Notes under the pieces: model-generated
Databases searched by the model: none
What the model saw: the letters and a program-made list of their open reading frames with translations, nothing else
Told to the model about the DNA's origin: nothing
Program-made: the position numbers and the translations under genes
IMG/VR virus record: IMGVR_UViG_3300010885_025649
Location: 124,001 to 188,000 of that record
DNA length: 64,000 nucleotides
Strand: one strand, 5' to 3'
In this document: piece by piece, positions 1 through 64,000 of the stretch
Position numbering within the stretch: the first letter of the stretch is position 1
How the letters are laid out: each line of letters starts with the position of its first letter

Positions 1-126
1 AAGAGCGGCCAAATCATCTTCCAATTCACAAGTTAATGAACTTACATAACCAGCATCAAGATCACTACGATTTTGTAACTGTACTATATCATTTTCAAGC
101 TTTGCAATCTGATCTATAAGTGTCAT
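1..126 (-). CDS. hypothetical protein, runs off left edge (MTLIDQIAKLENDIVQLQNR...)
   Basis: ATG overlaps the HNH stop (ATGA); open to window end. Confidence 0.55.
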   Translation of the reverse strand, partial: MTLIDQIAKLENDIVQLQNRSDLDAGYVSSLTCELEDDLAAL

Positions 127-596
127 ACTTCCTCTTGATTTGCTAGTAATAACATAGGATGCATTGGTGGGCCGGGTTTACGCATTAATTTCATTCCGGA
201 TTCTTCTGGAGTTTTATCTGCTTTAAAATTATTACAGGATTTACAAGCAGTAACTACATTATCCCACACATTTCTTCCCCCTCTAGAGGTAGGAATAACG
301 TGATCAATTGTTAAATACTTCTTATCTCCGCAGTACTGGCAAGTATCTTCATCCCGTTTTATAACCGCTTTGCGGGTAACCTTCGGGATCTTCCATTGCC
401 GCTCCATATTACTACTAATAAGTCTTAATCTATTAGGAATGAAATAGGTATAGTTATAACCTCTAACAGTAATTCCTTCAGTAGTACCAGGATTTAATGC
501 TACAACTTTATTTGAATACAATAACATTAAAGCCCTGCGCCACGAAAGCTTACCTAAAGGTAAATAAGTGGCACTATATAAAAATACAGTGTCCAT
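123..596 (-). CDS. HNH endonuclease (McrA/HNH_5 type)
   Basis: [42 protein letters not shown]; N-terminal 'YLPL..SWRRA' extension typical of this family; likely start is MDTV at 596. Confidence 0.92.
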   Translation of the reverse strand: [157 protein letters not shown]

Positions 597-597
597 T

Positions 598-813
598 TTA
601 CACCTTTCTTTCAATTCCCAAAAGTTGTTTTAATTGAACTTCTACTTCAACATCAAGTAAATCTGCTACCATTTTCTCAATGCCGCCATAGACTCTACGA
701 ACTCTATCATATTCTACATATTCATCTTTCTTAAATAACTGAATTACACTAGTAGTAAACATAATATAAGTTACTAATGCTTTTACCTGCCCGGGTGTTA
801 ATTTTACTTCCAT
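598..813 (-). CDS. hypothetical protein
   Basis: 71-aa ORF in operon orientation. Confidence 0.6.
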   Translation of the reverse strand: MEVKLTPGQVKALVTYIMFTTSVIQLFKKDEYVEYDRVRRVYGGIEKMVADLLDVEVEVQLKQLLGIERKV

Positions 814-844
814 TTATATTTTACCTATGTACCGTCATCTAAAC

Positions 845-880
845 TTGACATCCTTCCCCTCCCTAAAGAAAGGGGATTCC
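845..880 (-). mobile_element. IS200/IS605(IS607)-type terminal hairpin remnant
   Basis: Minus strand GGAATCCCCTTTCTTTAGGGAGGGGAAGGATGTCAA matches the typical right-end palindrome ending GTCAA. Confidence 0.7.
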
Positions 881-898
881 ACAATGTGAACTGTGCTA

Positions 899-1468
899 TT
901 AACTAGGCCACACCGTACTAATAAGCTCTTCTTCACTAATAGGAAAATAATTATTAACATCTACTCCCACATTAAACATAGGAATATTCTTATAGTATTT
1001 TAATCGCCATGCACTATGCACATGTCCATGGATTAGAATATCCTCTTCTCCTCTGACGGCAGCAAAGTGAGGATACCTCATATCATCATAAGGTACATGT
1101 GTTACAAATGCTCGTTTACCATTAGCTAAAACCAAGGATTTAGACAAGGCGACTTTAGTAAAGCCAATGTCTAAATACTGTTGTACTGTAGCAGTTTTAT
1201 CCTTGAACTTAAAGGCGGGATGACAACTATCATGGTTACCCATATATAATTGTTTATTACCTTTTAGTTTGGGTAATACTGCGGCGGCATATCTAAATTG
1301 TAAGGTGAAATCCCCTACAAAATATACCGTATCATCATCACTAATTACACTGTTGTAATTAGCTATTAAACCCGTTGTCATTTCATCAACATCTCGCCAA
1401 GGTCTAGTCTCATAGGTGATGATGTTCTTGTGACCAAAATGTTGATCACTTGTAAAATAAAGTCCCAT
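899..1468 (-). CDS. calcineurin-like metallophosphoesterase
   Basis: FTSDQHFGH, VGDF, GNHD, THVP, IHGHVH, NVGVD motifs. Confidence 0.95.
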   Translation of the reverse strand: MGLYFTSDQHFGHKNIITYETRPWRDVDEMTTGLIANYNSVISDDDTVYFVGDFTLQFRYAAAVLPKLKGNKQLYMGNHDSCHPAFKFKDKTATVQQYLDIGFTKVALSKSLVLANGKRAFVTHVPYDDMRYPHFAAVRGEEDILIHGHVHSAWRLKYYKNIPMFNVGVDVNNYFPISEEELISTVWPS

Positions 1469-1632
1469 GTTAAATTCTCAAATTACTTTCAAGTAGGTTG
1501 TTACCGCGGCCGATTTATAATATACACAATTAAATATAATTACAAATCTATCTGTATATATTACGGTAATATTAAATGTCTCATCATCATTACTAGAATA
1601 AATACCGGGAGGTGGAAAGTTAAAGTATGTCA

Positions 1633-1845
1633 TTATTCCCATCCTCGTTTTACGTATAATTGTATTGCACTATTATGCAAGTAAATATATTTACCCATGT
1701 AAGTATCATACCTATCATGAGGTTTATCTTGCCGGTAATTCCCAACATAATAGTTACCTATATATAATTTAAGATTTCCTGGTGGGGAAACTAATACAAT
1801 ATCAAAATCATCAAAATATTTAGTCTCAAAGAAACAATAAGTCAT
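1633..1845 (-). CDS. MTYF-family microprotein
   Basis: MTYCFF start, coupled to neighbours. Confidence 0.7.
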   Translation of the reverse strand: MTYCFFETKYFDDFDIVLVSPPGNLKLYIGNYYVGNYRQDKPHDRYDTYMGKYIYLHNSAIQLYVKRGWE

Positions 1846-2017
1846 AACAAAAATATATGGTTGTGTAAAAAGATATGAGTAACCGAAAAGCCAACTGTAA
1901 GAAACCCATCTTTAAATACTTGTGTGCCAAAGTTCTCAAATCTAATAGTGAGTTTGTTGATGGTAGTGATATATTGAGGACTTGTGGAGGATTTGAATTT
2001 GAACACTAGAAAAACCT

Positions 2018-2203
2018 TTACGATTTCATGGGAACAACTTGAGAAATGATAACCTTATACTCTAATGGTTTACGAAAACTATCTTTGCGTATAATAAAAT
2101 AGTCCTTGTATACTATACCTGGTAACCTTGACTCGAAATTTAACCAAACAAACTTAGTAAGTTGTATTCGAGGACTATTATCCTTGCTAATAAAATAAGT
2201 CAT
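2018..2203 (-). CDS. MTYF-family microprotein
   Basis: MTYFIS...YKDYFI. Confidence 0.75.
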   Translation of the reverse strand: MTYFISKDNSPRIQLTKFVWLNFESRLPGIVYKDYFIIRKDSFRKPLEYKVIISQVVPMKS

Positions 2204-2372
2204 GATGGCCTAAACACATGTACTATTGCACAATTTTGTAATGTAACAACATCAGATAGACGTATATATCTATCCGAATAAAAACAATAAGCTATTGAAC
2301 TTCTATTAGATAAATTTACCTTAAGGAATTTACCAGGAATATGAACTACCGGTTGTCTAACAACTATATAAG

Positions 2373-2549
2373 TCATAACCGTGTAGTAATAAATATATTT
2401 GTGCCTGCATGAGCATTATTACTAGTAATAAACTTATCTTGATATAATATAACCATGTTTGTATAAGTTTCATGTAATAGATTAACTCTTAACCTTGTAC
2501 CAAGAACGATATTATATGTATCTTTTAATGCTGTTATAAAATGTGTCAT
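2373..2549 (-). CDS. MTYF-family microprotein
   Basis: MTHFIT...YQDKFI. Confidence 0.75.
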   Translation of the reverse strand: MTHFITALKDTYNIVLGTRLRVNLLHETYTNMVILYQDKFITSNNAHAGTNIFITTRL

Positions 2550-2698
2550 TTTGTACCTGCATGACAAGATCGGCCTACAAGAAACTCATCTAAATATAAA
2601 TTAGTGTAAGGAATACCTTGCCAGTAATCCGCCGCCTCTAAAACATAACTAGAACATTCTGTAAGTTTCATTGAATACTTAATAATAAAATACGTCAT
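2546..2698 (-). CDS. MTYF-family microprotein
   Basis: MTYFII...YLDEFL. Confidence 0.7.
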   Translation of the reverse strand: MTYFIIKYSMKLTECSSYVLEAADYWQGIPYTNLYLDEFLVGRSCHAGTK

Positions 2699-2859
2699 AT
2701 AAACTTCCAAACTACATGACATCCATAGATACATCCAAAACATATAAACTTATCTAAATAATAATAAGTCTCTGGTATTCCCGGAGTATATATAAAGTAA
2801 ACAATACCAATCTTAATAGTATTACTATAAGAAGTTACCGCATAAGTCATAGACAGCCT

Positions 2860-3297
2860 TTAAATCCTGTAGGTTGTGATTGTTGGCTTCGGCTTAGAGT
2901 TATAATCCTTTACAGAACGGAGGATGTGCAAATACTCCGATATTTGCTTAGAAGTTTTAGCTTTAGCCTCAGCTTCAGTTATTCCCACAATTTGTTCAGA
3001 AGAATAATGAAATGTTGACACCCTTTTAGGATTAATCGGAAGAGTTATAGCTTTACGCATACCCCAATTAGGAGCAAGCATAAATCCTCCAACGTATCTA
3101 GAATGTGAACATTCATACCCTTCTGGTATACACAATAAAGGGTGTAACTTCTGACCAGAAATAGCAGGAAGAATAACAATTAATTGCACAGAGTAATTAG
3201 CCCACTGCGGAAAGATCTCAGCGGCTTTAGTTGCAGGCGGAATCAACTCAGCAGCGTGTTCAACAAACTCAATAGAAAGCTCTTCAACAGGGTTCAT
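2860..3297 (-). CDS. hypothetical protein
   Basis: 145-aa ORF with AGGAG RBS. Confidence 0.75.
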   Translation of the reverse strand: MNPVEELSIEFVEHAAELIPPATKAAEIFPQWANYSVQLIVILPAISGQKLHPLLCIPEGYECSHSRYVGGFMLAPNWGMRKAITLPINPKRVSTFHYSSEQIVGITEAEAKAKTSKQISEYLHILRSVKDYNSKPKPTITTYRI

Positions 3298-3309
3298 CTT
3301 GGATCTCCT

Positions 3310-3816
3310 TTAAGAAGTAAATCTCACACCGTAAATCATAGCTACCCGATGTAGCTCCTTCAGCGCAGCCTCTTTAGTACACGTATATAATACCTGCAGA
3401 TTAAATTCAGGCAGAGCCTGTTTAATAATCAAACAAGCCATATTATGATTACAGTTATTAAAAGCAAGACTAACTGCCCCACCCAAACAATGTGAAGGCC
3501 CAAACCAACAACACTGATTATACCTACCAGAATTAGTATGATTAATTAATAACTGAATTAATTCTTTAGGATCAATCTGAGGAAGACCTGTAATGTTATC
3601 TAACTTAGCACTAGCAATATAACCACTTTTGAGTATAACATCAGTAAAATCCGCGCCGGTAAAATCAGCACCCCTAAAAGGGAAATTAGTCAAATCTACT
3701 CCGGCTAAGATACAGTGGCTAAAGTCAGCTTTAGTGACCTTAGTACCACCGGAATTAATCCAAGCCCATTGTGCCTCACGCATCTTATCAACTTTAGCTT
3801 GTGTGATCGTTTTCAT
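3310..3816 (-). CDS. pentapeptide-repeat protein
   Basis: ADFSH/VDLTN/ADFTG/ADFTD/AKLDN repeats. Confidence 0.85.
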   Translation of the reverse strand: MKTITQAKVDKMREAQWAWINSGGTKVTKADFSHCILAGVDLTNFPFRGADFTGADFTDVILKSGYIASAKLDNITGLPQIDPKELIQLLINHTNSGRYNQCCWFGPSHCLGGAVSLAFNNCNHNMACLIIKQALPEFNLQVLYTCTKEAALKELHRVAMIYGVRFTS

Positions 3817-4025
3817 TTCAGTTCCTTTGATTGTGGAGTTAAAGTTATATAAAAATCCTCCCCATAATCTTCTAAAACTAGCTTCTCACTTATATTTAAA
3901 AACACATCTATATATATAGGGTTGATTCTAAGTATTGTATGATTATTAGGATGTTTGCTCAAGATATAAAAATAATAGAAACCCTGATCTAGAAACCAAG
4001 TCTTATTAAAGTCAAGATAAGTCAT
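3813..4025 (-). CDS. MTYF-family microprotein
   Basis: MTYLDF...YIDVFL. Confidence 0.75.
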   Translation of the reverse strand: MTYLDFNKTWFLDQGFYYFYILSKHPNNHTILRINPIYIDVFLNISEKLVLEDYGEDFYITLTPQSKELK

Positions 4026-4204
4026 ACTTTATTCCTACACACACTTAGATTCTCTATAACCCTAGCTTTAGGCTCTGTATGCGTCCAATAACTTAAATAC
4101 ATAAAACCATCTGAGAATATTACGGGGTTATGTATGTATTTGTCTAAGTAGAAATCATATAATTGTAAGCCGGGAGTACATCTACCCAGATTAAAGTGAG
4201 TCAT
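4022..4204 (-). CDS. MTYF-family microprotein
   Basis: MTHFNL...FSDGFM. Confidence 0.75.
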   Translation of the reverse strand: MTHFNLGRCTPGLQLYDFYLDKYIHNPVIFSDGFMYLSYWTHTEPKARVIENLSVCRNKV

Positions 4205-4742
4205 GTTACTTTGATTACTCGTATATACCAATTACTATGAATCCAAGAACCTATATTAACAAAGTTATCTTTAAGTGAATAATTAATTGTTATATGTATA
4301 TTAGGTGGAAGCTCAAAACCTAACCGATAGTCACACAAAAAAACTCGCTGGCCAATCCTAAAAATAGTCATAGTAATACCACATCTACATTGTTACTATT
4401 CTTCGTAACTAACCCCTTACTCTCAATAAAGTTATCTTTATACATTACTTTACCCAGTATTATCTTAGGATGTAAATAAAGGTAAAAGTTGGGAATACGT
4501 AATGTGGCATAGTTATTTCGCTTCTTGATTCTAACGAAATGTGTCATGTTAATTCTTTAAGTTAAAGTAAGTCAATGTAAATACCATGAGTAGTATAGTC
4601 TGGATCTAATGGCCGCTCAAACATAACAAAGTTATCTTCATAATTACCACGCGGGCCGCTATTTCTATTATTCAAGAGTATATAAAAAGGACCTGCAGCA
4701 ATATACCGGTTAAATCCAAGATGAGTAACAAAGTGTGTCATG

Positions 4743-4937
4743 TTAATTACTTAATCTAATAGTTATATCAGGAATATTATGCGAATAAGTATCTAAACCA
4801 ATCGTAATAAAACTGTCTGTAAAAATAACACCTATTGTCCAATTGGGATTTAATATCACGTCAGTATAAGAATTAAAACGTATATACTGAAATCGAGCCT
4901 TTAGTGGTTTATTCTTAATATAAACTGTATAAGTCAT
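4743..4937 (-). CDS. MTYF-family microprotein
   Basis: MTYTVY...FTDSFI...ITIRL. Confidence 0.75.
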   Translation of the reverse strand: MTYTVYIKNKPLKARFQYIRFNSYTDVILNPNWTIGVIFTDSFITIGLDTYSHNIPDITIRLSN

Positions 4938-5442
4938 GTCATCCCTATAAATATACTGATATCGCCATCTTCATAACTTTTTGTGGTGATATACATAAAA
5001 GGATCTTCATACTCATTCTTTACCCCAACTGTGGAAAACATATGCGCGGCTATACCTTCACTAAGTTTTATTTCTCTAATCAAATCTTTAGGTTTAAAGT
5101 AAGTCATGTTAATCCATTAACTTAATATCTACTTGCTGCCTTGATTTAGCTCCAACACTAATAAAGTTATCTTCAAAGATATTACGCCGCCATGAAACAC
5201 AATTTAAATAAATATATTGGTGTTTATGTAACTGTACAAATCTACTTTGGTAATGTTCTAGAATAAAATGTGTCATGGTAATCTTCCTACAAATACTGTA
5301 GTAAGTCGCCTAAACGTTGTCGCAAGTAACTTATCTTTATAAAATACTATAATAGCTGATGGATAAATTTGTTTAGTTCGCCTATAGAAATACATGTTGT
5401 TTATTATTCTCGCATCAGAATTATTAAGCGGGAAAATGTATG

Positions 5443-5619
5443 TCATATTGTAGCTATCTCTAAAATCTTATTACCATGTACTCTAATAAACCTATCTAAA
5501 TACAATTGCTTAAATCCTATAATTACACCCCCTACATGACAAGTCATACCATATAGCTTCTGTCCGCATTTTAGATGCGTGGAATAACTAGGATGATTAT
5601 TAAGAAGAAAGTGTGTCAT
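5443..5619 (-). CDS. MTYF-family microprotein
   Basis: MTHFLL...YLDRFI. Confidence 0.75.
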   Translation of the reverse strand: MTHFLLNNHPSYSTHLKCGQKLYGMTCHVGGVIIGFKQLYLDRFIRVHGNKILEIATI

Positions 5620-5779
5620 TTTAAACACCGCGGTTTCCGCCCAATAAATAATAAACCATTAATAGTTACTTTAAGTAAACTATCTTCATAGGTTATAGGG
5701 TAATCACTCTTATTAATTCGATGGAAGAACTTTACATTGTTTATTACTTGTGTCTGAAGCCTAAGAATGAAGTATGTCA

Positions 5780-5971
5780 TTAATCAAAACCCTGTTTAGA
5801 TACTATAGATAATCTTCCTTCTGATTTATACGTGTATAACTCCAATCTAACTAAGTCATCTTGATAATAGAGTAAGTCTAATTGAGGAGTCCTATCTACA
5901 TACAACCTGATAGCTATTCTTGGTATGTTAATTAAGGCTATCCAATTGTTTTCATCCATGAAATGTGTCAT
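5780..5971 (-). CDS. MTYF-family microprotein
   Basis: MTHFMD...YQDDLV. Confidence 0.75.
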   Translation of the reverse strand: MTHFMDENNWIALINIPRIAIRLYVDRTPQLDLLYYQDDLVRLELYTYKSEGRLSIVSKQGFD

Positions 5972-6171
5972 AACGGCTTATTATTATTTAAGACTTCAAC
6001 AACCTGATGGCTATTTACGTAAATAAAGTTATCCGAATAGTCAATACAAGTATTATCTAAAGCGCGAGAACCACCAAAATAAAGTTTGCGATTCACCCGT
6101 TGTATGTAGAAAGGTAATTTTAAATAAGATGGATGCCCCGAAGTAAAATTACAAAAAAAGAGATATGTCAC
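5968..6171 (-). CDS. MTYF-family microprotein
   Basis: GTG start; TYLFF...YSDNFI. Confidence 0.75.
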   Translation of the reverse strand: MTYLFFCNFTSGHPSYLKLPFYIQRVNRKLYFGGSRALDNTCIDYSDNFIYVNSHQVVEVLNNNKPL

Positions 6172-6309
6172 GATAGCTTTCCTATAAATACCGCACGATG
6201 TGACCTAATAGTTACTCTAAGTAAAAGATCTCTATAAGCTGTTGGAGTATTTGACTCTCCATTTCTACAAGCGCCATCATATTTTATTTTTATCAGAGAG
6301 ATGGGTCAA

Positions 6310-6341
6310 AAACCCCATCCTTTAGGGCGGGGGAGTGTCAA
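6310..6341 (+). mobile_element. IS200/IS605-type terminal hairpin remnant
   Basis: AAACCCCATCCTTTAGGGCGGGGGAGTGTCAA. Confidence 0.7.
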
Positions 6342-7061
6342 TCTCTCTTATGTCTATAGCAACCTTATTCCATTCAGTCACTGTTATAAAGTTATCCTCA
6401 AGAAGCGGGTAAATCTTAATCCAAGTAGGACTATTAAAATGCACCGTTATTAACTTACATGAGCATAAAAAGAAATTAAAATATGTCACTTTTTAATCTC
6501 TCTTATGTCTATACAAATTTCATTCCAATAAGTTACCTTTACAAAGTTATCTTGGAAAAATGTATTATGCCTCCATCTTGAATTATTAAAGTATATTGTT
6601 ACTAAGTTAAATGCCTTGTTAAACGAATTGAAATGTGTCATATAGTTACAATATCCAAAGTCAAAGTATGAGGATCATATTGAGTTGTTCTAATATAACT
6701 ATCCTCAAATAATACTAAATCTGAGTTGGCATTTACACTATTTAAATATAAATAGTGCTGCAACTTTATTCCATGTCTATCATTTATACCAACAATGAAA
6801 TGTGTCATGATCTTGCACGTAGTTGAAGCCAGTTATTATTATACAAACGGGGATTTACCCAAACAGTAAACTCAATAAACCTATCCTCATATCCTAAATA
6901 TTCACCAGGATCCCAAGGTATCGAGGTAAATTTGTATGGGAAGCCTAAATAACTATTTGCAAGGTATGTCATTCTCTTGTTACCCTGAAGTCTAAAACAT
7001 AGTTATGCTTAACACAATCAAATTCAGTAGCCCTCAAATAATAATCCGGTATAAAAATATG

Positions 7062-7259
7062 TCATGATGCTACCAATCTTATATCAATAGCATACTTTGC
7101 TATCACACCTACATTATAATCATGTACTTTAATAAAAGAATCTTTATAAAGTAAAACATCCTTTTTATTTCGGAAACCATTCTGAAAGTAAATAGATCCT
7201 TTAGAAAAAGATATATAGTATTCATTGTAATTTAAACTTAAACCAAGAAAGTACGTCAT
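7062..7259 (-). CDS. MTYF-family microprotein
   Basis: MTYFLG...YKDSFI...IDIRL. Confidence 0.8.
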   Translation of the reverse strand: MTYFLGLSLNYNEYYISFSKGSIYFQNGFRNKKDVLLYKDSFIKVHDYNVGVIAKYAIDIRLVAS

Positions 7260-7483
7260 GCTACTAATTTAAAATCTAATATATCATTACGCCAACCTAA
7301 TTCAGGATTAGAATCTTCTACCGTTATAAAAGCATCAGCATATACTAAACGGTATTTACCATCAGCTTCTCCACTGGCTATATCCTCATCTTCAAACTGA
7401 AAATATACTACACATTTACCTAAATCACACCAATGCATATCAGAAATATTAAATGTACGAATTGAAGGGTAAAAGTTTGTCAT
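7256..7483 (-). CDS. MTYF-family microprotein
   Basis: MTNFY...YADAFI...LDFKL. Confidence 0.8.
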   Translation of the reverse strand: MTNFYPSIRTFNISDMHWCDLGKCVVYFQFEDEDIASGEADGKYRLVYADAFITVEDSNPELGWRNDILDFKLVA

Positions 7484-7686
7484 GACTGCAACCTAATATC
7501 AAGTGTTCGACTTCCCCCCCAACTATTTATACAATTTAGATGATTAAAAATATCAAGCCTCAGACAAGCATCTATATACACTGCAACATCACCAGAAGAT
7601 CGCTGCGGACTTTGGAAATATACCAGAAGCGGTCCCAAAATACATGCACTGTCATATTTTAATTTAGAACCATAGAAATGCGTCAT
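7480..7686 (-). CDS. MTYF-family microprotein
   Basis: MTHFYG...YIDACL...LDIRL. Confidence 0.8.
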   Translation of the reverse strand: MTHFYGSKLKYDSACILGPLLVYFQSPQRSSGDVAVYIDACLRLDIFNHLNCINSWGGSRTLDIRLQS

Positions 7687-7852
7687 GATAAAACCCTTAA
7701 ATCCATAGACCAATAATCTCCGGTAAGATCAAAGTAAGTAAGCTTAATAAATCTATCTTGGAAAGATACCTTATCTTCATACTCAATACCAGGATTGTGG
7801 AAGAATATAGCACCTATAGGCAAATTCACATAAAAGTCAGCGCCGCAATATG

Positions 7853-8044
7853 TCATCGGTTTGCTCGAATATCTATAATATCAGTAAACCTAATCACTCT
7901 TGGATCATATTCCTTAGTAGTTATATAAATATCCTCATACATTAAAGTATCCCGAGGGGTAGCGGCCGCACTATCAAAGCATACTCCGAGGAAATTAAAA
8001 CTAATATCAAAAACAGGAGTGGTAATAGTAATAAAGTAGGTCAT
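7853..8044 (-). CDS. MTYF-family microprotein
   Basis: MTYFIT...YEDIYI...IDIR. Confidence 0.8.
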   Translation of the reverse strand: MTYFITITTPVFDISFNFLGVCFDSAAATPRDTLMYEDIYITTKEYDPRVIRFTDIIDIRANR

Positions 8045-8244
8045 TCGACTAACCTGATGTCCAGATAATAGGGTGCATGAGTATGAGAATAACTAGTAAC
8101 TTCTAAATAGTTATCTAACTGTATTAATAAATCCTGTTCTGATCTACCTAAACATTGCAAGAATATAAGAATGTCAGAACTCAAATCGGGATCACCCCTA
8201 TCTACATCAGACTTATCATCACCAATATTAAAGAAATATGTCAT
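8041..8244 (-). CDS. MTYF-family microprotein
   Basis: MTYFFN...LDNYL...LDIRL. Confidence 0.8.
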   Translation of the reverse strand: MTYFFNIGDDKSDVDRGDPDLSSDILIFLQCLGRSEQDLLIQLDNYLEVTSYSHTHAPYYLDIRLVE

Positions 8245-8444
8245 CTCGTAAACCTTATGTCTAGCACAGTAGGATTTGATAGATCAAAGTCATCTAGATA
8301 TTCTATGCAAGTAATAAAGTTATCTTGATGACGTAACTGATCCTGATTACCTCTCTGTGAGTCCTGAAAACAATAAGTCTTACATCGACTAATGTCGATT
8401 TCTATATAAAAAGTAGGGGTAACTGTGTTAATAAAATAAGTCAC
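8241..8444 (-). CDS. MTYF-family microprotein
   Basis: GTG start; TYFIN...HQDNFI...LDIRF. Confidence 0.8.
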   Translation of the reverse strand: MTYFINTVTPTFYIEIDISRCKTYCFQDSQRGNQDQLRHQDNFITCIEYLDDFDLSNPTVLDIRFTR

Positions 8445-8747
8445 TTTTAAATATCCGTACTTCAGAGAGCCAAGCCGAGTCAACACAACAATAAGTCATT
8501 CTCTTGTCCGTAAAATATTTATTGTACCAAAACAAATAGCATTATGCCTTTTGAGCGTGTAGAAAAATATGTCATGTGCTTATATAAATAGTGACTTGGG
8601 AATAATCCTCTAATGCCCGAATAGTTACTAACAAATCGTGATATCTTGGGGTAATATATGGATTTCCTGTAGTAGATGTAAATAAACATATTCTAAAATC
8701 ACTACCCAACTTCCATTGAGTTACACCTATTCTATTAATAAAATATG

Positions 8748-8930
8748 TCACAGTATCCTTAAAATAATAGAATTACTAACGCTATCATAACGATAACTAA
8801 TTAGTAGCGCATCCCTAAATAGTTTTTCGTGTTCACCTTCAAGCCAAATTCTGGATAAATGAATATCCAAATTCCAACTATATACAGGTAAAGTATATCC
8901 CCAACGATTCTTACCTACAAAATATGTCAT
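8748..8930 (-). CDS. MTYF-family microprotein
   Basis: MTYFVG...FRDALL. Confidence 0.75.
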   Translation of the reverse strand: MTYFVGKNRWGYTLPVYSWNLDIHLSRIWLEGEHEKLFRDALLISYRYDSVSNSIILRIL

Positions 8931-9112
8931 GGTAAATACACATAAATACGATATTCAGCAACTATTAAGGTTTTAATGCACATAAAACTGTCTATATAAC
9001 CACAATCATCAAGTGTTCCAGCACGCAAATCTATAAGACAAATTACGTGGCGCGGCAGTGTAATATCCTCTTCGAATTTCTTGCTGTAAAACTTCTTAAG
9101 TAAATAAGTCAT
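8927..9112 (-). CDS. MTYF-family microprotein
   Basis: MTYLLK...YIDSFM. Confidence 0.75.
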   Translation of the reverse strand: MTYLLKKFYSKKFEEDITLPRHVICLIDLRAGTLDDCGYIDSFMCIKTLIVAEYRIYVYLP

Positions 9113-9134
9113 TCACCTTTACCAGATCGAGCGT

Positions 9135-9168
9135 AAAGCCCATGCCTTCAGGCATGGGGAGTTGTCAA
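9135..9168 (+). mobile_element. IS200/IS605-type terminal hairpin remnant
   Basis: AAAGCCCATGCCTTCAGGCATGGGGAGTTGTCAA. Confidence 0.75.
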
Positions 9169-9888
9169 GATCTAATGAACTACAAGGTGTGAATATAGAA
9201 CCTTTAAATATAATCATATCAATGTTGCGGAAATATGTCATTCCTTTTTAAACCAAGAGTAATTTAAATGGCCGTCAAACATAATCTCAAATTTTATATA
9301 ATAATCTATATAGAATACTTTGGGAGAACACCATGATATTTTATATATTAAATACCGCTTATAGAAATGTGTCATGTTTACTTTATTCTAATGCAAACTT
9401 TATATTATATGCGGATTAAATATTCTAACGGTGTAAGCTAATGTAATCTTCAAGAGTTTATCTTGGTAAATTATGTCGCGGCGATGCAAAATTGGATGCG
9501 CGCTTAGTAAATAATGGATTAAACTATATCGTCATATGTCATCCTAGCCTCTGAATTTGTGCATAAAAAGGGCCTATTTTCGTGCAGAAAAAAGCCACCT
9601 GCATTTGCAAGTCGCTGGATGTAAATTATTAATTGCAGGGTTTTTATGCAAAAGGTTTATGTACCTATTTTTGAGGCCTATTTTTCACTTGCCTAAATTT
9701 GCCCTGTTATATCCCTTTGTGATTGCCAAATGTTATGTTACCTGCTGTCTTTGTATGTAATCATTATAACGTTTAACAGGATGCGTAATCTGGTGTTATA
9801 ATTTATCGATTCTTAGATTAATGTGTATAGCATAATAAGCGCCAAAAGGCATTACAGATATCTCATCATACACGTTTATCAAACAAAT

Positions 9889-10185
9889 GTGCCAGTGTCG
9901 CAGTTGTGGTAATCTAATTAAATAAATAATTAAATGAATTAATTCTGTAAAATGCTCTGGGAGCGGATTATAAAAATCATTATTAATTCAATTTAATTAA
10001 TTAATTAAATTGGAGTTGAATAAATAGTATAAGCTTGGGCAAAAGCGTGAGGACCAATGCGTGCGAGACCGTTCTAGATAGTAATCCCTGGAAGTGCTAG
10101 TCATATGGTAACCCTATGTGAAATGTGCGCTAGTGTTTCAGTTGTGGTAATGGAAAAGTAACGCTAGTGTTATAAATGTGGTAAT
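9889..10185. repeat. three ~25-bp direct repeats GCYAGTGT-N5-6-TGTGGTAAT in an AT-rich intergenic region
   Basis: Copies at 9889-9913, 10127-10151 and 10161-10185. Confidence 0.7.
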
Positions 10186-10239
10186 GAATAAGAAACCGGC
10201 CTTTAAAATATACCATCTTGCGGTAGTATATCCGGGATC

Positions 10240-11331
10240 TTACCGTGTAACTCTTATGCCGAAGGCACTGAGTGTATACGGTATGGCTAATCCCTCTAAA
10301 CCTTTATAATACTTACCAATAAGAAACCATAAGATAGTAAAGCCGATAAATACATACGGAACATCCGTATAAAATATCGGTAATAAACTCCCAAATAAAT
10401 AAAAGTATTTGTTATTTATCGTGGGAATAAATGTAATTAAATATCCAATAATAGGGAAAGTAATAGTGATTAATCCAGCAGTAATAGCAATTAATAAGAA
10501 TATATTATTATTAAAGTTATCTGCATACTTTAAGAGTTCTGAGGTTAAGATTGAATAACCCCCGGTAATCTTTAAAGTGCTGAAGATAATACTTAAGGAA
10601 ATTATAAACCCGCGGATGAAAGCTTCTTCAGTAATATTCTTTTCCTGAGGCCGGAAGAGATCACTGTTTAAAGCTAACTGTACCGTAGGAATTAAAGTTC
10701 CTAAAGTAGAACCAATTACATTCTCTACTTTGAGATTATGTAAGTTGGCATTTAATAAAGTCGTAGGAGGTTTCTTATTACTGAATAATTGAGGATATAA
10801 TACTAACCCATTTAGTAATACCGTGATGGGAATCATGACATGACTATTACTCCAGAGACTGGTCTGTAATGTGAATGTCATGAGAAGTCCAATTGGAATT
10901 AACATTAAGGGATTCGTAGAAATTGGATGCTTAGGATCATACTTAGTGGCGGCTTGATAAATCATAGCGAATATGGCGAGTAAGGGTAAGATAATACCCG
11001 CGGATAAACTTAGCGCAAAGGGCATTAACATCCATGATGTTAAACATGCGCAAGTAATCCCGCCGCAATAACAACACACATATAAACTAATACCTCTAGA
11101 TTTAGCTAAAGGAATCCGATCAATTAATACAGACTTGTTATTAAGATTAACCGCAATAACATCTAAACTGGGTTGCCCCAAACCAATACTGATAAGATAC
11201 GCCAGGGTAAAATCAGTAGGCTGACTTACCAATAGCGGAGTAATAACCAAGAAGAAGACTGCTGTGGGAATCGGAATGATTGTTAAACCAATGGCGGTTA
11301 ACAATCCATAAATTACACCTGTTAGCATCAC
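10240..11331 (-). CDS. multi-pass membrane protein
   Basis: 363 aa with many hydrophobic segments. Confidence 0.8.
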   Translation of the reverse strand: MMLTGVIYGLLTAIGLTIIPIPTAVFFLVITPLLVSQPTDFTLAYLISIGLGQPSLDVIAVNLNNKSVLIDRIPLAKSRGISLYVCCYCGGITCACLTSWMLMPFALSLSAGIILPLLAIFAMIYQAATKYDPKHPISTNPLMLIPIGLLMTFTLQTSLWSNSHVMIPITVLLNGLVLYPQLFSNKKPPTTLLNANLHNLKVENVIGSTLGTLIPTVQLALNSDLFRPQEKNITEEAFIRGFIISLSIIFSTLKITGGYSILTSELLKYADNFNNNIFLLIAITAGLITITFPIIGYLITFIPTINNKYFYLFGSLLPIFYTDVPYVFIGFTILWFLIGKYYKGLEGLAIPYTLSAFGIRVTR

Positions 11332-11336
11332 AGACC

Positions 11337-11888
11337 TCAGTTTGTAGATGTGACGATGAACCGATTATTCCGAACATAACCTCCAATATAATCTCCGGAA
11401 TGGAGAATACCTACAGAGGCATCAGCATATAATTCTACACGTTTATGGTTAGTTAATATTACCTCATAGATATAAGCATTACCTTTTCTACTCATGGTTA
11501 GTATTTCGGCTAAGCGGAAAACTTCCCGGCGTAAGGGGGCAGTAGTCCGGATGTTGTCCCACGGTTTGCGAACACTTACAAAGGCATTTGCGGTTAACAA
11601 GCCTGTTGCAGTAATAGGAGTGTTCAGCAAATAGGAAGTATCATACGAGACTGAATCTATACTTAAGGTTATGGTAACCAAATCTTTGTTTATGCAGCTT
11701 AATAATCTGCGATTTGAAGTTATTTGAGTTTGTACTTGTACTACTGTGCAAGATACAGTAACAGGAGTATTACGGGCATTATATAAATCCGTACTACTAA
11801 TGTATTGTGCGTTATAGCCAACACTAGGAAGTTGACGAAGGGCCAACAAAAGAGCACACATAAACAATAACGTCATGATGCTTTTCAT
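11337..11888 (-). CDS. secreted/membrane-anchored beta-rich protein
   Basis: N-terminal hydrophobic signal followed by beta-strand-rich sequence. Confidence 0.7.
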   Translation of the reverse strand: MKSIMTLLFMCALLLALRQLPSVGYNAQYISSTDLYNARNTPVTVSCTVVQVQTQITSNRRLLSCINKDLVTITLSIDSVSYDTSYLLNTPITATGLLTANAFVSVRKPWDNIRTTAPLRREVFRLAEILTMSRKGNAYIYEVILTNHKRVELYADASVGILHSGDYIGGYVRNNRFIVTSTN

Positions 11889-11903
11889 TGGCCCCTCCGA
11901 GGT

Positions 11904-12401
11904 TTATGAACCGGTTGCCGCGCCTACAAGAGCTTTACCAACTTGAGCCATGCGGGTTAAGGCATAACCAATTAAGGAAAGACCTTTGGCTTCAGTCTCA
12001 CCTTTAGGCAGAAGCTCCGGCTGGTATTCCTCAATATGACTATCAATCGCTAAGGTTTCTAACCCCACGAATTGGTATAAGTCACTGGCCGGAAGACCTG
12101 TCTGAGCTTGCCCGGGTAAACGCTTTAGCGGGGAACGAACCATGGTATTGGCTTGAGCTTCAAACGCTACGGTTTGTAAACCATATTCGGAAATGCGTTT
12201 GAGGTCAGCGTACAATGGAGTCCCGACTTTAGCAGTGATGTTTACCTTCACTTGCTGGGCAGCGGGGATTTCCTGATCATCAATGAAGCGGGGTACCATA
12301 AGTACCGAATAGGCATCAGTGGTGATCGGGCCATTGGGGCTGTCGAAGGTGCCGTTTAGATGAGTTGGCACACTAATCGTGTTACCTTTGTAGCTCTTCA
12401 T
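11904..12401 (-). CDS. hypothetical protein
   Basis: 165-aa ORF with GGAGG RBS. Confidence 0.8.
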   Translation of the reverse strand: MKSYKGNTISVPTHLNGTFDSPNGPITTDAYSVLMVPRFIDDQEIPAAQQVKVNITAKVGTPLYADLKRISEYGLQTVAFEAQANTMVRSPLKRLPGQAQTGLPASDLYQFVGLETLAIDSHIEEYQPELLPKGETEAKGLSLIGYALTRMAQVGKALVGAATGS

Positions 12402-12403
12402 GC

Positions 12404-13033
12404 TTAGTTACCTCCGGTGGCGGCTGGGGTGGCCCAACGGTTAAAGCGTTTCTCAGAACGGGCTTCAGCATTGATGGCGCTAATTGTTGCGGATGCAGCA
12501 TCAACACCTTCACGCATTAACTGTTCTGCCCGATCTTTGCGGTTTACTCGGCGGGTATACGAAATTTCGCTTGCCCCGTCCGAGTTGGACTCCAAGGTTT
12601 GTGCGAAGGTCGCAATTTCTGGGTGTGCCGCAAGGAACGCTTCAAGCCCATTCTCAGGAGTGATCTCGGGTTGTTCCTTAGGACAGGTAATCTTGCCAAC
12701 TAGGTAAGTTAACCCGGTTACAGTTACCCGATCCTCATCCAAGACTTGGAGCTGAGTAGAGATTTCACAGTTCAGATAAACCGGACTGTAAATGCTTGCG
12801 AGTTTGCCTTCATCGACGTAAGCTTCAAGCAGCCGATAAGGAATGCCAACGGTCACTACACCTGTACCGGGAAGGCGACCTTCCAAGTTGGTGGGACATG
12901 TTGCATAGCGGCCAGCATTCCGGCGTTCACCGGGCCAACCAAAGATCCATCCACGCCGCGGGGCGCGGTTCTCGGCGCTAAATAAAGGATGATCAGGAAT
13001 GATCAGAGTCTTTTCAGCAGTTTGTGTAGCCAT
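12404..13033 (-). CDS. hypothetical protein
   Basis: 209-aa ORF with GAGG RBS. Confidence 0.8.
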   Translation of the reverse strand: MATQTAEKTLIIPDHPLFSAENRAPRRGWIFGWPGERRNAGRYATCPTNLEGRLPGTGVVTVGIPYRLLEAYVDEGKLASIYSPVYLNCEISTQLQVLDEDRVTVTGLTYLVGKITCPKEQPEITPENGLEAFLAAHPEIATFAQTLESNSDGASEISYTRRVNRKDRAEQLMREGVDAASATISAINAEARSEKRFNRWATPAATGGN

Positions 13034-13095
13034 GAGTTTCCTCGTGTTCGTAATCGTGATCGGATTGTAGAGCTAAGTAAAACTTAACCCAATTC

Positions 13096-13232
13096 GACCA
13101 CAAAGGATCGAGATCAGGATAAGGCAACTTAATTCAATTCGCCTACAAAGGATAAGGATGGGGATGGGGATGGGGATCTGATAGTTCTACCTCGACTACA
13201 AGGATAGGGATGGGGATAAAGGATAAGGATGA
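13096..13232. repeat. three CG(A/C)C(C/T)ACAA(A)GGAT units with GGGAT(G/A)/GGATAA tandem tracts
   Basis: Units at ~13096, ~13140 and ~13193; (GGGGAT)n tract near 13160-13176. Confidence 0.65.
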
Positions 13233-13299
13233 AAAATACTCTTGGCATTATAAATTTTCCTGCCATTATAAGTTCCTGGCAGAAATATATTCCTGTATT

Positions 13300-13336
13300 A
13301 AGAATAAAAGTAATGGGGATTTAAACCCCCACTACT
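13300..13336 (-). terminator. intrinsic terminator after the 1171-aa RNAP-like gene
   Basis: AGTAGTGGGG-GTTTAAAT-CCCCATTACT followed by TTTATTCTT on the minus strand. Confidence 0.7.
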
Positions 13337-13342
13337 TCTACT

Positions 13343-16300
13343 CTAAATCTTCTGTTCTAACTTGAGCAGCTTAGTCTCGTATACCCCCTCAATACAATCC
13401 CTATAAGTCCCAAATCGGGTCTTTAAGAACTTTATAAGGATTGAATCAGGGCTACACACAGCTAAGTACTCATCCAACCCCTGCTCCGGTCGGGTAGCTT
13501 CACCCCGTGTCATGCGCCGAATAAGCGCAGGTAACTTGGTGATCTCTTCGTCCGACCCGTTATCCTGCAGGATTTCTAGCGCCATGGGATTGGGTTCCGC
13601 TTTATTATCAGCAGCTTGCCAAACCATGGTGATAGCTCTACCTAATAAAACCCCAGCCGTTTCGAGTTCTGTGATTTCTATCCCAGCCTCAAGAATGGCT
13701 TCGGTTAAAGTGCTAGCTAACTCATCCGCATTTAACTTGCCCGCACCTAACCGCTCAAAGAGAACATTAGCTCTCTCCTTCTTGGCTGCAAAGCATGCTA
13801 ACCATAGATGCTCATACAGTAAGAAGGCTTTGGCGGCAACCTCTAGTAAGCCCCGGTGATTTATCGATAGGGCTAAAATCAAGAGATCGTGTGCAGCATT
13901 GTAAATGCGACCAATCCCGCGAGTATTAAAGTTTGCTTGGTTGGCTAACAAACTCTTATACCCATCATTGGTAATTACCAACGGCCCTGCATACAGGTAC
14001 TTCTTGCGAAGATTGATAGGCTTTAACCAACCAATCAAGTTCTTCACAGAAGCATAACTCAGGTACGTAATGCTCTGCATACCAAAGGGACTTTGGTGTA
14101 ACAGATCTTTAGTACGTTCATAGATTAACCGGAAGTTCTCCTGGGGATCAGCAGTTAACCGAAGCTTGTCAGTTAATAAGACGGGTATCAAGTTGCCTTG
14201 ATCTCCATCAAAGTCTGCTGCACTAACAATGGCTTCTAAAGGTGAGACATAAATCTCACTGATGCCCACCATTGTTGTGGTTTTGATCCGGAGTACTGTA
14301 GAGAAGATCAGCGGATACCGCCAAGCAATTACTGGTTGTCCTTCCTTGAACCCGGCCTTTGCAGCAAATGTAGGATGTACATAGGCCCAACCGGAAGGAA
14401 TCATGTCATGCCCACGGAAGACCCCGCTGCGGCCACTCTTAGCAGTATTGCAGACTGTCTTGAGAGTGTTGGGCTGAGCACACATATTCTCAATAGCCCA
14501 TTTAACTTCGCTAATTGCCTCCAAGATTAACGTCATTTCATCAGGGGTATATTGATCAAACCCCTTGGTAAGTAACCCGAATAAGTTGCACAAGCGAATG
14601 CTTAGTACATCTACGGGTAAAACTACCGCACCATTGCTGTCATACAAGGCGCATAAATGGAGTAACACAAAGGGGTCCAGGTAAATATAACCCTGAGGTA
14701 CTCCAACATAACACCCGTCCGGATAAAGCCGACTTAACTCCTCAATCAGATGACCCCAACGGTTAACCTTGCTAACAATCTGAGAGAGACAAGGTAATTC
14801 TTTAGGAACGCCATTCTCCATGACATCCCCATTGAATTTACTATTGGCTTCTCTCATGCGGTGTAAGCGGGATAACCCATTAACCTGACTGAGAGTAGTC
14901 CGAGTATACAATGCGTTAATCCCTGCGTGTTGTAACGCCAATGCATGTGAGGGAGTTAACCTGGAGTTATTCGTCCGGTTATCTACCAGAGGAATCTCTG
15001 GGGCCATAACCATAGAACACTCCAGACATTCAATGGATTGATACACCCGATTATCTACAACCTTATGGCCGGCTGCAGTGTAAAGCTTACCCATCTCCGG
15101 AATTACCTCAAAGGAGATGTCTAAGGGTTTAATGGTGTCATTCATCCATTTCAGATAGAACTCTTGATCTTCCGGTTTTAGAGTTCCATCCATGTTAAAG
15201 ACAGTAACCTTCTTCCAAGGACAAGCAGCTAGGGTTAAAAGAGAACCCTTCATGCATTCCATGGTGATAATGATCTGAGCTTGCGGATATGCATCCCAGA
15301 TATCCTGGAATTGGTACCGATGATCCTTACCCAATGGAAGGTCTGGAGTTAAAGAGGCCTTGAGGTTAGGCCCTCTAACTTTCATGTTCTTGATAGTCTT
15401 AGCCAGATAACCGCGGATAGTAACATCGCGGAACGACTCTGGACTAAGACTATTGGGTAGCGAAGAGTACTCCGTTACGTAGAAAGTGTGATCGTACGGA
15501 TTCGCATAACCAGCTACAATCTTCTGATTGGGATAATAACCCTTGATGGGTATACTATCCGGCGCTAACTTAGCTGGAACTGTGAAGCGTTCAACCACAG
15601 GATCCTGAGCTGTTATCCCCTTAAACCGTTCAGGATGATAATAGCTCTGACCCGAACCATTCGCCGCTACGGTAGCAAACACCACATGTTCAGCTTTAAA
15701 GCCTTCACAAACAGGAAGACTATAAGCCATCTCAAGGATATCTTTGGTAAAGATACCTAAAGCATTTGCTCCCTGATTTACAACCTGATACTTAAACTGC
15801 GGGTGCGTGGCAAAGACATAATATCCCTCGGGGAATTTCCCAATAGGATAATGCAGAAGGCTTGCCTTGGGATTCATTACGGGACATGCTGGGCCAACCA
15901 TCAGAAGTGAGCGGTTGCTAGCTTTCTCAGGTACAGAACCAGCACCAGGAATTGACACGTAGTTATACTGGGTGCTGGAAAGCTGAGACATTTGTGCCGC
16001 AATAATATCTGGACTACACTCTTGAAGATCCAAGTAAACAGGACTTTCAACAGCATAATCATCGCGGAATCCCATATGAGAAAAGCAAACCCGATAATCC
16101 CGAGCTAATTGACCAAGACCACCCACAACTCCATAAGTTACCACTTTAGGAGCAAAGAGGTGACCATTACCAATTGGATTCTTATGAACCAAATCAGCTT
16201 CACCTTGGTCATCAACTTCTACCTCAAGCACCTCCTCCTTGAATCCCCGCAGTACTGCTGCGAGAAATTTACTTCCGCTCAACGCGACATACCAAAGAAA

Positions 16301-16858
16301 TAACGCCTTCATACTGTTGAGGTTATAAACGTAGCCATTGATAACCCCGACTGGACAAAGGCGATCTAATGCCTTTGTGATTGATACGGGTTTACCGCTG
16401 TCACCTAAATACGTGACCTCTTTATCTATAGAACAGGTAAACAGATTTGCTCGCGAACTAACCTGTTTGAATCCTCGACCTCTATCTGTATAAAGATAAT
16501 TGCCAAGGATCTCAAAGTGTTCCGCAAAGATCTTGCTAAGGCTTCCATAGTTGTTAGCCTTCCAAGAGATAACCGTATAACCTTTACCTTGCAGATCCTT
16601 TTCTGCTAGAGCATACGCATTAAGGCCTTTAAACCCCAACTTCTCAGAAGTAAATTGGGGCAGCTTTCTAGCAAGCTTGCCTATTTTAGGATTCGGGGCA
16701 TACTGCGGGAATAACGCGTGGATGACTTTAACCGGTAAATGTGAGTCAAGTGTACAATACCTGACATCTTCACGACTGATAAACGCGGCACTTTCACTGT
16801 TAAGGTAAAAGTACAACGGCGGGGAACTGGTGATTGTAGCTCTAACGATCTCAGCCAT
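13343..16858 (-). CDS. single-subunit two-barrel RNA polymerase-like protein (RNAP-C, YonO-like)
   Basis: SAADFDGDQG (14201-14215) about 35 aa after WRYP; upstream KVRGPNLKASL resembles the second-barrel R..K motif. Confidence 0.8.
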   Translation of the reverse strand: MAEIVRATITSSPPLYFYLNSESAAFISREDVRYCTLDSHLPVKVIHALFPQYAPNPKIGKLARKLPQFTSEKLGFKGLNAYALAEKDLQGKGYTVISWKANNYGSLSKIFAEHFEILGNYLYTDRGRGFKQVSSRANLFTCSIDKEVTYLGDSGKPVSITKALDRLCPVGVINGYVYNLNSMKALFLWYVALSGSKFLAAVLRGFKEEVLEVEVDDQGEADLVHKNPIGNGHLFAPKVVTYGVVGGLGQLARDYRVCFSHMGFRDDYAVESPVYLDLQECSPDIIAAQMSQLSSTQYNYVSIPGAGSVPEKASNRSLLMVGPACPVMNPKASLLHYPIGKFPEGYYVFATHPQFKYQVVNQGANALGIFTKDILEMAYSLPVCEGFKAEHVVFATVAANGSGQSYYHPERFKGITAQDPVVERFTVPAKLAPDSIPIKGYYPNQKIVAGYANPYDHTFYVTEYSSLPNSLSPESFRDVTIRGYLAKTIKNMKVRGPNLKASLTPDLPLGKDHRYQFQDIWDAYPQAQIIITMECMKGSLLTLAACPWKKVTVFNMDGTLKPEDQEFYLKWMNDTIKPLDISFEVIPEMGKLYTAAGHKVVDNRVYQSIECLECSMVMAPEIPLVDNRTNNSRLTPSHALALQHAGINALYTRTTLSQVNGLSRLHRMREANSKFNGDVMENGVPKELPCLSQIVSKVNRWGHLIEELSRLYPDGCYVGVPQGYIYLDPFVLLHLCALYDSNGAVVLPVDVLSIRLCNLFGLLTKGFDQYTPDEMTLILEAISEVKWAIENMCAQPNTLKTVCNTAKSGRSGVFRGHDMIPSGWAYVHPTFAAKAGFKEGQPVIAWRYPLIFSTVLRIKTTTMVGISEIYVSPLEAIVSAADFDGDQGNLIPVLLTDKLRLTADPQENFRLIYERTKDLLHQSPFGMQSITYLSYASVKNLIGWLKPINLRKKYLYAGPLVITNDGYKSLLANQANFNTRGIGRIYNAAHDLLILALSINHRGLLEVAAKAFLLYEHLWLACFAAKKERANVLFERLGAGKLNADELASTLTEAILEAGIEITELETAGVLLGRAITMVWQAADNKAEPNPMALEILQDNGSDEEITKLPALIRRMTRGEATRPEQGLDEYLAVCSPDSILIKFLKTRFGTYRDCIEGVYETKLLKLEQKI

Positions 16859-16882
16859 GGCTCTCTCCTTACATCTTCAAGG

Positions 16883-17701
16883 TTAATCAGCGGACTGAAC
16901 TTCTTCCCCCTCTGCCGGTGACACTTCATCCAGATCTTCATCCAAATGGTCAAACATGTTAGCTACAGAGAAGAGGGTATTATCCCGCTTGGGAATTGCA
17001 ACCCCGCGCATTTGTACCGGAACATAATCCAAGGTCAGGGAGACTTTCCCATAGAGGAATTCCGTGATATAGGGAACAGATTGAGCAATCCCTAAGGAAT
17101 CTGAGATTTGTTTCCCTAATAACCCGCGGTTGCGGGACATGCTTCTGGCTCGCTGTGGTTCTCCAGTTCTAGGATCCTGCGTCAGCACGATATTAAACTG
17201 GATCTCCATAGTGCAAATCCCGACCTGTTTCCAGAAGTCTGAGTTGCGCAACAGATAGGCAAAGATTTGCTCTTGTTGTTGCGAGGTTACCTGAAGTTTG
17301 GGATTAGCTAACCGTAACCACAATTCTTCTGGTGCCTCAGATTCCAAGGTCATGAACGGAACGGAAATATTAAAGGAGGTATGTGCACCAGGATCTCCCT
17401 TAACACGCAACGGAACTTGTAACCCAATTTCCGTTTTATAGCTATTCCGATCCGATGGGGCAAAGAACGAAAACATGGAAGCACCATAAACGTTCTTTGG
17501 CACAGGCATTCTGCGATCAGGATCAAAGCGAAGAATACCCGCCTGTATTGTTTGGATACCCTTCTCATTCCGCGCCCCACCAAACTCAGTGGTAAAGATT
17601 TCCACTAGGGTTTCACGGGGAATTTCAGATAGCCGCTGAACTTGAACTTGCGGTGTTTGTTCCGGCTCATTCGCAGGTTGATAACCCCAATTCCATGCCA
17701 T
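16883..17701 (-). CDS. hypothetical protein, acidic C-terminus, co-operonic with RNAP-C
   Basis: 272-aa ORF with AGGAG RBS. Confidence 0.8.
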   Translation of the reverse strand: MAWNWGYQPANEPEQTPQVQVQRLSEIPRETLVEIFTTEFGGARNEKGIQTIQAGILRFDPDRRMPVPKNVYGASMFSFFAPSDRNSYKTEIGLQVPLRVKGDPGAHTSFNISVPFMTLESEAPEELWLRLANPKLQVTSQQQEQIFAYLLRNSDFWKQVGICTMEIQFNIVLTQDPRTGEPQRARSMSRNRGLLGKQISDSLGIAQSVPYITEFLYGKVSLTLDYVPVQMRGVAIPKRDNTLFSVANMFDHLDEDLDEVSPAEGEEVQSAD

Positions 17702-17756
17702 GACAATTCTCCTTTGAGTTGGTGAATAGGGGGAGGAGGCTCCCCCCAGCAGTTAA

Positions 17757-18323
17757 TTATTCCTGACCTGGGTTCTTATTTAGCAGGCTATTAAAGCCCT
17801 TGAGGATGTCCGACATGGTAAGCTGTTTAGGAACTTCCAGACGATACATGGCCTCAAATGCTTGCAAGTCTCCCGTAGCCAGAAACTGGCGAGCAGCAGG
17901 AACTAAATCGGTACCCCGAACTTGACCCAGCACATTAAGGAGTTCTGGAGTGATAATCACAACGGGACAAGGAACTTCGGAGTTCTGTCCTTTCATGCGC
18001 GCCTCAACCCGAGCCGGATCTTGTAACTGTAAATTAAGGTATTCACAGTACTCAGCAGGCTTGGTATTCAAAATCTCGAGCAGGTCAGCATCAGCCTCAA
18101 CAGCTTGCTGAAGCGTGTAAAAGTGTGTAGTCCACAGCTCCCGATATGCTCTGCGACGAGCATCAATAGTGGGGTAGTACTTGCTCCGAAGCTCTTGCTG
18201 AATGATGGCATCTAATAAACCAAGACCGCCCAATTGAGCATCTTGCGCCATCACGAATAAAACACCATTACGCAAACGCAGAGTGTTTATTTCCGCATTC
18301 AAAACCGGTAGATCATTAGACAC
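17757..18323 (-). CDS. hypothetical protein
   Basis: 188-aa ORF with AAGGAG RBS, GTG start. Confidence 0.8.
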   Translation of the reverse strand: MSNDLPVLNAEINTLRLRNGVLFVMAQDAQLGGLGLLDAIIQQELRSKYYPTIDARRRAYRELWTTHFYTLQQAVEADADLLEILNTKPAEYCEYLNLQLQDPARVEARMKGQNSEVPCPVVIITPELLNVLGQVRGTDLVPAARQFLATGDLQAFEAMYRLEVPKQLTMSDILKGFNSLLNKNPGQE

Positions 18324-18362
18324 AGTGGACTCCTTGTTTAGGTCGGACGGTAAACAGTTTAT

Positions 18363-18392
18363 ATTATACTGGTCTTATTCAGGACCAGTCAA
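18363..18392 (-). promoter_or_regulatory. sigma70-like promoter with palindromic spacer
   Basis: TTGACT-18 nt-TATAAT; spacer is the inverted repeat ACTGGTC-N8-GACCAGT. Confidence 0.7.
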
Positions 18393-18559
18393 ACAATTCG
18401 GGTACCTTAGAGAAGGAAGAAGGAACAGCCGGCGTTAGCTTAGATGTCCTCCCAACAGCCCCGCTTTCCTCCCCGTAGCCGCCTCGCATTTCCTTCCTGC
18501 CCAATCACATCAGATTAAATCTAACAGGCCTTGTAGGCTATTTTAGAAGGGGCGCCAGT

Positions 18560-19200
18560 TAACTAAGTTTAATTAGTTTTCATATGAATATTAAATCTAA
18601 GTATATTCACTGAGATAACTAAATCTAAGTATATTCACTGATTTAATTAGTTTTCATATTCTAATCTGATTTATAGAAGTTATAGTTTAGCCGCATTATA
18701 GAATTTGACCTCTAAGGCCTATTAAATTAGCATCAGGCATAATCACACCAGATTAGAGTTCAAGCTTCTTCTAGAGGATTCTAGAGGCCATACAGAGAAT
18801 ATCTGAATTAGTTGCTAATAGTTTACACACCGGCGCTAAATCTAGGCCACAGTTTTAAGCTGCTTAAATCTAATCTGATTTATAGAAGTTATAAAGAAGC
18901 CACAGTTTTAAGCTGCTTAAAGAAGTTATAGAAAGCGGCGGCTACAGCCTTAGAGGTTAAAGCGGCTGAAGTTCAGACTAGCGGCTAGGAATTTTTCACC
19001 GCCGGCTAAACCTGAATAATAAATAGAAGAAGAATTCTGTAATTCAGAAGAGGAAAAGGAAGAAGCGGCGTCAAAAACGCAGCGTATAAATACTCTTCTA
19101 GAGAACTCTCTAGTATATATAATGCGCGTACGCGCAAAAGCTCTACTAGAAAATATAATAAAAAGTTCTCTAAAAGAGAACTCTATAGTAAATATAAAAC
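18560..19200. repeat. non-coding AT-rich region with direct repeats (possible origin)
   Basis: AAATCTAAGTATATTCACTGA x2 (~18593, ~18622); TCTAATCTGATTTATAGAAGTTATA x2 (~18660, ~18869); GCCACAGTTTTAAGCTGCTTAAA x2 (~18846, ~18899). Confidence 0.65.
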
Positions 19201-19688
19201 AGCCGAAGGCTGAAAGGCAAGCTAGGACTGGCTTTCCGGGGACCTCATGAACACACAGAGACCCTAAGCCCAGTCTACTACAAGGGTAGAGAAGCGGTGG
19301 TTTTATTTCTACTTTAATTAATAAGATATTAATCTAGTAGCTAGAGAATACTCTAGGAAGAAACGCCTGTTACCAACTCGGGTTTCCTTTTTCTCTGCGC
19401 AATTAAATGCAATAAGTAATTTGACTTATAGAGAGCTACTAACTGGTCGAGGGTGGCCTAATTGTCATCTCGTCGCCTACTCCTTACTGAAGGGAGAATT
19501 TTTACCCTGAAACCTGTTGCATGCGTCCTGTAGCAGTATTGTTTCTTGTAGACGCATATAAGTTCAAAACTATATAATTGGGGACCCCAAGTTACACACT
19601 TTCGACCCTATGGGGGACCAGCATCGAGAACCTTATCTCACCCACAGCCACCATTCGTTCAACTTCTCGATTCCCGAACGGTAACCCT

Positions 19689-19718
19689 AACATAACATAC
19701 TTTTATGTGACTTGTCAA
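19689..19718 (-). promoter_or_regulatory. sigma70-like promoter pointing into the non-coding region
   Basis: TTGACA-18 nt-TATGTT with extended TG. Confidence 0.5.
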
Positions 19719-19869
19719 TACCTAAAGATTATATTCATCTCAGTAAATATACGTAGCCATTTAAAATGAGTTATAAGGTAGTTGATATAAGAGTTGGCAT
19801 GAAGATACCTCACACCGCCGAATAAAGGCCCGGAGGGCAAATACAGGGCGGTGGAGGTATCATCCAGGA

Positions 19870-20424
19870 TCAGAACGGAGCCGAAAAGAAACGGGAGAAC
19901 GCGCTTTGAGGATGAGGAGCCGGGGTAGGAGTATTATCCACAGCTTCTTCAATCATCGTATCCGCAGCATTCTTACGCTCCCAAGCATCTTTGGCCTGTT
20001 GATGCCAAGCGAGGAGGGTTTCAACCGTAAATGGGGTATCGGTTTCAGGATGATTAAACAGGTGAACCTGGGTAACCAATTGTTTGAACCCCCATTCATA
20101 ATTCAACCCACCACGATAAGTGGGTTGAAGAGGAATGGAACGCTCAAAAAGCGCGTTGAATTGAATGCGCTTTTCGTTATACCAACTGGCAACTTGTACT
20201 GAACGGACATCCGCAGCAGCAAGCTGATCAATCTTACCAGTAGTAACGCCTTCAACAAAGATCACTTTGTGACCAGTTTCCGGATCGATTTCAGCTTTGA
20301 ACTTATCCCAAGCTACGCGGCGAAGCGCATAGAACAGGGCTTTGTATTCATTGATGCCGGACTTCAGATCAGGAGCCACAGGAATCTTGGCAGCAGCGGT
20401 GAGAATGCGAAAGTCGAAAGTCAT
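19870..20424 (-). CDS. hypothetical protein
   Basis: 184 aa, GGAG RBS, strong codon bias. Confidence 0.85.
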   Translation of the reverse strand: MTFDFRILTAAAKIPVAPDLKSGINEYKALFYALRRVAWDKFKAEIDPETGHKVIFVEGVTTGKIDQLAAADVRSVQVASWYNEKRIQFNALFERSIPLQPTYRGGLNYEWGFKQLVTQVHLFNHPETDTPFTVETLLAWHQQAKDAWERKNAADTMIEEAVDNTPTPAPHPQSAFSRFFSAPF

Positions 20425-20739
20425 AACTGGGATTCTCCAAAGTAAATTGACAGAGGTGTGTTAGGGATGTTGTACCTAACTTCCCTAGACAGACCTAGGA
20501 TCAAGAGTTTTCACTCTTTAAAGCCAATAGGCACCACAATGCCCAAAATAACCACGGCAAGAATAACCCACAAGAGAATCTGCAAAGGATCCATGAAGCA
20601 CCTCATTACGTGTGTGTGAACATTTGCTAGGGATGTTGTACCTAGCTCCTTAAGCAGGTCCTAAGATAATCTCGCATGAATGACACCAATAGTAACCGCC
20701 AAAAAGATATAGAAGATGAGAACAGCTAAAAGAATGTTC

Positions 20740-21021
20740 TCATTCGGTTGACTTGGCTTTGGCATCTTGGTAGTCCTTTTGCTTAATCCGGAAGTGTTGA
20801 ACGCGCTCGTTCATTTCATTAAGCCGACCTTCTTCCACAACATCATCAACAGTAAAGGTGATGACGGGGAAGCTAAACACCAACACATGAAGGTGGAGTT
20901 GATTCTTTATGTACTCCTCTTCATAGTGGTGGAAAATTGGGAACTGTGCAAGTCGATTGACAATGTTATCACAAATACCAAACAACCAATCTGACAGCCA
21001 TTTAAACTGTTCTTGGCTCAT
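20740..21021 (-). CDS. hypothetical protein
   Basis: MSQEQFKW start overlaps the upstream stop. Confidence 0.7.
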   Translation of the reverse strand: MSQEQFKWLSDWLFGICDNIVNRLAQFPIFHHYEEEYIKNQLHLHVLVFSFPVITFTVDDVVEEGRLNEMNERVQHFRIKQKDYQDAKAKSTE

Positions 21022-21596
21022 GCTCCCTCCAGTTCCAACTTCTGTAGTTCTTCTTCCGTCAATAAAGGCCAATCAAACTGTAAACTACTCAAACCATCCG
21101 GCACCAACTTAAGAAAGGCCTCAAGTTGTTTAGCGCGACGGATATTCTCCTCTTTGCTTTTAGATTGGGTAAAAGTCTTCGGGTCGATGTAGATATCAAC
21201 CTTAGCTTGCCAACCAAGATTCTTCCAGAGGGCAAAAGCATTAGGACCTGACTTATTGTAAACTTCCTCTGAGACCACCTGTAAAGCAATGAGTCGGCCG
21301 TCAACTTGAACCACGCATTTAGCAAGATAGATATTAGCCATCAAGTAATCCACTTGAAGTGGAATCTTCCCCAACCGGCGAATCTGGGCTGGGGACAGAA
21401 TACGACGGGCATTATCTATCAACACTGCAGGCAACAAAGGGTTTGCTTTCTTGATGACCTTGGTGGTAAACACCATGTTCCAAAAGCCAGTTCGGACAGT
21501 TTCCAGTAAAGGAACGGAATTAACACTAACTATCCGATCCAAGTCCAGTTGGGAATAAAACAACTTATTGAATCCGCAGGGTTGGGGCTTCATCAC
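21018..21596 (-). CDS. hypothetical protein
   Basis: 192-aa coupled ORF. Confidence 0.75.
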   Translation of the reverse strand: MMKPQPCGFNKLFYSQLDLDRIVSVNSVPLLETVRTGFWNMVFTTKVIKKANPLLPAVLIDNARRILSPAQIRRLGKIPLQVDYLMANIYLAKCVVQVDGRLIALQVVSEEVYNKSGPNAFALWKNLGWQAKVDIYIDPKTFTQSKSKEENIRRAKQLEAFLKLVPDGLSSLQFDWPLLTEEELQKLELEGA

Positions 21597-24161
21597 AACT
21601 CATCTCCTTCAATTTGCAAGAAAAGTGCATAACCCATGTTAAACTCGGCTTGAGTAACCAACATGGTATCAATGGTAACCAACTCAGGGGCTTGTTCACG
21701 AAGGGCCGTGACAACCGCCTCGACCTTTTTCCAATTAAGCTTTGGTTCAGTCTGGTCCGATATCATGTGAAGCCTCCCAGTATAAGATTTCCTGTTCACG
21801 ATGCCAAGAGTACCAAGACATTAGCACAATTGGTAACCAGAGAAATACAATTACCACGTTCAGAAGAAATGGAAATGGCAATTCTCGGGTTTTGTATCCT
21901 ACTTCCAGCATGTAACAAAGCAATAGACAGACGACACCAATTCCAATGTAACAAAGCAACCAAATCATGAGTCCTCCTTTAAATGAGATTTAACAACCTT
22001 CCAAAACTGTGGATCAGTCAACCCAGCATAAATTTCTAGCTGGACCCCAGTAGGACTGAGGATTTTAGTCACGGTAATCCCTGAGTCAGTACCTATTTCT
22101 AGAGTACAACCATCAGGCAAAGACCATTTAACATCAACTTGAAAGCGAGTAGCCACAGAAGCTTCTTCCTTTTCGCCTCTCCCTTTCTTGTTATAAGTCC
22201 ACAAGGTTATTTTCACCGAAACCCCCAAATAATTAACCGAACAATGAGAGTTACCACCAGTACATGTACCAGCAGCGGTGAAGGAACAACGTGCACCTTA
22301 GGTTTAGGGAGATAGACCACAGTAATGGTACCGGTAGTCTGTTTCTTAACCTGAGGCACAGGTAGTTGAGGAGCAGGAGGAACTGGCGCCCCTCTAAGGA
22401 GAAGGGGGCCAGCATAAGGCGGGGCAGCGATCTTCATGGTTTCTCCTTCGGGGCCAAAACACAAAGCGCGGCGGGAATTGCAAACATTAACCTTCCTCCA
22501 AGGTAAAGTTTTCAGCAATTTCATCATATGACATGTGCAGGACATCCGACACGAATTGCTGGGCAAGTTCACTAGTAATTCCCTGTTCAGGTAATTGTGC
22601 AGCTAAGTCCCAGAAGCCTCGTGGAACATTATGCTCCCACACGGCCAAGTTAATTAAACCTGTAGCAATGGCAAGCTCCTTAGTCCAAGGAGCTGCCCGA
22701 AGGGTGCAGCGTTTAGGCAGTTGCACACCCACAAGATAATCCTGAACGGCTTGAACAAGCGTACGAGGATCATCCGTATTATCACGGAAGGTAATCTGTT
22801 CTCGGTCTGTGTCTTCTAGCGGGGGCACAAGCAAGTTAATTATCATGGTGTCACTCCTTATCACGACATGAAGCAGAAGCTTCTGTCAGGGGTTTAATTC
22901 CCCTGAGAGAAGTCAGAGCTATACTTTAACTCTTGGTGTTCCTTTCTGGGTAGCATGTACCAAGATAGGTTCATACAAGGAAATGGTGTATAATCGTTCC
23001 CGAGAGAAGGCTTGGTAAGCAGCACAAGCCTTCTGTGCAATTTCTTGCGTGGTAAAGGTCATGGCATTGTCCCGCCCTTTAACCTCACCGATAGGAAGAT
23101 TCTGAAACACCAATTGAGGTTTCATCTTACACGCCCCCAAGTAGTGATACTTGTTCAATTGAGACTGACAGATCCACAACTTACTCACGCTTCACTCCAG
23201 GTATAGGTTAATGGTGTCCTCTCCAGGCTGTGGACTAGCGGCCCGAAGATTAAGGATAAGAAAGTGGAGTGATCATACTCCACCGGGCAGTAAGGAGAAC
23301 ACCAGAACCAGTTGATGATCCAACTGGGAGCGCCAAAGCTCCTCCCTAGGGAATTACACCCCAGGAAGCAACCAGAGCGGTTACAGTACAATAATCAGAA
23401 CACTGATGGTAGCGTCATACCGTTCATTCAGCTCCAGGAATGCCGCCTCTAAATCCCCATGGGAAACGGGTTCACAACCCGGGAGAGAGATTGAGAACAG
23501 GCCAGTTTGGGTGGTATAACTAACCGTATAATCACCTACCTGGGCCAAACGCGGCGCAGGAAAAGAGATAGGAGTAAACGCATCAAACGCTTGAGCAAAA
23601 GTTATGAGCCGTTGACGAAATCCAAAATCCGTGAGCATGTGATGATCCTCCAAGAGAGAGAAAATTTATTAAAGCGAGCCTTGAACAATCTCAAGGCCAA
23701 TCAACGGGGCCAAGTGCTTAATCAAATAGGGGACGTCTCCCTGCTGAGCAGGTGCATCCGCTATTTTAACCAAGCCGTACTGTACCAGACCTTCTGCAAC
23801 AAGTTGCATATTGGCCATGGTAATTACTGGAATATCCAGCAGGTCCATGATCTGACACACCTCAGACACCAAGGGGTACAGGTATAAGTGATTCCCCTTA
23901 GCGTACAAGGTGTTGGTAACATTAGGGGTTATCATCAGAGGTCTCCTTCTTGGCCACAACCAGACAATGCTTCTCAACATCATCGACCAGAAATAAACCA
24001 AAGATAATTATGCCTAACGCGCCAGCCACTGCAAAGCAGACTTGATCATTACGGTTTGCTACTTGAGTAGCAGCCCATACACCATGTCCAGTAAACAGCA
24101 AGAAGGCCGTGTACAGTGCCGTCCACGGCCGGCACCACAGCGCGCTGAGGAAAGAACCCAC
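21593..24161 (-). other. cluster of ~10 short overlapping hypothetical CDSs, several with TM helices
   Basis: ORFs 21593-21799, 21747-21968, 21965-22228, 22213-22437, 22487-22864, 22919-23188, 23381-23653, 23669-23938, 23922-24161 with RBS/overlaps. Confidence 0.6.
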
Positions 24162-24512
24162 ATGAACCTCCTTAGGGAATAAAGGCTAAGTCCCCAACCG
24201 ACTTAGCTTTGGATTGAAACTATTGAAACCACGCAAGGTTGAGTTACGTTAAGGTAGATTGGCTTAAGGTACCCATCTTGAAGCCCAGGATTGAGCTAAC
24301 CATCAAACAAAGCTTAAGGATTGTTTTCTTTTAGTCTACGTATGACACCTTCACGCTTAGCCCGAGCTTGGCGCATACATTCCGGTGTACTATGCTGAGA
24401 CTTTTCTAATCGTTGACCCCGGCGGTCACAATCCAACAATCTATTCAAATGCATGTGACCTCCTTTAATAAGTGCTGGTCCCAAGGGGTCGCTAATCCCC
24501 TGGAAGCAATCC

Positions 24513-24812
24513 TTAATCTTGTTTAGGTCGATCAGTTTTATAATAGTTCTCCAAGAACATATCTGCAGTATAATCAGGAAAGTACCACCGGATAAAAGCT
24601 TCAAAGAAGGCAGGATCTGTATTCTCCTGAAACCATTCTTCTTCTTTGCCATTAATCACCAAGACAATACCATTCCCTTCACAGAAGAAGTGAGTGATGG
24701 AAGCTTTGGTAATCACCGTAGCGTATTGACCCTCCCCCAACCAAATAAAGGCAGCAGGGTGATCATGGTCACTTACAGTAAATCGCATTGGTATGTACAC
24801 AGCAACCTCCAA
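24513..24812 (-). CDS. hypothetical protein
   Basis: ~90-99 aa ORF. Confidence 0.6.
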   Translation of the reverse strand: MEVAVYIPMRFTVSDHDHPAAFIWLGEGQYATVITKASITHFFCEGNGIVLVINGKEEEWFQENTDPAFFEAFIRWYFPDYTADMFLENYYKTDRPKQD

Positions 24813-24954
24813 GTAACGTGTATTAGAGGATTAACGTACCTCCAGAAGACTCTTACGAATCAACGCCGAATGCTAGATAGCAAGAGCACCCACACGATTG
24901 CAGCTTAATCTGTGAGGTTAGACTCAGGTCAATCAGGTGACCTTTAAATTGATC

Positions 24955-25350
24955 TTAGCCTGGGATGGAGAGATACTCCCCATTCCCGAAGCGCTTGATC
25001 TGTTCAGGCAGCTCATCCAGAGCTATAGTTGGCCAATAGGGTTGTAAAACCCCCAAAGCTAAAGCGGCCTCCCACACCGCTTTATTATCAACCAAGGGTA
25101 GCGTGACCAACACCTTGTGGTGCGCCGGGATGTCTTTGAGGTCTGATGGGTGACGGAGATAGAACTCCGCTCCCAGGTCTTCATCTTCGTCGAGATTGGT
25201 GTGCCCTGGGCAGGGCTTGAATACCACCTGGGTCTGAGGATTCTGGCGGCGTGCCTCCTCCTCAGCTACAAGTTCACGGCTACGGACTTGAATGCGGAGC
25301 TGGCGCTCCAATGGATACTCAGACATGATCTCTTGAACTGTACGTCCCAC
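24955..25350 (-). CDS. protein with XRE/HigA-type antitoxin-like N-terminal helix
   Basis: MGRTVQEIMSEYPLERQLRIQVRSRELVAEE resembles the N-termini of HTH antitoxins; no HTH follows. Confidence 0.55.
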   Translation of the reverse strand: MGRTVQEIMSEYPLERQLRIQVRSRELVAEEEARRQNPQTQVVFKPCPGHTNLDEDEDLGAEFYLRHPSDLKDIPAHHKVLVTLPLVDNKAVWEAALALGVLQPYWPTIALDELPEQIKRFGNGEYLSIPG

Positions 25351-25469
25351 GAGTCTTCTCCAACTAGAGTTAGTAATGACCCGTCTCAGTATCGTCCCCC
25401 AGGCGAGGCCGGATCAAGCGCCCTGGGTGTACGGCTAGGAGTTAAAGGCATCCAAGCTAGCCTGCTAAA

Positions 25470-25757
25470 CTAAGAGAAACTGTCTAACATAGCCTGCACA
25501 GCAGCATAGTCCTCTCCCATAAGCTGCTGTAACAGCGGCTCATAGTTAGAGTTACTATACCAACCTGCCAAAGCAAGGCTGAGGGCTTGACGTTGCCGAC
25601 TACTCAGGTGAGCAATGTCTGCCTCACAAAGGCAGATATCTAGTAGGCCAGCTTGACCAAAAACATTATCCCACAGAGGGAATGCTACCGCTGCAGGCCA
25701 ACGGCGGCATCCGGTCTCCTTCTGGATCTTATCAATCAACTGTTCAACTAATTCCAT
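25470..25757 (-). CDS. hypothetical protein
   Basis: 95 aa with AGGAG RBS. Confidence 0.75.
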   Translation of the reverse strand: MELVEQLIDKIQKETGCRRWPAAVAFPLWDNVFGQAGLLDICLCEADIAHLSSRQRQALSLALAGWYSNSNYEPLLQQLMGEDYAAVQAMLDSFS

Positions 25758-25819
25758 GATGATCTCCTAAAGTAATGTAAACAAGTATTATTAATTCAAC
25801 TCCCCTAGGAGAGCATGTA

Positions 25820-25890
25820 ACCAATACCCCAGTCAGGAGTCGAACCTGACTGACTGCCTTTGCTAGAGGGAGTCACCGGATGGGGTTGGT
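25820..25890 (-). ncRNA. tRNA-like structure lacking a D-arm
   Basis: T-arm GTCAGG-TTCGACT-CCTGAC; anticodon-like arm with loop CTAGCAA; closing stem ACCAA.CCCCA/TGGGG..TTGGT. Confidence 0.5.
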
Positions 25891-25906
25891 GCTCTGTCAT
25901 CTACAG

Positions 25907-26290
25907 TTAATTCCGGTAGAACCCTAAGCACCCAATGGGCTTAGGCTCAGTCGCACTCTTGTACACAGTGCCTCGAACAGTAAGTAGACGATCTGTGCGC
26001 AAGCCTAGCGCTTTACACGCGCTAACGTATAAGGCAGAGACCACGTAGTAATGATCGGTATCTTGTGGATAAGCATCCACCGATGTAAACTCAAACGTTT
26101 TGCATGGTATACCATAGACCGCCTCTGTAAAGCGTTCCTCTTGTTTAGCATTGAGGAGGGTACCCGATGGCTCAATAACTTGTGCAGCCACCTGACCATC
26201 TTTTACAAGTAGCTTCCGAATCGAAGCATCAAATACAGTACTGTCCTCACGAAACAAGTTGATAATGTGCGGGGTCATGTTGTTGATCAT
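25907..26290 (-). CDS. conserved phage hypothetical protein (N[L/M]TPH..N family)
   Basis: MINNMTPHIINL...IEPSG...YYVVSALY...IGCLG. Confidence 0.75.
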   Translation of the reverse strand: MINNMTPHIINLFREDSTVFDASIRKLLVKDGQVAAQVIEPSGTLLNAKQEERFTEAVYGIPCKTFEFTSVDAYPQDTDHYYVVSALYVSACKALGLRTDRLLTVRGTVYKSATEPKPIGCLGFYRN

Positions 26291-26401
26291 GTCAGCTCCT
26301 TTAAAGCAAGGTTTGTTCGCAGGGTTAGGAAACCTGCTCGCCTTGGTCGGTCCAAGGACGGCTCCTTTTATTTAAAGCCCGTGGAGTCAGGGCTGTTAGA
26401 T

Positions 26402-26713
26402 CTAAAGGATGTAACCATCCTTAGGCATGTTAGCCTGAAGGAATTCCAGAATTCGCTGCTGCTGTTGCTGCGTGGTTTTGGGGAAATGATTAAAGATAGG
26501 TCGGCGCCCATCTTTGTTGTGGATAGAATCCACTCTGACAACAATTTGAGAATCGTTCTCCTCAAGAACCCCGCTTGTCTTGTACATCCCACCCCAAAGG
26601 TGGGGGAAGTACCAGGTTATAGCTTCCATCTCCAACGTCGCACCATTGAAACGCAGCTCGCTAATCCGAGCATTATCCCGTTCAACTAACTGTAAGTCAG
26701 TAACAATGTTCAC
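26402..26713 (-). CDS. hypothetical protein
   Basis: 103 aa with AAGGAG RBS. Confidence 0.7.
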   Translation of the reverse strand: MNIVTDLQLVERDNARISELRFNGATLEMEAITWYFPHLWGGMYKTSGVLEENDSQIVVRVDSIHNKDGRRPIFNHFPKTTQQQQQRILEFLQANMPKDGYIL

Positions 26714-26842
26714 GATGCTCTCCTTATCCCGTATCGTGGGTATCCGCCAGTCAGGTCAGACTGGATGACCAGGGCTTAGGACCTGGACCCCAGCAGGTGC
26801 TAGGGTGACCTTCATGCCTACCGGAGCAGGCACCCTTCGGTA

Positions 26843-27031
26843 TTAAGTTGCAGATTCAATAGTATATTGAAGTTTATGAGCTATTGCGTATGCTATAACT
26901 CCTTCAGCTTCCTTTTCATCAAGAGCGCACCGATCCTCATAATGGCTAGTTAGCCAAAAGCACCGCTCTGATAAAGTAATAACCCAACCATTCAAGACTT
27001 TGTTCCCCACCAACAAAATGGCGTATTTCAC
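26843..27031 (-). CDS. hypothetical protein
   Basis: 62 aa with AAGGAG RBS. Confidence 0.65.
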   Translation of the reverse strand: MKYAILLVGNKVLNGWVITLSERCFWLTSHYEDRCALDEKEAEGVIAYAIAHKLQYTIESAT

Positions 27032-27059
27032 AGCGCTCTCCTTTTGTTCCGCAACGTGC

Positions 27060-27295
27060 TTAGGGGCGCATGCACAATAAGCCCTCAGTCCAGCAACACC
27101 AAGGGGTGCTGCTACACCACAGCGCTCCGGGGTTTACCCCTGTCATGCTGCAATGCTGGAGGCCCGAGCCGTACTCCTGGCCAGACCTCCAAAACCCTCA
27201 AGAGGATTTGGCTGTTAACCCTCAGGGGAGCCAGCCCCCCAGGAGGAAGGCTGTTTGGGCCGAAGGCGAAGACTGAGGGCGAAACTTCGGGTCGG
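27060..27295 (-). ncRNA. multi-stem structured RNA candidate
   Basis: Perfect 10-bp long-range stem 27081-27090/27271-27280 enclosing about five hairpins; mismatches are G-U on the minus strand. Confidence 0.6.
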
Positions 27296-27356
27296 TACTA
27301 ATAAAAGGGTCGGTAGACCCTAGGGAAACTAGGATAATCTACCGACGCGTTAAGTG

Positions 27357-30164
27357 TTAGTCAATGCCTAGGTCAACCACACGGTTATATTCTGCTACAA
27401 CTTGTTTCTCCACCCCAAGGGTCAGAGCCACAAAGTAGAAGAAGCCTAGGTGTTTGATGCTACCTTCTCCTTGTTTAACCTTATCTGCTGTAAGAGCAGT
27501 AAAGTACAGGAGTTGGTCCTCAGAGAAGCCAAGAGTGTAAGCTTGAAGCTTATGCTCAATAGCAACCATGAGCGCACCATAGTTAGCCCCTTGAGACACT
27601 TGATCAAGGAGGATACGGTAGTCCACCTCAATAGCCTTATAGGCAACCCGAACATCTTCATACTCATCAGTGGGCAGAGCTTGACCCATGATCTCCCAGC
27701 GAGAGAGGTTAGAGGTCAAGGTATCCACATCAAGTACAGGATGCTCAGTCAAGTTGGTGAGGGTTGACCACACGTAGTCTGCTACGTGACCATAGCCTAG
27801 AGAACGAATCTCCGCCAAGTGGGGAGACAATTTCTCATAGGTGGTAGCTTCTGCCACAGCCAAAGCCCGTGCTTTGGTAGCAGTAAAGCCTTGATCACGC
27901 AGCTCATTAACCCGATCTACCAGCCCATGATCTTTCCACACTTCCTTAAGGTGGGAAATAGCACTAAGGATTGGGCTGATATCTTTGTAGGGCATTTCAC
28001 CCACGCCACCCAAAGCTTTCCACAACTTAGTAGCTTCAAGACGAAAGGCATGTAAGCTCAAAGAGCTATCAACCGTCTTCTTCATGCTGTTGAGGACCGC
28101 TTGGATGTAACGAGCGAACTTGAACCTGATAGATGGCACCGCGCCTTCAGCACCGCTATCATCACCTTTGGTAAAGGCGGCAATCAGACCTGCACTATGG
28201 TACAGGAACATCAAGGCCTTACCGAGGTTAACAGCGACGCCCACTTTAGCATCCCCTTCTTTGACCACCATAGCCATGACGTTCTTCCACGTAGAGTCTC
28301 CACTATTGGAGTGCTCAGTCTTCGTGGTAAGCGAACCATGGTTGCTGATGCGGGTATCATTTAGGGTAAGGAACTCAGGTAAGATCCCCCCTTCACAATC
28401 CCCGTCAAAGTCACCTTGAATTTGCCCTTGAGTATAGGGAGTCATCAAGAACGCTGTTTGCTCGCCATGATCAATGACCTTTAAGGCCACCCAGCTAAAG
28501 TCAAACAACGCGGGTGCGCGATGGAAGATCATCACAGAACCCAGGGGGTATTTCCCTTTCAGTTCTGCTGGAACAATTACTTCATCATCTTTAATCCCGG
28601 TGTGGGGTAGGATGGGAAGATTGTATCCAGGCAAGCGATGAGTCAACATACGCTTCTTGAAGGCGTTAGTGAACTCGCTTGTGACATCTTCAAGGATGGA
28701 CTTGGCCAGCGGAAGACCAGCAGCTTGCATACGTAAGGCTAAACCTTGCGTACCAAACTGAGAACCGGCCTCATGCTCTTTGGCCAACGTGAGGAACTTG
28801 CCCTCATCCCAGAGCTTAGCCATCGCTTGCACCTCTGCAAGAGAGGATACATGGTAGGCAGCTTTTAACTCAGGGTGGGCAAGAGTATCCATGAAGCGCA
28901 GATCTACCCCAAAGTTCAGAAGAGTCTGACGGGGATTAATCCACACGTTCATGATCAACAGTTCCTCAGGTTTGAGGGTGAGCTGATCCCCGTGCTTGGG
29001 CAAAGCGGCACCTTTTGCGCATTGGGTGAAAGCCTCCACAATAAAGCACAAAGAAGCCTCAGGATTGATCTCACGCGCCGCTGCTACCAAGCGTTTCTGC
29101 TTGTGATCAGTAGGCTTATTGATCATACCTTTGGCATTCAACATGCCGTGGTTAAGGAGAGCCGTACCTTGAGCAGGCGTGCAGGTATGCCCCACAGCCT
29201 CAAAGATTTGCTCATCATCAACCACTAACGCAAAGGGGCCATCCATGCTGACCTTGTATTTAATGCCAAGCTCTTTCGCGCTGACAAATACAATGTTAGC
29301 CAGGGAATGAAACAGGGGCGCACCAGGACGAAGGAGCGTTCTAGCCAGTTTATTAGCTAGGGCTGCATCCTCAGTCTGCTGAGGTTTATCTGTCCACACA
29401 TAGGTCCCAGATGCACCTTTAACCCCTAACAGGTATGGGTGATTAGGGAACGCTGCATGAGCATGCTCAGCAACAGGAGCCATGAAATGCTCTTTGCCTA
29501 CATAGGCTTGAGTCAGTTCCGCGCTTTCGATCTGGTACGTTGAAATAGGCTTGTTGGCCCGCACCGCTTCTGCCTCAGCCTTCTTAACGGCCTCATGATC
29601 TTTGAGGACACTAGCTTTATAATCAAACATGTCAGCGCCCGTAGGACGACCAACTTGTTGAGTAATCAAGCCATTCTCAAACACCATAGGTTTGTACCAT
29701 CCGGCCGCAAATGGGTCAGAGGTTTTAACCTTAGGCAACGGTTTCTGTGGCTGATTGAACGCACCCTTGGTAAAGCTGATGCTATCTTTCCGCGTTACTT
29801 CAGAAGCATGTGCTTCTTTTTCACACGGGAATTTCACATCAGCATAAGCCCGAGGGAAGGGGCGCTCTTGCTGAGTCCATGCGCGCACTACGCCGTTGTG
29901 GAGCTTCTTAACGCTAACAATCTTATCCAGATTACCATCAGCTTCGATCTTATACAAGATCTTAGCGACAGAGCTGAATGCAGACTGCGGCATTTTGAAG
30001 CCGTCAATAAAGAGGATAGGGTTACCCCGATCATCCCGGACGATTTCCACAAGGTGCGACGAGATAGCCTTCTTGTAGAAGAAGTCAATCACGTAGCTGC
30101 GTACAATCTCATCGGTCTCGGAGACCAATTGAATGCGCGCTTTGACGTTCATGGTTTTAGCCAT
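27357..30164 (-). CDS. single-subunit two-barrel RNA polymerase-like protein (RNAP-B, YonO-like)
   Basis: FHRAPALF followed about 33 aa later by IQGDFDGDC (28398-28412); upstream NAKGM and CAKG lysine motifs. Confidence 0.85.
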   Translation of the reverse strand: MAKTMNVKARIQLVSETDEIVRSYVIDFFYKKAISSHLVEIVRDDRGNPILFIDGFKMPQSAFSSVAKILYKIEADGNLDKIVSVKKLHNGVVRAWTQQERPFPRAYADVKFPCEKEAHASEVTRKDSISFTKGAFNQPQKPLPKVKTSDPFAAGWYKPMVFENGLITQQVGRPTGADMFDYKASVLKDHEAVKKAEAEAVRANKPISTYQIESAELTQAYVGKEHFMAPVAEHAHAAFPNHPYLLGVKGASGTYVWTDKPQQTEDAALANKLARTLLRPGAPLFHSLANIVFVSAKELGIKYKVSMDGPFALVVDDEQIFEAVGHTCTPAQGTALLNHGMLNAKGMINKPTDHKQKRLVAAAREINPEASLCFIVEAFTQCAKGAALPKHGDQLTLKPEELLIMNVWINPRQTLLNFGVDLRFMDTLAHPELKAAYHVSSLAEVQAMAKLWDEGKFLTLAKEHEAGSQFGTQGLALRMQAAGLPLAKSILEDVTSEFTNAFKKRMLTHRLPGYNLPILPHTGIKDDEVIVPAELKGKYPLGSVMIFHRAPALFDFSWVALKVIDHGEQTAFLMTPYTQGQIQGDFDGDCEGGILPEFLTLNDTRISNHGSLTTKTEHSNSGDSTWKNVMAMVVKEGDAKVGVAVNLGKALMFLYHSAGLIAAFTKGDDSGAEGAVPSIRFKFARYIQAVLNSMKKTVDSSLSLHAFRLEATKLWKALGGVGEMPYKDISPILSAISHLKEVWKDHGLVDRVNELRDQGFTATKARALAVAEATTYEKLSPHLAEIRSLGYGHVADYVWSTLTNLTEHPVLDVDTLTSNLSRWEIMGQALPTDEYEDVRVAYKAIEVDYRILLDQVSQGANYGALMVAIEHKLQAYTLGFSEDQLLYFTALTADKVKQGEGSIKHLGFFYFVALTLGVEKQVVAEYNRVVDLGID

Positions 30165-30202
30165 GAGTTGGTATTCTCCTTACTAGTGATAGCTTAGTTG
30201 AG

Positions 30203-30778
30203 TTACGCAGCCAATTTGACTGCAAACGCAACAAGGCTAGCAAAGGTGTCTTTGGTGACAACCTTTTTAGCTGCAGGCTCCTTCACTTTAGTAGCAGAAG
30301 CTACCGCAGTAAAGAGTGGCACGGCCACCATTTTGATTTGGCGAGCCGCCCAAGCAGCCGCAGATGCAGCTACTTGTTTGCGTGCCACGCTGGCCGCTAC
30401 TTGAGCGCGACGGACTTGCGCCCGCGCAGTCAATACCGCCTGAGCCTTGCGGCACAGTTTGGTGAGCTTATTAACCAACTTGGCTACGGTAGCACCCAGC
30501 AAGCGCTGTTGCGCCCACTGGTACATACCTTTAGTAGCCAGGGCTTTAAGCCCCTTGTTAGCCCGGGCCAACACGGCTTTCACCGCATTGGTTGGTAGGC
30601 TCGCCACGTTACCGTGGAAAGCCCCTTGTTCCGCAACTGCAAGGGCAGCACGAAAAGTAACCGATTTGGCCAGAGTGGCCTTAATGCTGGCCGCTTTAGC
30701 GACCTTTAAAGCCGTAGCTGCAGAGCAGCCACGGAAAGCCACCATATAGGCGGCTAAGTTGTTAACTGTGTTTGACAT
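30203..30778 (-). CDS. Ala/Lys-rich basic protein (possible nucleic-acid binding)
   Basis: Very basic low-complexity sequence; AAAGGAG RBS; directly upstream of RNAP-B. Confidence 0.75.
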   Translation of the reverse strand: MSNTVNNLAAYMVAFRGCSAATALKVAKAASIKATLAKSVTFRAALAVAEQGAFHGNVASLPTNAVKAVLARANKGLKALATKGMYQWAQQRLLGATVAKLVNKLTKLCRKAQAVLTARAQVRRAQVAASVARKQVAASAAAWAARQIKMVAVPLFTAVASATKVKEPAAKKVVTKDTFASLVAFAVKLAA

Positions 30779-31044
30779 GGTTTATTCGCTCCTTTAAAGT
30801 AACGGGTTACCACAACCCACACGCCCAGAAGGAGGGGTGCAAATAAAAAGTCGGTAACCAAAAGGAGCAACCACATACACAATAACTATTGAAGCTTATA
30901 CTTGGGTCGTTCTAAGGGGCCGACCAAACCTCCACGGTCAACAGCAATCACCAAACCGAGCTCAACACTGCTAACAACAGTCATGTCTAATCCTCCTTCA
31001 AGAATAGGCAGAGAGAAGGCTCCCTGCCTACAAGTTAAAGGAGT

Positions 31045-31341
31045 TTATTTGGCAACAAATTCCCTGCAACCTCTATCTACACTGTGCGGATTAACCGCAC
31101 ACGACAACGCGGAGCTAAAGCTGTAATACTTACAGCCATAACAAGGCCTTAAAGCCTTTACAATCTCCCAGTCTTCCTCCGAACAGTAGCCTGAGGCTAG
31201 AAAGAAACTAACCTCCTGCTCCGCATACTCAGCTTGACGCTCTTCCTCTTGAGCACAGAGAAGGGCAAGGGCATCAGCCATAATCTCCCCTTGAGATTGA
31301 TCTTTGATTCCCTGTGCTTCAGCGTGTGTGTAGTAACCCAT
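31045..31341 (-). CDS. early protein with C-terminal CxxC..CAVNP..C module
   Basis: PCYGCKYY...SCAVNP...GCREF. Confidence 0.8.
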   Translation of the reverse strand: MGYYTHAEAQGIKDQSQGEIMADALALLCAQEEERQAEYAEQEVSFFLASGYCSEEDWEIVKALRPCYGCKYYSFSSALSCAVNPHSVDRGCREFVAK

Positions 31342-31452
31342 GGTGCATCTCCATTACGCCACAAATCGAGGTGGCTAAATAAAGAGTCGGTATATACAGA
31401 AAGAAAGTCGTTAACTCCTAGGGAAACTAGGATAAGTTAACGACTAGATTAA

Positions 31453-31758
31453 TTAAGCGGTGTAATAGTCAACTACAACCAAATTGCCTTTCAAGAAGGC
31501 AACAAGATCATAGTACTCGCCTTTATTAACATAAATCAAAACCTTCTTAGCCCCAAGAGCCAAGAAAGCTTGAAGCATTTCGCATGCGGTTGCATGTGAG
31601 AGGTTTTTGAACTTGGTGCGATTAGCACCAGTGTTGTAATCTTGCTTAGCCGCACGGAAGCGATTATGCTTGAGGACTAGCACTTGGCGATCCTCCACCT
31701 CTGAAAACGAGATGCAAAAGGTCAACGCTGGGGTGATAACATTATGTTCTTGTAACAT
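31453..31758 (-). CDS. hypothetical early protein
   Basis: Start MLQEH after the conserved leader and GGAG. Confidence 0.75.
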   Translation of the reverse strand: MLQEHNVITPALTFCISFSEVEDRQVLVLKHNRFRAAKQDYNTGANRTKFKNLSHATACEMLQAFLALGAKKVLIYVNKGEYYDLVAFLKGNLVVVDYYTA

Positions 31759-31833
31759 GTGTCTCTCCAATAAGCCGCCTTTAAAAGAGGGCGAACTCAA
31801 ATAAAGAGTCGGGGTTTCCCCCGACTTGTTTAT

Positions 31834-32001
31834 TTAGATCTTACCATTCTTAAGAATGGCCTCCTCCCATTCTTGCATAGCCATCCCGAAGACGATCTCC
31901 TGATCATCTTCAGGCGCAGCAGCGGCTGCTGCATATGCTTTGCACACTAGCATAAATAACAACCACTGCTGAGCAGTGGGAGTTACACAATAAACTCTCA
32001 T
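31834..32001 (-). CDS. 55-aa early protein (not in ORF track)
   Basis: MRVYCVTPTAQQWLLF...NGKI after the conserved leader + GGAG. Confidence 0.7.
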   Translation of the reverse strand: MRVYCVTPTAQQWLLFMLVCKAYAAAAAAPEDDQEIVFGMAMQEWEEAILKNGKI

Positions 32002-32225
32002 GTTCTCTCCAATAAGCCACCTTTAAAAGAGGGTAGCTCAAATAAAGAGTCGCGTTATCACACACAATAATTATGGAACTCTATACTTGGGTCGTTATAG
32101 GTAGGCAACAGCCACACCAACGCTAGCGTTAACCAAACTAAACATGTAACAACTAATCAAAAGCCTGCTCATGATTAACCCTCCAAAGTAAGTGGGAGGA
32201 AGGCCCCCCACTTTAGACAGGTTAA

Positions 32226-32369
32226 TTATTTCTTAGCTGCGGCAGCTTCTTCATCACGCTCATCTTGAAGCCATTGCTCCCAGTAAGCATCCATCTGGAG
32301 CTTATGAATCCACAGATTCCAAGCCAGTGTGTGGTTCACCAACTTGACAATCATCTTCACTTTAGTCAT
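32226..32369 (-). CDS. 47-aa early protein (not in ORF track)
   Basis: MTKVKMIVKL...AAAAKK after leader + GGAG. Confidence 0.65.
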   Translation of the reverse strand: MTKVKMIVKLVNHTLAWNLWIHKLQMDAYWEQWLQDERDEEAAAAKK

Positions 32370-32446
32370 GGTACTCTCCAATGACTCACCTTTAAAAGAG
32401 GGCAAGTCAAAGAAAAGGTCGGGATTTCTCCCAACCTTTTAATCAA

Positions 32447-32869
32447 TTAAACAGTGTAATCACGGCACAAAGTGCCAAACCCTAGGGGGTTTACAGTACA
32501 CGGAAGCCGCCACTCCCCGGTGGCGTATTTACACGCCTCACAGGGATTAGGTTCCTGTTCCGCACACCAACGGTTGTAAGCTTCTACCGCATCTGGCTCA
32601 AGCTGTTCATCTTGAGCAAGGTGGTAGGCCTCCCGGCGCTCTTGCTCCGTCAGCTCCCGCGGGTCTAACCATGCGTCATAAGCGGGAGAGTTCTCCCAAA
32701 GACACATAGCGATTTCTTCCCGAATCGCCCGTTGGCGATCAGTGAGCAGACGAGTTGGAACTCCGACCCAAGGATCTTGCAGCACAGACTGCTTAGCAGC
32801 CCAGCGCTCAAAATCCCAGTGGTTTTGGTTGACCAAAACGATCTTGGTAGCCTGAGTAACTTTAAACAT
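32447..32869 (-). CDS. early protein with C-terminal Cys module
   Basis: MFKVTQ start; CEACKY...PCTVNP...CRDYTV. Confidence 0.8.
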   Translation of the reverse strand: MFKVTQATKIVLVNQNHWDFERWAAKQSVLQDPWVGVPTRLLTDRQRAIREEIAMCLWENSPAYDAWLDPRELTEQERREAYHLAQDEQLEPDAVEAYNRWCAEQEPNPCEACKYATGEWRLPCTVNPLGFGTLCRDYTV

Positions 32870-32973
32870 TTGCGCTCCTTTAATAGTGGAGGACAAATAA
32901 AGAGTCGATAATACTTATCCTAGAAAAGAAGTCGGCAATCCCTAGAGAAACTAGGATAGATTGCCAACTCAAA

Positions 32974-33486
32974 TTACCACTTCATGGTAGCCTTAGACCA
33001 GCCATCCGGAGCTGCATCTAATACTTCCATCAGATCTCCCGCCAGGTGGTAGCTAGCAGGAGAGGGCTTTCCAGAAGGCAAGGTCAGCTTCTGAGGCTCT
33101 TCAGCCTCGAAGTCAACCTGAAGAAATAAACGCACCATTGCATCTATTCCTATAGCTTTGGAAAGCCGAAAGGGAGGTAAGTTGCCCCGGTACGAAACCG
33201 GCGATAGCGTCACGTCAACGCCAATCACACGATTCTCATACTGAAAGACCACATCAGCACCGTATACCCAATCCAGAATGGACCGGGCAGAACAGGTGTT
33301 GATAGGTCTCCCAATGATCCCCTCCAAGCTTTTCAGCTTACGAACACCTAAGAACCGCTGAGCGGTAGCTAGAAGTTCGACTTCGCTTGGACGAGGCCAT
33401 GAGGCAAAGGTAGAGGGATGCAGCTCAATCAAACGAATGAACTGCAACTCAACTACCTTAGGATCGTAATACCCATCTTGGGACAT
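32974..33486 (-). CDS. hypothetical early protein, possible PD-(D/E)XK fold
   Basis: YGADVVF...IGVDVT motif. Confidence 0.6.
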   Translation of the reverse strand: MSQDGYYDPKVVELQFIRLIELHPSTFASWPRPSEVELLATAQRFLGVRKLKSLEGIIGRPINTCSARSILDWVYGADVVFQYENRVIGVDVTLSPVSYRGNLPPFRLSKAIGIDAMVRLFLQVDFEAEEPQKLTLPSGKPSPASYHLAGDLMEVLDAAPDGWSKATMKW

Positions 33487-33619
33487 ACGAGTTCCTCTTG
33501 TATTGTGCCAACTCTTGGACGACCACACCAAGAGTAAGAACTACTGACACAGGATTGTAGGACTCAGAAAGAAAGTCGCTAACTTCTAGGGAAACTAGAA
33601 TAGGTTAGCGACTAATTAA

Positions 33620-33874
33620 TTACGCGTAGTAACGGCAGGAGCTGCCATTAGCACGGGCGGTACGGCCCGCACGATCAAACTTGACGCGGCTTTTGCCGTC
33701 ACGGTTGTTTTTGCTACGGCTAAAGCAGGAACGGCAAGCGCTGGGATTACCCCAGAACCCGCCGTCAAACTTGGCATCGCCTGCCAAGAAGGTTCCGGAA
33801 GCAACGTAATAAAAGAAGGTGTTACCACCTTTCCCGTATACGTAGCTTTCCTCATCGTGAGTAACTTTAAACAT
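33620..33874 (-). CDS. early protein, basic Cys-containing
   Basis: MFKVTH start after AAAGGAG. Confidence 0.7.
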   Translation of the reverse strand: MFKVTHDEESYVYGKGGNTFFYYVASGTFLAGDAKFDGGFWGNPSACRSCFSRSKNNRDGKSRVKFDRAGRTARANGSSCRYYA

Positions 33875-33958
33875 TTGCACTCCTTTAATAGTGGAGAACA
33901 AATAAATAGTCGATATATACAGAAAAGAAGTCGAGGGAAGGCCCCTCAACTTCATTAA

Positions 33959-34531
33959 TTAACGTTTACGCGCCGCCCGAAGGTGGAATACAAAACGACT
34001 GGGTAAACGATAGCGTTCTGTAAGCGGATCACTCAGGACTGAGATCAGAAGATCCCAATCCCTCTTGGGTAGGGAAGCCACCTTAGGCATTATATCAAAT
34101 AACACCCCTGCATCACAAACCCTCCATCTATACCTGATGAAGTTCAGATCTCCATCAAGAAGGTATTCTCTACGCAGGCAAGGTTTTACCTTACCATTGT
34201 AGTAAACAGAGATTACTCCTCCATCCCGGCGAATGCCAAAGTATGCATTTCTCATTTGTATGAGAATGTATACTAAAGCATTAATTAGCATAAAGTGCGC
34301 ATGCACTCGCCCATTATACTTGAAGGGAACTTTAGGCCCCACATCAAATATAATGTCAACATCTGGAAGAAACCCATAGTGGCAGGCTTCCCAAGCCGTG
34401 GCCACCCCGGAGATGGGGAGCCACACCAACACATCCCCTGTAGACAGGGTTACTGTCCGAGTGATTTCAAAATCAAAGGGACACGAAATAAACTGAGCAT
34501 ACTGCTCATTTGAAAGCATGTAGTGTTTCAT
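33959..34531 (-). CDS. hypothetical early protein (paralogue of 35672-36310)
   Basis: Shared C-terminus KR(D/E)(W/Y)D.LI..LS.P...LRAARK. Confidence 0.75.
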   Translation of the reverse strand: MKHYMLSNEQYAQFISCPFDFEITRTVTLSTGDVLVWLPISGVATAWEACHYGFLPDVDIIFDVGPKVPFKYNGRVHAHFMLINALVYILIQMRNAYFGIRRDGGVISVYYNGKVKPCLRREYLLDGDLNFIRYRWRVCDAGVLFDIMPKVASLPKRDWDLLISVLSDPLTERYRLPSRFVFHLRAARKR

Positions 34532-34731
34532 GGCTTTTTAAACTCCCTTTAGAGTACAGGTAACCACACCTGGAGTCCACAAAAGGGATGAACTCAGAAA
34601 AGAAGTCGTAGCTAGCCCCATCATGGCGTTCAGCTACGACTATCTTAGATATACTCTCTCCTATGCGGTTATTGCAGTAGTACGAGAGCTTCTGTTCCCA
34701 GGCTTATTCAGCCCGATGTATAGAGAAACTC

Positions 34732-34926
34732 TTAGCGGATGTAGATCCGTTTCTGAGTTTTCTCTACTGTGCAAGTTGCGCTATTAAACGCAGGATCGCA
34801 CAGGGTATACAACAGTTGATATTCTTGGCGAACATCTTTGTACTGTGTATTACCTACATACACACTATATCCTTGGTACATGACCAAGTGGATAAGTGTG
34901 CTTAGAGAGATTAGTAATGGGTGCAT
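34732..34926 (-). CDS. hypothetical early protein
   Basis: 64 aa with GGAG RBS. Confidence 0.6.
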   Translation of the reverse strand: MHPLLISLSTLIHLVMYQGYSVYVGNTQYKDVRQEYQLLYTLCDPAFNSATCTVEKTQKRIYIR

Positions 34927-35098
34927 TACTAACTCCGTAAGTCCCTCCGAGTAACGTCCTTAGGGGTCTACGTATCCGCTATTAATTCTCTTCGACAAGA
35001 GAACCACAGGTTAAACCCGGAGTTGACGGATAAAGTGCAACTCAAATAAAGAGTCGGAACTTCCTAGGGAAACTAGGATAAAGCTCCGACTATATCAC

Positions 35099-35554
35099 TT
35101 AAACTGTGTAGTCACGACACCCCTGCCCAAAGGCCAGGGGATTTACGCCACAAGGGAGGAGAGCCTCCCCTGTGGCGTATACACAGCCCTTGCAAAGGTT
35201 TTCCGACTCCGGATATGCCGGTGGCGGACTATATAATTGGTATGCCGGGTGAAGGGCAATATTGCCCTCAAATACCGGTGGCAGATCTTGCCACCGGTCC
35301 TCCCACACCCATACCGTTATGTGACATGCCCAGAAGGGCAGTAACGGTATGGCACCGTCTGCATCCTGCACAGGCAGGATGACCATATAATTATTAAATT
35401 GCGGATCCTGATAGTGGATCCGAACGCGGGGAGTTTCCCTCGCCTCAATCTTAGCCGTGCTAAGATTAAGGTTGGCTTGGGCTTTCGCCCGTTTTGCTGC
35501 ATACGCAGCGTATCCGGGAAACGTAGCCAATGTAGCCAGGTTGGTACGTGCCAT
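35099..35554 (-). CDS. early protein with C-terminal Cys module
   Basis: CKGCVYATGE..LPCGVNP...CRDYTV. Confidence 0.8.
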   Translation of the reverse strand: MARTNLATLATFPGYAAYAAKRAKAQANLNLSTAKIEARETPRVRIHYQDPQFNNYMVILPVQDADGAIPLLPFWACHITVWVWEDRWQDLPPVFEGNIALHPAYQLYSPPPAYPESENLCKGCVYATGEALLPCGVNPLAFGQGCRDYTV

Positions 35555-35671
35555 GTGTCTCTCCAATAAGCCGCCTTTAAAAGAGGGCAGCTCAAATAAA
35601 GAGTCGATAATACTTATCCTAGAAAAGAAGTCGGAACTTCCTAGGGAAACTAGGATAAAGCTCCGACTTAG

Positions 35672-36310
35672 TTATGCTTTACGAGCAGCACGAAGGCGCG
35701 CCACTAAATCTTTAGGCACTTGACGACAAGGACCAGACAAGATACCTATCAAGGTATCATACTCTCGCTTTGAAAACGCGTCCATCCCAGCGATTAGCCA
35801 GGACTCTCCATCGGGACGTTCAACCCTCCAACCGGTGTTAACCGGCACTGGGGACCAAGTCCACCAGCTACCATGAGGTAAGGTAGACTTATGCAGCAAG
35901 GCATAAATCTTGTTACCCCGCTCTAAGTAAAGCGTGTTTCCACTAATTTCTAGCCTCAAACTAAACCTGACCAAGATCTTGATCACCGTGGCAAGGTGCC
36001 ACTTATATACGTAAAGCTTAACATTGTAGCGGTTAATCTCCGGTGGCTCAACGGGAGCCAACATTACTGCGGCTACCCAAAGGAGGCAGCGCACCGCTGC
36101 TGGAGGGCAACTTACACCCTCCGCATAGTACGAGCCAGGGGCTAGACACCCCGGAATTTGTGATACCTGTAGGAGAGCGGTATAGCCCTCCTTGGGAATG
36201 AGTAGAATAACTCGACCCATGGTTGTGGGCACGACGGCCCTCACATTAAAGTCAAACATCCCGGTCAGGATGGACGAAACTTTTTCTTCGGTCACGTTTA
36301 CTTTAAACAT
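35672..36310 (-). CDS. hypothetical early protein
   Basis: MFKVN start; paralogue of 33959-34531. Confidence 0.75.
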   Translation of the reverse strand: MFKVNVTEEKVSSILTGMFDFNVRAVVPTTMGRVILLIPKEGYTALLQVSQIPGCLAPGSYYAEGVSCPPAAVRCLLWVAAVMLAPVEPPEINRYNVKLYVYKWHLATVIKILVRFSLRLEISGNTLYLERGNKIYALLHKSTLPHGSWWTWSPVPVNTGWRVERPDGESWLIAGMDAFSKREYDTLIGILSGPCRQVPKDLVARLRAARKA

Positions 36311-36473
36311 CTTGATGTCTCCAATAAGCCGCCTTTAAAAGAGGGCGAACTCAAATAAAGAGTCGATAATACTTATCCTAGAAAAACTGTCGAATGTAGT
36401 GCTAGTACATCCGACAGCTTGGTGGTCAGTTATTTAGATTGTCTATCCTCGCAGACCTACGAGGGTTAATTGG

Positions 36474-36917
36474 TTACGGGCTATCCGCGCATAAATCTTC
36501 AATGATGCTTAATACATCATCAAAGTCCTGTGCAGGAAATACAACCCCTAACGAAGTGATGACAGCCCAATTAAAGCCATCATGTTCGTAGAAGCCGTAC
36601 ACACCCAACTTAAATGTGCCGATAACGACATCTAAGCTAAGTGGTTCCACCACAGGAGGTGCCACAGAATAACCCATAAGTACCTGTCCCCAGATGCCCA
36701 GGTCCGTGGCATAACCCTGAATAGCAGGATTAAGCCCATCGCCATAGGCCCAGTGCAGATGCAGGTCTTCAATAACCTCATGAACGGTAATACGAGTACC
36801 ATCCTTGAAGGCCTTGAATCCCCACACCTCACCTTGTGGGTTATAGATTTGCTCAACAGTAATGTTAAGCTCCTCTACAACCCCAACTGGTGGCAGGAAG
36901 AAATGGAGTTTATCCAT
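36474..36917 (-). CDS. hypothetical acidic early protein
   Basis: MDKLHF start with AAGGAG. Confidence 0.7.
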   Translation of the reverse strand: MDKLHFFLPPVGVVEELNITVEQIYNPQGEVWGFKAFKDGTRITVHEVIEDLHLHWAYGDGLNPAIQGYATDLGIWGQVLMGYSVAPPVVEPLSLDVVIGTFKLGVYGFYEHDGFNWAVITSLGVVFPAQDFDDVLSIIEDLCADSP

Positions 36918-37197
36918 GTTCTCCTTTCTCCCGCGTGCAGATAACCAGCTAGTTATCCTACGTCTTATGGAGTTCAATCAACAAATAAAGAGTCGATAAT
37001 AATTAATCTAGAAAAGAAGTCGCTAACCCCTAGAGACTAGGATAAGTTAGCGACTTAACTTTTAGAAGCTAAAGTACGCGATGATCATCGCTATAATAGC
37101 GATGAACAAAGAACCTTCAGCAATCTTCTTCAACACAGAAATCACCTCCTTAGGTGTGTACCTAAAGAAGAGGTCGGGGTATTCCCCCGACCTACTA

Positions 37198-37746
37198 TTA
37201 ATCTTTACTAAACGTTAAGACACCTCCAGTATCAAGGTAGATACGAAGGATTTCCCAATCGCTTTTATACGATAGGTGTGGAAGGAGTTTTTGAAGATCT
37301 CCTTTCATACCCATACGTATAAGCAAATCTGGGGTTTGGAGCCACGAACTCCAGTTGAGTTGGTTTGTGCAGTGACTAAACCAATCATTATCTAAATTGC
37401 CCGTACGAGCAAGTTGACTGATTTGGGAATCAGTCAAGGTGTAAAACTTCTTATCCCGCGCTTTAAGCGGGACAATGAGTTTCCCGGGTAGAGCATTAGG
37501 CCCCACCTGTGCAGCAACTCTCTGCTGTACCCGGATCTCCCCTAAAGGAGTGCCCACGATTCCCCACCAAAGATGGAACAAATCATGAACAGAAGGTACT
37601 GCTGCCCCCTGTTCAATGTACCACTGACAAAGGGAACCCCCCCCTTGTAGTCTAAATAACTTTATGGGACATTGTTGCTCCGCGTCATCAACGCGGATAA
37701 ACAATAGCGAGCCCATCCGGTGACCACTCTTCTTAGATAATCCCAT
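37198..37746 (-). CDS. hypothetical early protein
   Basis: 182 aa with RBS. Confidence 0.7.
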   Translation of the reverse strand: MGLSKKSGHRMGSLLFIRVDDAEQQCPIKLFRLQGGGSLCQWYIEQGAAVPSVHDLFHLWWGIVGTPLGEIRVQQRVAAQVGPNALPGKLIVPLKARDKKFYTLTDSQISQLARTGNLDNDWFSHCTNQLNWSSWLQTPDLLIRMGMKGDLQKLLPHLSYKSDWEILRIYLDTGGVLTFSKD

Positions 37747-37836
37747 GATCCTCTCCCTGGAGTACCTCTACGAAATTGTAGAGCAGTAGTCCAAGAAAAA
37801 GAGTCGGAGGTTGCTAGCCTCCAACTCTTTATTTAC

Positions 37837-38241
37837 TTATTGCGGTGGGAATTCAAAGAACTCCACGATGGTAGTCAACGGGAGGTGCACCCATTTAGAG
37901 TAATGCACCTCCGTTAACATAACATTTGACGCATAGGGCAGGGTGCCCTCAGTCATGGAGAGTGTAATATGAGGGTGCGTGTTATCGCACACCTCCTGGA
38001 TCTCCTCAGGAAGGAGAACTGACAGGGCTTGCACCCTATCATCGTGGTGTGACAGCATAGCTGTCACAATAAGCTGCTGACCAAGCAGGTGTTGATAGCC
38101 GACGCTATCAACCCCGAACTTGAGCGTGCAATGGAAGTGTTTAGCTTCCACTGGAAACTCGAAGTTCACAGCAGCTTTGACTGCTGCGATGGCCTCAGCA
38201 GTCAAAGAAAGCCAAAGAATTCCCTTTGCCATGTCATTCAC
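37837..38241 (-). CDS. 2H phosphoesterase
   Basis: Two HxT motifs: HCTLKFG and PHITLS. Confidence 0.8.
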   Translation of the reverse strand: MNDMAKGILWLSLTAEAIAAVKAAVNFEFPVEAKHFHCTLKFGVDSVGYQHLLGQQLIVTAMLSHHDDRVQALSVLLPEEIQEVCDNTHPHITLSMTEGTLPYASNVMLTEVHYSKWVHLPLTTIVEFFEFPPQ

Positions 38242-38317
38242 CTGGGGTGTGAAAGATTTGCCCCAGAAAAGAAGTCGGTAATCCCTAGAGAAACTAGGAT
38301 AGATTACCGACAGCTAG

Positions 38318-38665
38318 CTACAGGTAGACCCTGCAGTTAGTCAGGAGTATAGGATACTCCTCTCTTAACCAATCTCGATCCTCCTCTAAAAGAGGGACAG
38401 GATCCTCATTATCAATACGATAATGAGTGGCACGATTGCACACCTCATCACCGTTCATTATATCTTCAACAATGTAACCATCTAAGGTTACAAACTCACT
38501 GTTAAACATGGAGCAAAGCTCCTGTGTAATATAGCTCTTACTCCTAAAAGGAGTAATGGGGCCTAAGTCCCCATTGTTAATTTGATCTCTCTCGACTGTA
38601 TCCCGGGTAACTTTACCCACAGCCAGTAAACAAAACTCATAGGCCTCAGCAGTAAACTTGATCAT
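38318..38665 (-). CDS. hypothetical early protein
   Basis: 115 aa with AAGGAGG RBS. Confidence 0.75.
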   Translation of the reverse strand: MIKFTAEAYEFCLLAVGKVTRDTVERDQINNGDLGPITPFRSKSYITQELCSMFNSEFVTLDGYIVEDIMNGDEVCNRATHYRIDNEDPVPLLEEDRDWLREEYPILLTNCRVYL

Positions 38666-38773
38666 GGTGAACCTCCTTGACAGAGAGGGGAACCACCCCG
38701 AGATCTTTAATAGAGGATCTCAGAAAAAGAGTCGAAGACTATAAGAGGAGGCTCTTACAATCTTCGACTCCAG

Positions 38774-39112
38774 TTAGGCATCATAAACAAGGGTATTACC
38801 CCCAGCTTTCTGAAAGCCTAAACTTAAGAAGGCCAAGCTCCGATGCTCAGCCAAGCCATCCCCCTCATAAGGAATGGCCATTACTTCAACCCCAGCCAAG
38901 GGGCCAGCGGTCCATTGGCTGAAGGTACGACAAAGCCATCGTACAATCCGGACTTTCGTCCTAACTTCAGCACTAACAATAGTATAACTATTATTAATGC
39001 TAAAGCTAATAGACCCCGAGCTTGCAGTCCCACGGAACTCAAGCTCAACGGCAACCCCATCAATTAGGGTTACCGCTTTGATAATGTCTAGTTCCATATT
39101 AGAAACTATCAC
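38774..39112 (-). CDS. early protein, GNAT-like C-terminus (paralogue of 39411-39803)
   Basis: AIPYEGDG...R..F.SLGF. Confidence 0.65.
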   Translation of the reverse strand: MIVSNMELDIIKAVTLIDGVAVELEFRGTASSGSISFSINNSYTIVSAEVRTKVRIVRWLCRTFSQWTAGPLAGVEVMAIPYEGDGLAEHRSLAFLSLGFQKAGGNTLVYDA

Positions 39113-39410
39113 AACAGAAAAAGAGTCGAGGCAGTTGCCCCGACATCTTAGTTAGAATTTCTTACCCGCGCTAACTACGCGGACACCCCTAAAGTCCAGC
39201 CCCAAGCTGGTCTAGGGTGATGAACCCTAGCCTCCAAGCTTGAAGCCAACAGTTGGAAGGGGTGCACTCCTCAACTGTTGTGAACATCTTCACTACCAAC
39301 TGGCGCTCAGCATCAGTCAGTAACAAAGCTAACTGTGGGCACATAAAGAATCACCTCCTTAAGGTTATGCTCACAGAAAAGAAGTCGAAGGGAAGGCCCT
39401 CCAACTTCTT

Positions 39411-39803
39411 TTAGGTGATAAGAAAATAACTATCACCATACTCGGCAAAGCCGAGTGAATCAAGAAATTTGCAGCGGACACTGTGATGGCCATCACCATC
39501 ACAGGGAAACGCGCAAACAATGGTGTTTGCGGGGAGACCCGCGATGTGTGCTTTTACAGCACGGTACGCGGTACGGACCGCGCTTGTTGGGACGACGCTG
39601 TGGTTAGCAGCATTGTAACCAACGGAGCCATTAACATCTGCATCGAGGACGATGCAGCTGACGTAATCATCACCGAAGAAGTCTTCGGTGACGAAGAAGT
39701 TGACGCTAAGCGCGCCAACGGTGATATCAGCATTGAAGCTGACATCAACAGGAGTATTAGATACTCCTGCTTTGAGATTAGTAAGTTGGCGAATGGTATT
39801 CAT
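39411..39803 (-). CDS. early protein, GNAT-like C-terminus
   Basis: AFPCDGDG...R.KFLDSLGF. Confidence 0.7.
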   Translation of the reverse strand: MNTIRQLTNLKAGVSNTPVDVSFNADITVGALSVNFFVTEDFFGDDYVSCIVLDADVNGSVGYNAANHSVVPTSAVRTAYRAVKAHIAGLPANTIVCAFPCDGDGHHSVRCKFLDSLGFAEYGDSYFLIT

Positions 39804-40130
39804 TCCCCCCCTCCTTCTGTTACCCAGATTAGGTAACTCAAATAAAAAGTCGGAGGATACAGAAAGAAAGTCGTTAACTCCTAGGGAAACTAGGATAAGT
39901 TAACGACTAGTCACTTAAGGGCAGCGATAAACGATGCAGATGGCTGCATCGAGAGTAGCCAAATACAGGGCTAATCCAACGTTGACAAGAATCGCGGCGA
40001 GGGCCGCGATTAAAATATCCAATGCGTATTTGCGCATGGTGTCTCCTTGTTACCCAGATTAGGTAACTCAAATAAAAAGTCGGTATATACAGAAAAGAAG
40101 TCGGTAACCAAGGGGTTACCGACTATGAGA

Positions 40131-40337
40131 TTAGAATCCAAGGGCGCTAAGGCCATCTTGGATTGTCTTGAGTCTAGTTGGGGTGGTACGATACCCCCCT
40201 GCTAGACAGACAAGATGAAAATATAAATCTGGGTTTTTTGTACAAAACGGATTTGCCGAGTATACGGTATCCACCGAAGGGGTGAACACGGAAACGGAAA
40301 CGGAAACAATCAAAACAAAACGGATTAACTTTGACAT
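40131..40337 (-). CDS. first early gene, possible signal peptide
   Basis: 68 aa, AAGGAG RBS, behind the outermost conserved box. Confidence 0.65.
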   Translation of the reverse strand: MSKLIRFVLIVSVSVSVFTPSVDTVYSANPFCTKNPDLYFHLVCLAGGYRTTPTRLKTIQDGLSALGF

Positions 40338-40560
40338 TTGAACTCCTTAATAGTGGAGGACAAATAAAGAGTCGAGGCACAGAGGCTCCCAGTGTCAAGG
40401 GTATGAGCTAAAAAATCTAGACGAAAACACATATATGCCGGGGGGGTATAGCAAGTACATATATGGCCTATTCAGAAAATTTCTAATTTTTTGGTGGGAA
40501 GTCGGAATTTCCCGATTCGAATCTGATATGGTTAGAAAGTATACACCGGAGAGTTGCCTT

Positions 40561-41304
40561 ATGCCATTTTTAAATACCCTAATCGGATTCCTATCCGAGA
40601 ATACTAACGGTGGGGTTATTGTAGATGTAACTCAGAAAGATTCACCAATAATCTACGTGAACAAAGCTTTTGAAGAACTTACAGGATATAGCGCTACAGA
40701 AGTAATAGGAAAGAACTGCAGATTTTTACAAGGCGGCGACAAGAATCAAGTCGGCATTCTACAATTAGGATTAGCGATTAACCAAGGAATAGGCTGTAAA
40801 GTATTGCTCCGCAATTATAGAAAAGACGGCTTAATGTTTTGGAATGATTTAGCAATCACGCCAATCAAAGATGACGAAGGAAAGGTAAAATATTATATAG
40901 GAATTCAATCCGATATAAGTGCAAGATTAGAAGGAACAAGAAGTTCTCAGGATACTTTAATCAAGTTCACTAAACTGGACATGGAGTTATTACAGATCCA
41001 AAGAGACATAAGTAATCTATTAAAGATTGTACAGATTGGAAATGGTAACCCGAGTTTAATTCGTAGAGTGGACAAAGTGGAAACAAGATTAGATGACGTG
41101 CAAAAAGATATCTCTGAGTTAAAAGCTTTATATATAAGTGAAAGTGAATCTATCAGAGATACTTTAGGAACAATAGTAGAGAACACGCAGACTAATAAGG
41201 GCACAACCAGTGCAGCAATAATTACAGCAATAGCCACAACAATCATAGGATTACTAACTATTTTTGGTCCTCAATTAGTAACCTTATTACATTTAGTTAA
41301 GTAA
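40561..41304 (+). CDS. LOV (blue-light PAS) domain + coiled coil + C-terminal TM helix
   Basis: PIIYVNKAFEELTGYS.EVIGKNCRFLQG...NYRKDG..FWN...YYIGIQ with the photoactive Cys intact; GGAG RBS before ATG 40561. Confidence 0.92.
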   Translation: MPFLNTLIGFLSENTNGGVIVDVTQKDSPIIYVNKAFEELTGYSATEVIGKNCRFLQGGDKNQVGILQLGLAINQGIGCKVLLRNYRKDGLMFWNDLAITPIKDDEGKVKYYIGIQSDISARLEGTRSSQDTLIKFTKLDMELLQIQRDISNLLKIVQIGNGNPSLIRRVDKVETRLDDVQKDISELKALYISESESIRDTLGTIVENTQTNKGTTSAAIITAIATTIIGLLTIFGPQLVTLLHLVK

Positions 41305-41328
41305 CCTTAATACCCGATATTACTTTCC

Positions 41329-44300
41329 TCAAGTAGTCATTACAGACATATCATTCCCGGCCACATCTTGGAAGTGGTATTCATATTCCTGATTATTAAT
41401 AGAACTAAGATAAGAAGTCTGATTTAATTCAGAATCATCATATTCATCAATAGAATCAGTAATAGAGACCTCCGCGATATTAAGAACATCAGACTCTCCA
41501 GCAGAGTTAATAAGCTCAAGCCGATATCTTTCAGCTTGGGCTTGTTCATATTCATTCTCAATAGCTTGAGCAGTCAAGGAAGTAACAGGGGATTCTTCTC
41601 TAGTAGCTGTCCGGACAGCCATAGCCGCAGATAACCCCGCGGCAAGCGCACCAAACGCGGCAGTAATAAGTCCGGATCCCATATTAGCAAGACCACGAGA
41701 AGCAAGTTCTCCAACATTAGTACCTTCTTTCCCTATAAATTTAGCAATAGGTGTTGTAATAACATCAGATAGGATAGTACTACCAACAATATTTCCTGCA
41801 AGACCGAGGGCATAGCCCCCTAAGATTTCATGTCGGGTATCACTATCAGACATATCCCTCATAGATTTAACTGCAGAGGTAATATCCGAGGCCATCATAA
41901 AAGCGGATCTCATAGGAGCGAAAGTATTAGAAGACATAAGGCCATGACCAACAGATCTACCTAATTCAGCAGGATCAGTATTAGACTCTCTACCTAAAGC
42001 GCCACCAACAATAGAAGCACCGATAGTAGTAACTGCCAGCATACCATATCCAAGGAATCCCATAGGAGTATTATTAGACATAGCATTTTTAAAGTTTCTA
42101 ATAAGGCCACTAGGAGGATTAATATGTGCGCGCAGTTCATTAGATTGCGCTAATCTAGTAACCATTTCATTAGCTTCATAAGGATTCATTTGTTTAATAT
42201 TATTATGTAAAGCATTAGAGAGATCCACAAGATTTTGATTATGTTCATTAGAATCTGGTGCTGAAGTAGACTCATAAGCAGCTTGTGCAATAAACATCAT
42301 AGTTTCCTTAGCAGTTTGTCCAGAGATACCTAATCTAGAAGCATCACTAATAGCACGATCAATAATAAGTTTTCTACCTACAATTCGTTTAGCCGTTTCA
42401 TAATCAATTACTTTGCTTTGTGGTCCAGCACTAGTAGAATATTCATGAGTATAACTTGCAGTACTGGGGTCAGTACCAATCATACCCGTAGCTCTAATAT
42501 AAGAAACACCATTAACAATTTTACCAGAACCATTAACATAAATTTCCCCTGGGAAAGCTCTAGGACCATGGCTAGAATATTCAAGAATTTTATCAACAGC
42601 ATCACTAAAAGTCTTAGTCTTCATAGTCTCATCAATAGAGGCTCTAAAGCCAGACATAATTTCTTTAATATTTACATTATGTAATTTACCTCTACCAAGG
42701 ATATCAGTAATAGTAGTACCAGCACCTTCACGGCTAGCAAAGTTTACTGATTCCGTAATAAGGGCTTGACCAATATGTGCAGCGGCCAAAGCCAAATCAC
42801 CAATATCAGCTTTACTTTCAGTAGTTAAAGCTTTCTGAACCCCATACATCTTTTGAATATTAAGTAATCCTTTATGCATAAGTTCATTAACTTTATTACG
42901 GGCATCAGGAACAGAAAGGGGATCAAAGTCAATAGAACCCAATCCAGCTTCACCAAAAGGAGCAATAGTATTACTAGTATTAATACGACTAGCCATAAGT
43001 TCACGCTCATTTAAAGTAGAAGTAACAAACTTAAATAGATCATGATACTGGTGTGCTTGTAGAACTCTATTCATAGTATCTTGAAGATCCTTAGTATAAG
43101 TAACAGTACCAGTAGTATCAGTAGCAAAAGCTCTAAGAGCAGCAATATCAGAATTATTCATTGCCGATCTACCCAGACTATCTTCTGCAAGCGTAACCAA
43201 CCGGGTAATCTTCTCACTACTCCCTCCAGTAACTAATTCTTCATCTAAGGTTTGGAATAAGTTAGCCGCAATTCTACGAATAGTTTGCAGTTTAGTATGA
43301 GGAACTTCTTTAGCAAAGTCATGAGCAATTTCATCACTACTAAGAGATCCCACATGTGCTGCAAGAGCACCATAGCTTAAATTTGTAAGGATTTTATTAG
43401 AGATAGATTCTGTAAGTGGAGTACCGGCATTACCTTGGACAGCAGATATATAATCTGCAACAGGATTAAGAAGCCCAGTAGCTTGAACAGCTTGATCAAG
43501 AGCTGCAGGTTGCAACTTAGTTTTAGTAGGCTTGTCTTCATAAGCATTCTCATACAATTGATTTAATGCAGTATACATTTCGCTAGGAGATACTCCGGTA
43601 GCAGCATTAGGTTTAATACCTTCTCTTCCCAGCATTTGCATTTGATAAGCAATACGAGATACAGACTCAATCGTTCTAGCTTTAGCTTTACCCATACTAT
43701 CCGCTTGTAAAAACTCATGACTAAATATATGAGAAGTAGTATCATAAAGCATACCCATATACTTAGTAGCCACTTGAGCAGTTTGTTGAGTAGCAGCCGC
43801 GGCTATATTTTGAGGCATAATAACAGGGAACATTAGTTTAAGGTAACTATTAACAGTTCCTTCATTAGCAGAATACGCAGCCAAATGTTGGCTTAAGGTT
43901 GGATTACCTTGTATAGTATTAAGTTTATCTTCAACAGAAGCAGATTTAAAAGCTGCGGCGCCTGCCGCTCCAAGTTCTGTTGAGACAACAGTTTCAAACT
44001 CAGCACTATGAAAGTGATCAATAATTTTAGTAGTAGATTCATACTGTGCTCTACCAAACTTATTAAGAAGAATAGAGTCTTCAATTGTTTGGGCATTAAG
44101 TCCAGAAAGAACTCTTGATTGACGTTTGAAGGTAGCTAAGATATTAGTATCAGAGGTAACATTTGCTGTTACTTGTTCATGAAGACTAACAATACGTTTA
44201 TCCTCCATAATTCTTTCAGCAGTTTCTTCAGCAGATGTTGGGCCAAGTACACCATAAAGTGCATCATAAGTACTATGAACCGCATCAACTCCTGAAGTAC

Positions 44301-47300
44301 CATAAGGAATAACAGTAGTATTTACCGCTTGTCCAGCGCTACGTAATCTATTAGTAGAATCTGTTACAGCTTGACTAATATCTGTAGTAGTAGGTGTTCT
44401 ACCCAGGCGTCTACCAATAATAGCATCACGTTCAGCCATTGCTTGTGCGCTACTAGTAAGAGCTTGAATGGTAGCCATATCCCCGTCATAATCCCCTTGC
44501 TGGTAGCCCATAGCAAACTTAGACACGAATATACTATCAGAATTATTCGCGAATCCTAGCTGCACTCCGCGTCTTCCAGCAGCACGATTATTAAGAGTTC
44601 TCAGAGTAATAACCTTCAAAGCGGCGGGGGCAACACCCTGAGGTGCTCCTGCTCTTAGGAACATACTAAAGAATCTATCACTATATGCATCCACCTTAAG
44701 CATACTAAAAGTGTCATTAATAACACCTAATAGATTACGATCATAGCCTTGTTTAGTAGTAGGATCTAAGATACCATAAGATTCCGCATGATGACGAAGA
44801 CTATAGCCATTAAGTTTAATATCATCTAATATAGAACTGCCAGCAGTAGAACCAACCAAAGTACTCTTTAGAGTAGTTTCATCTAAAGTAAAGGGATTTG
44901 TAACAAAAAACTTAGGGTTAGTATAAGTATGAGCTTTAGTTAAAATATCAAACCCACTATCTAAGATTTCTTGATCTGCTCCCCCAGAGTAATAAGATTT
45001 ATTAGATTTAGCTTTAGTAACATAATCATTCACCACACGTAATGCAGGATTAAGTCCCAGAGCAATTTCTCCCAACTTAACCTGATTAGATTCCATAGTA
45101 ACACCAGAACCCCCGGCCGCTCTATGAATAGTGGTAGATAAGTATTGTTGATAAGTATCAGAATCAAGTAGGTTAGAAAGCGCTGTAATATAATTCCTCT
45201 TAGCCTCATTAAGAGATTTCAGGTAAGAATACTCTTCAATAGATAACCCGTAGTTAATAAGCTTTTTACCATTAGCATTACTAACATTCTGACTCATATA
45301 TTGAATCTTAGACATATTAGTATCAGGATCTATTTCCTTTAAGGAAGTCGGCATTTGGTTAAAGACTTTAGTAATCTCTTGTTGACTTAGAACAAGTCTA
45401 TTAATATATTGATCTGCATTATCTCTATTAGGATTTACATTAATAGATAATTGTTTAAGTTGTTCTGCTCCCAGTACAGGAATAAGTTCAAAGTCTAAGA
45501 TAGTAGATTCAATATTTCTATGTACTCTAACTGCATTAGGAATAGCGGCCCCTAATTCAAATGTAGGAATCAGGACAGTACCCTTCTGCCTTGCGGCAAG
45601 TACTTCCTGTCTATATTTATACATATCAGTTTCATTAATTCCACCTGCTGTTCTATCTGCCGCAGAGGTATTAACTAAGGTTTGTATTTTAGTATTTAAA
45701 TCTATTTTATTAGTACTAGATAATACATAACCAACAGCAGATTCTTTAGCTGATCTATACATAGAATCATACAAACTATGAATAGCCATAGCTTGATTTC
45801 TTGTCTCTTCATTTACGACCAAGTGAGTAAGATCTAATCCACCATGCCATTGAGTATCAAAGGCAGGAGCAAATTCAGTTAAGCCTTGACTAAAAGCGCC
45901 GACAAGGAACATTCTCCCAATAGCTTGTTGAGTTAATTGTCTTAAGAGACCTATCTGTGATTGTTCACCGACAAGATCAGCAAAGGGAGTATTAGCAGTA
46001 AAGCCAAGGTGATCTGAATCATTAGCATAGTGTTCATATAAAGAAGCGTACTGACTAAACATATTAGCAGAAGTCTTGCGGCCAAATCTGGTATCATCTG
46101 CTCTAAAGGTATCTTGAGATAAAGTAATCAGATTAAAGTTAGGAATAATCTGTTGTAATCTTTGTAGAGCTGTATTATCTTTTGGTTTAGCCCCGAGCAT
46201 TTGTCCTAATACAGAAGAGACTAAACCATCTAGTTCCTCATTAGCTGGGATTCTACTAGCTCTAACTTGTGTTTTAACCTGAGTATATAAAGAAACAGCT
46301 TCAATCAAGTAATAAGTAAAGTCTAATTTATGAGCTTGTGCTTGTTTTGCAGGAAGGATAAATCCAAACTTCTGACTTTGAGGACTCATTACTTCTGTAT
46401 AAGCCTCTTTAAACAACTGATTAATATATTGTGCAGGATCAGCATGTTGTATAAACTGATATAATTCATTATAGAAACCATGAGGAGACCCCGCAGTATA
46501 ATAACTTTGCATAGCTGCCTTGACTTCAGGAGGTGTTTTATTATAGAAATCAATTTGCTCCTTAGACATTTTATTAACTAAACTTTCAGTAAGCTTTTTA
46601 ACATCCTCAATAACTTCTTGAGTAAGTGTCTGCAAATGTTTAGTAGAACTATGTGTTTGAAGATTTCTTAATTCCATAATCTTCATGAAATCATCTTCAT
46701 TAGTAGCCATTAACGCGCCATATCTAAGTTTAAGGGCACCAGACATTTTAGGTTGTGTCCCATACTTAAACTGTTTAGGAGATACAAGTCTATTAATAAG
46801 AGGGCTAGCTGTTGCCAAAGATCCCTTAAGTTTTGTTCTAAAGTCAGCACCATCATTAACAAAGAGTTTATCTTCATCAAAGACATCATTATTCATCAAG
46901 ACATCTTGAACAGCATTACTAAGTCTAAGGAATCTTCTAGCCCCAATACCTCCATAAATACCATCTAAGGCATTTGCTTGCGTTTCGGCATAAGTTCTAT
47001 TCATACCTGCGGTAGGACCTTTAGTATCAAGCAATCTAGCAGTAGGATTAGTATAAAGTTTAGCTTTAAAAGTGACAGCAGTATTACCAGATTGTTCTGG
47101 ATCCACATTAATCATAACAAACTGCATTTTAGCGCCGGTTCTATTTTCAGCTAAGTTAGGAACTTCAACAGTAAAACCTGCCCCCATACCAACAGATTTC
47201 TGTAGATTAGTAACAGCAACTTTAAATTCATCTTCAGTATAAAAGTTACCCGCAGTAACTAAATCTCTTAGTTTAGTAACTAAGTTATTATGTGTGTTTT

Positions 47301-50300
47301 GATCTGCGGTTGTTTTATAGGGTTGGAATCTGATAGTAAGATCTACTAACCGCACTTGTGTAGTATCTAAAAGATCATAACCTATTTCAGGATTAAGTCC
47401 GGCCTCACCAGTCGTAAGTGCAACCACTTGCAGTGGTTCCCGAGGTCTTTCTATAGCAGCAAGCTGAGCTAATCTTAAAGCATCACTAGCTTCACCATAA
47501 CCCATATGATAAACGGGTTCAGGCAAACCTGTTTCTCTAAACTGATTAGTAGCAGGATTAAACTGCCCATATTGATAAGAGAATCTAGGCGAAGCCAAGT
47601 TCTTAGTTCTTTGTCCTAATTGCCCAATAGATTTATGTGCTGTAAGAACGGCAACCATAGGAATTCTAAAAGGAGTTCCCGCGGCAGTATTACCGGTAAC
47701 ATCATCAAGTTTGTCATAAGCCTGCATTCTAAAAGCAGCTTCCATAGTAAGAATAGAAGCAGCAGGATCTCCAATCTGAGTAATAGCTCCAAGCTTCTTA
47801 GCTTTATATCCTTTAGTTAATTGGCTTTGCATAGACAGAGAATACATAGTCTCTGAAGTACCATCAAGGTTATAAACAACTCCTTCAACTCCTGGAGAAT
47901 CCGGACTAACTGGAGCCACTTTAATAACTTGTTCATTAGTAGTAAATAGATCATCATACATAAAAGGTTGATACTTATTACTATCCCCAAGTTGAGAATA
48001 CCCCATAGTTTTAGTAGGGATAGGAACAGAAGCTTTAGTAAGCATTTTAAAGATAATACGCATCTCTTCGGTATTAAATCTACTCAGATCTTCGTTAGTT
48101 CCGGTAGATTTAATAATTCTATATTTCATCAAGCGCATTTTATCAACAGTATCAGTAAGAGTAAGATCAGGATTATCCAATGCTCTATCATAAGCGCGTA
48201 ATCTTTGTACCAATTGATATTCCGCGATCTGTCCTAAAGCAATAATAGCTTGAGCGGAATTAAGTTTAACAGTTTGATTAGCCCCAAAAGTTCTACCAGC
48301 AATAACACGTTCTTTATCTCCGGTATTAATAAGCATACTTGAGATTAAGGTGTCATATTTCTGCATATAGATATCACCTTTTTCAGTGAACCCAATATCA
48401 TAGTTAAATACATCTTCCCCTGCATATTTAAGTCTAATTCTAAGACCTGATTGCGGTATTCCTGGTAAATGTTCTTGCATAAAGAGTTTAGAATTTAATC
48501 CACCCTTTTGATTAAATTCCATAGTTTGTCTAATAAGCTCACTAGCTTTATTCCAAGAAGCTTTAGTACCAAATGCTTGTCTAGCCGCATTATTAAACTC
48601 CGCAGTACTACTATAAATAGGACTACGACCACTAAGGGTATCTTCTCTAAAGAGTCCAAGTTCTTGTAGTCCTGATTTAAGTTGCCCTAATAATTGTGGA
48701 TCATGTGAGTCTTTATTACCAATAAACAAACCAGTCTCAGTATTACTGCGCAAAGCTCTAGCACTAATATTAGCCGAGGTCATCAATCCATATTGGGCAT
48801 CACCATACTGATTAGTAACCAACATACTAGTTTGGTGTTGAAATCTTTGTGTAGACGAAAATCTAATCTTCCCGGCGGCAACAAGTCTATCAAATTCCCC
48901 GGGGTTAGTAGTATCAAAATATCGTCTAGCTTGTTCTAATCTAACATCCCCCCCAAGTTCTAATGGAGATCCCAGCATTAAAGTAAATCTATCTGTATTT
49001 AAAGCCTTAAGTATCTTAGTACTTATACCCGAAATAGTATTAGAAGATAGATCTAACTGATTAGTTAGTAAGTATCCTCTAGAAGTGCCCTCATCTAAGA
49101 CAGTTTGTAATAATTTATCCAGAGCAAGTTCATTAAGGTTACTACCCGTAGTACCAATAGGCCCTCTAGTATCTATAAGAGCAGTAGTTTGATATTTAGT
49201 AACTGCATCTATAGCATCAGTAACCAATAATTGTTGATACTGGGTACCAAGGCTAGCTCCAGTAAACACAGATTCCACCCCAGCGCTATATTGTCTAATC
49301 TGTTTACCAACCAAAGTACTATCATTAAGCAGATTAGAGCCATGTAAACCAACAAACATTTGGTTAAACTGTGATGGATTAGTATAAGGTTCAGACATTC
49401 TACCAGTAGCACTAGGAGTTAAGTTCTGTTTACCCAACCCAGCAAATGCTATAAGTTGCCCATCCCCATACACAGATATATTCTTTTGGTGTTCAATTCC
49501 GCCACTAGAACCACTACTAAGATCTTCATGGAAAACCCCAGAGGCACGAATCATATCATCAATAGCATTTACATTTCCACTAGTAAACGCATCCAGATAA
49601 GTTCTACCCCCAACAATAGATCTTAAAGCATCACTATTAAGAACAATAGAGCCACCCCTACCTTGTTGTAAGAATGCTAGATTAATATCTAGTTTACCCC
49701 CATATTCAGCATCAGCCAATTGTAATAAGTTCTTAGCCATAGCAAAGACTTCCAAGTTACCTGAGGTAATACTACTAGAAGGTGCTTGCACAGTTAAGTT
49801 AATAGTTAATTTATTAAGGCTATTCTTAACAGTACTTCTAGGATTAAGTAGATAATCTGTAGCTGCGATCAGCATTTGATTAATCTGCCCTTCTTGTTGG
49901 AAGAAGGAGCTAAAGATAGTCGCTTCACTAAAAGCAACAGGACCAATACCCGCAGCAGCAAACACATTAGCAAAGCTAGCTAAAGTAGGAGCACTAAGAA
50001 TACCAGTAGGAGTTTCAGTAACATTTAGTAGAGATCTAAACCCCAAAGGATCCTCATTAAACTTAATACCTTTACGAACACTAGCAATACCCACAGTATC
50101 AAGCAAGAAGTGATTAGCCATAACAACCTGCATAGCACTAGAAGCAATGGCACTCATATTCAAATAGAAGTCATCATTAGCAAGCCTATCTGAGTCAAGA
50201 GTATTAATAGCAACTCCAGACTTAGTATAGAAATTTCTAAGTTCAGAGCTATAACTTTCTACAGGTTTAAAGAATGGTTGTAATGCACGTTTAAGTCTTC

Positions 50301-50895
50301 TATTAGGTTCTTGAGTAGGGTCAAAGTAATTAAATGCATTAGTGCCGGCCTCCATAAACAAGCTCAAACCTTCTCCTAAAGTTTGTCTATAAGATTGAAC
50401 TTCAGCAGTTTCTTGGAATTGATAAGCATCCGCAGCTTCAATATTAGCTTCCAAATCTAAGAATGCCGTTTCAGAGGCGGAGCTACCAGCTCTATCAACA
50501 TGATATTGTCTAGCAGCTTGACTAATAGCAGTAGCTAAATCCTTATTACTACTCATTGCAGTAAGTCTGAACTTTCTAATAGTACTACCATCAGGAGCTA
50601 ATTCGCTTTGCACAACTAAGCGATTATCTACAAAGTAATTATCTTGCCCAAATGGAGACGCACCTCTACGATAATAATAGGGGTTACTATCCCCGGACAT
50701 ATCAGTACCAGGAGACTGGAACATCTTATCTCTAAAGACGCGTCTATTAGCATTTCTAGTATCATAGACCCCAGCAATACCTTTATCAATAAGCGCAGCA
50801 ACATTATCATCAGAGGTAATGGCATAACCGCCCTGATAATACTGTCCTGTTATTTTATTCAAGAAACTATTATTGCGCATATAGTTAACTAACAA
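41329..50895 (-). CDS. giant (3188 aa) putative virion two-barrel RNA polymerase with N-terminal PLD-like domains (RNAP-A)
   Basis: FLRAGAP...QQGDYDGDMA (44479-44493); RLLDTKG; PLD-like HQKNISVYGD...GKQNLT and HQTS...TSANISARALRSNTETG; Gly/Ala hydrophobic C-terminus. Confidence 0.75.
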   Translation of the reverse strand: MLVNYMRNNSFLNKITGQYYQGGYAITSDDNVAALIDKGIAGVYDTRNANRRVFRDKMFQSPGTDMSGDSNPYYYRRGASPFGQDNYFVDNRLVVQSELAPDGSTIRKFRLTAMSSNKDLATAISQAARQYHVDRAGSSASETAFLDLEANIEAADAYQFQETAEVQSYRQTLGEGLSLFMEAGTNAFNYFDPTQEPNRRLKRALQPFFKPVESYSSELRNFYTKSGVAINTLDSDRLANDDFYLNMSAIASSAMQVVMANHFLLDTVGIASVRKGIKFNEDPLGFRSLLNVTETPTGILSAPTLASFANVFAAAGIGPVAFSEATIFSSFFQQEGQINQMLIAATDYLLNPRSTVKNSLNKLTINLTVQAPSSSITSGNLEVFAMAKNLLQLADAEYGGKLDINLAFLQQGRGGSIVLNSDALRSIVGGRTYLDAFTSGNVNAIDDMIRASGVFHEDLSSGSSGGIEHQKNISVYGDGQLIAFAGLGKQNLTPSATGRMSEPYTNPSQFNQMFVGLHGSNLLNDSTLVGKQIRQYSAGVESVFTGASLGTQYQQLLVTDAIDAVTKYQTTALIDTRGPIGTTGSNLNELALDKLLQTVLDEGTSRGYLLTNQLDLSSNTISGISTKILKALNTDRFTLMLGSPLELGGDVRLEQARRYFDTTNPGEFDRLVAAGKIRFSSTQRFQHQTSMLVTNQYGDAQYGLMTSANISARALRSNTETGLFIGNKDSHDPQLLGQLKSGLQELGLFREDTLSGRSPIYSSTAEFNNAARQAFGTKASWNKASELIRQTMEFNQKGGLNSKLFMQEHLPGIPQSGLRIRLKYAGEDVFNYDIGFTEKGDIYMQKYDTLISSMLINTGDKERVIAGRTFGANQTVKLNSAQAIIALGQIAEYQLVQRLRAYDRALDNPDLTLTDTVDKMRLMKYRIIKSTGTNEDLSRFNTEEMRIIFKMLTKASVPIPTKTMGYSQLGDSNKYQPFMYDDLFTTNEQVIKVAPVSPDSPGVEGVVYNLDGTSETMYSLSMQSQLTKGYKAKKLGAITQIGDPAASILTMEAAFRMQAYDKLDDVTGNTAAGTPFRIPMVAVLTAHKSIGQLGQRTKNLASPRFSYQYGQFNPATNQFRETGLPEPVYHMGYGEASDALRLAQLAAIERPREPLQVVALTTGEAGLNPEIGYDLLDTTQVRLVDLTIRFQPYKTTADQNTHNNLVTKLRDLVTAGNFYTEDEFKVAVTNLQKSVGMGAGFTVEVPNLAENRTGAKMQFVMINVDPEQSGNTAVTFKAKLYTNPTARLLDTKGPTAGMNRTYAETQANALDGIYGGIGARRFLRLSNAVQDVLMNNDVFDEDKLFVNDGADFRTKLKGSLATASPLINRLVSPKQFKYGTQPKMSGALKLRYGALMATNEDDFMKIMELRNLQTHSSTKHLQTLTQEVIEDVKKLTESLVNKMSKEQIDFYNKTPPEVKAAMQSYYTAGSPHGFYNELYQFIQHADPAQYINQLFKEAYTEVMSPQSQKFGFILPAKQAQAHKLDFTYYLIEAVSLYTQVKTQVRASRIPANEELDGLVSSVLGQMLGAKPKDNTALQRLQQIIPNFNLITLSQDTFRADDTRFGRKTSANMFSQYASLYEHYANDSDHLGFTANTPFADLVGEQSQIGLLRQLTQQAIGRMFLVGAFSQGLTEFAPAFDTQWHGGLDLTHLVVNEETRNQAMAIHSLYDSMYRSAKESAVGYVLSSTNKIDLNTKIQTLVNTSAADRTAGGINETDMYKYRQEVLAARQKGTVLIPTFELGAAIPNAVRVHRNIESTILDFELIPVLGAEQLKQLSINVNPNRDNADQYINRLVLSQQEITKVFNQMPTSLKEIDPDTNMSKIQYMSQNVSNANGKKLINYGLSIEEYSYLKSLNEAKRNYITALSNLLDSDTYQQYLSTTIHRAAGGSGVTMESNQVKLGEIALGLNPALRVVNDYVTKAKSNKSYYSGGADQEILDSGFDILTKAHTYTNPKFFVTNPFTLDETTLKSTLVGSTAGSSILDDIKLNGYSLRHHAESYGILDPTTKQGYDRNLLGVINDTFSMLKVDAYSDRFFSMFLRAGAPQGVAPAALKVITLRTLNNRAAGRRGVQLGFANNSDSIFVSKFAMGYQQGDYDGDMATIQALTSSAQAMAERDAIIGRRLGRTPTTTDISQAVTDSTNRLRSAGQAVNTTVIPYGTSGVDAVHSTYDALYGVLGPTSAEETAERIMEDKRIVSLHEQVTANVTSDTNILATFKRQSRVLSGLNAQTIEDSILLNKFGRAQYESTTKIIDHFHSAEFETVVSTELGAAGAAAFKSASVEDKLNTIQGNPTLSQHLAAYSANEGTVNSYLKLMFPVIMPQNIAAAATQQTAQVATKYMGMLYDTTSHIFSHEFLQADSMGKAKARTIESVSRIAYQMQMLGREGIKPNAATGVSPSEMYTALNQLYENAYEDKPTKTKLQPAALDQAVQATGLLNPVADYISAVQGNAGTPLTESISNKILTNLSYGALAAHVGSLSSDEIAHDFAKEVPHTKLQTIRRIAANLFQTLDEELVTGGSSEKITRLVTLAEDSLGRSAMNNSDIAALRAFATDTTGTVTYTKDLQDTMNRVLQAHQYHDLFKFVTSTLNERELMASRINTSNTIAPFGEAGLGSIDFDPLSVPDARNKVNELMHKGLLNIQKMYGVQKALTTESKADIGDLALAAAHIGQALITESVNFASREGAGTTITDILGRGKLHNVNIKEIMSGFRASIDETMKTKTFSDAVDKILEYSSHGPRAFPGEIYVNGSGKIVNGVSYIRATGMIGTDPSTASYTHEYSTSAGPQSKVIDYETAKRIVGRKLIIDRAISDASRLGISGQTAKETMMFIAQAAYESTSAPDSNEHNQNLVDLSNALHNNIKQMNPYEANEMVTRLAQSNELRAHINPPSGLIRNFKNAMSNNTPMGFLGYGMLAVTTIGASIVGGALGRESNTDPAELGRSVGHGLMSSNTFAPMRSAFMMASDITSAVKSMRDMSDSDTRHEILGGYALGLAGNIVGSTILSDVITTPIAKFIGKEGTNVGELASRGLANMGSGLITAAFGALAAGLSAAMAVRTATREESPVTSLTAQAIENEYEQAQAERYRLELINSAGESDVLNIAEVSITDSIDEYDDSELNQTSYLSSINNQEYEYHFQDVAGNDMSVMTT

Positions 50896-50996
50896 CTTAC
50901 TATACTATATAGCAAAAGTATGGTAATATCTAAGGATGCGCAGATTACACAAGGCGCAGGTACTAAAATAAAACTAGTTTACAACGGACACACAAA

Positions 50997-51416
50997 ATGA
51001 GAAAGGATAAGTTTTACAAGATCACGCTACCAACCGGGTTAGTAATTGAATTCAGAGAACCATTATTCAAAGAAGTAGAAACATTAAAGCATCAGTGGAA
51101 GAGCAAATTAGCAGCTAAGCAAATTGTATTAACCGATTTAGTTCCGGCCGCATGCATTGAAACTATTAATGGACAAGCTCCAGAAGAGCCAGATCCTATT
51201 GCATTACTAAGCACAATGGTATACAGAGATGTATGTGCTTACACTAACTTCTTCAATGGAATGTGTATGCCTCCTGACTTGGCCAAACAGATTGAGGAAG
51301 CAGATTACAATAGTTTTTTCGAGACGGGGGAGATCAACTTCCAGACCAAGAACAACTTCGAGACTTCCGATGGCAAAGAGACCGTAGTCGTCAAGAAAAC
51401 CGCCCAGAAACCTTAA
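50997..51416 (+). CDS. tail assembly chaperone (G)
   Basis: Size and 'ITLPTG..IEFREP' pattern; slippery site near the 3' end. Confidence 0.65.
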   Translation: MRKDKFYKITLPTGLVIEFREPLFKEVETLKHQWKSKLAAKQIVLTDLVPAACIETINGQAPEEPDPIALLSTMVYRDVCAYTNFFNGMCMPPDLAKQIEEADYNSFFETGEINFQTKNNFETSDGKETVVVKKTAQKP

Positions 51417-51913
51417 GTAAATATCGGCATAATCGTATAACCACTTGGGAAAAGAGAGTATTTCCTACACCTGTACAGTTTGCTCATCTTTCCCCAATTG
51501 GCCCAATATTCCCGGAAGTAACTATATTAGATGGAATCTTCTACTTTGTATATAGTCACTTCTTATATAGACGAACTACAAAGTTTCGAGATAACAAGTA
51601 CGATTTAACCAGGGCAATACAAGAAAGATTAATTGATGACTATATAAATAGTTATGAGTTGCGAGATCTATATGAAATAAGTAAAGGTTGGGGAATGCCT
51701 GCTTTTGCTGAGCCATTAACTGAGTTATCATATTTCTTAGTAGCCGCATTAAACTCAATACATTTAGAATATGTAGCAAAACTAAATAGACAGAAACAGG
51801 AAGAAGAACAAAAAATATTTAAGAAGTTTGAAGAAGTTAATAAACCTGCACCTCAAGGTCCACCAAGAGTTGAGAGTGCATTAACCAAAGTACATGTACG
51901 AGGATTAAGTTAA
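51314..51913 (+). CDS. -1 frame extension of the tail chaperone (GT)
   Basis: The -1 frame is open from 51314 (just after TAG 51311-13) to 51913, starting exactly at T TTT TTC. Confidence 0.75.
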   Translation, partial: FFRDGGDQLPDQEQLRDFRWQRDRSRQENRPETLSKYRHNRITTWEKRVFPTPVQFAHLSPIGPIFPEVTILDGIFYFVYSHFLYRRTTKFRDNKYDLTRAIQERLIDDYINSYELRDLYEISKGWGMPAFAEPLTELSYFLVAALNSIHLEYVAKLNRQKQEEEQKIFKKFEEVNKPAPQGPPRVESALTKVHVRGLS

Positions 51914-53416
51914 ATGGCACAAAGAGGAAGGCCTAAAGGCAGTACCGTTAGAAATAATAACTCATCAGAGTTTGATTTTAGCGCAATGAATAAGCCAGTC
52001 TCTGGGGCAAAACAAGTAGGTACAAATCTAAATCCATTTAATGCAAGTCTAGTCCAAAGTTATTATAGATTACCTACGAATGCGATTCAGAGTTATATAT
52101 ACGCAGCAACAGTAGAACCTACTATTCACGGAGCATTAGAATTAATCATCCGTAGTTTAGTAGGTGCTATTGGTAGTTATGAACACCCCAATAAAGAAAT
52201 ACAAGATTTTGTTAGACAGAACTTATTAGAATTAGATGAAAGTTTAAGTAATATCTTTTATAACTTAACCTATAATAATTTAACTGCGGGATATGCAGTA
52301 GGTGAGAATATTTGGGCTTTAAAGAATGAGCAATGGTGGTTAAAGAATGTAGCTTGTTATCACCCTGCATCAATATTCTTCAGTGTTAACCACAGAGGAA
52401 TTCTAACAGAAGGTGAAGCCAGTTTATTCGGCCCCTATACTACTGGAGTTTGGCAGCATCAATTCATGGGTACACCAATGAGACTACCCAGAAATAAACT
52501 AATAATCACCGCTCACAAGAAAAGAGATAATAATTATTATGGGGAGTCAGCTATCAAACCCATATATAATCATTACTTAGCTAAAGGTCAAGTACTGCCC
52601 ATGCAGTTAGTAGCATTAGATAGATATGGTAGTCCATTAATCCATGCTAATGTACCTGCAATGCCTACAACCAGAATGTTAGAAGATCCAATTACTAAAG
52701 AGATTCGTCCTATGAGTATGGCAGAAGATCTAACAGAGAAAGTTAGCAATCTACAAACCGGTAGTACTATTGTTACAGAGCAGCCGCCAGGAGCTAACAT
52801 TCAACCAATCAAGATTGAAGCTATTACAACCAGTAATAACTTTGGTAAGTCTTTTGATAATGCTACCCAACAATACAATAGAGAAATCTATAGAGGCTTA
52901 TTAGTTCCGCAGTTATTATTAGAAACCCAAACCGGAGTAATCGGACAAGGCGGGGCACCAATACACTTTGAAGTATTCAAGATTATGTTACAGAGTTTAT
53001 ATGAAGAAGTAATGGGGCCATTTCTAAGAGAGACTATTGGATCATTAGTATGGTATAACTTTAATGAGCGTAATCCGGGTAGCTTTCCTTTTATGCACAA
53101 AGATATTGCTACACAAGAACGCATTGCAGCATTACTAAAACAAGCTGTAGTGGATGGATTCCTAGACTACAATAATATTCAAGATCTAGATTATGGCAGA
53201 AGACTATTAGGATTACCACAATCTAATACGGATGAATTAGCCTCACATGCTAAACAGGTAAGAGATAGAACTAGTAGCAAGCCTGAAGAAATTAAAACAG
53301 CAGGACAAGTCTTGAAGCAAGGATTAGCTGCACAAGACTTTACACCAGAACAGATACAAGCAATCTATCATTGGTTAGAAGAAGCATTAGATTTAAATAA
53401 GGAAGAAGAAGAATGA
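51914..53416 (+). CDS. portal protein (Mu gp29/DUF935-like)
   Basis: GYAVGENIW, NYYGES, LDRYGSP motifs; 500 aa at the start of the head module. Confidence 0.85.
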   Translation: MAQRGRPKGSTVRNNNSSEFDFSAMNKPVSGAKQVGTNLNPFNASLVQSYYRLPTNAIQSYIYAATVEPTIHGALELIIRSLVGAIGSYEHPNKEIQDFVRQNLLELDESLSNIFYNLTYNNLTAGYAVGENIWALKNEQWWLKNVACYHPASIFFSVNHRGILTEGEASLFGPYTTGVWQHQFMGTPMRLPRNKLIITAHKKRDNNYYGESAIKPIYNHYLAKGQVLPMQLVALDRYGSPLIHANVPAMPTTRMLEDPITKEIRPMSMAEDLTEKVSNLQTGSTIVTEQPPGANIQPIKIEAITTSNNFGKSFDNATQQYNREIYRGLLVPQLLLETQTGVIGQGGAPIHFEVFKIMLQSLYEEVMGPFLRETIGSLVWYNFNERNPGSFPFMHKDIATQERIAALLKQAVVDGFLDYNNIQDLDYGRRLLGLPQSNTDELASHAKQVRDRTSSKPEEIKTAGQVLKQGLAAQDFTPEQIQAIYHWLEEALDLNKEEEE

Positions 53417-53694
53417 TAAAAGAATATAAAGAGTTTCTACAAAAAGCAATGAATTCAAATACTTTAATAGGTCTAGATACTGTGGAATATCCTGGGTTAA
53501 GATTAATGAATATCTTAACTTTAGGTAGAGAAACCTTTGTAGCAAATGTTATCTGTGCAAAAGACTTAAAGACTTATTTATATAGAGTAATGTTACCTTA
53601 TACAGCTATTCAAAGTGTAATATATTATCCTGCAACTTGGGAAAGTTTATTTGGGGATGATGATTTAGAATCAGAAATTGAATACGAGGATTAA
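53413..53694 (+). CDS. hypothetical protein
   Basis: Coupled 93-aa ORF. Confidence 0.7.
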   Translation: MIKEYKEFLQKAMNSNTLIGLDTVEYPGLRLMNILTLGRETFVANVICAKDLKTYLYRVMLPYTAIQSVIYYPATWESLFGDDDLESEIEYED

Positions 53695-54639
53695 GTGAAT
53701 ATCATTGATGAAACCACAGCAATAGAACTTATTAAAAATATCCAATTACTTTCTAACACAGAGCAATTAGATATTATTAATAAGTTCTATTATCGTTTAA
53801 GTAATCATATGAATCCTACAGAAGATATTATTGCAGCAACAGCAGTATTAGCTAACTACTTAAGAACTAAGAATAATAAATTAGATATCTTTACAAACTA
53901 TCTGGCAAAGAGGCAAAAAGTTCTCTTTATATGCACCTCTACAAGGTATGAAAAACACAGCGGGGATATTCCCAAGAGTACTGAACTTGCATATATTGTG
54001 CAACGTAAACTTGGACAAGACAAGGTGACTGTGATGGATGCATATAAGCTGAACATTTATGTCTGCGAAGGTAATGTGTCAGCAAGGGAAGGAAACAATT
54101 GTGGTGTAAAAGAAGCCAAGCTTATAGATAGCACAAAGAATCCCACAGGCTATCATAGGTGTTGGGCTTCTATAAATAATCCCACAGATGAATTATGGAA
54201 GATCAGTAAAGCTATATTTGAAAGTGATGTTATAGTATTCTGTTTATCAAATCGCTGGGGTAGTGGTTGTGCAATATATCAAAAGATTAAAGAGAGATTA
54301 AACTGGATTATTAATAGAGTAGACACCTTAAAAGAAACTCCGATAATAATTAATAAAGACTTAGGATTAATAATCACAGGACATAACTGGGGCACAGAAG
54401 AGTTACTTCTTAAAGAACAACAAGTGTGGAATATGTTTGGATTTAATACCCCTAATGAGCTACAGATTAGTTATCAATTTAGTAATGATATTACTACAAC
54501 AACTCCAGAAAGTTATTCAGAAACATATAAGAAGTTTGAACAAGTCTTTAATGTTAATTTAATAACAAATGATTATTTAGCAAGAATTATAATAAATCCA
54601 TACACAGGATTAAAACAAGATGGAGCCGATTTAAAATGA
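53695..54639 (+). CDS. flavodoxin-family / NAD(P)H-dependent FMN reductase-like protein
   Basis: VLFICTSTR, CEGNVS..GNNCG, HRCWAS, IFESDVIVF..RWG, GLIITGHNWG. Confidence 0.75.
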   Translation: MNIIDETTAIELIKNIQLLSNTEQLDIINKFYYRLSNHMNPTEDIIAATAVLANYLRTKNNKLDIFTNYLAKRQKVLFICTSTRYEKHSGDIPKSTELAYIVQRKLGQDKVTVMDAYKLNIYVCEGNVSAREGNNCGVKEAKLIDSTKNPTGYHRCWASINNPTDELWKISKAIFESDVIVFCLSNRWGSGCAIYQKIKERLNWIINRVDTLKETPIIINKDLGLIITGHNWGTEELLLKEQQVWNMFGFNTPNELQISYQFSNDITTTTPESYSETYKKFEQVFNVNLITNDYLARIIINPYTGLKQDGADLK

Positions 54640-54830
54640 TAACAAGAAAAGGATTAAATGTCCAAGCAAGAAAGAATACAAATAATAAATATCAAGCTTA
54701 TTTATATTGGGAGAACAGGCCTATTAGTATTAAAGCTTTAAGTGAAGAAGAATTTGAAACCGAAGCAGATGTATTAATAAACTTTAAAGATAAGATAAAA
54801 GATATTAAACTTAAACATAGGGATTTATAA
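54636..54830 (+). CDS. hypothetical protein
   Basis: Coupled 64-aa ORF. Confidence 0.6.
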   Translation: MITRKGLNVQARKNTNNKYQAYLYWENRPISIKALSEEEFETEADVLINFKDKIKDIKLKHRDL

Positions 54831-56272
54831 TGAACAGTTTTGAATGGAATGGCTTAACTATAGTTATTGAATATAACGAAGGGGATATTCGCTTTGGCCG
54901 ATATTGGTCTTGTAAGTATGGTTATATAGAAGACTACTTAGGAGAAGATGGTGTAGAGTTAGATTGTTATGTTGGAGATAACTTAGATAGCCCCAATCTA
55001 TTTTTACTACAGCAAGTACGCTTAGATGGTACTCCGGATGAATCTAAAGTAATGATTGGATTTAATGATATTGATGAGGCTAAACAAGCTTATATTAGAT
55101 GCATGCCTGTAAGATTCTTTGGGGGCATTAAACCAATTAGTTTTGATAGCCTTGAATATTTTCAGAACAAGATCTATACAACTACTCAACCGGTAAGATT
55201 TATTATTGATTATACTGTTCCTAATACTATAGAAGGAATTGATGCATATTTTGCAGATCCATTCTGTAAGGAATTAACCCAAGCACAGATCGCAGCTATT
55301 GCGGATAGCCCTGCAATGTATGAATGTTATTCTAATACTGTCTTTATAGATAAAGCTATCCATGCTAAAGCTGTAGCTAAAGCTAAGAATAAGTTTGATG
55401 TATGGCCTAGTGCATATGGCAGTTTATACATGACCAAATTATACAAAAGTATGGGAGGAAGATTCCGTGCGGAGAAGAACTCAACTAATGCTTTAAGTAA
55501 TACTACTATTAGTTGGTCTAGTGGTTGGCAAGTATTAAGTAATAAAGGAGAAGTCTTAGAAGTAAAAGACAATACTACTAGACCTAAATGTTTATCTTAT
55601 GATACCTGGAAAGCATCTATTTCTCCGGAGATCCTAAGTGCTTATACTACAAAGTATGAAGTTCAAAGTAATACCGTAGAGTTAAAAACCCGTGCTGAAA
55701 AATACTCATCTTTATCAGAAGAATTATTAAGTATGTTTAATTTAAGTGATGGTGAAGATGACGATGCAGATTTACTTGAAGATTATATCCATCACAACTG
55801 CACAGATTATACATATGATCAATTAGCAGAGATGCAAGATGAAGATCATATTCTTAATACTTTAATGGAATTATACGGTACAGAATATAATGATAGTGAA
55901 ATAGAAGGGCTGGAAGAAGAGTTATCTGCGAATTATTATATTCCTAGTAAGTACAAAGATAAAGAAAGTGGAGGACTAACCAATAAAGGCATCTCGTATT
56001 CCAATAGGAAGTTTGGCACCAAGTTAAAAGCAGGAGTGCAACACAAACCCCGAAGTCCTGAAGAGTTTCGTCGTCAAGGATTATTCTTAACTAGAATGTA
56101 TGGTCCTAATTCACATGGCCCTTTAACCAATGCAGATGGTACTCCAACCCGCCGAGCATTACAGGCAAAGAAGTGGAATAGTAAGATTCCTAAAACGGCC
56201 GATGATGTTAGGGTATTATATAAAAAAGGCAAACGGTTATTAGAAACTTATAGTAGATTAAAGGATAAATAA
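54830..56272 (+). CDS. multidomain head-associated protein: inorganic-pyrophosphatase-like N-domain + basic phage domains
   Basis: YGYIE..LGEDGVELDCYVG...DESKVMIGF; AK.KFDVWPSAY..Y..MGG; SGGLTNKG...GTKLKAGV. Confidence 0.75.
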   Translation: MNSFEWNGLTIVIEYNEGDIRFGRYWSCKYGYIEDYLGEDGVELDCYVGDNLDSPNLFLLQQVRLDGTPDESKVMIGFNDIDEAKQAYIRCMPVRFFGGIKPISFDSLEYFQNKIYTTTQPVRFIIDYTVPNTIEGIDAYFADPFCKELTQAQIAAIADSPAMYECYSNTVFIDKAIHAKAVAKAKNKFDVWPSAYGSLYMTKLYKSMGGRFRAEKNSTNALSNTTISWSSGWQVLSNKGEVLEVKDNTTRPKCLSYDTWKASISPEILSAYTTKYEVQSNTVELKTRAEKYSSLSEELLSMFNLSDGEDDDADLLEDYIHHNCTDYTYDQLAEMQDEDHILNTLMELYGTEYNDSEIEGLEEELSANYYIPSKYKDKESGGLTNKGISYSNRKFGTKLKAGVQHKPRSPEEFRRQGLFLTRMYGPNSHGPLTNADGTPTRRALQAKKWNSKIPKTADDVRVLYKKGKRLLETYSRLKDK

Positions 56273-57186
56273 TGCATACCGGAACAACTGTTGCAGTAGA
56301 AGAAGCTCCAGATTCTATAGCACCTGGACAAGATAGTGAGGATTGTCTAAGCACAAACTATAAGAAAGTATTTAATAATGATCAGTTATCAAAACTTTCA
56401 GATAAAGTAACTGAGGCATTAACTATTCACATGGGATTAAAAGAGATCTTAACTAATACTGAAAAGTTAAGTGAAGAATATAGTAATTACTTAGCAAAGA
56501 CTTTAACATTAACTAATCAGCTATTAAGCTTAGGTATTAATCAAGATTTAAGCCAGCTAAGTAGCTTAGGTAAAAGTAATCCAAAGAATCAATTTAATTT
56601 TATAGCAACTAGTTTACAAGCAGTAAGTACAGAATTGCAGGAATCACTTAGTATTAATGTTCCTGGTAGTGTTTATACAATGACCTTAGATAATCCGCTA
56701 CCAGATCAAACTCCTTTAGACAATGAACCGGCTAAGCCACAAGAAGATGCATTATTCAAAGTGCAAGAAGAGATGGATTCTAAACAAAATGGTTACGATA
56801 AGACTGGCTTAAAGAGTTTATATACCGGGCAACAATTCTATAGTAATTTAGTGGATGCGGCTGATTATAATTGTGGATTTGACGAATGCCCATTATTTAG
56901 TTATAGTATGGATGTACTCGGGGTACCAGAAGATGAGGTAGATTTAAGTACATTCGTATTAAGTAAACTAGATGGTAGTGCTAGAAAAGCTTTAGCTGCC
57001 AGTGAATTTGGATTACCCAAAGAGCGTAGGTTTCCTTTAAATGATAAAGCCCATGTATTAGCAGCCTTACGCATGTTTAAGTTAGGTAAGAATCTAAGTG
57101 ATGCACAAAAGAGCAGTCTAAAAGCTAAGATACATGCTAAAGCTAAAGAGTATGGAATTGAAGTAGCAAGCGCAGAAAAACCCTAG
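56272..57186 (+). CDS. head-module protein with C-terminal 'FGLPKERRFPLNDKAHV' domain (DUF6582-like)
   Basis: Motif recognition. Confidence 0.7.
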   Translation: MHTGTTVAVEEAPDSIAPGQDSEDCLSTNYKKVFNNDQLSKLSDKVTEALTIHMGLKEILTNTEKLSEEYSNYLAKTLTLTNQLLSLGINQDLSQLSSLGKSNPKNQFNFIATSLQAVSTELQESLSINVPGSVYTMTLDNPLPDQTPLDNEPAKPQEDALFKVQEEMDSKQNGYDKTGLKSLYTGQQFYSNLVDAADYNCGFDECPLFSYSMDVLGVPEDEVDLSTFVLSKLDGSARKALAASEFGLPKERRFPLNDKAHVLAALRMFKLGKNLSDAQKSSLKAKIHAKAKEYGIEVASAEKP

Positions 57187-57224
57187 CAATTAGTATATAG
57201 TATAAAGAAGTTAGAGAAATAGTA

Positions 57225-58514
57225 ATGGCAGACAAACTACCAGATTTGAAAATCCCAGTTGCCAGATTAGGTACATGGCACCACCCCCGTTATGGCAGAG
57301 TTTCCTTCCGCCAATCCGACTTCAATGACATGAAAAGGAACTTTACTAATAGTGAGGCGGGGTTTAAACCTTATTTAACTTATGGACATGTACAAGGTGC
57401 TCAGGAACATTTAGAGAAGTATCCACCTACAATAGATGGATCTATTTCTAGAGGCACTTTAAAAGAATTACTACAAGAAGGGGATGTATTATATGGAATC
57501 TTTATTCCAACAAATCAAACAATTGTTGATCAGATTAAAGAGTCTGGATACAGACATGCTTCTGGGGAATTTACAAGAGGTGCTATGTCCAAGAACAGTG
57601 GTCAGAATATTGGTACATTATTAACAGCAGTCGCATTAACCAACGCACCATACTTACCAAACTTACCTTTAGCAACAACGCTAAGCATAAGCACAGATTA
57701 CCCCAAGGATTTTATGCTAAGTTCTTATACAGATGAAGAAGTTCTAACCTATGGAGCTTCTGTTTTAGAAGAACTGTCAATGTTATTAAGCAGTAGTCAA
57801 ATAAACGAGGACAAAATGGATTTAAACGCAGTAAGAGTAGTCGAAGGCCACGAACAATTAGATGGAGTTATTAAGCCTCCAACACTAGACGGCCCTAACG
57901 TTCCTAAATATCCACCAAACGCAGACATGGCCCCAGTAGATTATCCAATCCTTCCTACTCAAGTACAGCAAGAAAATGTTACTACTTTGAGTGCGAATCC
58001 ATTTGCTGCCAAGCCTGCTGATGAAAAAGCTAAGGATAAAGATATGGAAGACAAACTTGAGAAAATGTCTGCAGCAATCGCAACATTAAGTAGTACTGTA
58101 GCTACATTATCTCAAGCCAACGCTAATTTACAGACCCAGTTAAGTAATACTCAGCAAGAAGCCTCAAGATTCACTCAGTATGAAAGAGAAGCTAATAGAG
58201 CAGCAATCAAATCTCAATTGTTATCTGAAGGTATTCCTTTAGGAATGGTTGAACAAGTATTTAGACTTGCTACCAGTTCATCTTCAAATACTATTAAGTT
58301 ATCTAATGGTGCCGACAGTGACTTATTTGCTTGGGGTGTTGACTTGTTAAGATCTATTCCTTCTACCATGAGAGTAAATCCTAGCCAAGTTGGTCAGCAA
58401 TTAAGTAGTAATGCCGTAGCTCAAGGTCAAGAAAACATCTTCGCAAAAGTGGTTAGTCCTGAGCATGCTGAAGCATTACGTAAAGTAAAGATTAATTATA
58501 ACGGAGTATACTAA
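57225..58514 (+). CDS. prohead protease/scaffold (Mu gpI-like)
   Basis: ARLGTWHHPRYG, H...,YRHASGEF, AVALTNAPYLPNL; coiled-coil C-terminus. Confidence 0.85.
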   Translation: MADKLPDLKIPVARLGTWHHPRYGRVSFRQSDFNDMKRNFTNSEAGFKPYLTYGHVQGAQEHLEKYPPTIDGSISRGTLKELLQEGDVLYGIFIPTNQTIVDQIKESGYRHASGEFTRGAMSKNSGQNIGTLLTAVALTNAPYLPNLPLATTLSISTDYPKDFMLSSYTDEEVLTYGASVLEELSMLLSSSQINEDKMDLNAVRVVEGHEQLDGVIKPPTLDGPNVPKYPPNADMAPVDYPILPTQVQQENVTTLSANPFAAKPADEKAKDKDMEDKLEKMSAAIATLSSTVATLSQANANLQTQLSNTQQEASRFTQYEREANRAAIKSQLLSEGIPLGMVEQVFRLATSSSSNTIKLSNGADSDLFAWGVDLLRSIPSTMRVNPSQVGQQLSSNAVAQGQENIFAKVVSPEHAEALRKVKINYNGVY

Positions 58515-58516
58515 CA

Positions 58517-59674
58517 ATGGCTGAATTAGCAACAGGCTTATATACACCATTTACTAGTCAAGGTGACATTCTACAAACGGGTACTACACAACTAACTGAA
58601 CTTGCCCGTTCTTACGAGCAGCTTGGTAGTAGTAGTGTTTTAGATATTTTCTTCCCTGTAAGAAATGTCCCAGAATATAGAGTTAATATTGAACGTAAGA
58701 AATTCGGTGTGGGACTTTCCCAATTAGTTGATCCAGTATCTCGTTCTAGTTTCTTGCCAAAAGCTAAGTTTGAAAGACTATCTGTAGAACCTTTAACTAT
58801 TAAAGAAGCAGGTACAATCTCTCAATACGATATCAACACTGCTCGTAGAGTTGGTACTTTGAATGAGACTGCTGGATTGCTAAACATTGTAGAATTAGTC
58901 CAAATGTTAGTTATGCGCAGAAACAACTTGTGGAACTTGTTAAAGTCTCAAGTATTACTTGGAACCATTAATTATAGTGATCCTTCAAGAGGTGTTACTA
59001 AAGTCATTTCCTCAGGTATTCCTTCTGGTAACTTTAGAGATATTGTTACTAACTATGGAGCTTCTGGAGCATGGTCTCAATTAGATACTGCTAGAGTGAT
59101 TAGTCAGTTGTTATTTGAATACACAAGATTGCTAGAATCTGGTAAGGCGCAACCTTCTCACATTATTATGCATCCTAGACTAGTAACTATTCTAACCATG
59201 AACCAAGAGATTCGTGAGTTAGGTTCTAGAGAATATCACACTCAAATGGGATTAGTTTCCTATGAGAATGGTAGATTAGCTGGGTTGGCAGGTTTGCGTA
59301 TTGTAGAACAGCAAGGTATTTATGAAGATCCTGCTGATAACACTGTAAAGAGTATTTGGCCTATTAACCAAGTAGTTATCATTTGTAAGACTTCTTTTGA
59401 TAGTTCAGCAATTGCTCCCACTGTAGGTAGAATGCACTATACATTATCTGAAGCTCCTGATGGACTTCCTGGAATGTATATTAGAGTTAGTCCTCCTAAC
59501 CAAATCCCTGAACCTCAAGGTATCTCTATTGAATTAGGTGATTCTGGATTGCCTTTCCTAGTGTATCCTGAATGGGTAGCTGTATTGACTGTTGATACTG
59601 CTGCTGCGCTTAACGCCATTATTCCTAGTGCTGTTGCGAATAACGTTGCAGTTCTTGGTCCTAACAGTAAGTAA
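58517..59674 (+). CDS. major capsid protein
   Basis: 385 aa after the protease; Phage_cap_E-like pattern (FFPVRNV, GTINY, PSHIIMHP, GLPFLVYPE). Confidence 0.85.
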   Translation: MAELATGLYTPFTSQGDILQTGTTQLTELARSYEQLGSSSVLDIFFPVRNVPEYRVNIERKKFGVGLSQLVDPVSRSSFLPKAKFERLSVEPLTIKEAGTISQYDINTARRVGTLNETAGLLNIVELVQMLVMRRNNLWNLLKSQVLLGTINYSDPSRGVTKVISSGIPSGNFRDIVTNYGASGAWSQLDTARVISQLLFEYTRLLESGKAQPSHIIMHPRLVTILTMNQEIRELGSREYHTQMGLVSYENGRLAGLAGLRIVEQQGIYEDPADNTVKSIWPINQVVIICKTSFDSSAIAPTVGRMHYTLSEAPDGLPGMYIRVSPPNQIPEPQGISIELGDSGLPFLVYPEWVAVLTVDTAAALNAIIPSAVANNVAVLGPNSK

Positions 59675-59694
59675 CAATAAGGTAGGTAAAACAA

Positions 59695-60330
59695 ATGCCA
59701 AATATCACATATCTGCAACAATTAGGTTCTGGCGATCAACAAAGAGTAAACTCCTTAGGTACTTCTTACGGTATGATCAGTGGTAACAGTGGGATTCTAA
59801 TTGGTCCTGAATGCAGCATTACTTCTAATGCTTTAACTGTTCCCGATCTTCAAATCAAGTTTGAAGGACTTGTATATTTTATTACTGGTGCTAACTACAC
59901 AACTACATCTGTACTTAATGGTTATGCTTCTGCTCCTGATACCCACTCTGGCGGATACAACGTTTATATTCACCCTAAGTTGGCAGCAACTGGGTCTGAA
60001 TTACTAGACGCCACCACTCCACTAGAAGTTAAGATTGCTAGCTTTGCGTTTGCAACATATCCTACAGGAACGTCAACCTATAACATAGCTAACGCCACTG
60101 GCCCTGCTGGTGTACTAGCAACCCTTCCTGGAAGTTATCCTGCTATTCAATATGATTCATTTAACACAGCGAATCCTATTCCTGAAGCTAACGTGTTTAC
60201 TTCTGATGCAGTCAATGGTACCCGTAGAATTAGATACTACTCTAGAGATATTCTATTGTGCAAAATCTATCTAAATGCTAGTGGACAAACTGTAGTAGTA
60301 GATAACAACGCAAGACAAGTCACAATCTAA
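59695..60330 (+). CDS. putative capsid decoration/structural protein
   Basis: Follows MCP; Ser/Thr/Gly-rich beta protein. Confidence 0.6.
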   Translation: MPNITYLQQLGSGDQQRVNSLGTSYGMISGNSGILIGPECSITSNALTVPDLQIKFEGLVYFITGANYTTTSVLNGYASAPDTHSGGYNVYIHPKLAATGSELLDATTPLEVKIASFAFATYPTGTSTYNIANATGPAGVLATLPGSYPAIQYDSFNTANPIPEANVFTSDAVNGTRRIRYYSRDILLCKIYLNASGQTVVVDNNARQVTI

Positions 60331-60348
60331 GCTAAACAATGCTATAGT

Positions 60349-60388
60349 ATGGGTGGTAGGGGGAGACCTTATCACCCATTTTTATTTA
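60349..60388 (+). terminator. intrinsic terminator
   Basis: ATGGGTGGTAGG-loop-CCTTATCACCCAT followed by TTTTTATTT. Confidence 0.75.
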
Positions 60389-60398
60389 GGAGTATTCT

Positions 60399-60800
60399 AT
60401 GTATTATGTAAAAGTATTAGTACCAATTCCAGAACAACCCTCTTGGGCTGTAGGAAAGATTATGCAAGTATCTGCTAGAAGTTATAATGAAATATTATCT
60501 GATCCTAAGCTAAGAGCTAAGTTTGAACCACAACCAGTTAAAATAGCTACACCTTCTTTAAGTACTAATACTTTAGATTACTTAATAGATACGTTAGCTC
60601 ATACTGCAGAACAACAAGTCACACAAACAATAGAACAAGAACTATCTCAAGTAGTAGCTGATATTGCTCCTGCAGTTAAACCAGTAGAAGATGTCATTGA
60701 TATTGTTAATAATCCTGTAAACGCAGTGGTATCAGAACTATTCCATCTTATAGATCCTAAGATTAAATCTCCTATAGATGATTTGATTAATCCTAAATAA
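60399..60800 (+). CDS. hypothetical structural-module protein
   Basis: 133 aa with AGGAG RBS. Confidence 0.7.
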   Translation: MYYVKVLVPIPEQPSWAVGKIMQVSARSYNEILSDPKLRAKFEPQPVKIATPSLSTNTLDYLIDTLAHTAEQQVTQTIEQELSQVVADIAPAVKPVEDVIDIVNNPVNAVVSELFHLIDPKIKSPIDDLINPK

Positions 60801-60817
60801 TAAGGATATAATATTAA

Positions 60818-62626
60818 ATGCAAGATATATCAAGGTTTAGACTTACAGTAAGTTTCCCAGATATAACATCTGGGTTAACTGTTACTGATATGCAATTAAC
60901 TATTAATATGGTACGTAGTCTAAACGTAGTATTTAGTAGTACAGTTAGTCCTACAGATGCTGAGATACAGAATATTATAGTTAACTTTGGAGACCCTCAA
61001 GTAGCAATCTACTTACAAGCTTGTCAAGATGTAAATGGAAAGTATTTATTTGCAGATTACAATTCTTTATCCGGTGCTCTACAGAATAACCAGAGTTTAA
61101 GAGATGGTTTAAGAGCAGCGACTGCTCATTTCTCTGCAGCTTATTTAATCAATTCTAAAGTTGGTCAGATTGAACAGCAACAAAAGATTGCTAAGCAGCA
61201 TGAAGATACAGCTATTAGAATACTAACCCTATTACTAAAACCACAAGTACTTACTACTATGAATACTTCTAGTAGTACTACAGGAACTGCTAGTGATTAT
61301 GTTAGTATGTATTTCTCCATGGCGCCTCAAGTAATCTTTAATAATAATATCCTAAATGATTTAGTTCCATATCCGTATATAACCTTAGTAAGAAATAAAC
61401 AGAGAGCACAAGCAGTATTAAACTACGGTGGTAGAGTAAGTACTGTTGAGTTTGCTAATGGTGATAATAGTATTGATATTATTAGTAAGATCTCAGATCA
61501 AATTAATAGTGAACCCAATCTAAACTTAATCACAGTACCGCATCAAGATAACGATACTCCTACTACTATAGTTAAGTTTGGTTATAGTTCTATTCAAGAC
61601 TTTAGTGCAGATCAACAAAGTATACTATTAAGTGCACAGAATTATATGCCTGTTAGTATCGATGAATTAAGAATTCATGGTAGATTATTAGATGCGCTAC
61701 AAGATACAGAAGCGGTTACAATATATCTACAAAGATTAACTAATGGCAAGGGGACAATAACCTTAGGCAGTAACACAAGTTTTGATAATATATATACAGT
61801 TACAGGAACCAGCACTTTATTTACCCAAGAAGTTAGTTTAGGCGATTCCATTATAGTTAATGGCAATACATATCAAGTAGTTAATATAACCAGTGATACA
61901 GACTTAGAGATAAAGAGTTTATCAGGAACTCCTAGTTTTACCGCAGCCAGTTATACAATACAAGAACCCGGAATACCAGAAGTAGTTTATGGAACACAAC
62001 ACGATTATAATACTTTAACTAAGACTGGACCTTATGGATTACTAATCAATATAACTAATTCTAATGGTACAGTAGTTACCACCAATACTAATGCTAATAG
62101 TGTAATTAATACATTCTATTTCAGCGGCACTACCACAGCCACGCGTACTTTACAATATAGAATATCTACGACTCCTAGTGGGGCAATACCTCCTCAAGGA
62201 ATCTATACAATAAATGTTACTACAGGCACTACTGCAGAGCAATTAGTATTATTATTACTTAATGATATTTACAGTAACAGAAACACTAATTTCCTTTTAG
62301 GAGCATTAACTAGTATCAGCACTGCTATACAAATGACAGGTTTCAGAAGAACAGATCCACAGTATCAATTAATCATAGATATATTAGTAGTACCTACAGG
62401 AATAACATTTGCTAGAGGTACTACAAGTGTTGTTAGAGGTTCTTTTAGTACAAGTGCTAAGAGTTTAATACTAGATACCTCTTTAGCTGCGGGTAATGTA
62501 AGTAATGATGTTAGTCCAAATACAGGAATTCCTGTAGGAACTTTAATATCTAAATATAAACCAAATAGTGATATGCAACGGGTATTAGATCGAATTAATG
62601 ATTCTTATGGATTACGAGGCTACTAA
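60818..62626 (+). CDS. putative head-tail connector/structural protein with beta-rich domains
   Basis: 602 aa; helical N-terminus, 'VTGTSTLFTQEVSLGDSI' virion-protein motif. Confidence 0.6.
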   Translation: MQDISRFRLTVSFPDITSGLTVTDMQLTINMVRSLNVVFSSTVSPTDAEIQNIIVNFGDPQVAIYLQACQDVNGKYLFADYNSLSGALQNNQSLRDGLRAATAHFSAAYLINSKVGQIEQQQKIAKQHEDTAIRILTLLLKPQVLTTMNTSSSTTGTASDYVSMYFSMAPQVIFNNNILNDLVPYPYITLVRNKQRAQAVLNYGGRVSTVEFANGDNSIDIISKISDQINSEPNLNLITVPHQDNDTPTTIVKFGYSSIQDFSADQQSILLSAQNYMPVSIDELRIHGRLLDALQDTEAVTIYLQRLTNGKGTITLGSNTSFDNIYTVTGTSTLFTQEVSLGDSIIVNGNTYQVVNITSDTDLEIKSLSGTPSFTAASYTIQEPGIPEVVYGTQHDYNTLTKTGPYGLLINITNSNGTVVTTNTNANSVINTFYFSGTTTATRTLQYRISTTPSGAIPPQGIYTINVTTGTTAEQLVLLLLNDIYSNRNTNFLLGALTSISTAIQMTGFRRTDPQYQLIIDILVVPTGITFARGTTSVVRGSFSTSAKSLILDTSLAAGNVSNDVSPNTGIPVGTLISKYKPNSDMQRVLDRINDSYGLRGY

Positions 62627-63843
62627 TGAAACCTTTAATATTAGGCTTAACTAAAATCAACTTTACTACTAACACCTTTCCAATAGTACAGTTTTATGGA
62701 ATTAACTTTACTAATATACAAACTATACAAGTTTATAATCTTAGTGGAATTACTTTTAATATAATTAAAGAATCTTTACAAGATAACTTCTTTGAAGCAG
62801 TTGCAGTAGTAGCTTTACCTAATGGCTATACGCCTGTATATGCAACGGGATATGTAACTGTAGTAAATAACTTAGGAGAAGAAAGTAATACAGTTCCTAT
62901 AAATATAACTAAGACTACAGATTTAATAACTACACAAGATTTAATCTATAATACTTTATTAGGATTAGCCAACAATCCTTTATTAACCAGTCCTCCATTT
63001 AAAAATGCTGATGGTACCGATCAATATCCTGATCCAGCCACTGGAAAGAATTATGTATTGTCCACCATTAGAGATTACGCAGGATTTGCTCCTGATCCGG
63101 GATTAACCCTATCTGTATATCCTTATTCAACTAGAGAGAATAAACTCTTACCAGCTATTACAACAAACACTGGGACCTATTATAAAGACTACACATTAGC
63201 AGGAAATAAAACTCTTGGACAATGTAAAGAGATAACCATGTTAGTAATTGAATTAAGATTAACTGGGCCGGCATTAGATAATCAAACTACTATAACAACA
63301 GCATCTGGAAAAGTAACACAGAAGTTAGACACATATGAAGGTGTAATAAGAGCTTACACAGAACTAATCAGAAGAATCTTACAGTATGATTTATTTGGGA
63401 TTAACAACTTAGCCAAAGCTACCACATTAATTAAAGTAGATTATAAGAGTTCTAGCCCTTTTACTGACTCAGGTATTTATTTCCACTTAGTAGAAATGTA
63501 TTGGGAAGTAGAATTGTTCAAGACTAATTATTATGCATATACAGTTCCTGCTACTACAATTGATATTCAGTATAGTTTAGATGATATCTACCCGAGTACT
63601 TTACCAGCTAACAGTATTATAACAATTACACAATTAGCAACTACCATACCATTACCAAGTCAGTGGTTACCAGGAAACACAACACAATACAACAGCAGCT
63701 TTACATTTATATATACAATAGGAGATCCTGGACTTGCAGGAGCTTTTACATCAGTTAATATAACTTGCCCAGATAATACAGGGTATTTATTATATTATGA
63801 CAACAGTGGTTTACTAATAAACAAGACTATTACAACAGGATAA
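62626..63843 (+). CDS. putative tail completion/structural protein
   Basis: 405 aa between the neck and sheath genes. Confidence 0.55.
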   Translation: MKPLILGLTKINFTTNTFPIVQFYGINFTNIQTIQVYNLSGITFNIIKESLQDNFFEAVAVVALPNGYTPVYATGYVTVVNNLGEESNTVPINITKTTDLITTQDLIYNTLLGLANNPLLTSPPFKNADGTDQYPDPATGKNYVLSTIRDYAGFAPDPGLTLSVYPYSTRENKLLPAITTNTGTYYKDYTLAGNKTLGQCKEITMLVIELRLTGPALDNQTTITTASGKVTQKLDTYEGVIRAYTELIRRILQYDLFGINNLAKATTLIKVDYKSSSPFTDSGIYFHLVEMYWEVELFKTNYYAYTVPATTIDIQYSLDDIYPSTLPANSIITITQLATTIPLPSQWLPGNTTQYNSSFTFIYTIGDPGLAGAFTSVNITCPDNTGYLLYYDNSGLLINKTITTG

Positions 63844-63847
63844 TCAT

Positions 63848-64000
63848 ATGGCAACCGACCAAAGAACTCCACGGGTATTAATTTCAGAACCAACTAATAC
63901 AATAGTTGCTCCACGTACGGTAAATTTAAACCGCATTGGAGTTTATGGCAGGTTTAGAAGAGGCCCTGCAAATACCCACACAACATTATCATCTAGAGAT
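63848..64000 (+). CDS. tail sheath protein, N-terminal fragment
   Basis: MATDQRTPRVLISE...IGVYGRFRRGPANT matches the sheath N-terminal pattern (PGV.I.E...G.F..GP.N). Confidence 0.7.
   Translation, partial: MATDQRTPRVLISEPTNTIVAPRTVNLNRIGVYGRFRRGPANTHTTLSSRD

What the first reader, a model, noticed from the sequence alone, without database searches (positions are those of the whole stretch)
1478..9542. Array of ~40 translationally coupled, hyper-diverged MT(Y/H)F microproteins
Seen: about 40 ORFs, mostly 45-75 aa, over half below the ORF-track cutoff (e.g. starts at 1633, 2376, 2850, 4371, 4547, 4741, 5107, 5276, 5446, 5780, 6489, 6641, 6808, 6972, 7856, 8751, 9375). Nearly all start ATGAC(A/T/G)(T/C)A(T/C)TT, many overlap the previous stop via ATGA, and they share a central (Y/F)xDx(F/Y)I motif and often a terminal (L/I)DIR; the rest is unalignable. 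Adjacent copies 6341-6489 and 6490-6641 share AATCTCTCTTATGTCTATA, showing tandem duplication, and some members are truncated. Inference: a birth-and-death expanded small beta-fold family, possibly a diversified anti-defence/decoy or host-binding repertoire. The conserved start motif could act as a recombination joint.
Basis: partly seen in the sequence, partly recalled or inferred. Interest (0 to 1): 0.8.

Follow-up and report, generated by a model that had tools for sequence, protein, structure and literature searches.

The report
Forty tandem microprotein genes in cyanophage
A large freshwater cyanophage carries about 40 back-to-back copies of a tiny, previously unseen gene family. The copies are real, very diverged from each other and predicted to fold into small beta-sheet proteins, but their function is unknown.

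Summary
On the minus strand of 1478-9542 lie 37 intact ORFs (40-75 aa) and at least 5 decayed copies of one family. 36 of 37 start with MT. 25 of 36 junctions are ATGA stop/start overlaps. The ORFs cover 96 % of the two blocks, against 16 % in shuffled sequence. Leave-one-out HMMs recognise most members, also without the N-terminal motif. AlphaFold2 models of two members agree on a five- to six-strand all-beta fold (pLDDT 84 and 79).

No relative was found outside this phage. I searched 1.84 billion protein cluster representatives, a 5.8-billion-protein index, Pfam, PHROGs, PDB sequences and five fold libraries. The phage is a 212-kb freshwater metagenome contig, distantly related to Microcystis phage Ma-LMM01.

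The wobble positions of the start motif vary freely, so the motif is selected as protein, not as DNA. The closest pair of copies is only 43 % identical, and two metagenome contigs carry the same array. This is therefore an old, retained repertoire, not a current amplification.

Function is inferred only. Most likely it is a polycistronic, translationally coupled set of small non-structural binding proteins for host takeover or counter-defence. No RNA, protein or population data were available.

The parts
9376..10239 (-). Intergenic region upstream of the array. It holds three copies of the 23-nt motif ATTACCACAACTGNNACACTNGC (9891-10185), a hairpin plus T-run (9597-9612), and a decayed first copy. 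The decayed copy is MTYDDIV* at 9519-9542, followed by a frame-shifted '...IYQDKLLKIT...' body down to about 9400.
9238..9375 (-). member 1, 45 aa, MTHF
9119..9241 (-). member 2, 40 aa, MTYF; lacks the central Asp and scores weakly with the HMM
8927..9112 (-). member 3, 61 aa, MTYL
8748..8930 (-). member 4, 60 aa, MTYF
8572..8751 (-). member 5, 59 aa, GTG start, (V/M)TYF
8428..8575 (-). two N-terminal stubs of decayed copies: MTYF... 18 aa at 8519-8575 and MTYC... 23 aa at 8428-8499
8241..8444 (-). member 6, 67 aa, GTG start, ends ...LDIRFTR (DIR subfamily)
8041..8244 (-). member 7, 67 aa, DIR subfamily
7853..8044 (-). member 8, 63 aa, DIR subfamily
7683..7856 (-). member 9, 57 aa, MTYC, ends ...MDLRVLS
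7480..7686 (-). member 10, 68 aa, MTHF, DIR subfamily
7256..7483 (-). member 11, 75 aa, MTNF, longest member, acidic insert
7062..7259 (-). member 12, 65 aa, closest to the family consensus; AlphaFold2 model 1 (pLDDT 83.9, six strands)
6973..7065 (-). decayed copy: MTYFYTGLLFEGY* plus an out-of-frame C-terminal remnant ...LDFRVTRE
6805..6972 (-). member 13, 55 aa, MTYL
6638..6808 (-). member 14, 56 aa, MTHF
6486..6641 (-). member 15, 51 aa; one of the youngest pair, with member 16 (43 % aa identity outside the first four residues; 81 % DNA identity over 57 nt)
6322..6489 (-). member 16, 55 aa, GTG start; partner of member 15
6168..6305 (-). 5'-truncated copy with no canonical start and no MTYF; keeps ...AYRDLLLRVTI... 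and the GTGA overlap with the next gene
   Evidence: (D9)
5968..6171 (-). member 17, 67 aa, GTG start, (V/M)TYLF
5780..5971 (-). member 18, 63 aa, MTHF; TAATG junction to the next member
5616..5780 (-). member 19, 54 aa, MTYF
5443..5619 (-). member 20, 58 aa, MTHF
5273..5446 (-). member 21, 57 aa, MTYI
5109..5276 (-). member 22, 55 aa, MTHF; AlphaFold2 model 2 (pLDDT 79.3, five strands)
4934..5107 (-). member 23, 57 aa, MTYF
4743..4937 (-). member 24, 64 aa, MTYT
4562..4741 (-). member 25, 59 aa, MTHF
4368..4547 (-). member 26, 59 aa, MTHF
4201..4371 (-). member 27, 56 aa, MTIF
4022..4204 (-). member 28, 60 aa, MTHF
3813..4025 (-). member 29, 70 aa, MTYL; last of block A; ATGA overlap with the pentapeptide-repeat gene
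3310..3816 (-). non-family gene inside the array: 168-aa pentapeptide-repeat protein (PF00805, E = 2e-8)
2860..3297 (-). non-family gene inside the array: 145-aa protein with no relative anywhere (ORFan)
2695..2850 (-). member 30, 51 aa, MTYA; first of block B
2546..2698 (-). member 31, 50 aa, MTYF; C-terminally short
2373..2549 (-). member 32, 58 aa, MTHF
2200..2376 (-). member 33, 58 aa, MTYI
2018..2203 (-). member 34, 61 aa, MTYF
1842..2006 (-). member 35, 54 aa, GTG start, atypical (V/M)FKF N-terminus but keeps the VFKDGFL core
1633..1845 (-). member 36, 70 aa, MTYC; lacks the central Asp
1478..1633 (-). member 37, 51 aa, MTYF; last copy, 9 nt upstream of the phosphoesterase gene
899..1468 (-). 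first gene downstream on the same strand: metallophosphoesterase (phrog_547, E = 2e-42). It is followed by a 71-aa ORF, an HNH endonuclease (123-614) and, beyond the window edge, PRPP-synthetase-like and NAMPT genes.

Best explanation
What is shown. This is a real, protein-coding, lineage-restricted multigene family in a roughly 212-kb freshwater cyanophage. There are 37 intact tandem paralogs and at least 5 decayed ones, each about 55-65 codons.

What is inferred about the protein. Each copy encodes a small soluble all-beta protein of five to six strands. The hydrophobic core positions are conserved, as is a Y-x-D-x-F-(I/V/L) hairpin with a near-invariant Asp. The N-terminal tetrapeptide MT(Y/H)F is near-invariant and is modelled as unstructured.

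What is inferred about origin. The family grew by serial tandem duplication long ago. The copies have since diverged to about 22 % mean identity. Nearly all have stayed open, and a few have died.

What is inferred about expression. The copies lie in one direction behind an 860-bp intergenic region, in two blocks. They are probably read from long polycistronic mRNA. Ribosomes would pass from gene to gene by termination-reinitiation at ATGA or TAATG overlaps, giving co-ordinated synthesis of the whole set.

Most likely function (inference only). A repertoire of small non-structural binding proteins made together during infection. Each would have a different surface on a common scaffold (pI 4.2-10.4, variable loops). 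Each would bind a different host protein, or variants of polymorphic host proteins, for host takeover or counter-defence. The invariant N-terminal tetrapeptide would be a shared handle for a common partner or processing step.
For: Coding:
- ORFs cover 96 % of the array, against 16 % in shuffles.
- GC falls across codon positions 1 to 3 (36.5, 31.8, 25.8 %), as in the phage's structural genes.
- 37 of about 42 units are still open in 32 % GC DNA despite about 22 % identity.

Family:
- Leave-one-out HMM median 16.8 bits. 29/37 members beat every decoy; the best decoy of any kind reached 10.3 bits. 18/37 still do so without the first four residues.
- The HMM finds only array members in the 64-kb window and its flanks.

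Fold:
- AlphaFold2 pLDDT 83.9 / pTM 0.68 and 79.3 / 0.57. Strands fall at equivalent alignment columns.
- Hydrophobic residues alternate in the strands, and gaps concentrate in the loops.

Protein-level selection on the N-terminus:
- Wobble bases of codons 2-4 vary (ACA 21, ACT 11, ACG 3, ACC 1; TAT 16, TAC 7; CAT 8, CAC 3; TTT 17, TTC 10), much as in the gene bodies.
- Five other ATGA-overlap genes of the same phage start MI, MI, MS, MN and MK, so MT is not forced by the overlap.

Coupling: 27 of 36 junctions overlap. A weak AGG/GGA signal peaks at -11, whereas other genes of the phage have clear AGGAG sites.

Old, retained repertoire:
- Best pair 43 % identical; TRF finds no tandem DNA repeat.
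- Identical array in two metagenome contigs.

Non-structural accessory context:
- A pentapeptide-repeat protein sits inside the array. Phosphoesterase, HNH, PRPP-synthetase-like, NAMPT and NT5C-like genes lie downstream on the same strand.
- Portal and capsid genes are more than 42 kb away on the other strand.

Diverse surfaces: pI ranges from 4.2 to 10.4.
Against: - No expression evidence. No RNA run was listed, and only DNA runs hold the sequence.
- No homolog, domain or significant fold match gives a functional clue.
- The fold rests on an alignment of only 36 paralogs. The five AlphaFold2 models spread from pLDDT 56 to 84, and the ESM Atlas single-sequence model is poor (pLDDT 0.39).
- The functional assignment rests on genomic neighbourhood and analogy only.
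- No related phage is available to test conservation, copy-number change or selection. With paralogs this diverged, dN/dS is saturated, so I did not attempt it.
- The promoter scan is no better than chance, so the single-operon reading is an inference from gene packing.
Confidence: 0.55

Rival explanations
1. Packaged cargo. The microproteins are loaded into the capsid and injected with the DNA. MT(Y/H)F would act as a minimal targeting tag shared by otherwise hyper-diverse proteins, in analogy to the T-even internal proteins, whose only common feature is the capsid targeting sequence.
For: - The only near-invariant segment is the N-terminal tetrapeptide. It is selected at the amino-acid level and is modelled as unstructured.
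Against: - The conserved tag is 4 residues, not about 10.
- A protease-type (L/I)xE site within residues 5-20 occurs in only 3/37 members.
- The array is more than 42 kb from the portal and capsid genes, on the other strand, among metabolic and accessory genes.
- There are no virion proteomics.
Confidence: 0.12
2. Largely functionless expansion. Unequal recombination at the microhomologous gene starts multiplied a single small gene. Most copies now drift. They stay open mainly because translation through the array is needed to express or stabilise the long mRNA that also carries the downstream genes.
For: - Extreme divergence (about 22 % identity) and at least 5 dead copies.
- No homolog outside this phage.
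- In-register microhomology of 6-15 nt at the starts, similar to that used for T4 amplifications (PMC9391042).
Against: - 37 of about 42 units remain open in AT-rich DNA, where random ORFs of this length are rare.
- Core hydrophobic positions, the Asp and the N-terminal motif are kept in nearly all copies while synonymous sites are free.
- This pattern is not expected from drift or from selection for 'any translation'.
- The array is 8 kb, 3.7 % of a packaged genome, which is costly if useless.
Confidence: 0.15
3. Immunity-type or nuclease-inhibitor array. Each copy neutralises a different variant of a polymorphic host or competitor toxin or nuclease, as tandem immunity-gene arrays do in polymorphic toxin systems. 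This is a special case of the main explanation.
For: - Tandem arrays of diverged small immunity genes are a known arrangement (PMC3482391 and PMC3113570, listed).
- The top structural neighbour of both models is ComJ, an inhibitor of the NucA nuclease (4mqd_A, Z 4.2 and 3.5).
Against: - Those Z-scores are below the tool's stated noise level (a typical best chance Z is 7-8). The two models are not independent.
- No toxin gene or known immunity family is present in the array or among the neighbours that were scanned.
Confidence: 0.1
4. Not protein-coding. The units would be a DNA- or RNA-level repeat (binding sites, promoters, structured RNA), and the ORFs would be incidental.
For: The DNA motif ATGACNYAYTT recurs at roughly 170-200-nt spacing.
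Against: - ORF coverage of 96 % against 16 % in shuffles.
- Conservation follows codons and amino-acid classes, with free wobble positions.
- No DNA tandem repeat by TRF.
- No Rfam family or tRNA.
- Spacing varies from 129 to 228 nt.
Confidence: 0.02

Closest known systems
Internal proteins of T-even phages (IPI, IPII, IPIII and the polymorphic IP loci) with their capsid targeting sequence
   Same: Small, very diverse phage proteins whose only shared feature is a short N-terminal sequence. At least IPI* is an anti-restriction protein (PMC3012670).
   Different: - No sequence or fold relation.
- The T4 tag is about 10 residues and is cleaved by the prohead protease (my own knowledge). Here 4 residues are conserved and there is no cleavage-type motif (3/37).
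- T-even phages carry a few such genes, not about 40 paralogs.
- The location is among accessory genes, far from the head genes.
Segmental amplification or 'genomic accordion' of anti-host genes (T4 dmd-tifA; poxvirus K3L)
   Same: Tandem multiplication of a small anti-host gene by recombination at 6-10-bp microhomologies (PMC9391042; review PMC13359090). The starts here share 6-15 nt in register.
   Different: Accordions are recent, near-identical, unstable copies that raise dosage. Here the closest pair is 43 % identical, there is no DNA-level tandem repeat, and copy number is the same in two samples. At most this is the old, diversified end-state of such a process.
Lineage-specific multigene families of giant viruses (Nucleocytoviricota) and large phages
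   Same: Large viral genomes that grew partly by duplication into lineage-specific paralog families (PMC13359090).
   Different: Those families mostly use recognisable domains such as ankyrin, BTB or MORN repeats (my own knowledge). This one is a 55-65-aa protein with no homolog and no fold match, packed as overlapping genes in one operon-like run.
Host-takeover clusters of small early genes (Bacillus phage SPO1 gp37-60; T4 and T5 early small ORFs) - from my own knowledge, not tested here
   Same: Dense one-directional clusters of small ORFan genes next to nucleotide-metabolism and accessory genes. Their products bind host proteins.
   Different: Genes in those clusters are unrelated to each other. 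Here all are paralogs of one family. The timing of expression is unknown.
Tandem immunity-gene arrays of polymorphic toxin systems
   Same: Runs of diverged small paralogs thought to neutralise variant toxins (PMC3482391 and PMC3113570, listed).
   Different: No toxin gene nearby and no match to known immunity families. The array is phage-borne.
ComJ (Nin), inhibitor of the NucA nuclease of Bacillus subtilis (PDB 4mqd)
   Same: Best structural neighbour of both predicted models (Z 4.2 and 3.5).
   Different: The Z-scores are well below the level the tool regards as meaningful. ComJ has 133 residues and the alignment is scattered over the whole chain. There is no sequence similarity.

Membership tests
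Translationally coupled operon (termination-reinitiation) | Stop codon of the upstream gene overlaps or abuts the start codon of the next gene (ATGA, TAATG) | tested here: met
   25 ATGA and 2 TAATG overlaps, plus 2 one-nt gaps, among 36 junctions
Translationally coupled operon (termination-reinitiation) | Translation of the downstream gene depends on translation of the upstream gene | not testable with these tools
   Needs reporter fusions or ribosome profiling. No RNA run was listed.
T-even internal proteins with capsid targeting sequence | Conserved N-terminal tag of about 10 residues ending in a prohead-protease site (L/I)xE | tested here: not met
   Only 4 residues are conserved. [LI]xE within residues 5-20 occurs in 3/37 members.
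T-even internal proteins with capsid targeting sequence | Protein present inside the virion | not testable with these tools
   No isolate and no proteomics
Genomic accordion / segmental amplification | Near-identical tandem copies at the DNA level | tested here: not met
   Best pair is 43 % identical at the protein level, with 81 % DNA identity over only 57 nt. TRF finds no array.
Genomic accordion / segmental amplification | Copy number varies within or between populations | tested here: not met
   Two IMG/VR contigs from different samples are collinear with 0 differences in the array. Contigs from two further runs match exactly. Only two samples, so this is a weak test.
RiPP precursor families (e.g. 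prochlorosin-type) | Long conserved leader (Nif11/NHLP type), double-Gly cleavage site, Cys/Ser/Thr-rich variable core, modifying enzyme nearby | tested here: not met
   No Pfam leader family. Only 4 N-terminal residues are conserved. GG or GA occurs in 5/37 members. Cys is 1.8 %. The conserved part is a folded beta core. No modifying enzyme among the neighbours scanned.
Polymorphic-toxin immunity arrays | Adjacent toxin gene or toxin cassettes; membership in a known immunity superfamily | tested here: not met
   No toxin or immunity domain in the array or in the neighbours scanned
Any described protein family or fold | Significant sequence or structure match | tested here: not met
   Sequence:
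- Pfam and PHROGs: no family hit by more than one member.
- PDB sequences: best E = 0.43.
- 1.84 billion cluster representatives: only the array's own members, plus three repetitive long proteins at E about 1e-4.

Structure:
- Foldseek against PDB, AFDB clusters and BFVD: E of 0.7 or worse.
- VIA-align: best Z 4.2.
- ESM Atlas: nothing above the chance level.

The most novel reading that the evidence does not exclude
The array is a phage-encoded library of one minimal beta scaffold, diversified into about 40 different binding surfaces and made together from one coupled mRNA. It would be a hard-wired binder repertoire that neutralises many polymorphic host defence or physiology proteins at once. 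The invariant N-terminal MT(Y/H)F would be a new kind of shared tag for loading, modification or docking. This would be a new protein fold family and a counter-defence strategy not described for phages.
Probability: 0.2. Interest if true: 0.85.

Novelty: new variant of a known kind. Interest (0 to 1): 0.6.

Why it matters
Tandem gene-family expansion is a known route by which large viruses adapt. In phages, however, it has mostly been seen as short-lived amplification of identical copies. Here about 40 anciently diverged, still-open copies of one microprotein take up 8 kb (3.7 %) of a phage genome. That implies long-term selection for diversity on a tiny scaffold.

The family has no relative among billions of proteins and no recognisable fold, so it is a clean target for structure and function work. 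If the copies bind different host factors, the array would offer a ready set of natural inhibitors of cyanobacterial proteins. It would also show how phages store breadth of counter-defence. The case further shows how many real genes lie below common ORF-length cut-offs.

Tried and rejected
1. Homolog searches with the family profile found only the array itself. I used the 5.8-billion-protein word index and an exhaustive HMM search of 1.84 billion representatives. Three long repetitive proteins at E about 1e-4 were judged chance.

2. The search for related loci with the alignment failed because no stretch is conserved enough. With the flanking phosphoesterase, the membrane protein, the 145-aa ORFan and the capsid protein it returned only the same phage in two samples, or unrelated phages with no family HMM hit.

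3. Degenerate DNA patterns of two or three spaced start motifs gave nothing useful.
   - IMG/VR gave 15 foreign loci, all short-period DNA repeats.
Together they gave 159 fetched loci with 0 HMM hits.

4. tblastn of one member against 50,697 phage records gave nothing below E = 3. Six-frame HMM scans of all of Microcoleus phage My-WqHQDG and of the first 50 kb of Ma-LMM01 gave no hit.

5. Sequencing runs: only two freshwater DNA runs hold the sequence, and both are identical to it. No RNA run was listed. There was therefore no expression and no population variation to use.

6. I tested whether the C-terminal DIR motif is really a Shine-Dalgarno site for the next gene. AGG-type triplets do peak at -11. 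But Arg codon choice in the last 7 codons is not clearly different from elsewhere (AGG 7/23 against 18/87). Left unsupported.

7. The sigma-70 promoter scan was no better than shuffles.

8. Literature searches found no described array of this kind.

9. dN/dS among paralogs was not attempted because synonymous sites are saturated at this divergence.

Full report
**Setting.** The window is part of a phage genome.
- It encodes a Mu-type portal (51914-53416) and an E-type major capsid protein (58517-59674), among other phage genes.
- The DNA is from IMG/VR contig 3300010885_025649 (212,497 bp). A near-identical 155,514-bp contig comes from a second sample.
- Public runs that hold the sequence are freshwater metagenomes.
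- Megablast against 50,697 phage records finds nothing.
- By protein, the capsid and portal are 26-28 % identical to Microcystis phages Ma-LMM01 and MaMV-DC and to Microcoleus phage My-WqHQDG.
- This is therefore a distant, unclassified relative of that group of freshwater cyanophages. The host is not known.

- All features are on the minus strand.
- The start motif ATGACN[TC]A[TC] occurs 34 times in 1478-9542. It occurs once more on that strand and once on the plus strand in the rest of the 64 kb.
- Reading from each motif gives 37 ORFs of 40-75 aa.
- They tile 95.6 % of the two blocks. Markov shuffles give a mean of 15.8 % (max 29 %).
- 25 of 36 junctions are ATGA overlaps and two are TAATG. 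Each gene therefore sits one frame back from the previous one.
- GC falls across codon positions 1 to 3 as in the phage's structural genes.
- Five further units are decayed. They comprise three N-terminal stubs, one frame-shifted copy and one 5'-truncated copy that still carries the core motif and the GTGA junction. Together that makes about 42 units.
- The 19-mer shared by the two adjacent copies is real. It lies in a 57-nt stretch of 81 % identity.
- One correction: the terminal DIR motif is found in only 7 members (10 with a looser pattern). Nine of those ten lie within the run of 11 consecutive members 8444-6322; the tenth is the member at 5276.

**One family, one fold.**
- Mean pairwise identity outside the first four residues is 22 %. 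The best pair is 43 % identical.
- Leave-one-out HMMs score held-out members at a median of 16.8 bits. 29/37 beat every decoy. The best decoy of any kind was a reversed sequence at 10.3 bits, and the best decoy ORF reached 5.3 bits.
- When the first four residues are removed from both model and target, 18/37 still beat every decoy.
- Conservation sits at alternating hydrophobic positions, in a Y-x-D-x-F-(I/V/L) stretch whose Asp is present in 35/37 members, and in the N-terminal tetrapeptide. Gaps cluster between these elements.
- AlphaFold2 with the paralog alignment gives pLDDT 83.9 / pTM 0.68 for the member at 7062-7259 (six strands). It gives 79.3 / 0.57 for the member at 5109-5276 (five strands).
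- The strands fall on the same alignment columns.
- The prediction depends on the paralog alignment. The ESM Atlas single-sequence model is poor.

**No relative anywhere.**
- The profile finds only the array's own members in a 5.8-billion-protein index and in an exhaustive scan of 1.84 billion cluster representatives.
- Pfam, PHROGs and PDB sequences give nothing consistent.
- Foldseek against PDB, AlphaFold DB clusters and BFVD gives E of 0.7 or worse.
- VIA-align gives a best Z of 4.2 and 3.5, both to the nuclease inhibitor ComJ. That is below the tool's stated noise level.
- The Atlas searches are at chance level.
- Pattern scans of viral, metagenome and genome collections returned only short-period DNA repeats.
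- Six-frame HMM scans of all of My-WqHQDG and of the first 50 kb of Ma-LMM01 are empty.
- Within the window and its flanks, the HMM hits only the array.

**What the start motif is.**
- Codons 2-4 keep their amino acids while their third positions vary: ACA 21, ACT 11, ACG 3, ACC 1; TAT 16, TAC 7; CAT 8, CAC 3; TTT 17, TTC 10. This is about as free as in the gene bodies.
- Five other ATGA-overlap genes of the phage begin MI, MI, MS, MN and MK, so the overlap does not force Thr.
- The motif is therefore selected as protein.
- What remains at DNA level is an exact in-register match with a median of 6 nt, 8 nt or more in 22 % of pairs, and a maximum of 15 nt.
- That is in the range of the 6-10-bp microhomologies at which T4 makes segmental amplifications (PMC9391042).
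- The motif could thus help unequal exchange, but this is a by-product. No recombinant was observed.

**History.**
- Neighbours are slightly more similar than random pairs (p = 0.019), and the DIR subfamily sits almost entirely in one contiguous block. Both fit local tandem duplication.
- There is no near-identical pair and no TRF array. There is no difference between the two contigs within the array, while 12 differences lie in the surrounding roughly 41 kb.
- The array is an old, retained set, not a running accordion.
- Keeping 37 of about 42 copies open in 32 % GC DNA argues for selection on each copy.

**Context and likely working.**
- The array follows an 860-bp AT-rich intergenic region. 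That region has a hairpin plus T-run and three copies of a 23-nt motif found nowhere else in the window.
- The array is split by a pentapeptide-repeat protein and a 145-aa ORFan.
- It runs straight into a phosphoesterase and an HNH endonuclease. Beyond the window come PRPP-synthetase-like, NAMPT and NT5C-like genes on the same strand.
- The structural genes are more than 42 kb away on the other strand.
- Members range from pI 4.2 to 10.4. This argues against one common nucleic-acid-like or nucleic-acid-binding role.
- My best reading is a co-expressed, translationally coupled repertoire of small non-structural binding proteins acting on host factors, with a shared N-terminal handle.
- The coding, family, fold and history statements rest on the tests above. 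The function is inference by context and analogy.
- Rivals are packaged cargo with a minimal targeting tag, a mostly drifting expansion, and an immunity or nuclease-inhibitor array. A non-coding repeat is disfavoured by the coding evidence.

**Comparison and verdict.**
- The closest analogies are the T-even internal proteins, which are diverse proteins sharing only an N-terminal tag (PMC3012670). Others are phage and poxvirus gene amplification (PMC9391042; PMC13359090) and multigene families of giant viruses.
- The array fails the tested defining features of each: tag length and cleavage site, near-identity of copies, and known domains.
- It is a new protein family in an unusual, extreme arrangement of a known evolutionary kind.
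- Interest is moderate to high. The main limits are the lack of expression data and of related genomes.

Noticed in passing
window 12000-40400: The GC content jumps to 45-50 % here, against 31-38 % in the rest of the window. Both metagenome contigs are collinear across the 12-kb boundary, so it is not an obvious assembly chimera. The region holds about 35 minus-strand ORFs with no Pfam or PHROGs match.
   Followed up: partly
window 27357-30164 (-): This 935-aa ORF contains ...IQGDFDGDCEGG..., the DFDGD metal-binding signature of two-barrel RNA polymerases. The only sequence support is a weak hit of residues 522-602 to the largest subunit of plant RNA polymerase V (E = 0.039). There is no match in phage records. 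It is a candidate, highly diverged phage RNA polymerase.
   Followed up: partly
window 30840-40378 (-): The 18-nt motif TTAYCGACTNTTTATTTG occurs 10 times, all on the minus strand and upstream of genes in the GC-rich region, against 0.4 expected. Three of the downstream genes also share the ribosome-binding site and an MFKV start. It looks like a phage-specific promoter class. It is absent from the microprotein array.
   Followed up: partly
window 9891-10185 (-): Three copies of the 23-nt motif ATTACCACAACTGNNACACTNGC lie only in the intergenic region upstream of the array, against 0.01 expected. This may be the control region of the array.
   Followed up: no
window 31045-31341, 32447-32896, 35099-35566 (-): Three otherwise different proteins share a Cys-rich C-terminal module of about 33 aa (C..C.YATGE..LPC.VNPL.FG..CRDYTV). 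Two of them are 70 % identical over that stretch.
   Followed up: no
window 41329-50895 (-): A 3188-aa ORF with no Pfam or PHROGs match lies next to the portal region. Microcoleus phage My-WqHQDG also has a giant ORF of more than 7.8 kb just before its portal and capsid genes.
   Followed up: no
window 40435-41304 (+): A phage-encoded PAS-domain protein (PF13426, E = 6e-22).
   Followed up: no
L001 11712-14032 (+), 17041-17568 (+), 18812-20074 (-); this lies beyond the left edge of the window: Downstream of the array on the same strand lie a PRPP-synthetase-like gene, a nicotinamide phosphoribosyltransferase (NAMPT) gene and an NT5C-like nucleotidase gene. An IS605 OrfB/TnpB-type gene is on the other strand. 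Together these suggest an NAD and nucleotide salvage set.
   Followed up: no
window 3310-3816 (-) and 2860-3297 (-): A pentapeptide-repeat protein and a 145-aa protein with no relative in 5.8 billion sequences sit inside the array and split it into blocks of 29 and 8 intact members.
   Followed up: partly
L089 600-1626 (-), contig Ga0208916_10000010: An unrelated metagenome contig has a 171-bp-period repeat. Each unit carries ATGACNYAYTT followed by a stop after four codons (MTYF* or MTHF*). There is no family HMM hit, so I took it as coincidence.
   Followed up: no

What the first reader, a model, noticed from the sequence alone, without database searches (positions are those of the whole stretch)
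31045..36310. Domain and leader shuffling among early cassettes
Seen: three ORFs with unrelated N-termini end in the same CxxCxY..L.C.VNP....CR(D/E)(Y/F) module, two of them ending CRDYTV. Three ORFs begin MFKV(T/N). Two share a ...LRAARK C-terminus. Near-identical leaders recur (TCTCCAATAAGCCGCCTTTAAAAGAGGG at ~31764, 32006, 35560, 36318; TGTTACCCAGATTAGGTAACTC at ~39818, 40048). This is evidence of modular recombination. The Cys module resembles cyanobacterial CAVNP-motif proteins (recollection, unverified) and could be a metal-binding targeting tag.
Basis: partly seen in the sequence, partly recalled or inferred. Interest (0 to 1): 0.6.

Follow-up and report, generated by a model that had tools for sequence, protein, structure and literature searches.

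The report
Phage gene cassettes with shared parts
A 212-kb freshwater jumbo phage carries a one-way array of about 24 tiny genes separated by repeated terminator, promoter-like and leader units; these units are mixed between unrelated genes, and three of the genes end in a small four-cysteine domain also found in cyanobacteria and many other phages.

Summary

**Setting.** The window is part of a 212,497-bp IMG/VR virus. The finding lies inside a 9.6-kb minus-strand array (window 30,840-40,374) of about 24 small orphan genes. A 14-nt core, CGACTYYTTWYYTR, occurs 27 times there, against 1.4 expected, and nowhere else in the genome.

**Junctions.** Most junctions have a covarying hairpin ending in CGACT plus a pyrimidine tail. 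Thirteen carry the form CGACTCTTTATTTG, mostly followed by one of three recurring leader types. This matches the composite terminator/promoter "PeSL" cassettes of T4-type phages, but without sigma-70 boxes.

**The shuffling claim is only partly right.**
- Regulatory blocks are assorted across unrelated genes, with sharp edges.
- MFKVT is the tail of one leader repeat.
- The LRAARK pair are full-length diverged paralogs, so that pair is plain duplication.
- The three Cys-module genes share only their last 31-36 residues. That is an old domain fusion (70% nucleotide identity), not recent shuffling.

**The module.** It recurs in about 50 other protein clusters with about 30 unrelated partner regions. 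It matches only the C-terminal part of Pfam DUF6464, below threshold. Promoter and terminator roles and zinc binding are inferred, not shown.

The parts
30840..40374 (-). The whole one-directional array: about 24 small ORFs with composite intergenic units. It holds all 27 minus-strand copies of the 14-nt core CGACTYYTTWYYTR.
   Evidence: The core is found nowhere else in the 212-kb genome. Terminator-like sites number 40 against 11.6 +/- 3.1 expected, while sigma-70-like sites are not enriched (11 against 16.2).
31045..31341 (-). 98-aa ORF. The four-Cys module is its last ~32 aa (31057-31143). It has its own leader type, a hairpin, behind a core at 31376-31389.
   Evidence: Pfam DUF6464 scores 15.3 bits (E 0.036) over profile positions 76-102 only.
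32447..32869 (-). 140-aa ORF that starts MFKVT and ends in the Cys module (32456-32542) and CRDYTV. Its leader is type L2.
35099..35554 (-). 151-aa ORF that ends in the Cys module (35108-35194) and CRDYTV. Its leader is type L1.
   Evidence: Its N-terminal 116 aa have no relative in the genome or among the module proteins.
33620..33874 (-). 84-aa ORF that starts MFKVT. It shares core, L2 leader and the first 5-6 codons with 32447-32869, and nothing after that.
   Evidence: The repeat 32853-32910 / 33858-33915 is 95% identical over 58 nt. BLASTP finds no further similarity.
33959..34531 (-). 190-aa ORF ending LRAARKR. It is a full-length paralog of 35672-36310.
   Evidence: a colinear alignment, residues 6-189 against 6-211, 20% identity, E 3e-6.
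35672..36310 (-). 212-aa ORF that starts MFKVN and ends LRAARKA. Its leader is type L1.
   Evidence: The word-index search finds only the protein itself.
36311..36365 (-). Core plus L1 leader. The reference copy has an 8-bp hairpin with an invariant 10-nt loop CUCUUUUAAA, then a free GGAG. Other copies lie at 35555-35606, 32002-32052, 31759-31811 and 32370-32421 (diverged).
   Evidence: Covariation: all cells pair and 3 of 8 pairs show compensatory change among 5 copies; slid controls pair at 19-60%.
32867..32907 (-). Core plus L2 leader. Its hairpin pairs the core's AUUUG with CAAAU(G) and CUCC with GGAG, which buries the ribosome-binding site and the start codon. Other copies lie at 33872-33912 and 40335-40374.
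   Evidence: folding energy -8.8 to -9.9 kcal/mol, z-score -2.8 to -4.0.
39818..39852 (-). Core plus L3 leader (hairpin GUUACC...GGUAAC). A second copy lies at 40048-40082.
31397..31445 (-). Long hairpin H1 plus pyrimidine tail, terminator-like. Eight copies in all; the others lie at 32921-32969, 33565-33613, 35043-35091, 35620-35668, 37009-37055, 38264-38312 and 39860-39908.
   Evidence: a 16-bp stem. The outer AGUCG/CGACU and inner CCUAG/CUAGG pairs are (nearly) invariant, and the six middle pairs show compensatory changes.
27357..30164 (-). 935-aa ORF directly behind the last cassette, with a 38-nt gap and no hairpin. It carries QGDFDGD at residue 585 and is a candidate phage RNA polymerase of the two-barrel kind.
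   Evidence: This is weak: PDB phmmer E 0.039 to the Pol V largest subunit at the motif, and language-model neighbours are phage 'RdRP' PF05183 clusters at score 0.90.
41329..50895 (-). 3188-aa ORF upstream on the same strand, with QGDYDGD at residue 2135. It is a candidate virion-packaged RNA polymerase, judged by motif and size only.
   Evidence: No family match was found.

Best explanation
The finding sits in a 9.6-kb, one-directional array of about 24 small orphan genes in a freshwater jumbo phage. The genes are wired together by composite regulatory units of the PeSL type.

**Anatomy of a junction.**
- Most junctions have a hairpin whose 3' arm ends in CGACT, followed by a pyrimidine-rich tail. 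I read this as a terminator or attenuator.
- Thirteen junctions also carry, or fuse to, the form CGACTCTTTATTTG. I read this as a phage-specific promoter-like core, because the first cassette has it without any hairpin or upstream gene.
- This core is mostly followed by one of three recurring leader types; the rest have their own leaders. L1 is a hairpin with an invariant loop. L2 buries the ribosome-binding site and start codon. L3 is a plain hairpin.

**Why the parts are shared.** The units are up to 100% identical over 48 nt. That makes them substrates for homologous recombination or gene conversion. This explains why the same leader, and in one case the first five codons (MFKVT), is attached to unrelated genes.

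**The coding similarities have two other origins.**
- The LRAARK pair is an old whole-gene duplication.
- The Cys module is an old, independently folding domain of about 32 aa with four invariant cysteines. It equals the C-terminal part of DUF6464 and is fused here to three unrelated N-terminal regions. It most likely binds zinc and serves as a protein-contact module.

**Shown:** the anatomy, the repeat statistics, the hairpin covariation, the paralogy, and the module's spread.

**Inferred:** the promoter and terminator roles, early timing, recombination as the process, zinc binding, and which polymerase reads the array.
For: **Core and hairpins.**
- The core has 27 minus-strand copies against 1.37 expected, confined to 30,840-40,374 within 212 kb.
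- Terminator-like sites are enriched 3.4-fold, while sigma-70-like sites are not.
- The H1 stem has seven pairs with compensatory change; its outer stem and inner stem are conserved. The L1 stem has three compensatory pairs in five copies. L2 folding has z-scores of -2.8 to -4.0.

**Sharp-edged repeats between unrelated flanks.**
- 31764/36318 are 100% identical over 48 nt.
- 35560/36318 are 93% identical over 75 nt.
- 31377/39840 are 94% identical over 71 nt, and are followed by different leaders.
- 32853/33858 are 95% identical over 58 nt, running into codon 6.

**Coding parts.**
- ATGTTTAAAGT is unique to the three MFKV starts.
- The LRAARK pair is colinear at E 3e-6.
- The module has 53 further hits in 1.84 billion representatives. 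Four Cys and one Pro are invariant in 45 aligned copies. Thirty-six copies are C-terminal, six N-terminal and three internal. The partner regions fall into 30 sequence clusters.
- Nine of the 56 hits match DUF6464, and in the hits examined the match covers only the profile's C-terminal part (about positions 60-104).
- A separate 9.4-kb metagenome contig (L016) has 13 terminator-plus-conserved-motif-plus-ribosome-binding-site junctions and three module genes.

**Published analogues.** PeSLs are described in PMC2839356 and PMC4122927. Conserved-motif promoters and terminators for a virion polymerase, in a polymerase cascade, are described in bioRxiv 10.1101/2022.12.01.518664.
Against: - No transcript data exist. 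No RNA run holds the phage, so the promoter, terminator and timing are all unproven.
- Ten junctions have only the hairpin form of the core. Either that form also initiates transcription, or those genes depend on read-through.
- The only second genome is 99.96% identical and has no cassette gain or loss. No recombination event has therefore been caught in the act.
- The joint 31763-to-36318 seen in run X2 lies on the 48-nt exact repeat at about 2.7x depth. It may be an assembler artefact.
- The module model is weak (pLDDT 65.7) and has no structural match.
- The polymerase assignments rest on a five-residue motif plus marginal scores. Pfam, PHROGs and NCBIfam find nothing.
Confidence: 0.6

Rival explanations
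1. There was only duplication and divergence. The array grew by tandem duplication of whole cassettes. The orphan coding parts then diverged beyond recognition. Selection kept the regulatory units, the first codons and the Cys module alike. No exchange between cassettes is needed.
For: The LRAARK pair and the pair 38774/39411 are plain diverged paralogs. In contig L016 the three module genes are full-length paralogs at 33-36% identity. The window's module copies are old, at 70% nucleotide identity.
Against: - 48 nt are 100% identical, 4.5 kb apart, while the adjoining genes show no similarity at all. Selection on function does not keep every base, whereas conversion or recent exchange does.
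- The combinations do not match. The same hairpin-plus-core block is joined to leader L3 at 39.8 kb and to another leader at 31.4 kb. L3 follows a different hairpin at 40.1 kb. The Cys genes use three different leaders.
- Across phages the module sits at either end of proteins and beside 30 unrelated partner regions.
Confidence: 0.2
2. The repeats are RNA-level signals in one long operon. The host polymerase starts once upstream, for example near the TTGACA at 40393-40398. The hairpin-plus-core units would then be processing or stability sites for an endoribonuclease, and the L1 and L2 leaders would be operators for a translational repressor. They would not be promoters or terminators.
For: - The outer stem AGUCG/CGACU and the inner stem CCUAG/CUAGG with its loop are sequence-conserved, while the middle of the stem only covaries. 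That pattern looks like a protein-binding RNA.
- The L1 loop is invariant, and L2 hides the start codon.
- Ten junctions lack the CTTTATTTG form of the core.
- Four junctions hold TATTAT, a fair -10 box, at a workable distance from a GAC-containing hexamer. The scan lists one of these, at 36393-36366.
Against: - Sigma-70-like sites are not enriched (11 against 16.2).
- The first cassette has the core with no hairpin and no upstream gene, where a processing site would serve little purpose.
- Two large proteins with a polymerase-like DxDGD motif flank the array.
- Phage P23-45 shows that a virion polymerase can use conserved-motif promoters and terminators.
Confidence: 0.15

Closest known systems
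PeSL (promoter-early stem-loop) cassettes of T4-type phages (Arbiol et al. 2010, PMC2839356; Comeau et al. 2014, PMC4122927)
   Same: Both are repeated composite intergenic units that run from the stop codon of one gene to the start codon of the next. Both contain a stem-loop terminator or attenuator, a promoter element that can overlap the stem, and a ribosome-binding site. Both are concentrated in regions of small orphan genes and act as points of exchange between otherwise unrelated sequences.
   Different: Here the conserved element is a 14-nt core, CGACTYYTTWYYTR, and not sigma-70 -35/-10 boxes, which are not enriched. There are also distinct structured leader classes. The phage is not T4-like: its portal matches the Mu portal family. 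Exchange between relatives or mini-circles could not be shown.
Virion-to-non-virion RNA polymerase cascade of Thermus phage P23-45 (bioRxiv 10.1101/2022.12.01.518664); also crAss-like gp66 and SPbeta YonO
   Same: P23-45 has a giant virion protein carrying a two-barrel polymerase. That polymerase reads a short block of pre-early genes, which includes the gene for a second phage polymerase. It uses its own promoter motif and terminators with a conserved 26-nt motif. Here a 3188-aa DYDGD protein gene, the array, and then a 935-aa DFDGD protein gene lie in a row on one strand.
   Different: Polymerase identity here rests on the motif, a PDB hit at E 0.039, and language-model neighbours at 0.90. 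There is no family match, no usable model, and no transcript data.
Pfam DUF6464 (PF20065), an uncharacterised family that rings in Synechococcus elongatus among the control genomes
   Same: It shares the C-terminal four-Cys stretch with the LPCAVNP core, at profile positions about 75-104.
   Different: The N-terminal ~70 profile positions are absent from all three window proteins. Scores are 15.3 bits or nothing, against a cut-off of 25. Most module proteins (47 of 56) do not match the family at all.
Morons, meaning a single gene with its own promoter and terminator (established phage-genomics concept; from my own knowledge)
   Same: Many cassettes here are single genes bracketed by a promoter-like core and a hairpin.
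   Different: Morons are scattered insertions in late operons of temperate phages and are read by the host polymerase. Here the units form a dense array with a common, phage-specific motif.

Membership tests
Pfam DUF6464 (PF20065) | Whole-protein score at or above the gathering cut-off of 25 bits | tested here: not met
   31045-31341 scores 15.3 bits (E 0.036). The other two give no hit at E 0.1. The six-frame search of the genome gives 13.8 bits.
Pfam DUF6464 (PF20065) | C-terminal four-Cys stretch with the LPCAVNP core (profile positions ~75-104) | tested here: met
   Alignments cover profile positions 75-104 in the window protein and in relatives found by the module profile.
Pfam DUF6464 (PF20065) | N-terminal ~70 positions of the profile | tested here: not met
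   No window protein aligns there. Among the hits only P0022 reaches back to position 60, at 25.1 bits.
PeSL composite terminator/promoter cassettes | An intergenic stem-loop joined to a promoter element and ribosome-binding site, repeated many times among orphan genes | tested here: met
   Stems are supported by covariation. There are 27 core copies, and 40 terminator-like sites against 11.6 expected.
PeSL composite terminator/promoter cassettes | The promoter part matches the host sigma-70 consensus | tested here: not met
   Sigma-70-like sites number 11 against 16.2 +/- 4.1 in shuffles. Only four junctions hold a TATTAT box.
PeSL composite terminator/promoter cassettes | Recombination between units causes gene gain, loss or replacement between close relatives, or makes mini-circles | tested here: inconclusive
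   The only relative is 99.96% identical with no gaps. The joints in Logan contigs lie on exact repeats at low depth. Within the genome, the block combinations do not match.
PeSL composite terminator/promoter cassettes | Promoter and terminator activity | not testable with these tools
   No RNA run holds the phage.
Two-barrel RNA polymerases (YonO / crAss gp66 / P23-45 gp64, gp96) | Catalytic DxDGD motif | tested here: met
   QGDFDGD (935 aa, residue 585), QGDYDGD (3188 aa, residue 2135) and AADFDGD (1171 aa, residue 882).
Two-barrel RNA polymerases (YonO / crAss gp66 / P23-45 gp64, gp96) | Sequence-family or fold match to a double-psi beta-barrel polymerase | tested here: inconclusive
   PF05183 gives no hit in the genome. 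Pfam, PHROGs and NCBIfam find nothing. PDB phmmer gives E 0.039 for the 935-aa protein only. Atlas features give 0.90 to PF05183 clusters. The AF2 model has pLDDT 37 and is unusable.
Zinc-binding mini-domain (zinc knuckle/ribbon kind) | Four invariant metal-ligand residues at fixed spacing | tested here: met
   The four Cys are invariant in 45 aligned copies. The spacing is C-x2-C-x10-C, then a final loop of variable length (about 9-15 residues) before the last C.
Zinc-binding mini-domain (zinc knuckle/ribbon kind) | Metal bound, with a known zinc fold | tested here: inconclusive
   The AF2 model has pLDDT 65.7 and two short strands. Foldseek finds no PDB match and there is no PDB sequence match. 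Metal content cannot be tested here.

The most novel reading that the evidence does not exclude
The 14-nt core with its sequence-conserved hairpin would be the promoter/terminator code of a new two-barrel virion RNA polymerase, the 3188-aa protein, in a jumbo cyanophage. This polymerase would read a 'pre-early' regulon that ends in the gene for a second phage polymerase (935 aa), with a third DxDGD protein (1171 aa) further on. The leader classes would set three translational sub-programmes. The Cys module would be a cyanobacterium-derived zinc adaptor that docks different takeover proteins onto one host target.
Probability: 0.2. Interest if true: 0.75.

Novelty: new variant of a known kind. 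Interest (0 to 1): 0.5.

Why it matters
- **Wider reach of a known mechanism.** PeSL-type cassettes would not be a T4 peculiarity. An unrelated jumbo phage, and other metagenomic phages such as L016, would build orphan-gene arrays the same way, each with its own motif. That would give a general route by which phages swap regulatory parts and try out new genes.
- **A candidate promoter code.** The core motif is a ready-made candidate code for an uncharacterised phage transcription system.
- **A new domain family.** The Cys module is small, widespread and undescribed. Pfam captures only its overlap with DUF6464. It links cyanobacterial cell proteins to phage takeover genes and offers a handle for finding the host target.

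Tried and rejected
**Searches that found nothing.**
- Megablast of the array against 50,697 phage records gave no match.
- Word-index protein searches with the 98-aa, 935-aa and 212-aa proteins found only the proteins themselves. This tool sees only proteins 0.55-1.75 times the query length, so fusions and fragments are not excluded.
- PHROGs and Pfam on nearly all cassette proteins gave nothing at threshold.
- Rfam with permissive E-values gave nothing credible.
- Literature searches for 'DUF6464' and 'CAVNP' turned up nothing relevant.
- psbA was not found in the genome and there are no tRNAs in the window. The cyanobacterial host is therefore inferred only from the module's relatives.

**Structure attempts.**
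- The module profile found nothing in PDB sequences.
- The module's AF2 model has pLDDT 65.7, and Foldseek found no match in PDB.
- The Atlas look-up for the 151-aa protein was uninformative.
- The single-sequence AF2 model of the 935-aa protein has pLDDT 37.4 and was not searched further.

**Scans of larger collections.**
- A degenerate DNA pattern in 185,579 prokaryote genomes gave three high-GC hits with no module; I take them as chance.
- The same kind of scan in IMG/VR gave three or four other viral contigs with a module.
- The major capsid protein found only the same phage.

**Ideas rejected or left open.**
- A chimeric assembly at the GC-rich island is rejected, because both junctions recur in an independent contig.
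- I considered a T7-like polymerase because CGACTC equals T7 promoter positions -12 to -7 (my own knowledge). PF00940 gave no hit, but its control rang nowhere, so this is uninformative. I treat the 6-nt match as chance.
- No RNA runs hold the phage.
- Logan contigs break at the repeats. Their joints at exact repeats at 2-3x depth are not evidence of recombinants.

Full report
**Where the finding lies.** The window is bases 124,001-188,000 of a 212,497-bp IMG/VR virus record that CheckV rates 91% complete.
- A Mu-type portal, a major head protein and other virion genes lie at 51.9-62.6 kb on the plus strand.
- The finding sits in a GC-rich island, about 47% GC against about 35% elsewhere, spanning window ~12,000-40,400.
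- A 155-kb contig from another sample is 99.96% identical over 22.8 kb. It reproduces both edges of the island, so the island is not an assembly chimera.
- DNA runs that hold the phage are freshwater metagenomes, and no RNA run holds it.

- Three minus-strand ORFs (31045-31341, 32447-32869, 35099-35554) end in the same four-Cys motif. A regex over all six frames of the genome finds only these three copies.
- Three ORFs begin MFKV. The 11-mer ATGTTTAAAGT occurs three times in 212 kb, only at these starts, where about 6e-4 are expected.
- Two ORFs end LRAARK.
- The quoted leaders are repeats: 31764 and 36318 are 100% identical over 48 nt, 35560 is 96%, 32006 is 88%, and there is a fifth diverged copy at 32375. 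The pair 39818/40048 is 90% identical over 61 nt.

**What the region is.** Read on the minus strand from 40,374 down to 30,840, there are about 24 small ORFs with good ribosome-binding sites, including peptides of 24-40 aa.
- A 14-nt core, CGACTYYTTWYYTR, occurs 27 times on this strand against 1.37 +/- 1.31 expected. It occurs nowhere else in the genome, apart from one looser match inside the 3188-aa gene.
- In one form (tail like TCTTTTCTG) the CGACT is the 3' arm of a hairpin placed just after a stop codon.
- Eight of these hairpins are a long type with a 16-bp stem. The outer AGUCG/CGACU pairs and the inner CCUAG/CUAGG pairs are conserved, and the middle pairs change in a compensatory way.
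- Terminator-like sites are 3.4-fold enriched, 40 against 11.6 +/- 3.1. Sigma-70-like sites are not enriched, 11 against 16.2.
- In the other form (CGACTCTTTATTTG, 13 copies counting variants) the core stands 7-13 nt after the first form, or is fused to a hairpin, or stands alone. It is followed directly by a leader and a gene.
- The first cassette, next to the divergent LOV gene, has this second form with no hairpin and no upstream gene. For that reason I read it as promoter-like.

**Leaders.** There are three recurring leader types.
- L1 has five copies: an 8-bp stem with three compensatory pairs, an invariant 10-nt loop, then a free GGAG.
- L2 has three copies and one variant. It pairs the end of the core with CAAAU(G), and CUCC with GGAG, so the ribosome-binding site and start codon are buried. 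Its z-scores are -2.8 to -4.0.
- L3 has two copies and forms a plain hairpin.
- No Rfam family matches.

**Is there shuffling?** For the regulatory parts, yes, in the sense of mosaicism.
- Blocks end sharply between unrelated flanks.
- The hairpin-plus-core block at 31377-31447 is 94% identical to the one at 39840-39910, but the two are followed by different leaders.
- L3 follows a different hairpin at 40.1 kb.
- The three Cys-module genes use three different leaders. The two LRAARK paralogs use L1 and a unique leader.
- MFKVT is explained by this mosaicism. The L2 repeat 32853-32910 / 33858-33915 (95% over 58 nt) runs 16 nt into the coding sequence and then stops.
- The first cassette's start (MSKLI) is the same stretch with an indel, 89% over 55 nt.
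- The third MFKV gene has an L1 leader but the same 11-mer at its start, which suggests a hybrid junction. This last point is inference.

**Where shuffling is not the answer.**
- The LRAARK pair aligns colinearly from residue 6 to the end, at 20% identity and E 3e-6. That is an old whole-gene duplication, as is the pair 38774/39411.
- The three Cys genes share only their last 31-36 residues, or 70 residues for one pair. Their N-terminal parts match nothing in each other, in the genome, or in other module proteins.
- The module DNA is only 70% identical between 32447 and 35099.
- The window's modules are as close to a copy in another phage contig (61-64%) as to each other (64%).
- This is therefore an old fusion of a mobile domain, not recent exchange inside this array.

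**The Cys module.** I searched a three-sequence profile against 1.84 billion representative proteins. It gave 56 hits at E <= 1e-3, of which three are the window's own proteins.
- The consensus is CxxCx[YW]x[TS]GExxLPC[AT]VNP, then a loop of 5-11 residues, then Cx[DE][YF]E.
- Four Cys and one Pro are invariant in 45 aligned copies.
- Thirty-six copies are C-terminal, six are N-terminal and three are internal. The non-module parts fall into 30 sequence clusters.
- Nine hits match Pfam DUF6464, and in those examined the match covers only the profile's C-terminal part (about positions 60-104). The window's best score is 15.3 bits against a cut-off of 25.
- DUF6464 rings in Synechococcus elongatus among the control genomes.
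- One hit (P0013) is a chromosomal gene in a Synechococcales MAG. Its neighbours encode HetZ-family, GGDEF/EAL and MOSC proteins.
- Other hits sit in phage-like arrays of unnamed small genes.
- Contig L016 has 13 junctions made of a hairpin, a T-run, a conserved ~29-nt motif and a ribosome-binding site. It has three module genes that are full-length paralogs of each other.
- No solved structure matches by sequence. The AF2 model is weak, at pLDDT 65.7, and finds nothing in PDB.
- Zinc binding and a protein-contact role are inferences from the four invariant Cys, the conserved non-Cys surface positions, and the lack of net positive charge.

**Surroundings and mechanism.** The array is flanked on the same strand by two large genes.
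- Upstream is a 3188-aa ORF carrying QGDYDGD.
- Directly after the last cassette, with a 38-nt gap and no hairpin, is a 935-aa ORF carrying QGDFDGD.
- A 1171-aa ORF further on carries AADFDGD.
- DxDGD is the catalytic motif of two-barrel RNA polymerases.
- Support beyond the motif is thin. There is a PDB hit at E 0.039 to the Pol V largest subunit at the motif. Language-model neighbours are phage 'RdRP' PF05183 clusters at 0.90. No family match was found and the model is unusable.
- The layout recalls phage P23-45. There a virion polymerase reads pre-early genes that include a second polymerase gene, using its own promoter motif and terminators with a conserved motif.
- I therefore think the core is read by a phage polymerase, but this is inference.

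**Comparison with what is known.** The closest described system is the PeSL of T4-type phages. PeSLs are composite stem-loop/promoter/ribosome-binding-site units between orphan genes, and they serve as exchange points.
- The present units share that anatomy and setting.
- They differ in lacking sigma-70 boxes, in having a private 14-nt core and structured leader classes, and in sitting in an unrelated jumbo phage.
- Exchange between relatives could not be shown. The only relative has no indels, and the contig joints at exact repeats are ambiguous.

**Verdict.** I class it as a new variant of a known kind, with moderate interest.

Noticed in passing
window ~12,000-40,400: A 28-kb island at about 47% GC sits in a genome of about 35% GC. 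Both of its edges recur in an independent contig, so it is real. It holds the array, the 935-aa gene and the 1171-aa gene. The 3188-aa gene just outside is at 37% GC.
   Followed up: partly
window 41329-50895 (-), 27357-30164 (-), 13343-16858 (-): Three large orphan proteins each carry an RNA-polymerase-like DxDGD motif: QGDYDGD, QGDFDGD and AADFDGD. They show no significant similarity to each other away from the motif.
   Followed up: partly
window 40435-41304 (+): A 289-aa protein has a LOV-type PAS domain (PAS_9, E 5.6e-22, with NCRFLQG), a coiled-coil region and a C-terminal hydrophobic tail. It is low in GC and is transcribed away from the first cassette.
   Followed up: no
window 37837-38232 (-): A cassette protein has two HxT motifs (HCTL and HITL). 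It gives sub-threshold hits to 2H phosphoesterases: tRNA_lig_CPD at E 8.5e-4, the anti-CBASS protein Acb1 at E 0.0025, and the PHROG 'RNA ligase' family at E 7.8e-4. It may be an anti-defence enzyme.
   Followed up: partly
window 37062-37136, 39915-40037, 32095-32172, 30886-30984 (all -): Very small ORFs of 24-40 aa each have a strong ribosome-binding site inside the array. Three of them are hydrophobic, membrane-peptide-like. They are easy to miss in annotation.
   Followed up: partly
window 38774-39097 and 39411-39803 (-): This is another diverged paralog pair within the array: 32% identity over 73 aa, E 8e-8.
   Followed up: yes
window 30874-30914 and 32059-32099: A 41-nt repeat, 83% identical, lies at the end of two tiny ORFs and just before a core copy. 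It is a further shared junction element of unknown role.
   Followed up: no
window 18,323-19,870: A gap of about 1.5 kb has no long ORF and holds several short direct repeats, for example 18846/18899 (23 nt, 100%), 18568/18642 (18 nt, 100%) and 18660/18869. It may be an origin or another regulatory region.
   Followed up: no
L016:2083-8827: An unrelated 9.4-kb metagenome contig has 13 junctions of hairpin, T-run, a conserved ~29-nt motif and a ribosome-binding site. Besides its three module paralogs, two neighbouring genes (5368 and 6105) share their first 100 aa at 49.5% identity but have different C-terminal parts.
   Followed up: partly
window 31763 / 36318, run X2: One 165-nt Logan contig joins 31667-31763 to the far side of the 48-nt exact repeat at 36318. 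That would delete 4,554 bp. It is either a real recombinant or an assembler path at 2.7x depth, and the two cannot be told apart here.
   Followed up: partly
window 30203-30778 (-): A 191-aa protein rich in Ala, Lys and Val lies between the last core copy and the 935-aa gene. It matches no family.
   Followed up: no

Follow-up and report, generated by a model that had tools for sequence, protein, structure and literature searches.

A giant protein of an uncultured freshwater phage combines a PLD-like module with an RNA polymerase-like motif

What a protein of more than 3,000 residues does beside the portal gene of an uncultured freshwater phage is the question raised by a 64,000-nucleotide stretch of IMG/VR record IMGVR_UViG_3300010885_025649 (hereafter, the window). 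A sequence-only reading had proposed that this gene encodes a polyvalent virion protein of 3,188 aa with PLD-like domains, an RNA polymerase (RNAP) core and a membrane-like tail, located head-to-head with a frameshifting tail chaperone that is not followed by a tape measure. It also inferred an ejected or tape-fused virion RNAP carrying a nuclease/phospholipase-fold module, by comparison with Thermus phage P23-45 gp96. We find that the features it described are real and conserved, while its interpretation is only partly supported.

Results

A real open reading frame with conserved motifs

The frame 41329-50895 on the minus strand is open for 3,188 codons from a TTG (nt 50895), with the stop codon at 41329-41331. 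However, an ATG lies at codon 6 (nt 50880), and the public gene call, found on contigs of 212,497 and 155,514 bp, is 3,183 aa; the probable gene thus spans 41329..50880 (-). An alternative genetic code was rejected, as treating any one stop codon as sense does not merge the ORFs meaningfully.

In the 3,188-aa numbering, HQKNISVYGD starts at aa 469 (nt ~49491) and GKQNLT at aa 488, followed by HQTSML at aa 687 (nt ~48837) and SANISA at aa 707. DYDGD is at aa 2135 (nt ~44493), i.e. 0.67 of the length, and hydrophobic Gly/Ala-rich segments are found at about aa 2945-2968, 3024-3054, and 3068-3097. DYDGD is expected about 1.5e-3 times in a protein of this size and composition. The residue numbers of the HKD and DYDGD motifs below count from the ATG.

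Direct homology searches with the giant protein returned very little. PHROGs, a phmmer search of PDB, and tblastn against cultured phages found nothing, and Pfam gave only 3 subthreshold hits (CENPH, PLDc_2, and WXG100_2). Word-indexed searches recovered only the queries themselves, and pattern scans of IMG/VR and JGI metagenomes found only copies of the same phage. An exhaustive HMMER search with aa 1495-2694 identified a single relative (P0002; 26-30% identity), in which all of the features above are conserved.

Synteny reveals a family shared with Ma-LMM01

By contrast, gene order reveals many more relatives, which form an unannotated family. The arrangement giant gene, frameshift pair, and Mu-like portal recurs in locus L001, Microcystis phage Ma-LMM01 (gp080-gp083), Microcoleus phage My-WqHQDG, and about 30 IMG/VR loci. 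The linkage to the portal and head module is strict across roughly 40 loci fetched by their portal gene (portal 21-45% identical), even where the giant gene itself is inverted.

A cultured counterpart, Ma-LMM01 gp080/MaMV-DH01 ORF102 (3,562 aa), is annotated as a hypothetical protein. It has the same position and orientation next to the gp081/gp082 frameshift pair and the portal gp083, and carries 2 HKD motifs, GDFDGD with an upstream R..P.G element, downstream motifs, C-terminal hydrophobic helices, and an acidic tail. Similarity to the window protein is only at the profile level (hhalign is colinear with P = 0.0012, while BLAST and phmmer find nothing), and gp080 differs in having both HKD lysines. 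In the published transcriptome of Ma-LMM01, gp080 falls in expression class B5 together with the portal, i.e. it is expressed with head genes (PMC5780444, supplementary file 4).

The adjacent gene carries a conserved frameshift signature

The neighboring gene, 50997..51416 (+), is divergent from the giant gene and encodes a 139-aa zero-frame product (family phrog_32670) with a homologue on the P0002 contig. An in-phase slippery heptamer, T_TTT_TTC, is located at 51314-51320, and the -1 frame (51314..51913), which opens at a TAG just before it, runs to the portal ATG at 51914. The predicted fusion product is about 306 aa. The same arrangement, with other canonical in-phase heptamers (A_AAA_AAG, G_GGA_AAG, A_AAA_AAA, and G_GGA_AAA), is found in L001, in Ma-LMM01, and in about 30 IMG/VR loci. 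No significant RNA structure is detected downstream of the slippery site here (z = 0.99).

The gene is followed by the Mu-like portal (51914..53416 (+); Pfam Portal_Mu, E = 5e-25), which is the first gene of the head module (major capsid protein at 58517-59674), and not by a tape measure. The label "tail chaperone" has no homology support: only phrog_32670, a family of unknown function, matches, in 17 of 18 members, and no chaperone family was found in Pfam, PHROGs, or PDB. The pair does resemble the lambda gpG/gpGT type in having a short product of about 120-140 aa, plus a longer one of about 300 aa made by a -1 slip on a canonical X_XXY_YYZ heptamer, beside the longest structural gene of the genome. 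However, it lies between the giant gene and the portal, and in most loci is divergent from the giant gene, rather than between the tube and tape-measure genes.

The N-terminal region carries a PLD-like module

The PLD-like module spans about aa 330-730 (48691..49893 (-)). The first HKD motif is H464-x-K466 ... G-K-Q-N486-L-T (nt 49417-49491), and H464, K466, N486, and T488 are invariant in the family alignment. The second (nt 48730-48837) is degenerate, as the sequence-only reading had stated: H682-Q-T ... T-S-A-N704 ... N-x-E-x-G retains H682, S702, N704, and E715, but the lysine is Thr here and Val in P0002, whereas the other relatives have H-x-K. The module is therefore a degenerate member of the two-HKD enzymes, and may be inactive in this phage.

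This protein alone scores below the Pfam PLDc_2 threshold (15 bits against a cut-off of 27; E = 0.022). At the family level, however, most giants with enough sequence fetched share 2 HKD motifs, and PLDc_2 hits 5 of 16 relatives at E up to 0.01 (best E = 6.6e-13). The best PDB matches of the family profile are all two-HKD PLD proteins, namely the PLD3/PLD4 5'-3' exonucleases and, as top match, an entry deposited as "virion nicking-joining enzyme." Both half-sites align with these tandem H-x-K ... G-S/T-x-N proteins, although the E-values are marginal (0.006-0.5) and here the module is embedded in a 3,183-aa protein. An AlphaFold2 model of aa 160-1000, built from an alignment of only 2-3 rows, has a mean pLDDT of 36.7, rising to 50-70 only for aa 589-674. 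A Foldseek search with this model was not significant, with PPK1 and phosphatidylserine synthase, which both have PLD-type folds, appearing at E = 0.3-1.3.

An RNA polymerase-like motif in the central region

The central segment (44446..44673 (-)) contains R2076-A-G-A-P-Q-G, then about 50 aa, then Q-G-D2130-Y-D-G-D2134-M. QGDYDGDM (aa 2128-2135) is identical in P0002, and G-D-b-D-G-D (b = F, Y, or W) is present in all 13 aligned family members with R-x-x-x-P-x-G about 50 aa upstream. This matches the metal-binding D-x-D-x-D motif (typically in a b-D-G-D context) of the beta'-like double-psi beta-barrel (DPBB-A) of two-barrel, cellular-type RNAPs, and the residue context matches beta' and P23-45 gp96. 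In these enzymes an R-x-P strand lies about 30-45 aa upstream (N-R-A-P-T-L-H in beta'); the R-A-G-A-P-Q-G element is conserved family-wide, but its spacing and sequence differ from those of gp96, and from those of beta' and the 2 smaller ORFs described below (spacing about 30-35 aa in beta' and in these ORFs). A reading of GDFDGD as an FG-GAP or calcium-loop repeat was rejected, because the motif is single-copy and the following residue is never the Gly that those repeats require.

Support for an RNAP core rests on motif and context only. Alignment of the family profile by hhalign against DPBB-A segments of rpoC, gp96, and the window's 1,171-aa and 935-aa ORFs gives a probability of 42% (P = 2.7e-4; reversed control P = 0.016), while comparison with gp96 alone is not significant (probability 3%). 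All 14 protein-language-model neighbors with a family name for aa 1495-2694 are RdRP (PF05183). Profile searches of PDB with the polymerase region gave nothing relevant, and no polymerase family appeared in Pfam searches of 13 core regions. AlphaFold2 on aa 1560-2700, again from a 2-3-row alignment, gave a mean pLDDT of 34.5 with mostly helices. Domain-wise modeling, proposed beforehand as a check of the sequence-only reading, thus provided no fold evidence for either module.

No second, beta-like barrel was detected. Conserved blocks upstream of the motif (46711..47628 (-)) include Q-R-x-K-N (aa 1090-1094), G-G-x-x-x-R-R (about aa 1310-1316), and S-P-x-Q-F-K ... Y-G-A-L-M (aa 1367-1391), and an NP.NLKS block is also conserved. 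These have no match in PDB, and hhalign of the upstream blocks against rpoB and gp96 aa 300-700 gave P of 0.12 or worse. Downstream of the motif (43609..43761 (-)), Y-M-G-M-L-Y-D-T-T (aa 2374-2382) and L-G-R-E-G-I-K-P (aa 2417-2424) are colinear with G-K-x-Y-N and R-D-x-I-K-P-K in Ma-LMM01-type giants.

A conserved membrane-like C-terminus

The C-terminal region contains 3 Gly/Ala-rich hydrophobic helices (aa 2940-3092; 41605..42063 (-)), followed by an acidic tail (41332..41604 (-)); the last 120 residues, which include the final helix, have a net charge of -16. All 4 giants read to their end have hydrophobic helices and an acidic tail, and both were found in every relative checked, including P0002, the Microcoleus phage giant, gp080, and shorter relatives in loci L015 (2,139 aa) and L017 (1,195 aa). 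The latter two lack both enzyme motifs.

Further polymerase-like genes and a repeated motif

The window holds 2 more DFDGD ORFs, both with textbook beta'-like contexts and both candidate nonvirion RNAPs. A 935-aa ORF (27357..30164 (-)) has H-R-A-P-A-L-F, 31 intervening residues, then D-F-D-G-D, and a 1,171-aa ORF (13343..16858 (-)) has W-R-Y-P-L-I-F, 30 intervening residues, then A-D-F-D-G-D-Q. The named language-model neighbors of the latter are almost all RNAP families (RNA_pol_Rpb1_2 and related, LEF-9). No homologue of either ORF exists in cultured relatives.

Between the 935-aa ORF, which is at its downstream end, and the giant gene lies a block of small minus-strand genes (30307..40374 (-)) that contains 18 matches to a 13-nt CGACTCTTTATTT-type motif, 17 of them on the minus strand, against 3 expected; none of 100 shuffles reached 18. 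Hairpin plus T-run elements are found with them, making these candidate phage-specific promoters and terminators. By contrast, transcriptomics of Ma-LMM01 reported sigma-70-like promoters for all gene classes and no phage-specific motif (PMC5780444).

Discussion

Our preferred explanation, which we consider about as likely as not, is that the gene encodes a modular structural protein that is made with the head genes, carried in the virion, and delivered into the host with the DNA. The analysis itself shows that the N-terminal tandem-HKD module belongs to the PLD superfamily, its closest solved relatives being PLD proteins mostly annotated as nucleases, as well as the motif content, family conservation, synteny, frameshift signature, and coexpression of the Ma-LMM01 counterpart with portal and head genes. 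The remaining steps, including packaging, ejection, and any RNA synthesis, are inferred. In this view, the hydrophobic helices and acidic tail, found even in shorter relatives, would be the ancestral part and act in membrane insertion or anchoring during ejection. The DYDGD segment would be the beta'-like barrel of a very divergent single-chain two-barrel RNAP that transcribes the first phage genes, probably the adjacent block marked by the CGACTCTTTATTT motif, which ends in a second, smaller polymerase-like gene. The frameshifting gene would supply a short and a long form of a chaperone for this protein, as gpG/gpGT do for tape measures.

A possible but less likely alternative is that the protein is the tail tape measure or ejection protein of this myovirus, decorated with a PLD enzyme and served by the frameshift pair as chaperone, with DbDGD being a metal-binding or structural element that no longer makes RNA, or never did. 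Indeed, the frameshift pair is conserved, the named language-model neighbors of aa 2141-2700 are mostly tape-measure families (TMP_2/3/4), albeit with low scores (0.67-0.71), the C-terminal segments are of the kind described for many tape measures (PMC10770324), and shorter relatives without enzyme motifs keep the C-terminal module. No canonical chaperone/tape-measure pair follows the sheath and tube genes, where only tube-like paralogues, a TnpB gene, and a 1,176-aa nonhelical protein are present; the roughly 15 kb searched beyond the window, which is not the whole 212-kb genome, yielded only a 216-aa protein with faint tape-measure signals. Tails of Ma-LMM01-type phages, reportedly from 209 nm and up to 260 nm (PMC9927357), would need about 1,400-1,700 residues at ~1.5 Å per residue, more than the 623-aa gp093. 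However, the gene lies next to the portal, about 13 kb from the sheath and tube genes, rather than between the tube and baseplate genes, it is divergently transcribed from the frameshift pair, and the small protein matches no chaperone family. Conservation of the full GDbDGD motif with its upstream R..P.G in every aligned member is also hard to explain for a mere ruler. The 2 readings overlap, because a tape-fused polymerase has a precedent in gp96; "ejected or tape-fused" is plausible, but remains an inference.

It is unlikely that the protein is a nonvirion enzyme, e.g. a large replication or transcription factory protein or a host-takeover nuclease, made late and anchored to the host membrane by its C-terminus. 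The PLD module is nuclease-like, there is no proteomic evidence of packaging, and a membrane anchor combined with enzymatic domains would suit an intracellular membrane-bound complex, but the strict linkage to the portal and head module, the expression of gp080 with head genes rather than with early or replication genes, and the analogy with packaged giants (N4 gp50, crAss-like gp66, and P23-45 gp96) argue against it. It is very unlikely that the motifs are chance or compositional features of a fast-evolving structural filler, even though overall conservation is very low, AlphaFold gave no confident domain, and the protein is rich in Ala, Thr, Ser, Gly, and Gln. Loss of the motifs in most relatives would have supported this view, and the opposite is seen: the HKD residues and GDbDGD are invariant or nearly so across proteins that share only 14-20% identity, and some relatives give significant PLDc_2 hits.

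Among known systems, P23-45 gp96 is, as the sequence-only reading correctly stated, a tape-measure-fused virion RNAP, and was recognized by its DFDGD motif alone and then shown to be active (PMC10770324). Both are giant structural proteins with a single DbDGD motif, an upstream R-x-P element, no other detectable similarity to polymerases, and hydrophobic or transmembrane segments; both genomes encode a second, smaller two-barrel polymerase or candidate, and both have relatives whose long protein lacks the polymerase part. In gp96, however, the polymerase is N-terminal (DFDGD at aa 779 of 5,002, against aa 2130 of 3,183 here), the gene sits in the canonical tape-measure position of a siphovirus rather than next to the portal of a sheath-encoding (myovirus-type) phage, and a metallopeptidase is present instead of a PLD module. 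The single-chain two-barrel polymerases of crAss-like phage phi14:2 (gp66) and eukaryotes (QDE-1/RDR) are also comparable: gp66 is a large virion-packaged protein recognized by its aspartate-triad motif, DYDGD is the form found in QDE-1/RDR enzymes, and the language-model neighbors are RdRP. Yet we found no HMM or profile match in PDB, where these chains are expected, the crAss-like proteins carry DFDxD rather than DbDGD (bioRxiv 10.1101/2020.03.07.982082), and neither a PLD module nor C-terminal hydrophobic helices are known to have been described for gp66. Coliphage N4 gp50 (~3,500 aa) is likewise a three-part protein, with N-terminal, polymerase, and C-terminal domains, the last with a packaging role; it is injected and transcribes early genes, including a second phage polymerase, and here too there are extra polymerase-like genes and a specific motif in the small-gene block. 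But N4 is a podovirus and its enzyme is a T7-like single-subunit polymerase, whereas no T7-type signature or match in Pfam or PHROGs is present here.

A bolder reading, which is tentative at best, is that Ma-LMM01-type cyanophages and their uncultured freshwater relatives inject a giant fusion protein with a nuclease-type PLD head, a very divergent two-barrel RNAP core, and a membrane-inserting tail, which also serves as the tape measure and has its own frameshift-made chaperone encoded beside the portal. In the lineage of this window, it would head a cascade of 3 phage polymerases reading a CGACTCTTTATTT-type promoter. This would overturn the published view that the group has no RNAP and relies wholly on host sigma-70 transcription.

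Giant virion proteins that carry a polymerase into the cell are known from N4, crAss-like phages, and P23-45, and each was found by a lone catalytic motif. The present family would be a fourth, independent one, found in myovirus-type phages, including those that infect bloom-forming cyanobacteria, and combined with a PLD nuclease-type module and a membrane module, a combination not known to us in any virion polymerase. It touches a concrete published claim, namely that Ma-LMM01 and MaMV-DH01 lack any RNAP and use host promoters throughout (PMC5780444; PMC9927357), and exposes a conserved programmed frameshift outside the classical tail-gene context. It also suggests that enzyme modules are added to and lost from a common ejection-protein scaffold.

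Confirmation of the giant open reading frame and its motifs

The minus-strand ORF at 41329..50895 is open for 3,188 codons from a TTG, and an ATG at codon 6 (nt 50880) is the start used by the public gene call, resulting in a protein of 3,183 aa. No stop-codon reassignment is involved, and the window is part of an IMG/VR contig of 212,497 bp. The observation made in the sequence-only reading holds, as we find every motif it listed at the position it gave. Specifically, H-Q-K ... G-K-Q-N-L-T lies near nt 49490, H-Q-T ... S-A-N-I-S ... N-x-E-x-G at nt 48730-48840, and DYDGD at nt 44493, which is 0.67 of the length. The last 250 residues hold 3 Gly/Ala-rich hydrophobic segments, which are followed by an acidic tail (net charge -16 over the last 120 residues).

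Identification of relatives through synteny

Direct searches with the giant protein almost fail. PHROGs, the PDB, and cultured phages return nothing, and Pfam returns only subthreshold hits, among them PLDc_2 at E 0.022. An exhaustive HMMER scan of 1.84 billion representatives with aa 1495-2694 finds a single protein (hereafter P0002) of 3,279 aa, which is 26-30% identical along its whole length. P0002 keeps both PLD half-sites, QGDYDGDM, the downstream YMGMLYDTT and LGRE.IKP motifs, and the C-terminal helices, and its contig is syntenic with the window.

By contrast, synteny opened the family. The portal next to the giant gene is 27-28% identical to those of Microcystis phage Ma-LMM01 and Microcoleus phage My-WqHQDG, and both of these phages have a giant unannotated ORF beside 2 small ORFs and the portal. 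In Ma-LMM01, this giant is gp080, with 3,562 aa. A portal-guided scan of IMG/VR returned 43 loci, most of which carry a giant ORF of at least 2,800 aa, cut off by the 10-kb flank, immediately upstream of the portal. In 18 loci beyond the 2 copies of this phage, the fetched part contains D-[FYW]-D-G-D. The orientation of the giant gene varies among relatives—i.e. in My-WqHQDG (L006) and in loci L033 and L048, it is inverted relative to the frameshift pair and portal, such that it is co-directional with its 3' end adjacent, but it stays in the same place.

Conserved architecture of the family

Alignments of the family show a series of parts in a fixed order. Two HKD motifs near the N-terminus are followed by conserved middle blocks (QR.KN, GG...RR, and NP.NLKS..HGA), to which no meaning is attached, and by a conserved Gly/Pro block. 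Next is R-x-x-x-P-x-G, then about 50 residues, then G-D-b-D-G-D (b = F, Y, or W), with G-[KM]-x-[YF]-[ND] about 245 residues later, followed by [RG]-[DR]-x-x-K-P-[KN] and, finally, by 2 or 3 hydrophobic helices and an acidic tail. The window protein has all of these parts. A profile comparison of the pair formed by the window protein and P0002 with the pair from Ma-LMM01 and My-WqHQDG is colinear from R-x-x-x-P-x-G through [RG]-[DR]-x-x-K-P-[KN], with P 0.0012.

Two relatives with closer portals have shorter proteins (2,139 aa in locus L015 and 1,195 aa in locus L017). These lack both enzyme motifs but keep the hydrophobic helices and acidic tail, and as such the enzyme modules look like additions to a common scaffold. 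This parallels the P23-45 relatives whose tape measure lacks the polymerase (PMC10770324).

The PLD module

Pfam PLDc_2 matches 5 of 16 relatives (best E 6.6e-13), and in the family profile the residues H, K, N, and T of site 1 and H, S, and N of site 2 are invariant. The 8 best PDB matches of this profile are all two-HKD PLD proteins—i.e. an entry deposited as "virion nicking-joining enzyme" (E 0.006) and the PLD4 and PLD3 exonucleases. We therefore read the module as nuclease-type rather than as a lipase, although the statistics are marginal. In the window protein and in P0002, the second lysine is Thr or Val, and full catalytic competence is thus doubtful in this lineage.

Evidence bearing on a putative polymerase core

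The motif and its flanks resemble those of beta' (N-R-A-P-T-L-H ... N-A-D-F-D-G-D-Q) and of P23-45 gp96 (R-N-P-V-M-G-H ... V-D-F-D-G-D-T). Comparison of the family segment with hhalign against an alignment of rpoC, gp96, and the 2 smaller window ORFs described below gives a probability of 42% and P 2.7e-4, while the reversed control gives 0.016. A protein-language-model atlas places aa 1495-2694 next to unnamed viral clusters, and all 14 hits with a family name are RdRP PF05183. Other results speak against this reading. Both AlphaFold2 models are unusable (pLDDT 34.5 and 36.7), no HMM reaches any polymerase in our searches, no beta-like barrel was found, and the segment after the motif looks tape-measure-like to the atlas. 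It is noteworthy that the authors of the P23-45 study met the same lack of similarity and proved activity at the bench (PMC10770324), and the absence of HMM signal is therefore not decisive.

The genomic context raises the prior for this reading. The window holds 2 more ORFs with a textbook DPBB-A context (the beta'-like double-psi beta-barrel), one of 1,171 aa at 13343-16858 (-), with W-R-Y-P-L-I-F ... S-A-A-D-F-D-G-D-Q, and one of 935 aa at 27357-30164 (-), with H-R-A-P-A-L-F ... Q-G-D-F-D-G-D-C. Three such motifs in 64 kb are far beyond chance. Neither of these ORFs has a Pfam or PHROGs match, and neither has a homologous counterpart in cultured phages, where the 935-aa ORF gives only a marginal tblastn match (E 7e-3) to a neck-protein gene. 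The named atlas neighbors of the 1,171-aa ORF are almost all RNA polymerase families, mainly RNA_pol_Rpb1_2 and LEF-9, and this ORF also shares A-A-K-x-G-x-K-E-G ... R-x-P with gp96. Based on sequence alone, both are probably non-virion two-barrel RNA polymerases.

A block of small minus-strand genes (30307-40374) lies between the giant gene and the 935-aa ORF, and contains 18 matches to a CGACTCTTTATTT-type motif, 17 of them on the minus strand, against 3 expected. The motif sits just downstream of a conserved hairpin followed by a T-rich run and upstream of the ribosome-binding sites of small genes, and these are candidate phage-specific promoter and terminator pairs. This is the layout expected for an injected polymerase that reads early promoters and switches on a second polymerase, although the motif is not linked to any one of the putative enzymes on present evidence. 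The G+C content is 0.42-0.50 across the block of minus-strand genes at 12-40 kb (window 12000-40000), and 0.31-0.39 elsewhere, including the giant gene and the head module. Between the 3' end of the giant gene and the motif-rich block, at 40435-41304 (+), we also find a 289-aa protein with a LOV-type PAS domain, which has the G-K-N-C-R-F-L-Q-G signature (Pfam PAS_9, E 5.6e-22), a coiled-coil-like stretch, and a C-terminal hydrophobic helix with a weak holin-family match. This could be a light-sensing membrane protein of a probable cyanophage.

In Ma-LMM01, gp080 is transcribed in the same class (B5) as the portal and alongside head genes, not early (PMC5780444, supplementary file 4), which fits a packaged protein. 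The head module of the window also includes, at 54830-56272 (+), a protein with an N-terminal InPase domain (Pfam PF18823, E 6e-22) and DUF6321, which matches minor head protein families and the N-terminal parts of giant DarB-like proteins.

The neighboring frameshift gene and the tail module

The 139-aa ORF at 50997-51416 contains T_TTT_TTC at 51314 in the right phase, and the -1 frame opens at a TAG just before it and closes at the portal ATG. Related loci show the same arrangement. For example, locus L001 has G_GGA_AAA at the same place, Ma-LMM01 has A_AAA_AAG, and about 30 of the 32 IMG/VR loci examined have an in-phase canonical heptamer. By contrast, the usual in-phase heptamer was not found in My-WqHQDG and L048, although the -1 frame is open. 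A programmed -1 frameshift is thus well supported, even though no strong RNA structure follows the site in the window. The identity of this gene as a tail chaperone, as proposed in the sequence-only reading, is not well supported. The family is phrog_32670, of unknown function, and matches no chaperone family in Pfam or the PDB.

We also looked for a separate tape measure in the tail module beyond the window. This module runs from a 1,190-aa sheath through 3 tube-like proteins, a TnpB insertion, and a 1,176-aa non-helical protein to further small proteins, one with a faint spike-like signal. The 3 consecutive tube-like proteins (223, 130, and 290 aa; 9217-11266 of L009, the stretch covering this region) all match the same tube-like family, phrog_34837, at their N-termini, which looks like a tube paralogue array after the sheath. 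The TnpB/IS605 OrfB gene (L009:11366-12592, about 5.6 kb beyond the window's right end) is inserted between the tube-like genes and the next group of genes, which are probably baseplate genes. No chaperone/tape-measure pair is present in this module, and it therefore remains possible, judging from this part of the genome only, that the giant protein doubles as the ruler.

Interpretation of the giant protein family

The interpretation proposed from sequence alone, an ejected or tape-fused virion RNA polymerase carrying a nuclease/phospholipase-fold module, is partly supported. Our analyses show directly the motifs, their conservation, the synteny, and the frameshift signature, while polymerase activity, packaging in the virion, ejection, and a role as the tail ruler are inferred. 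The PLD assignment is sound for the family and degenerate for this member. The polymerase assignment is a well-motivated hypothesis that we hold with about even confidence, being strengthened by the genome's own polymerase-like genes and motif system and weakened by the lack of any fold evidence. The literature on the cultured relatives states that they encode no RNA polymerase, and we found no paper describing this family.

Overall, the features are real and conserved, and define an unannotated family that reaches cultured cyanophages. Giant virion or ejection proteins carrying a polymerase are already known, and in this reading the family would differ from them in its combination of modules and in its genomic setting, both of which are new.
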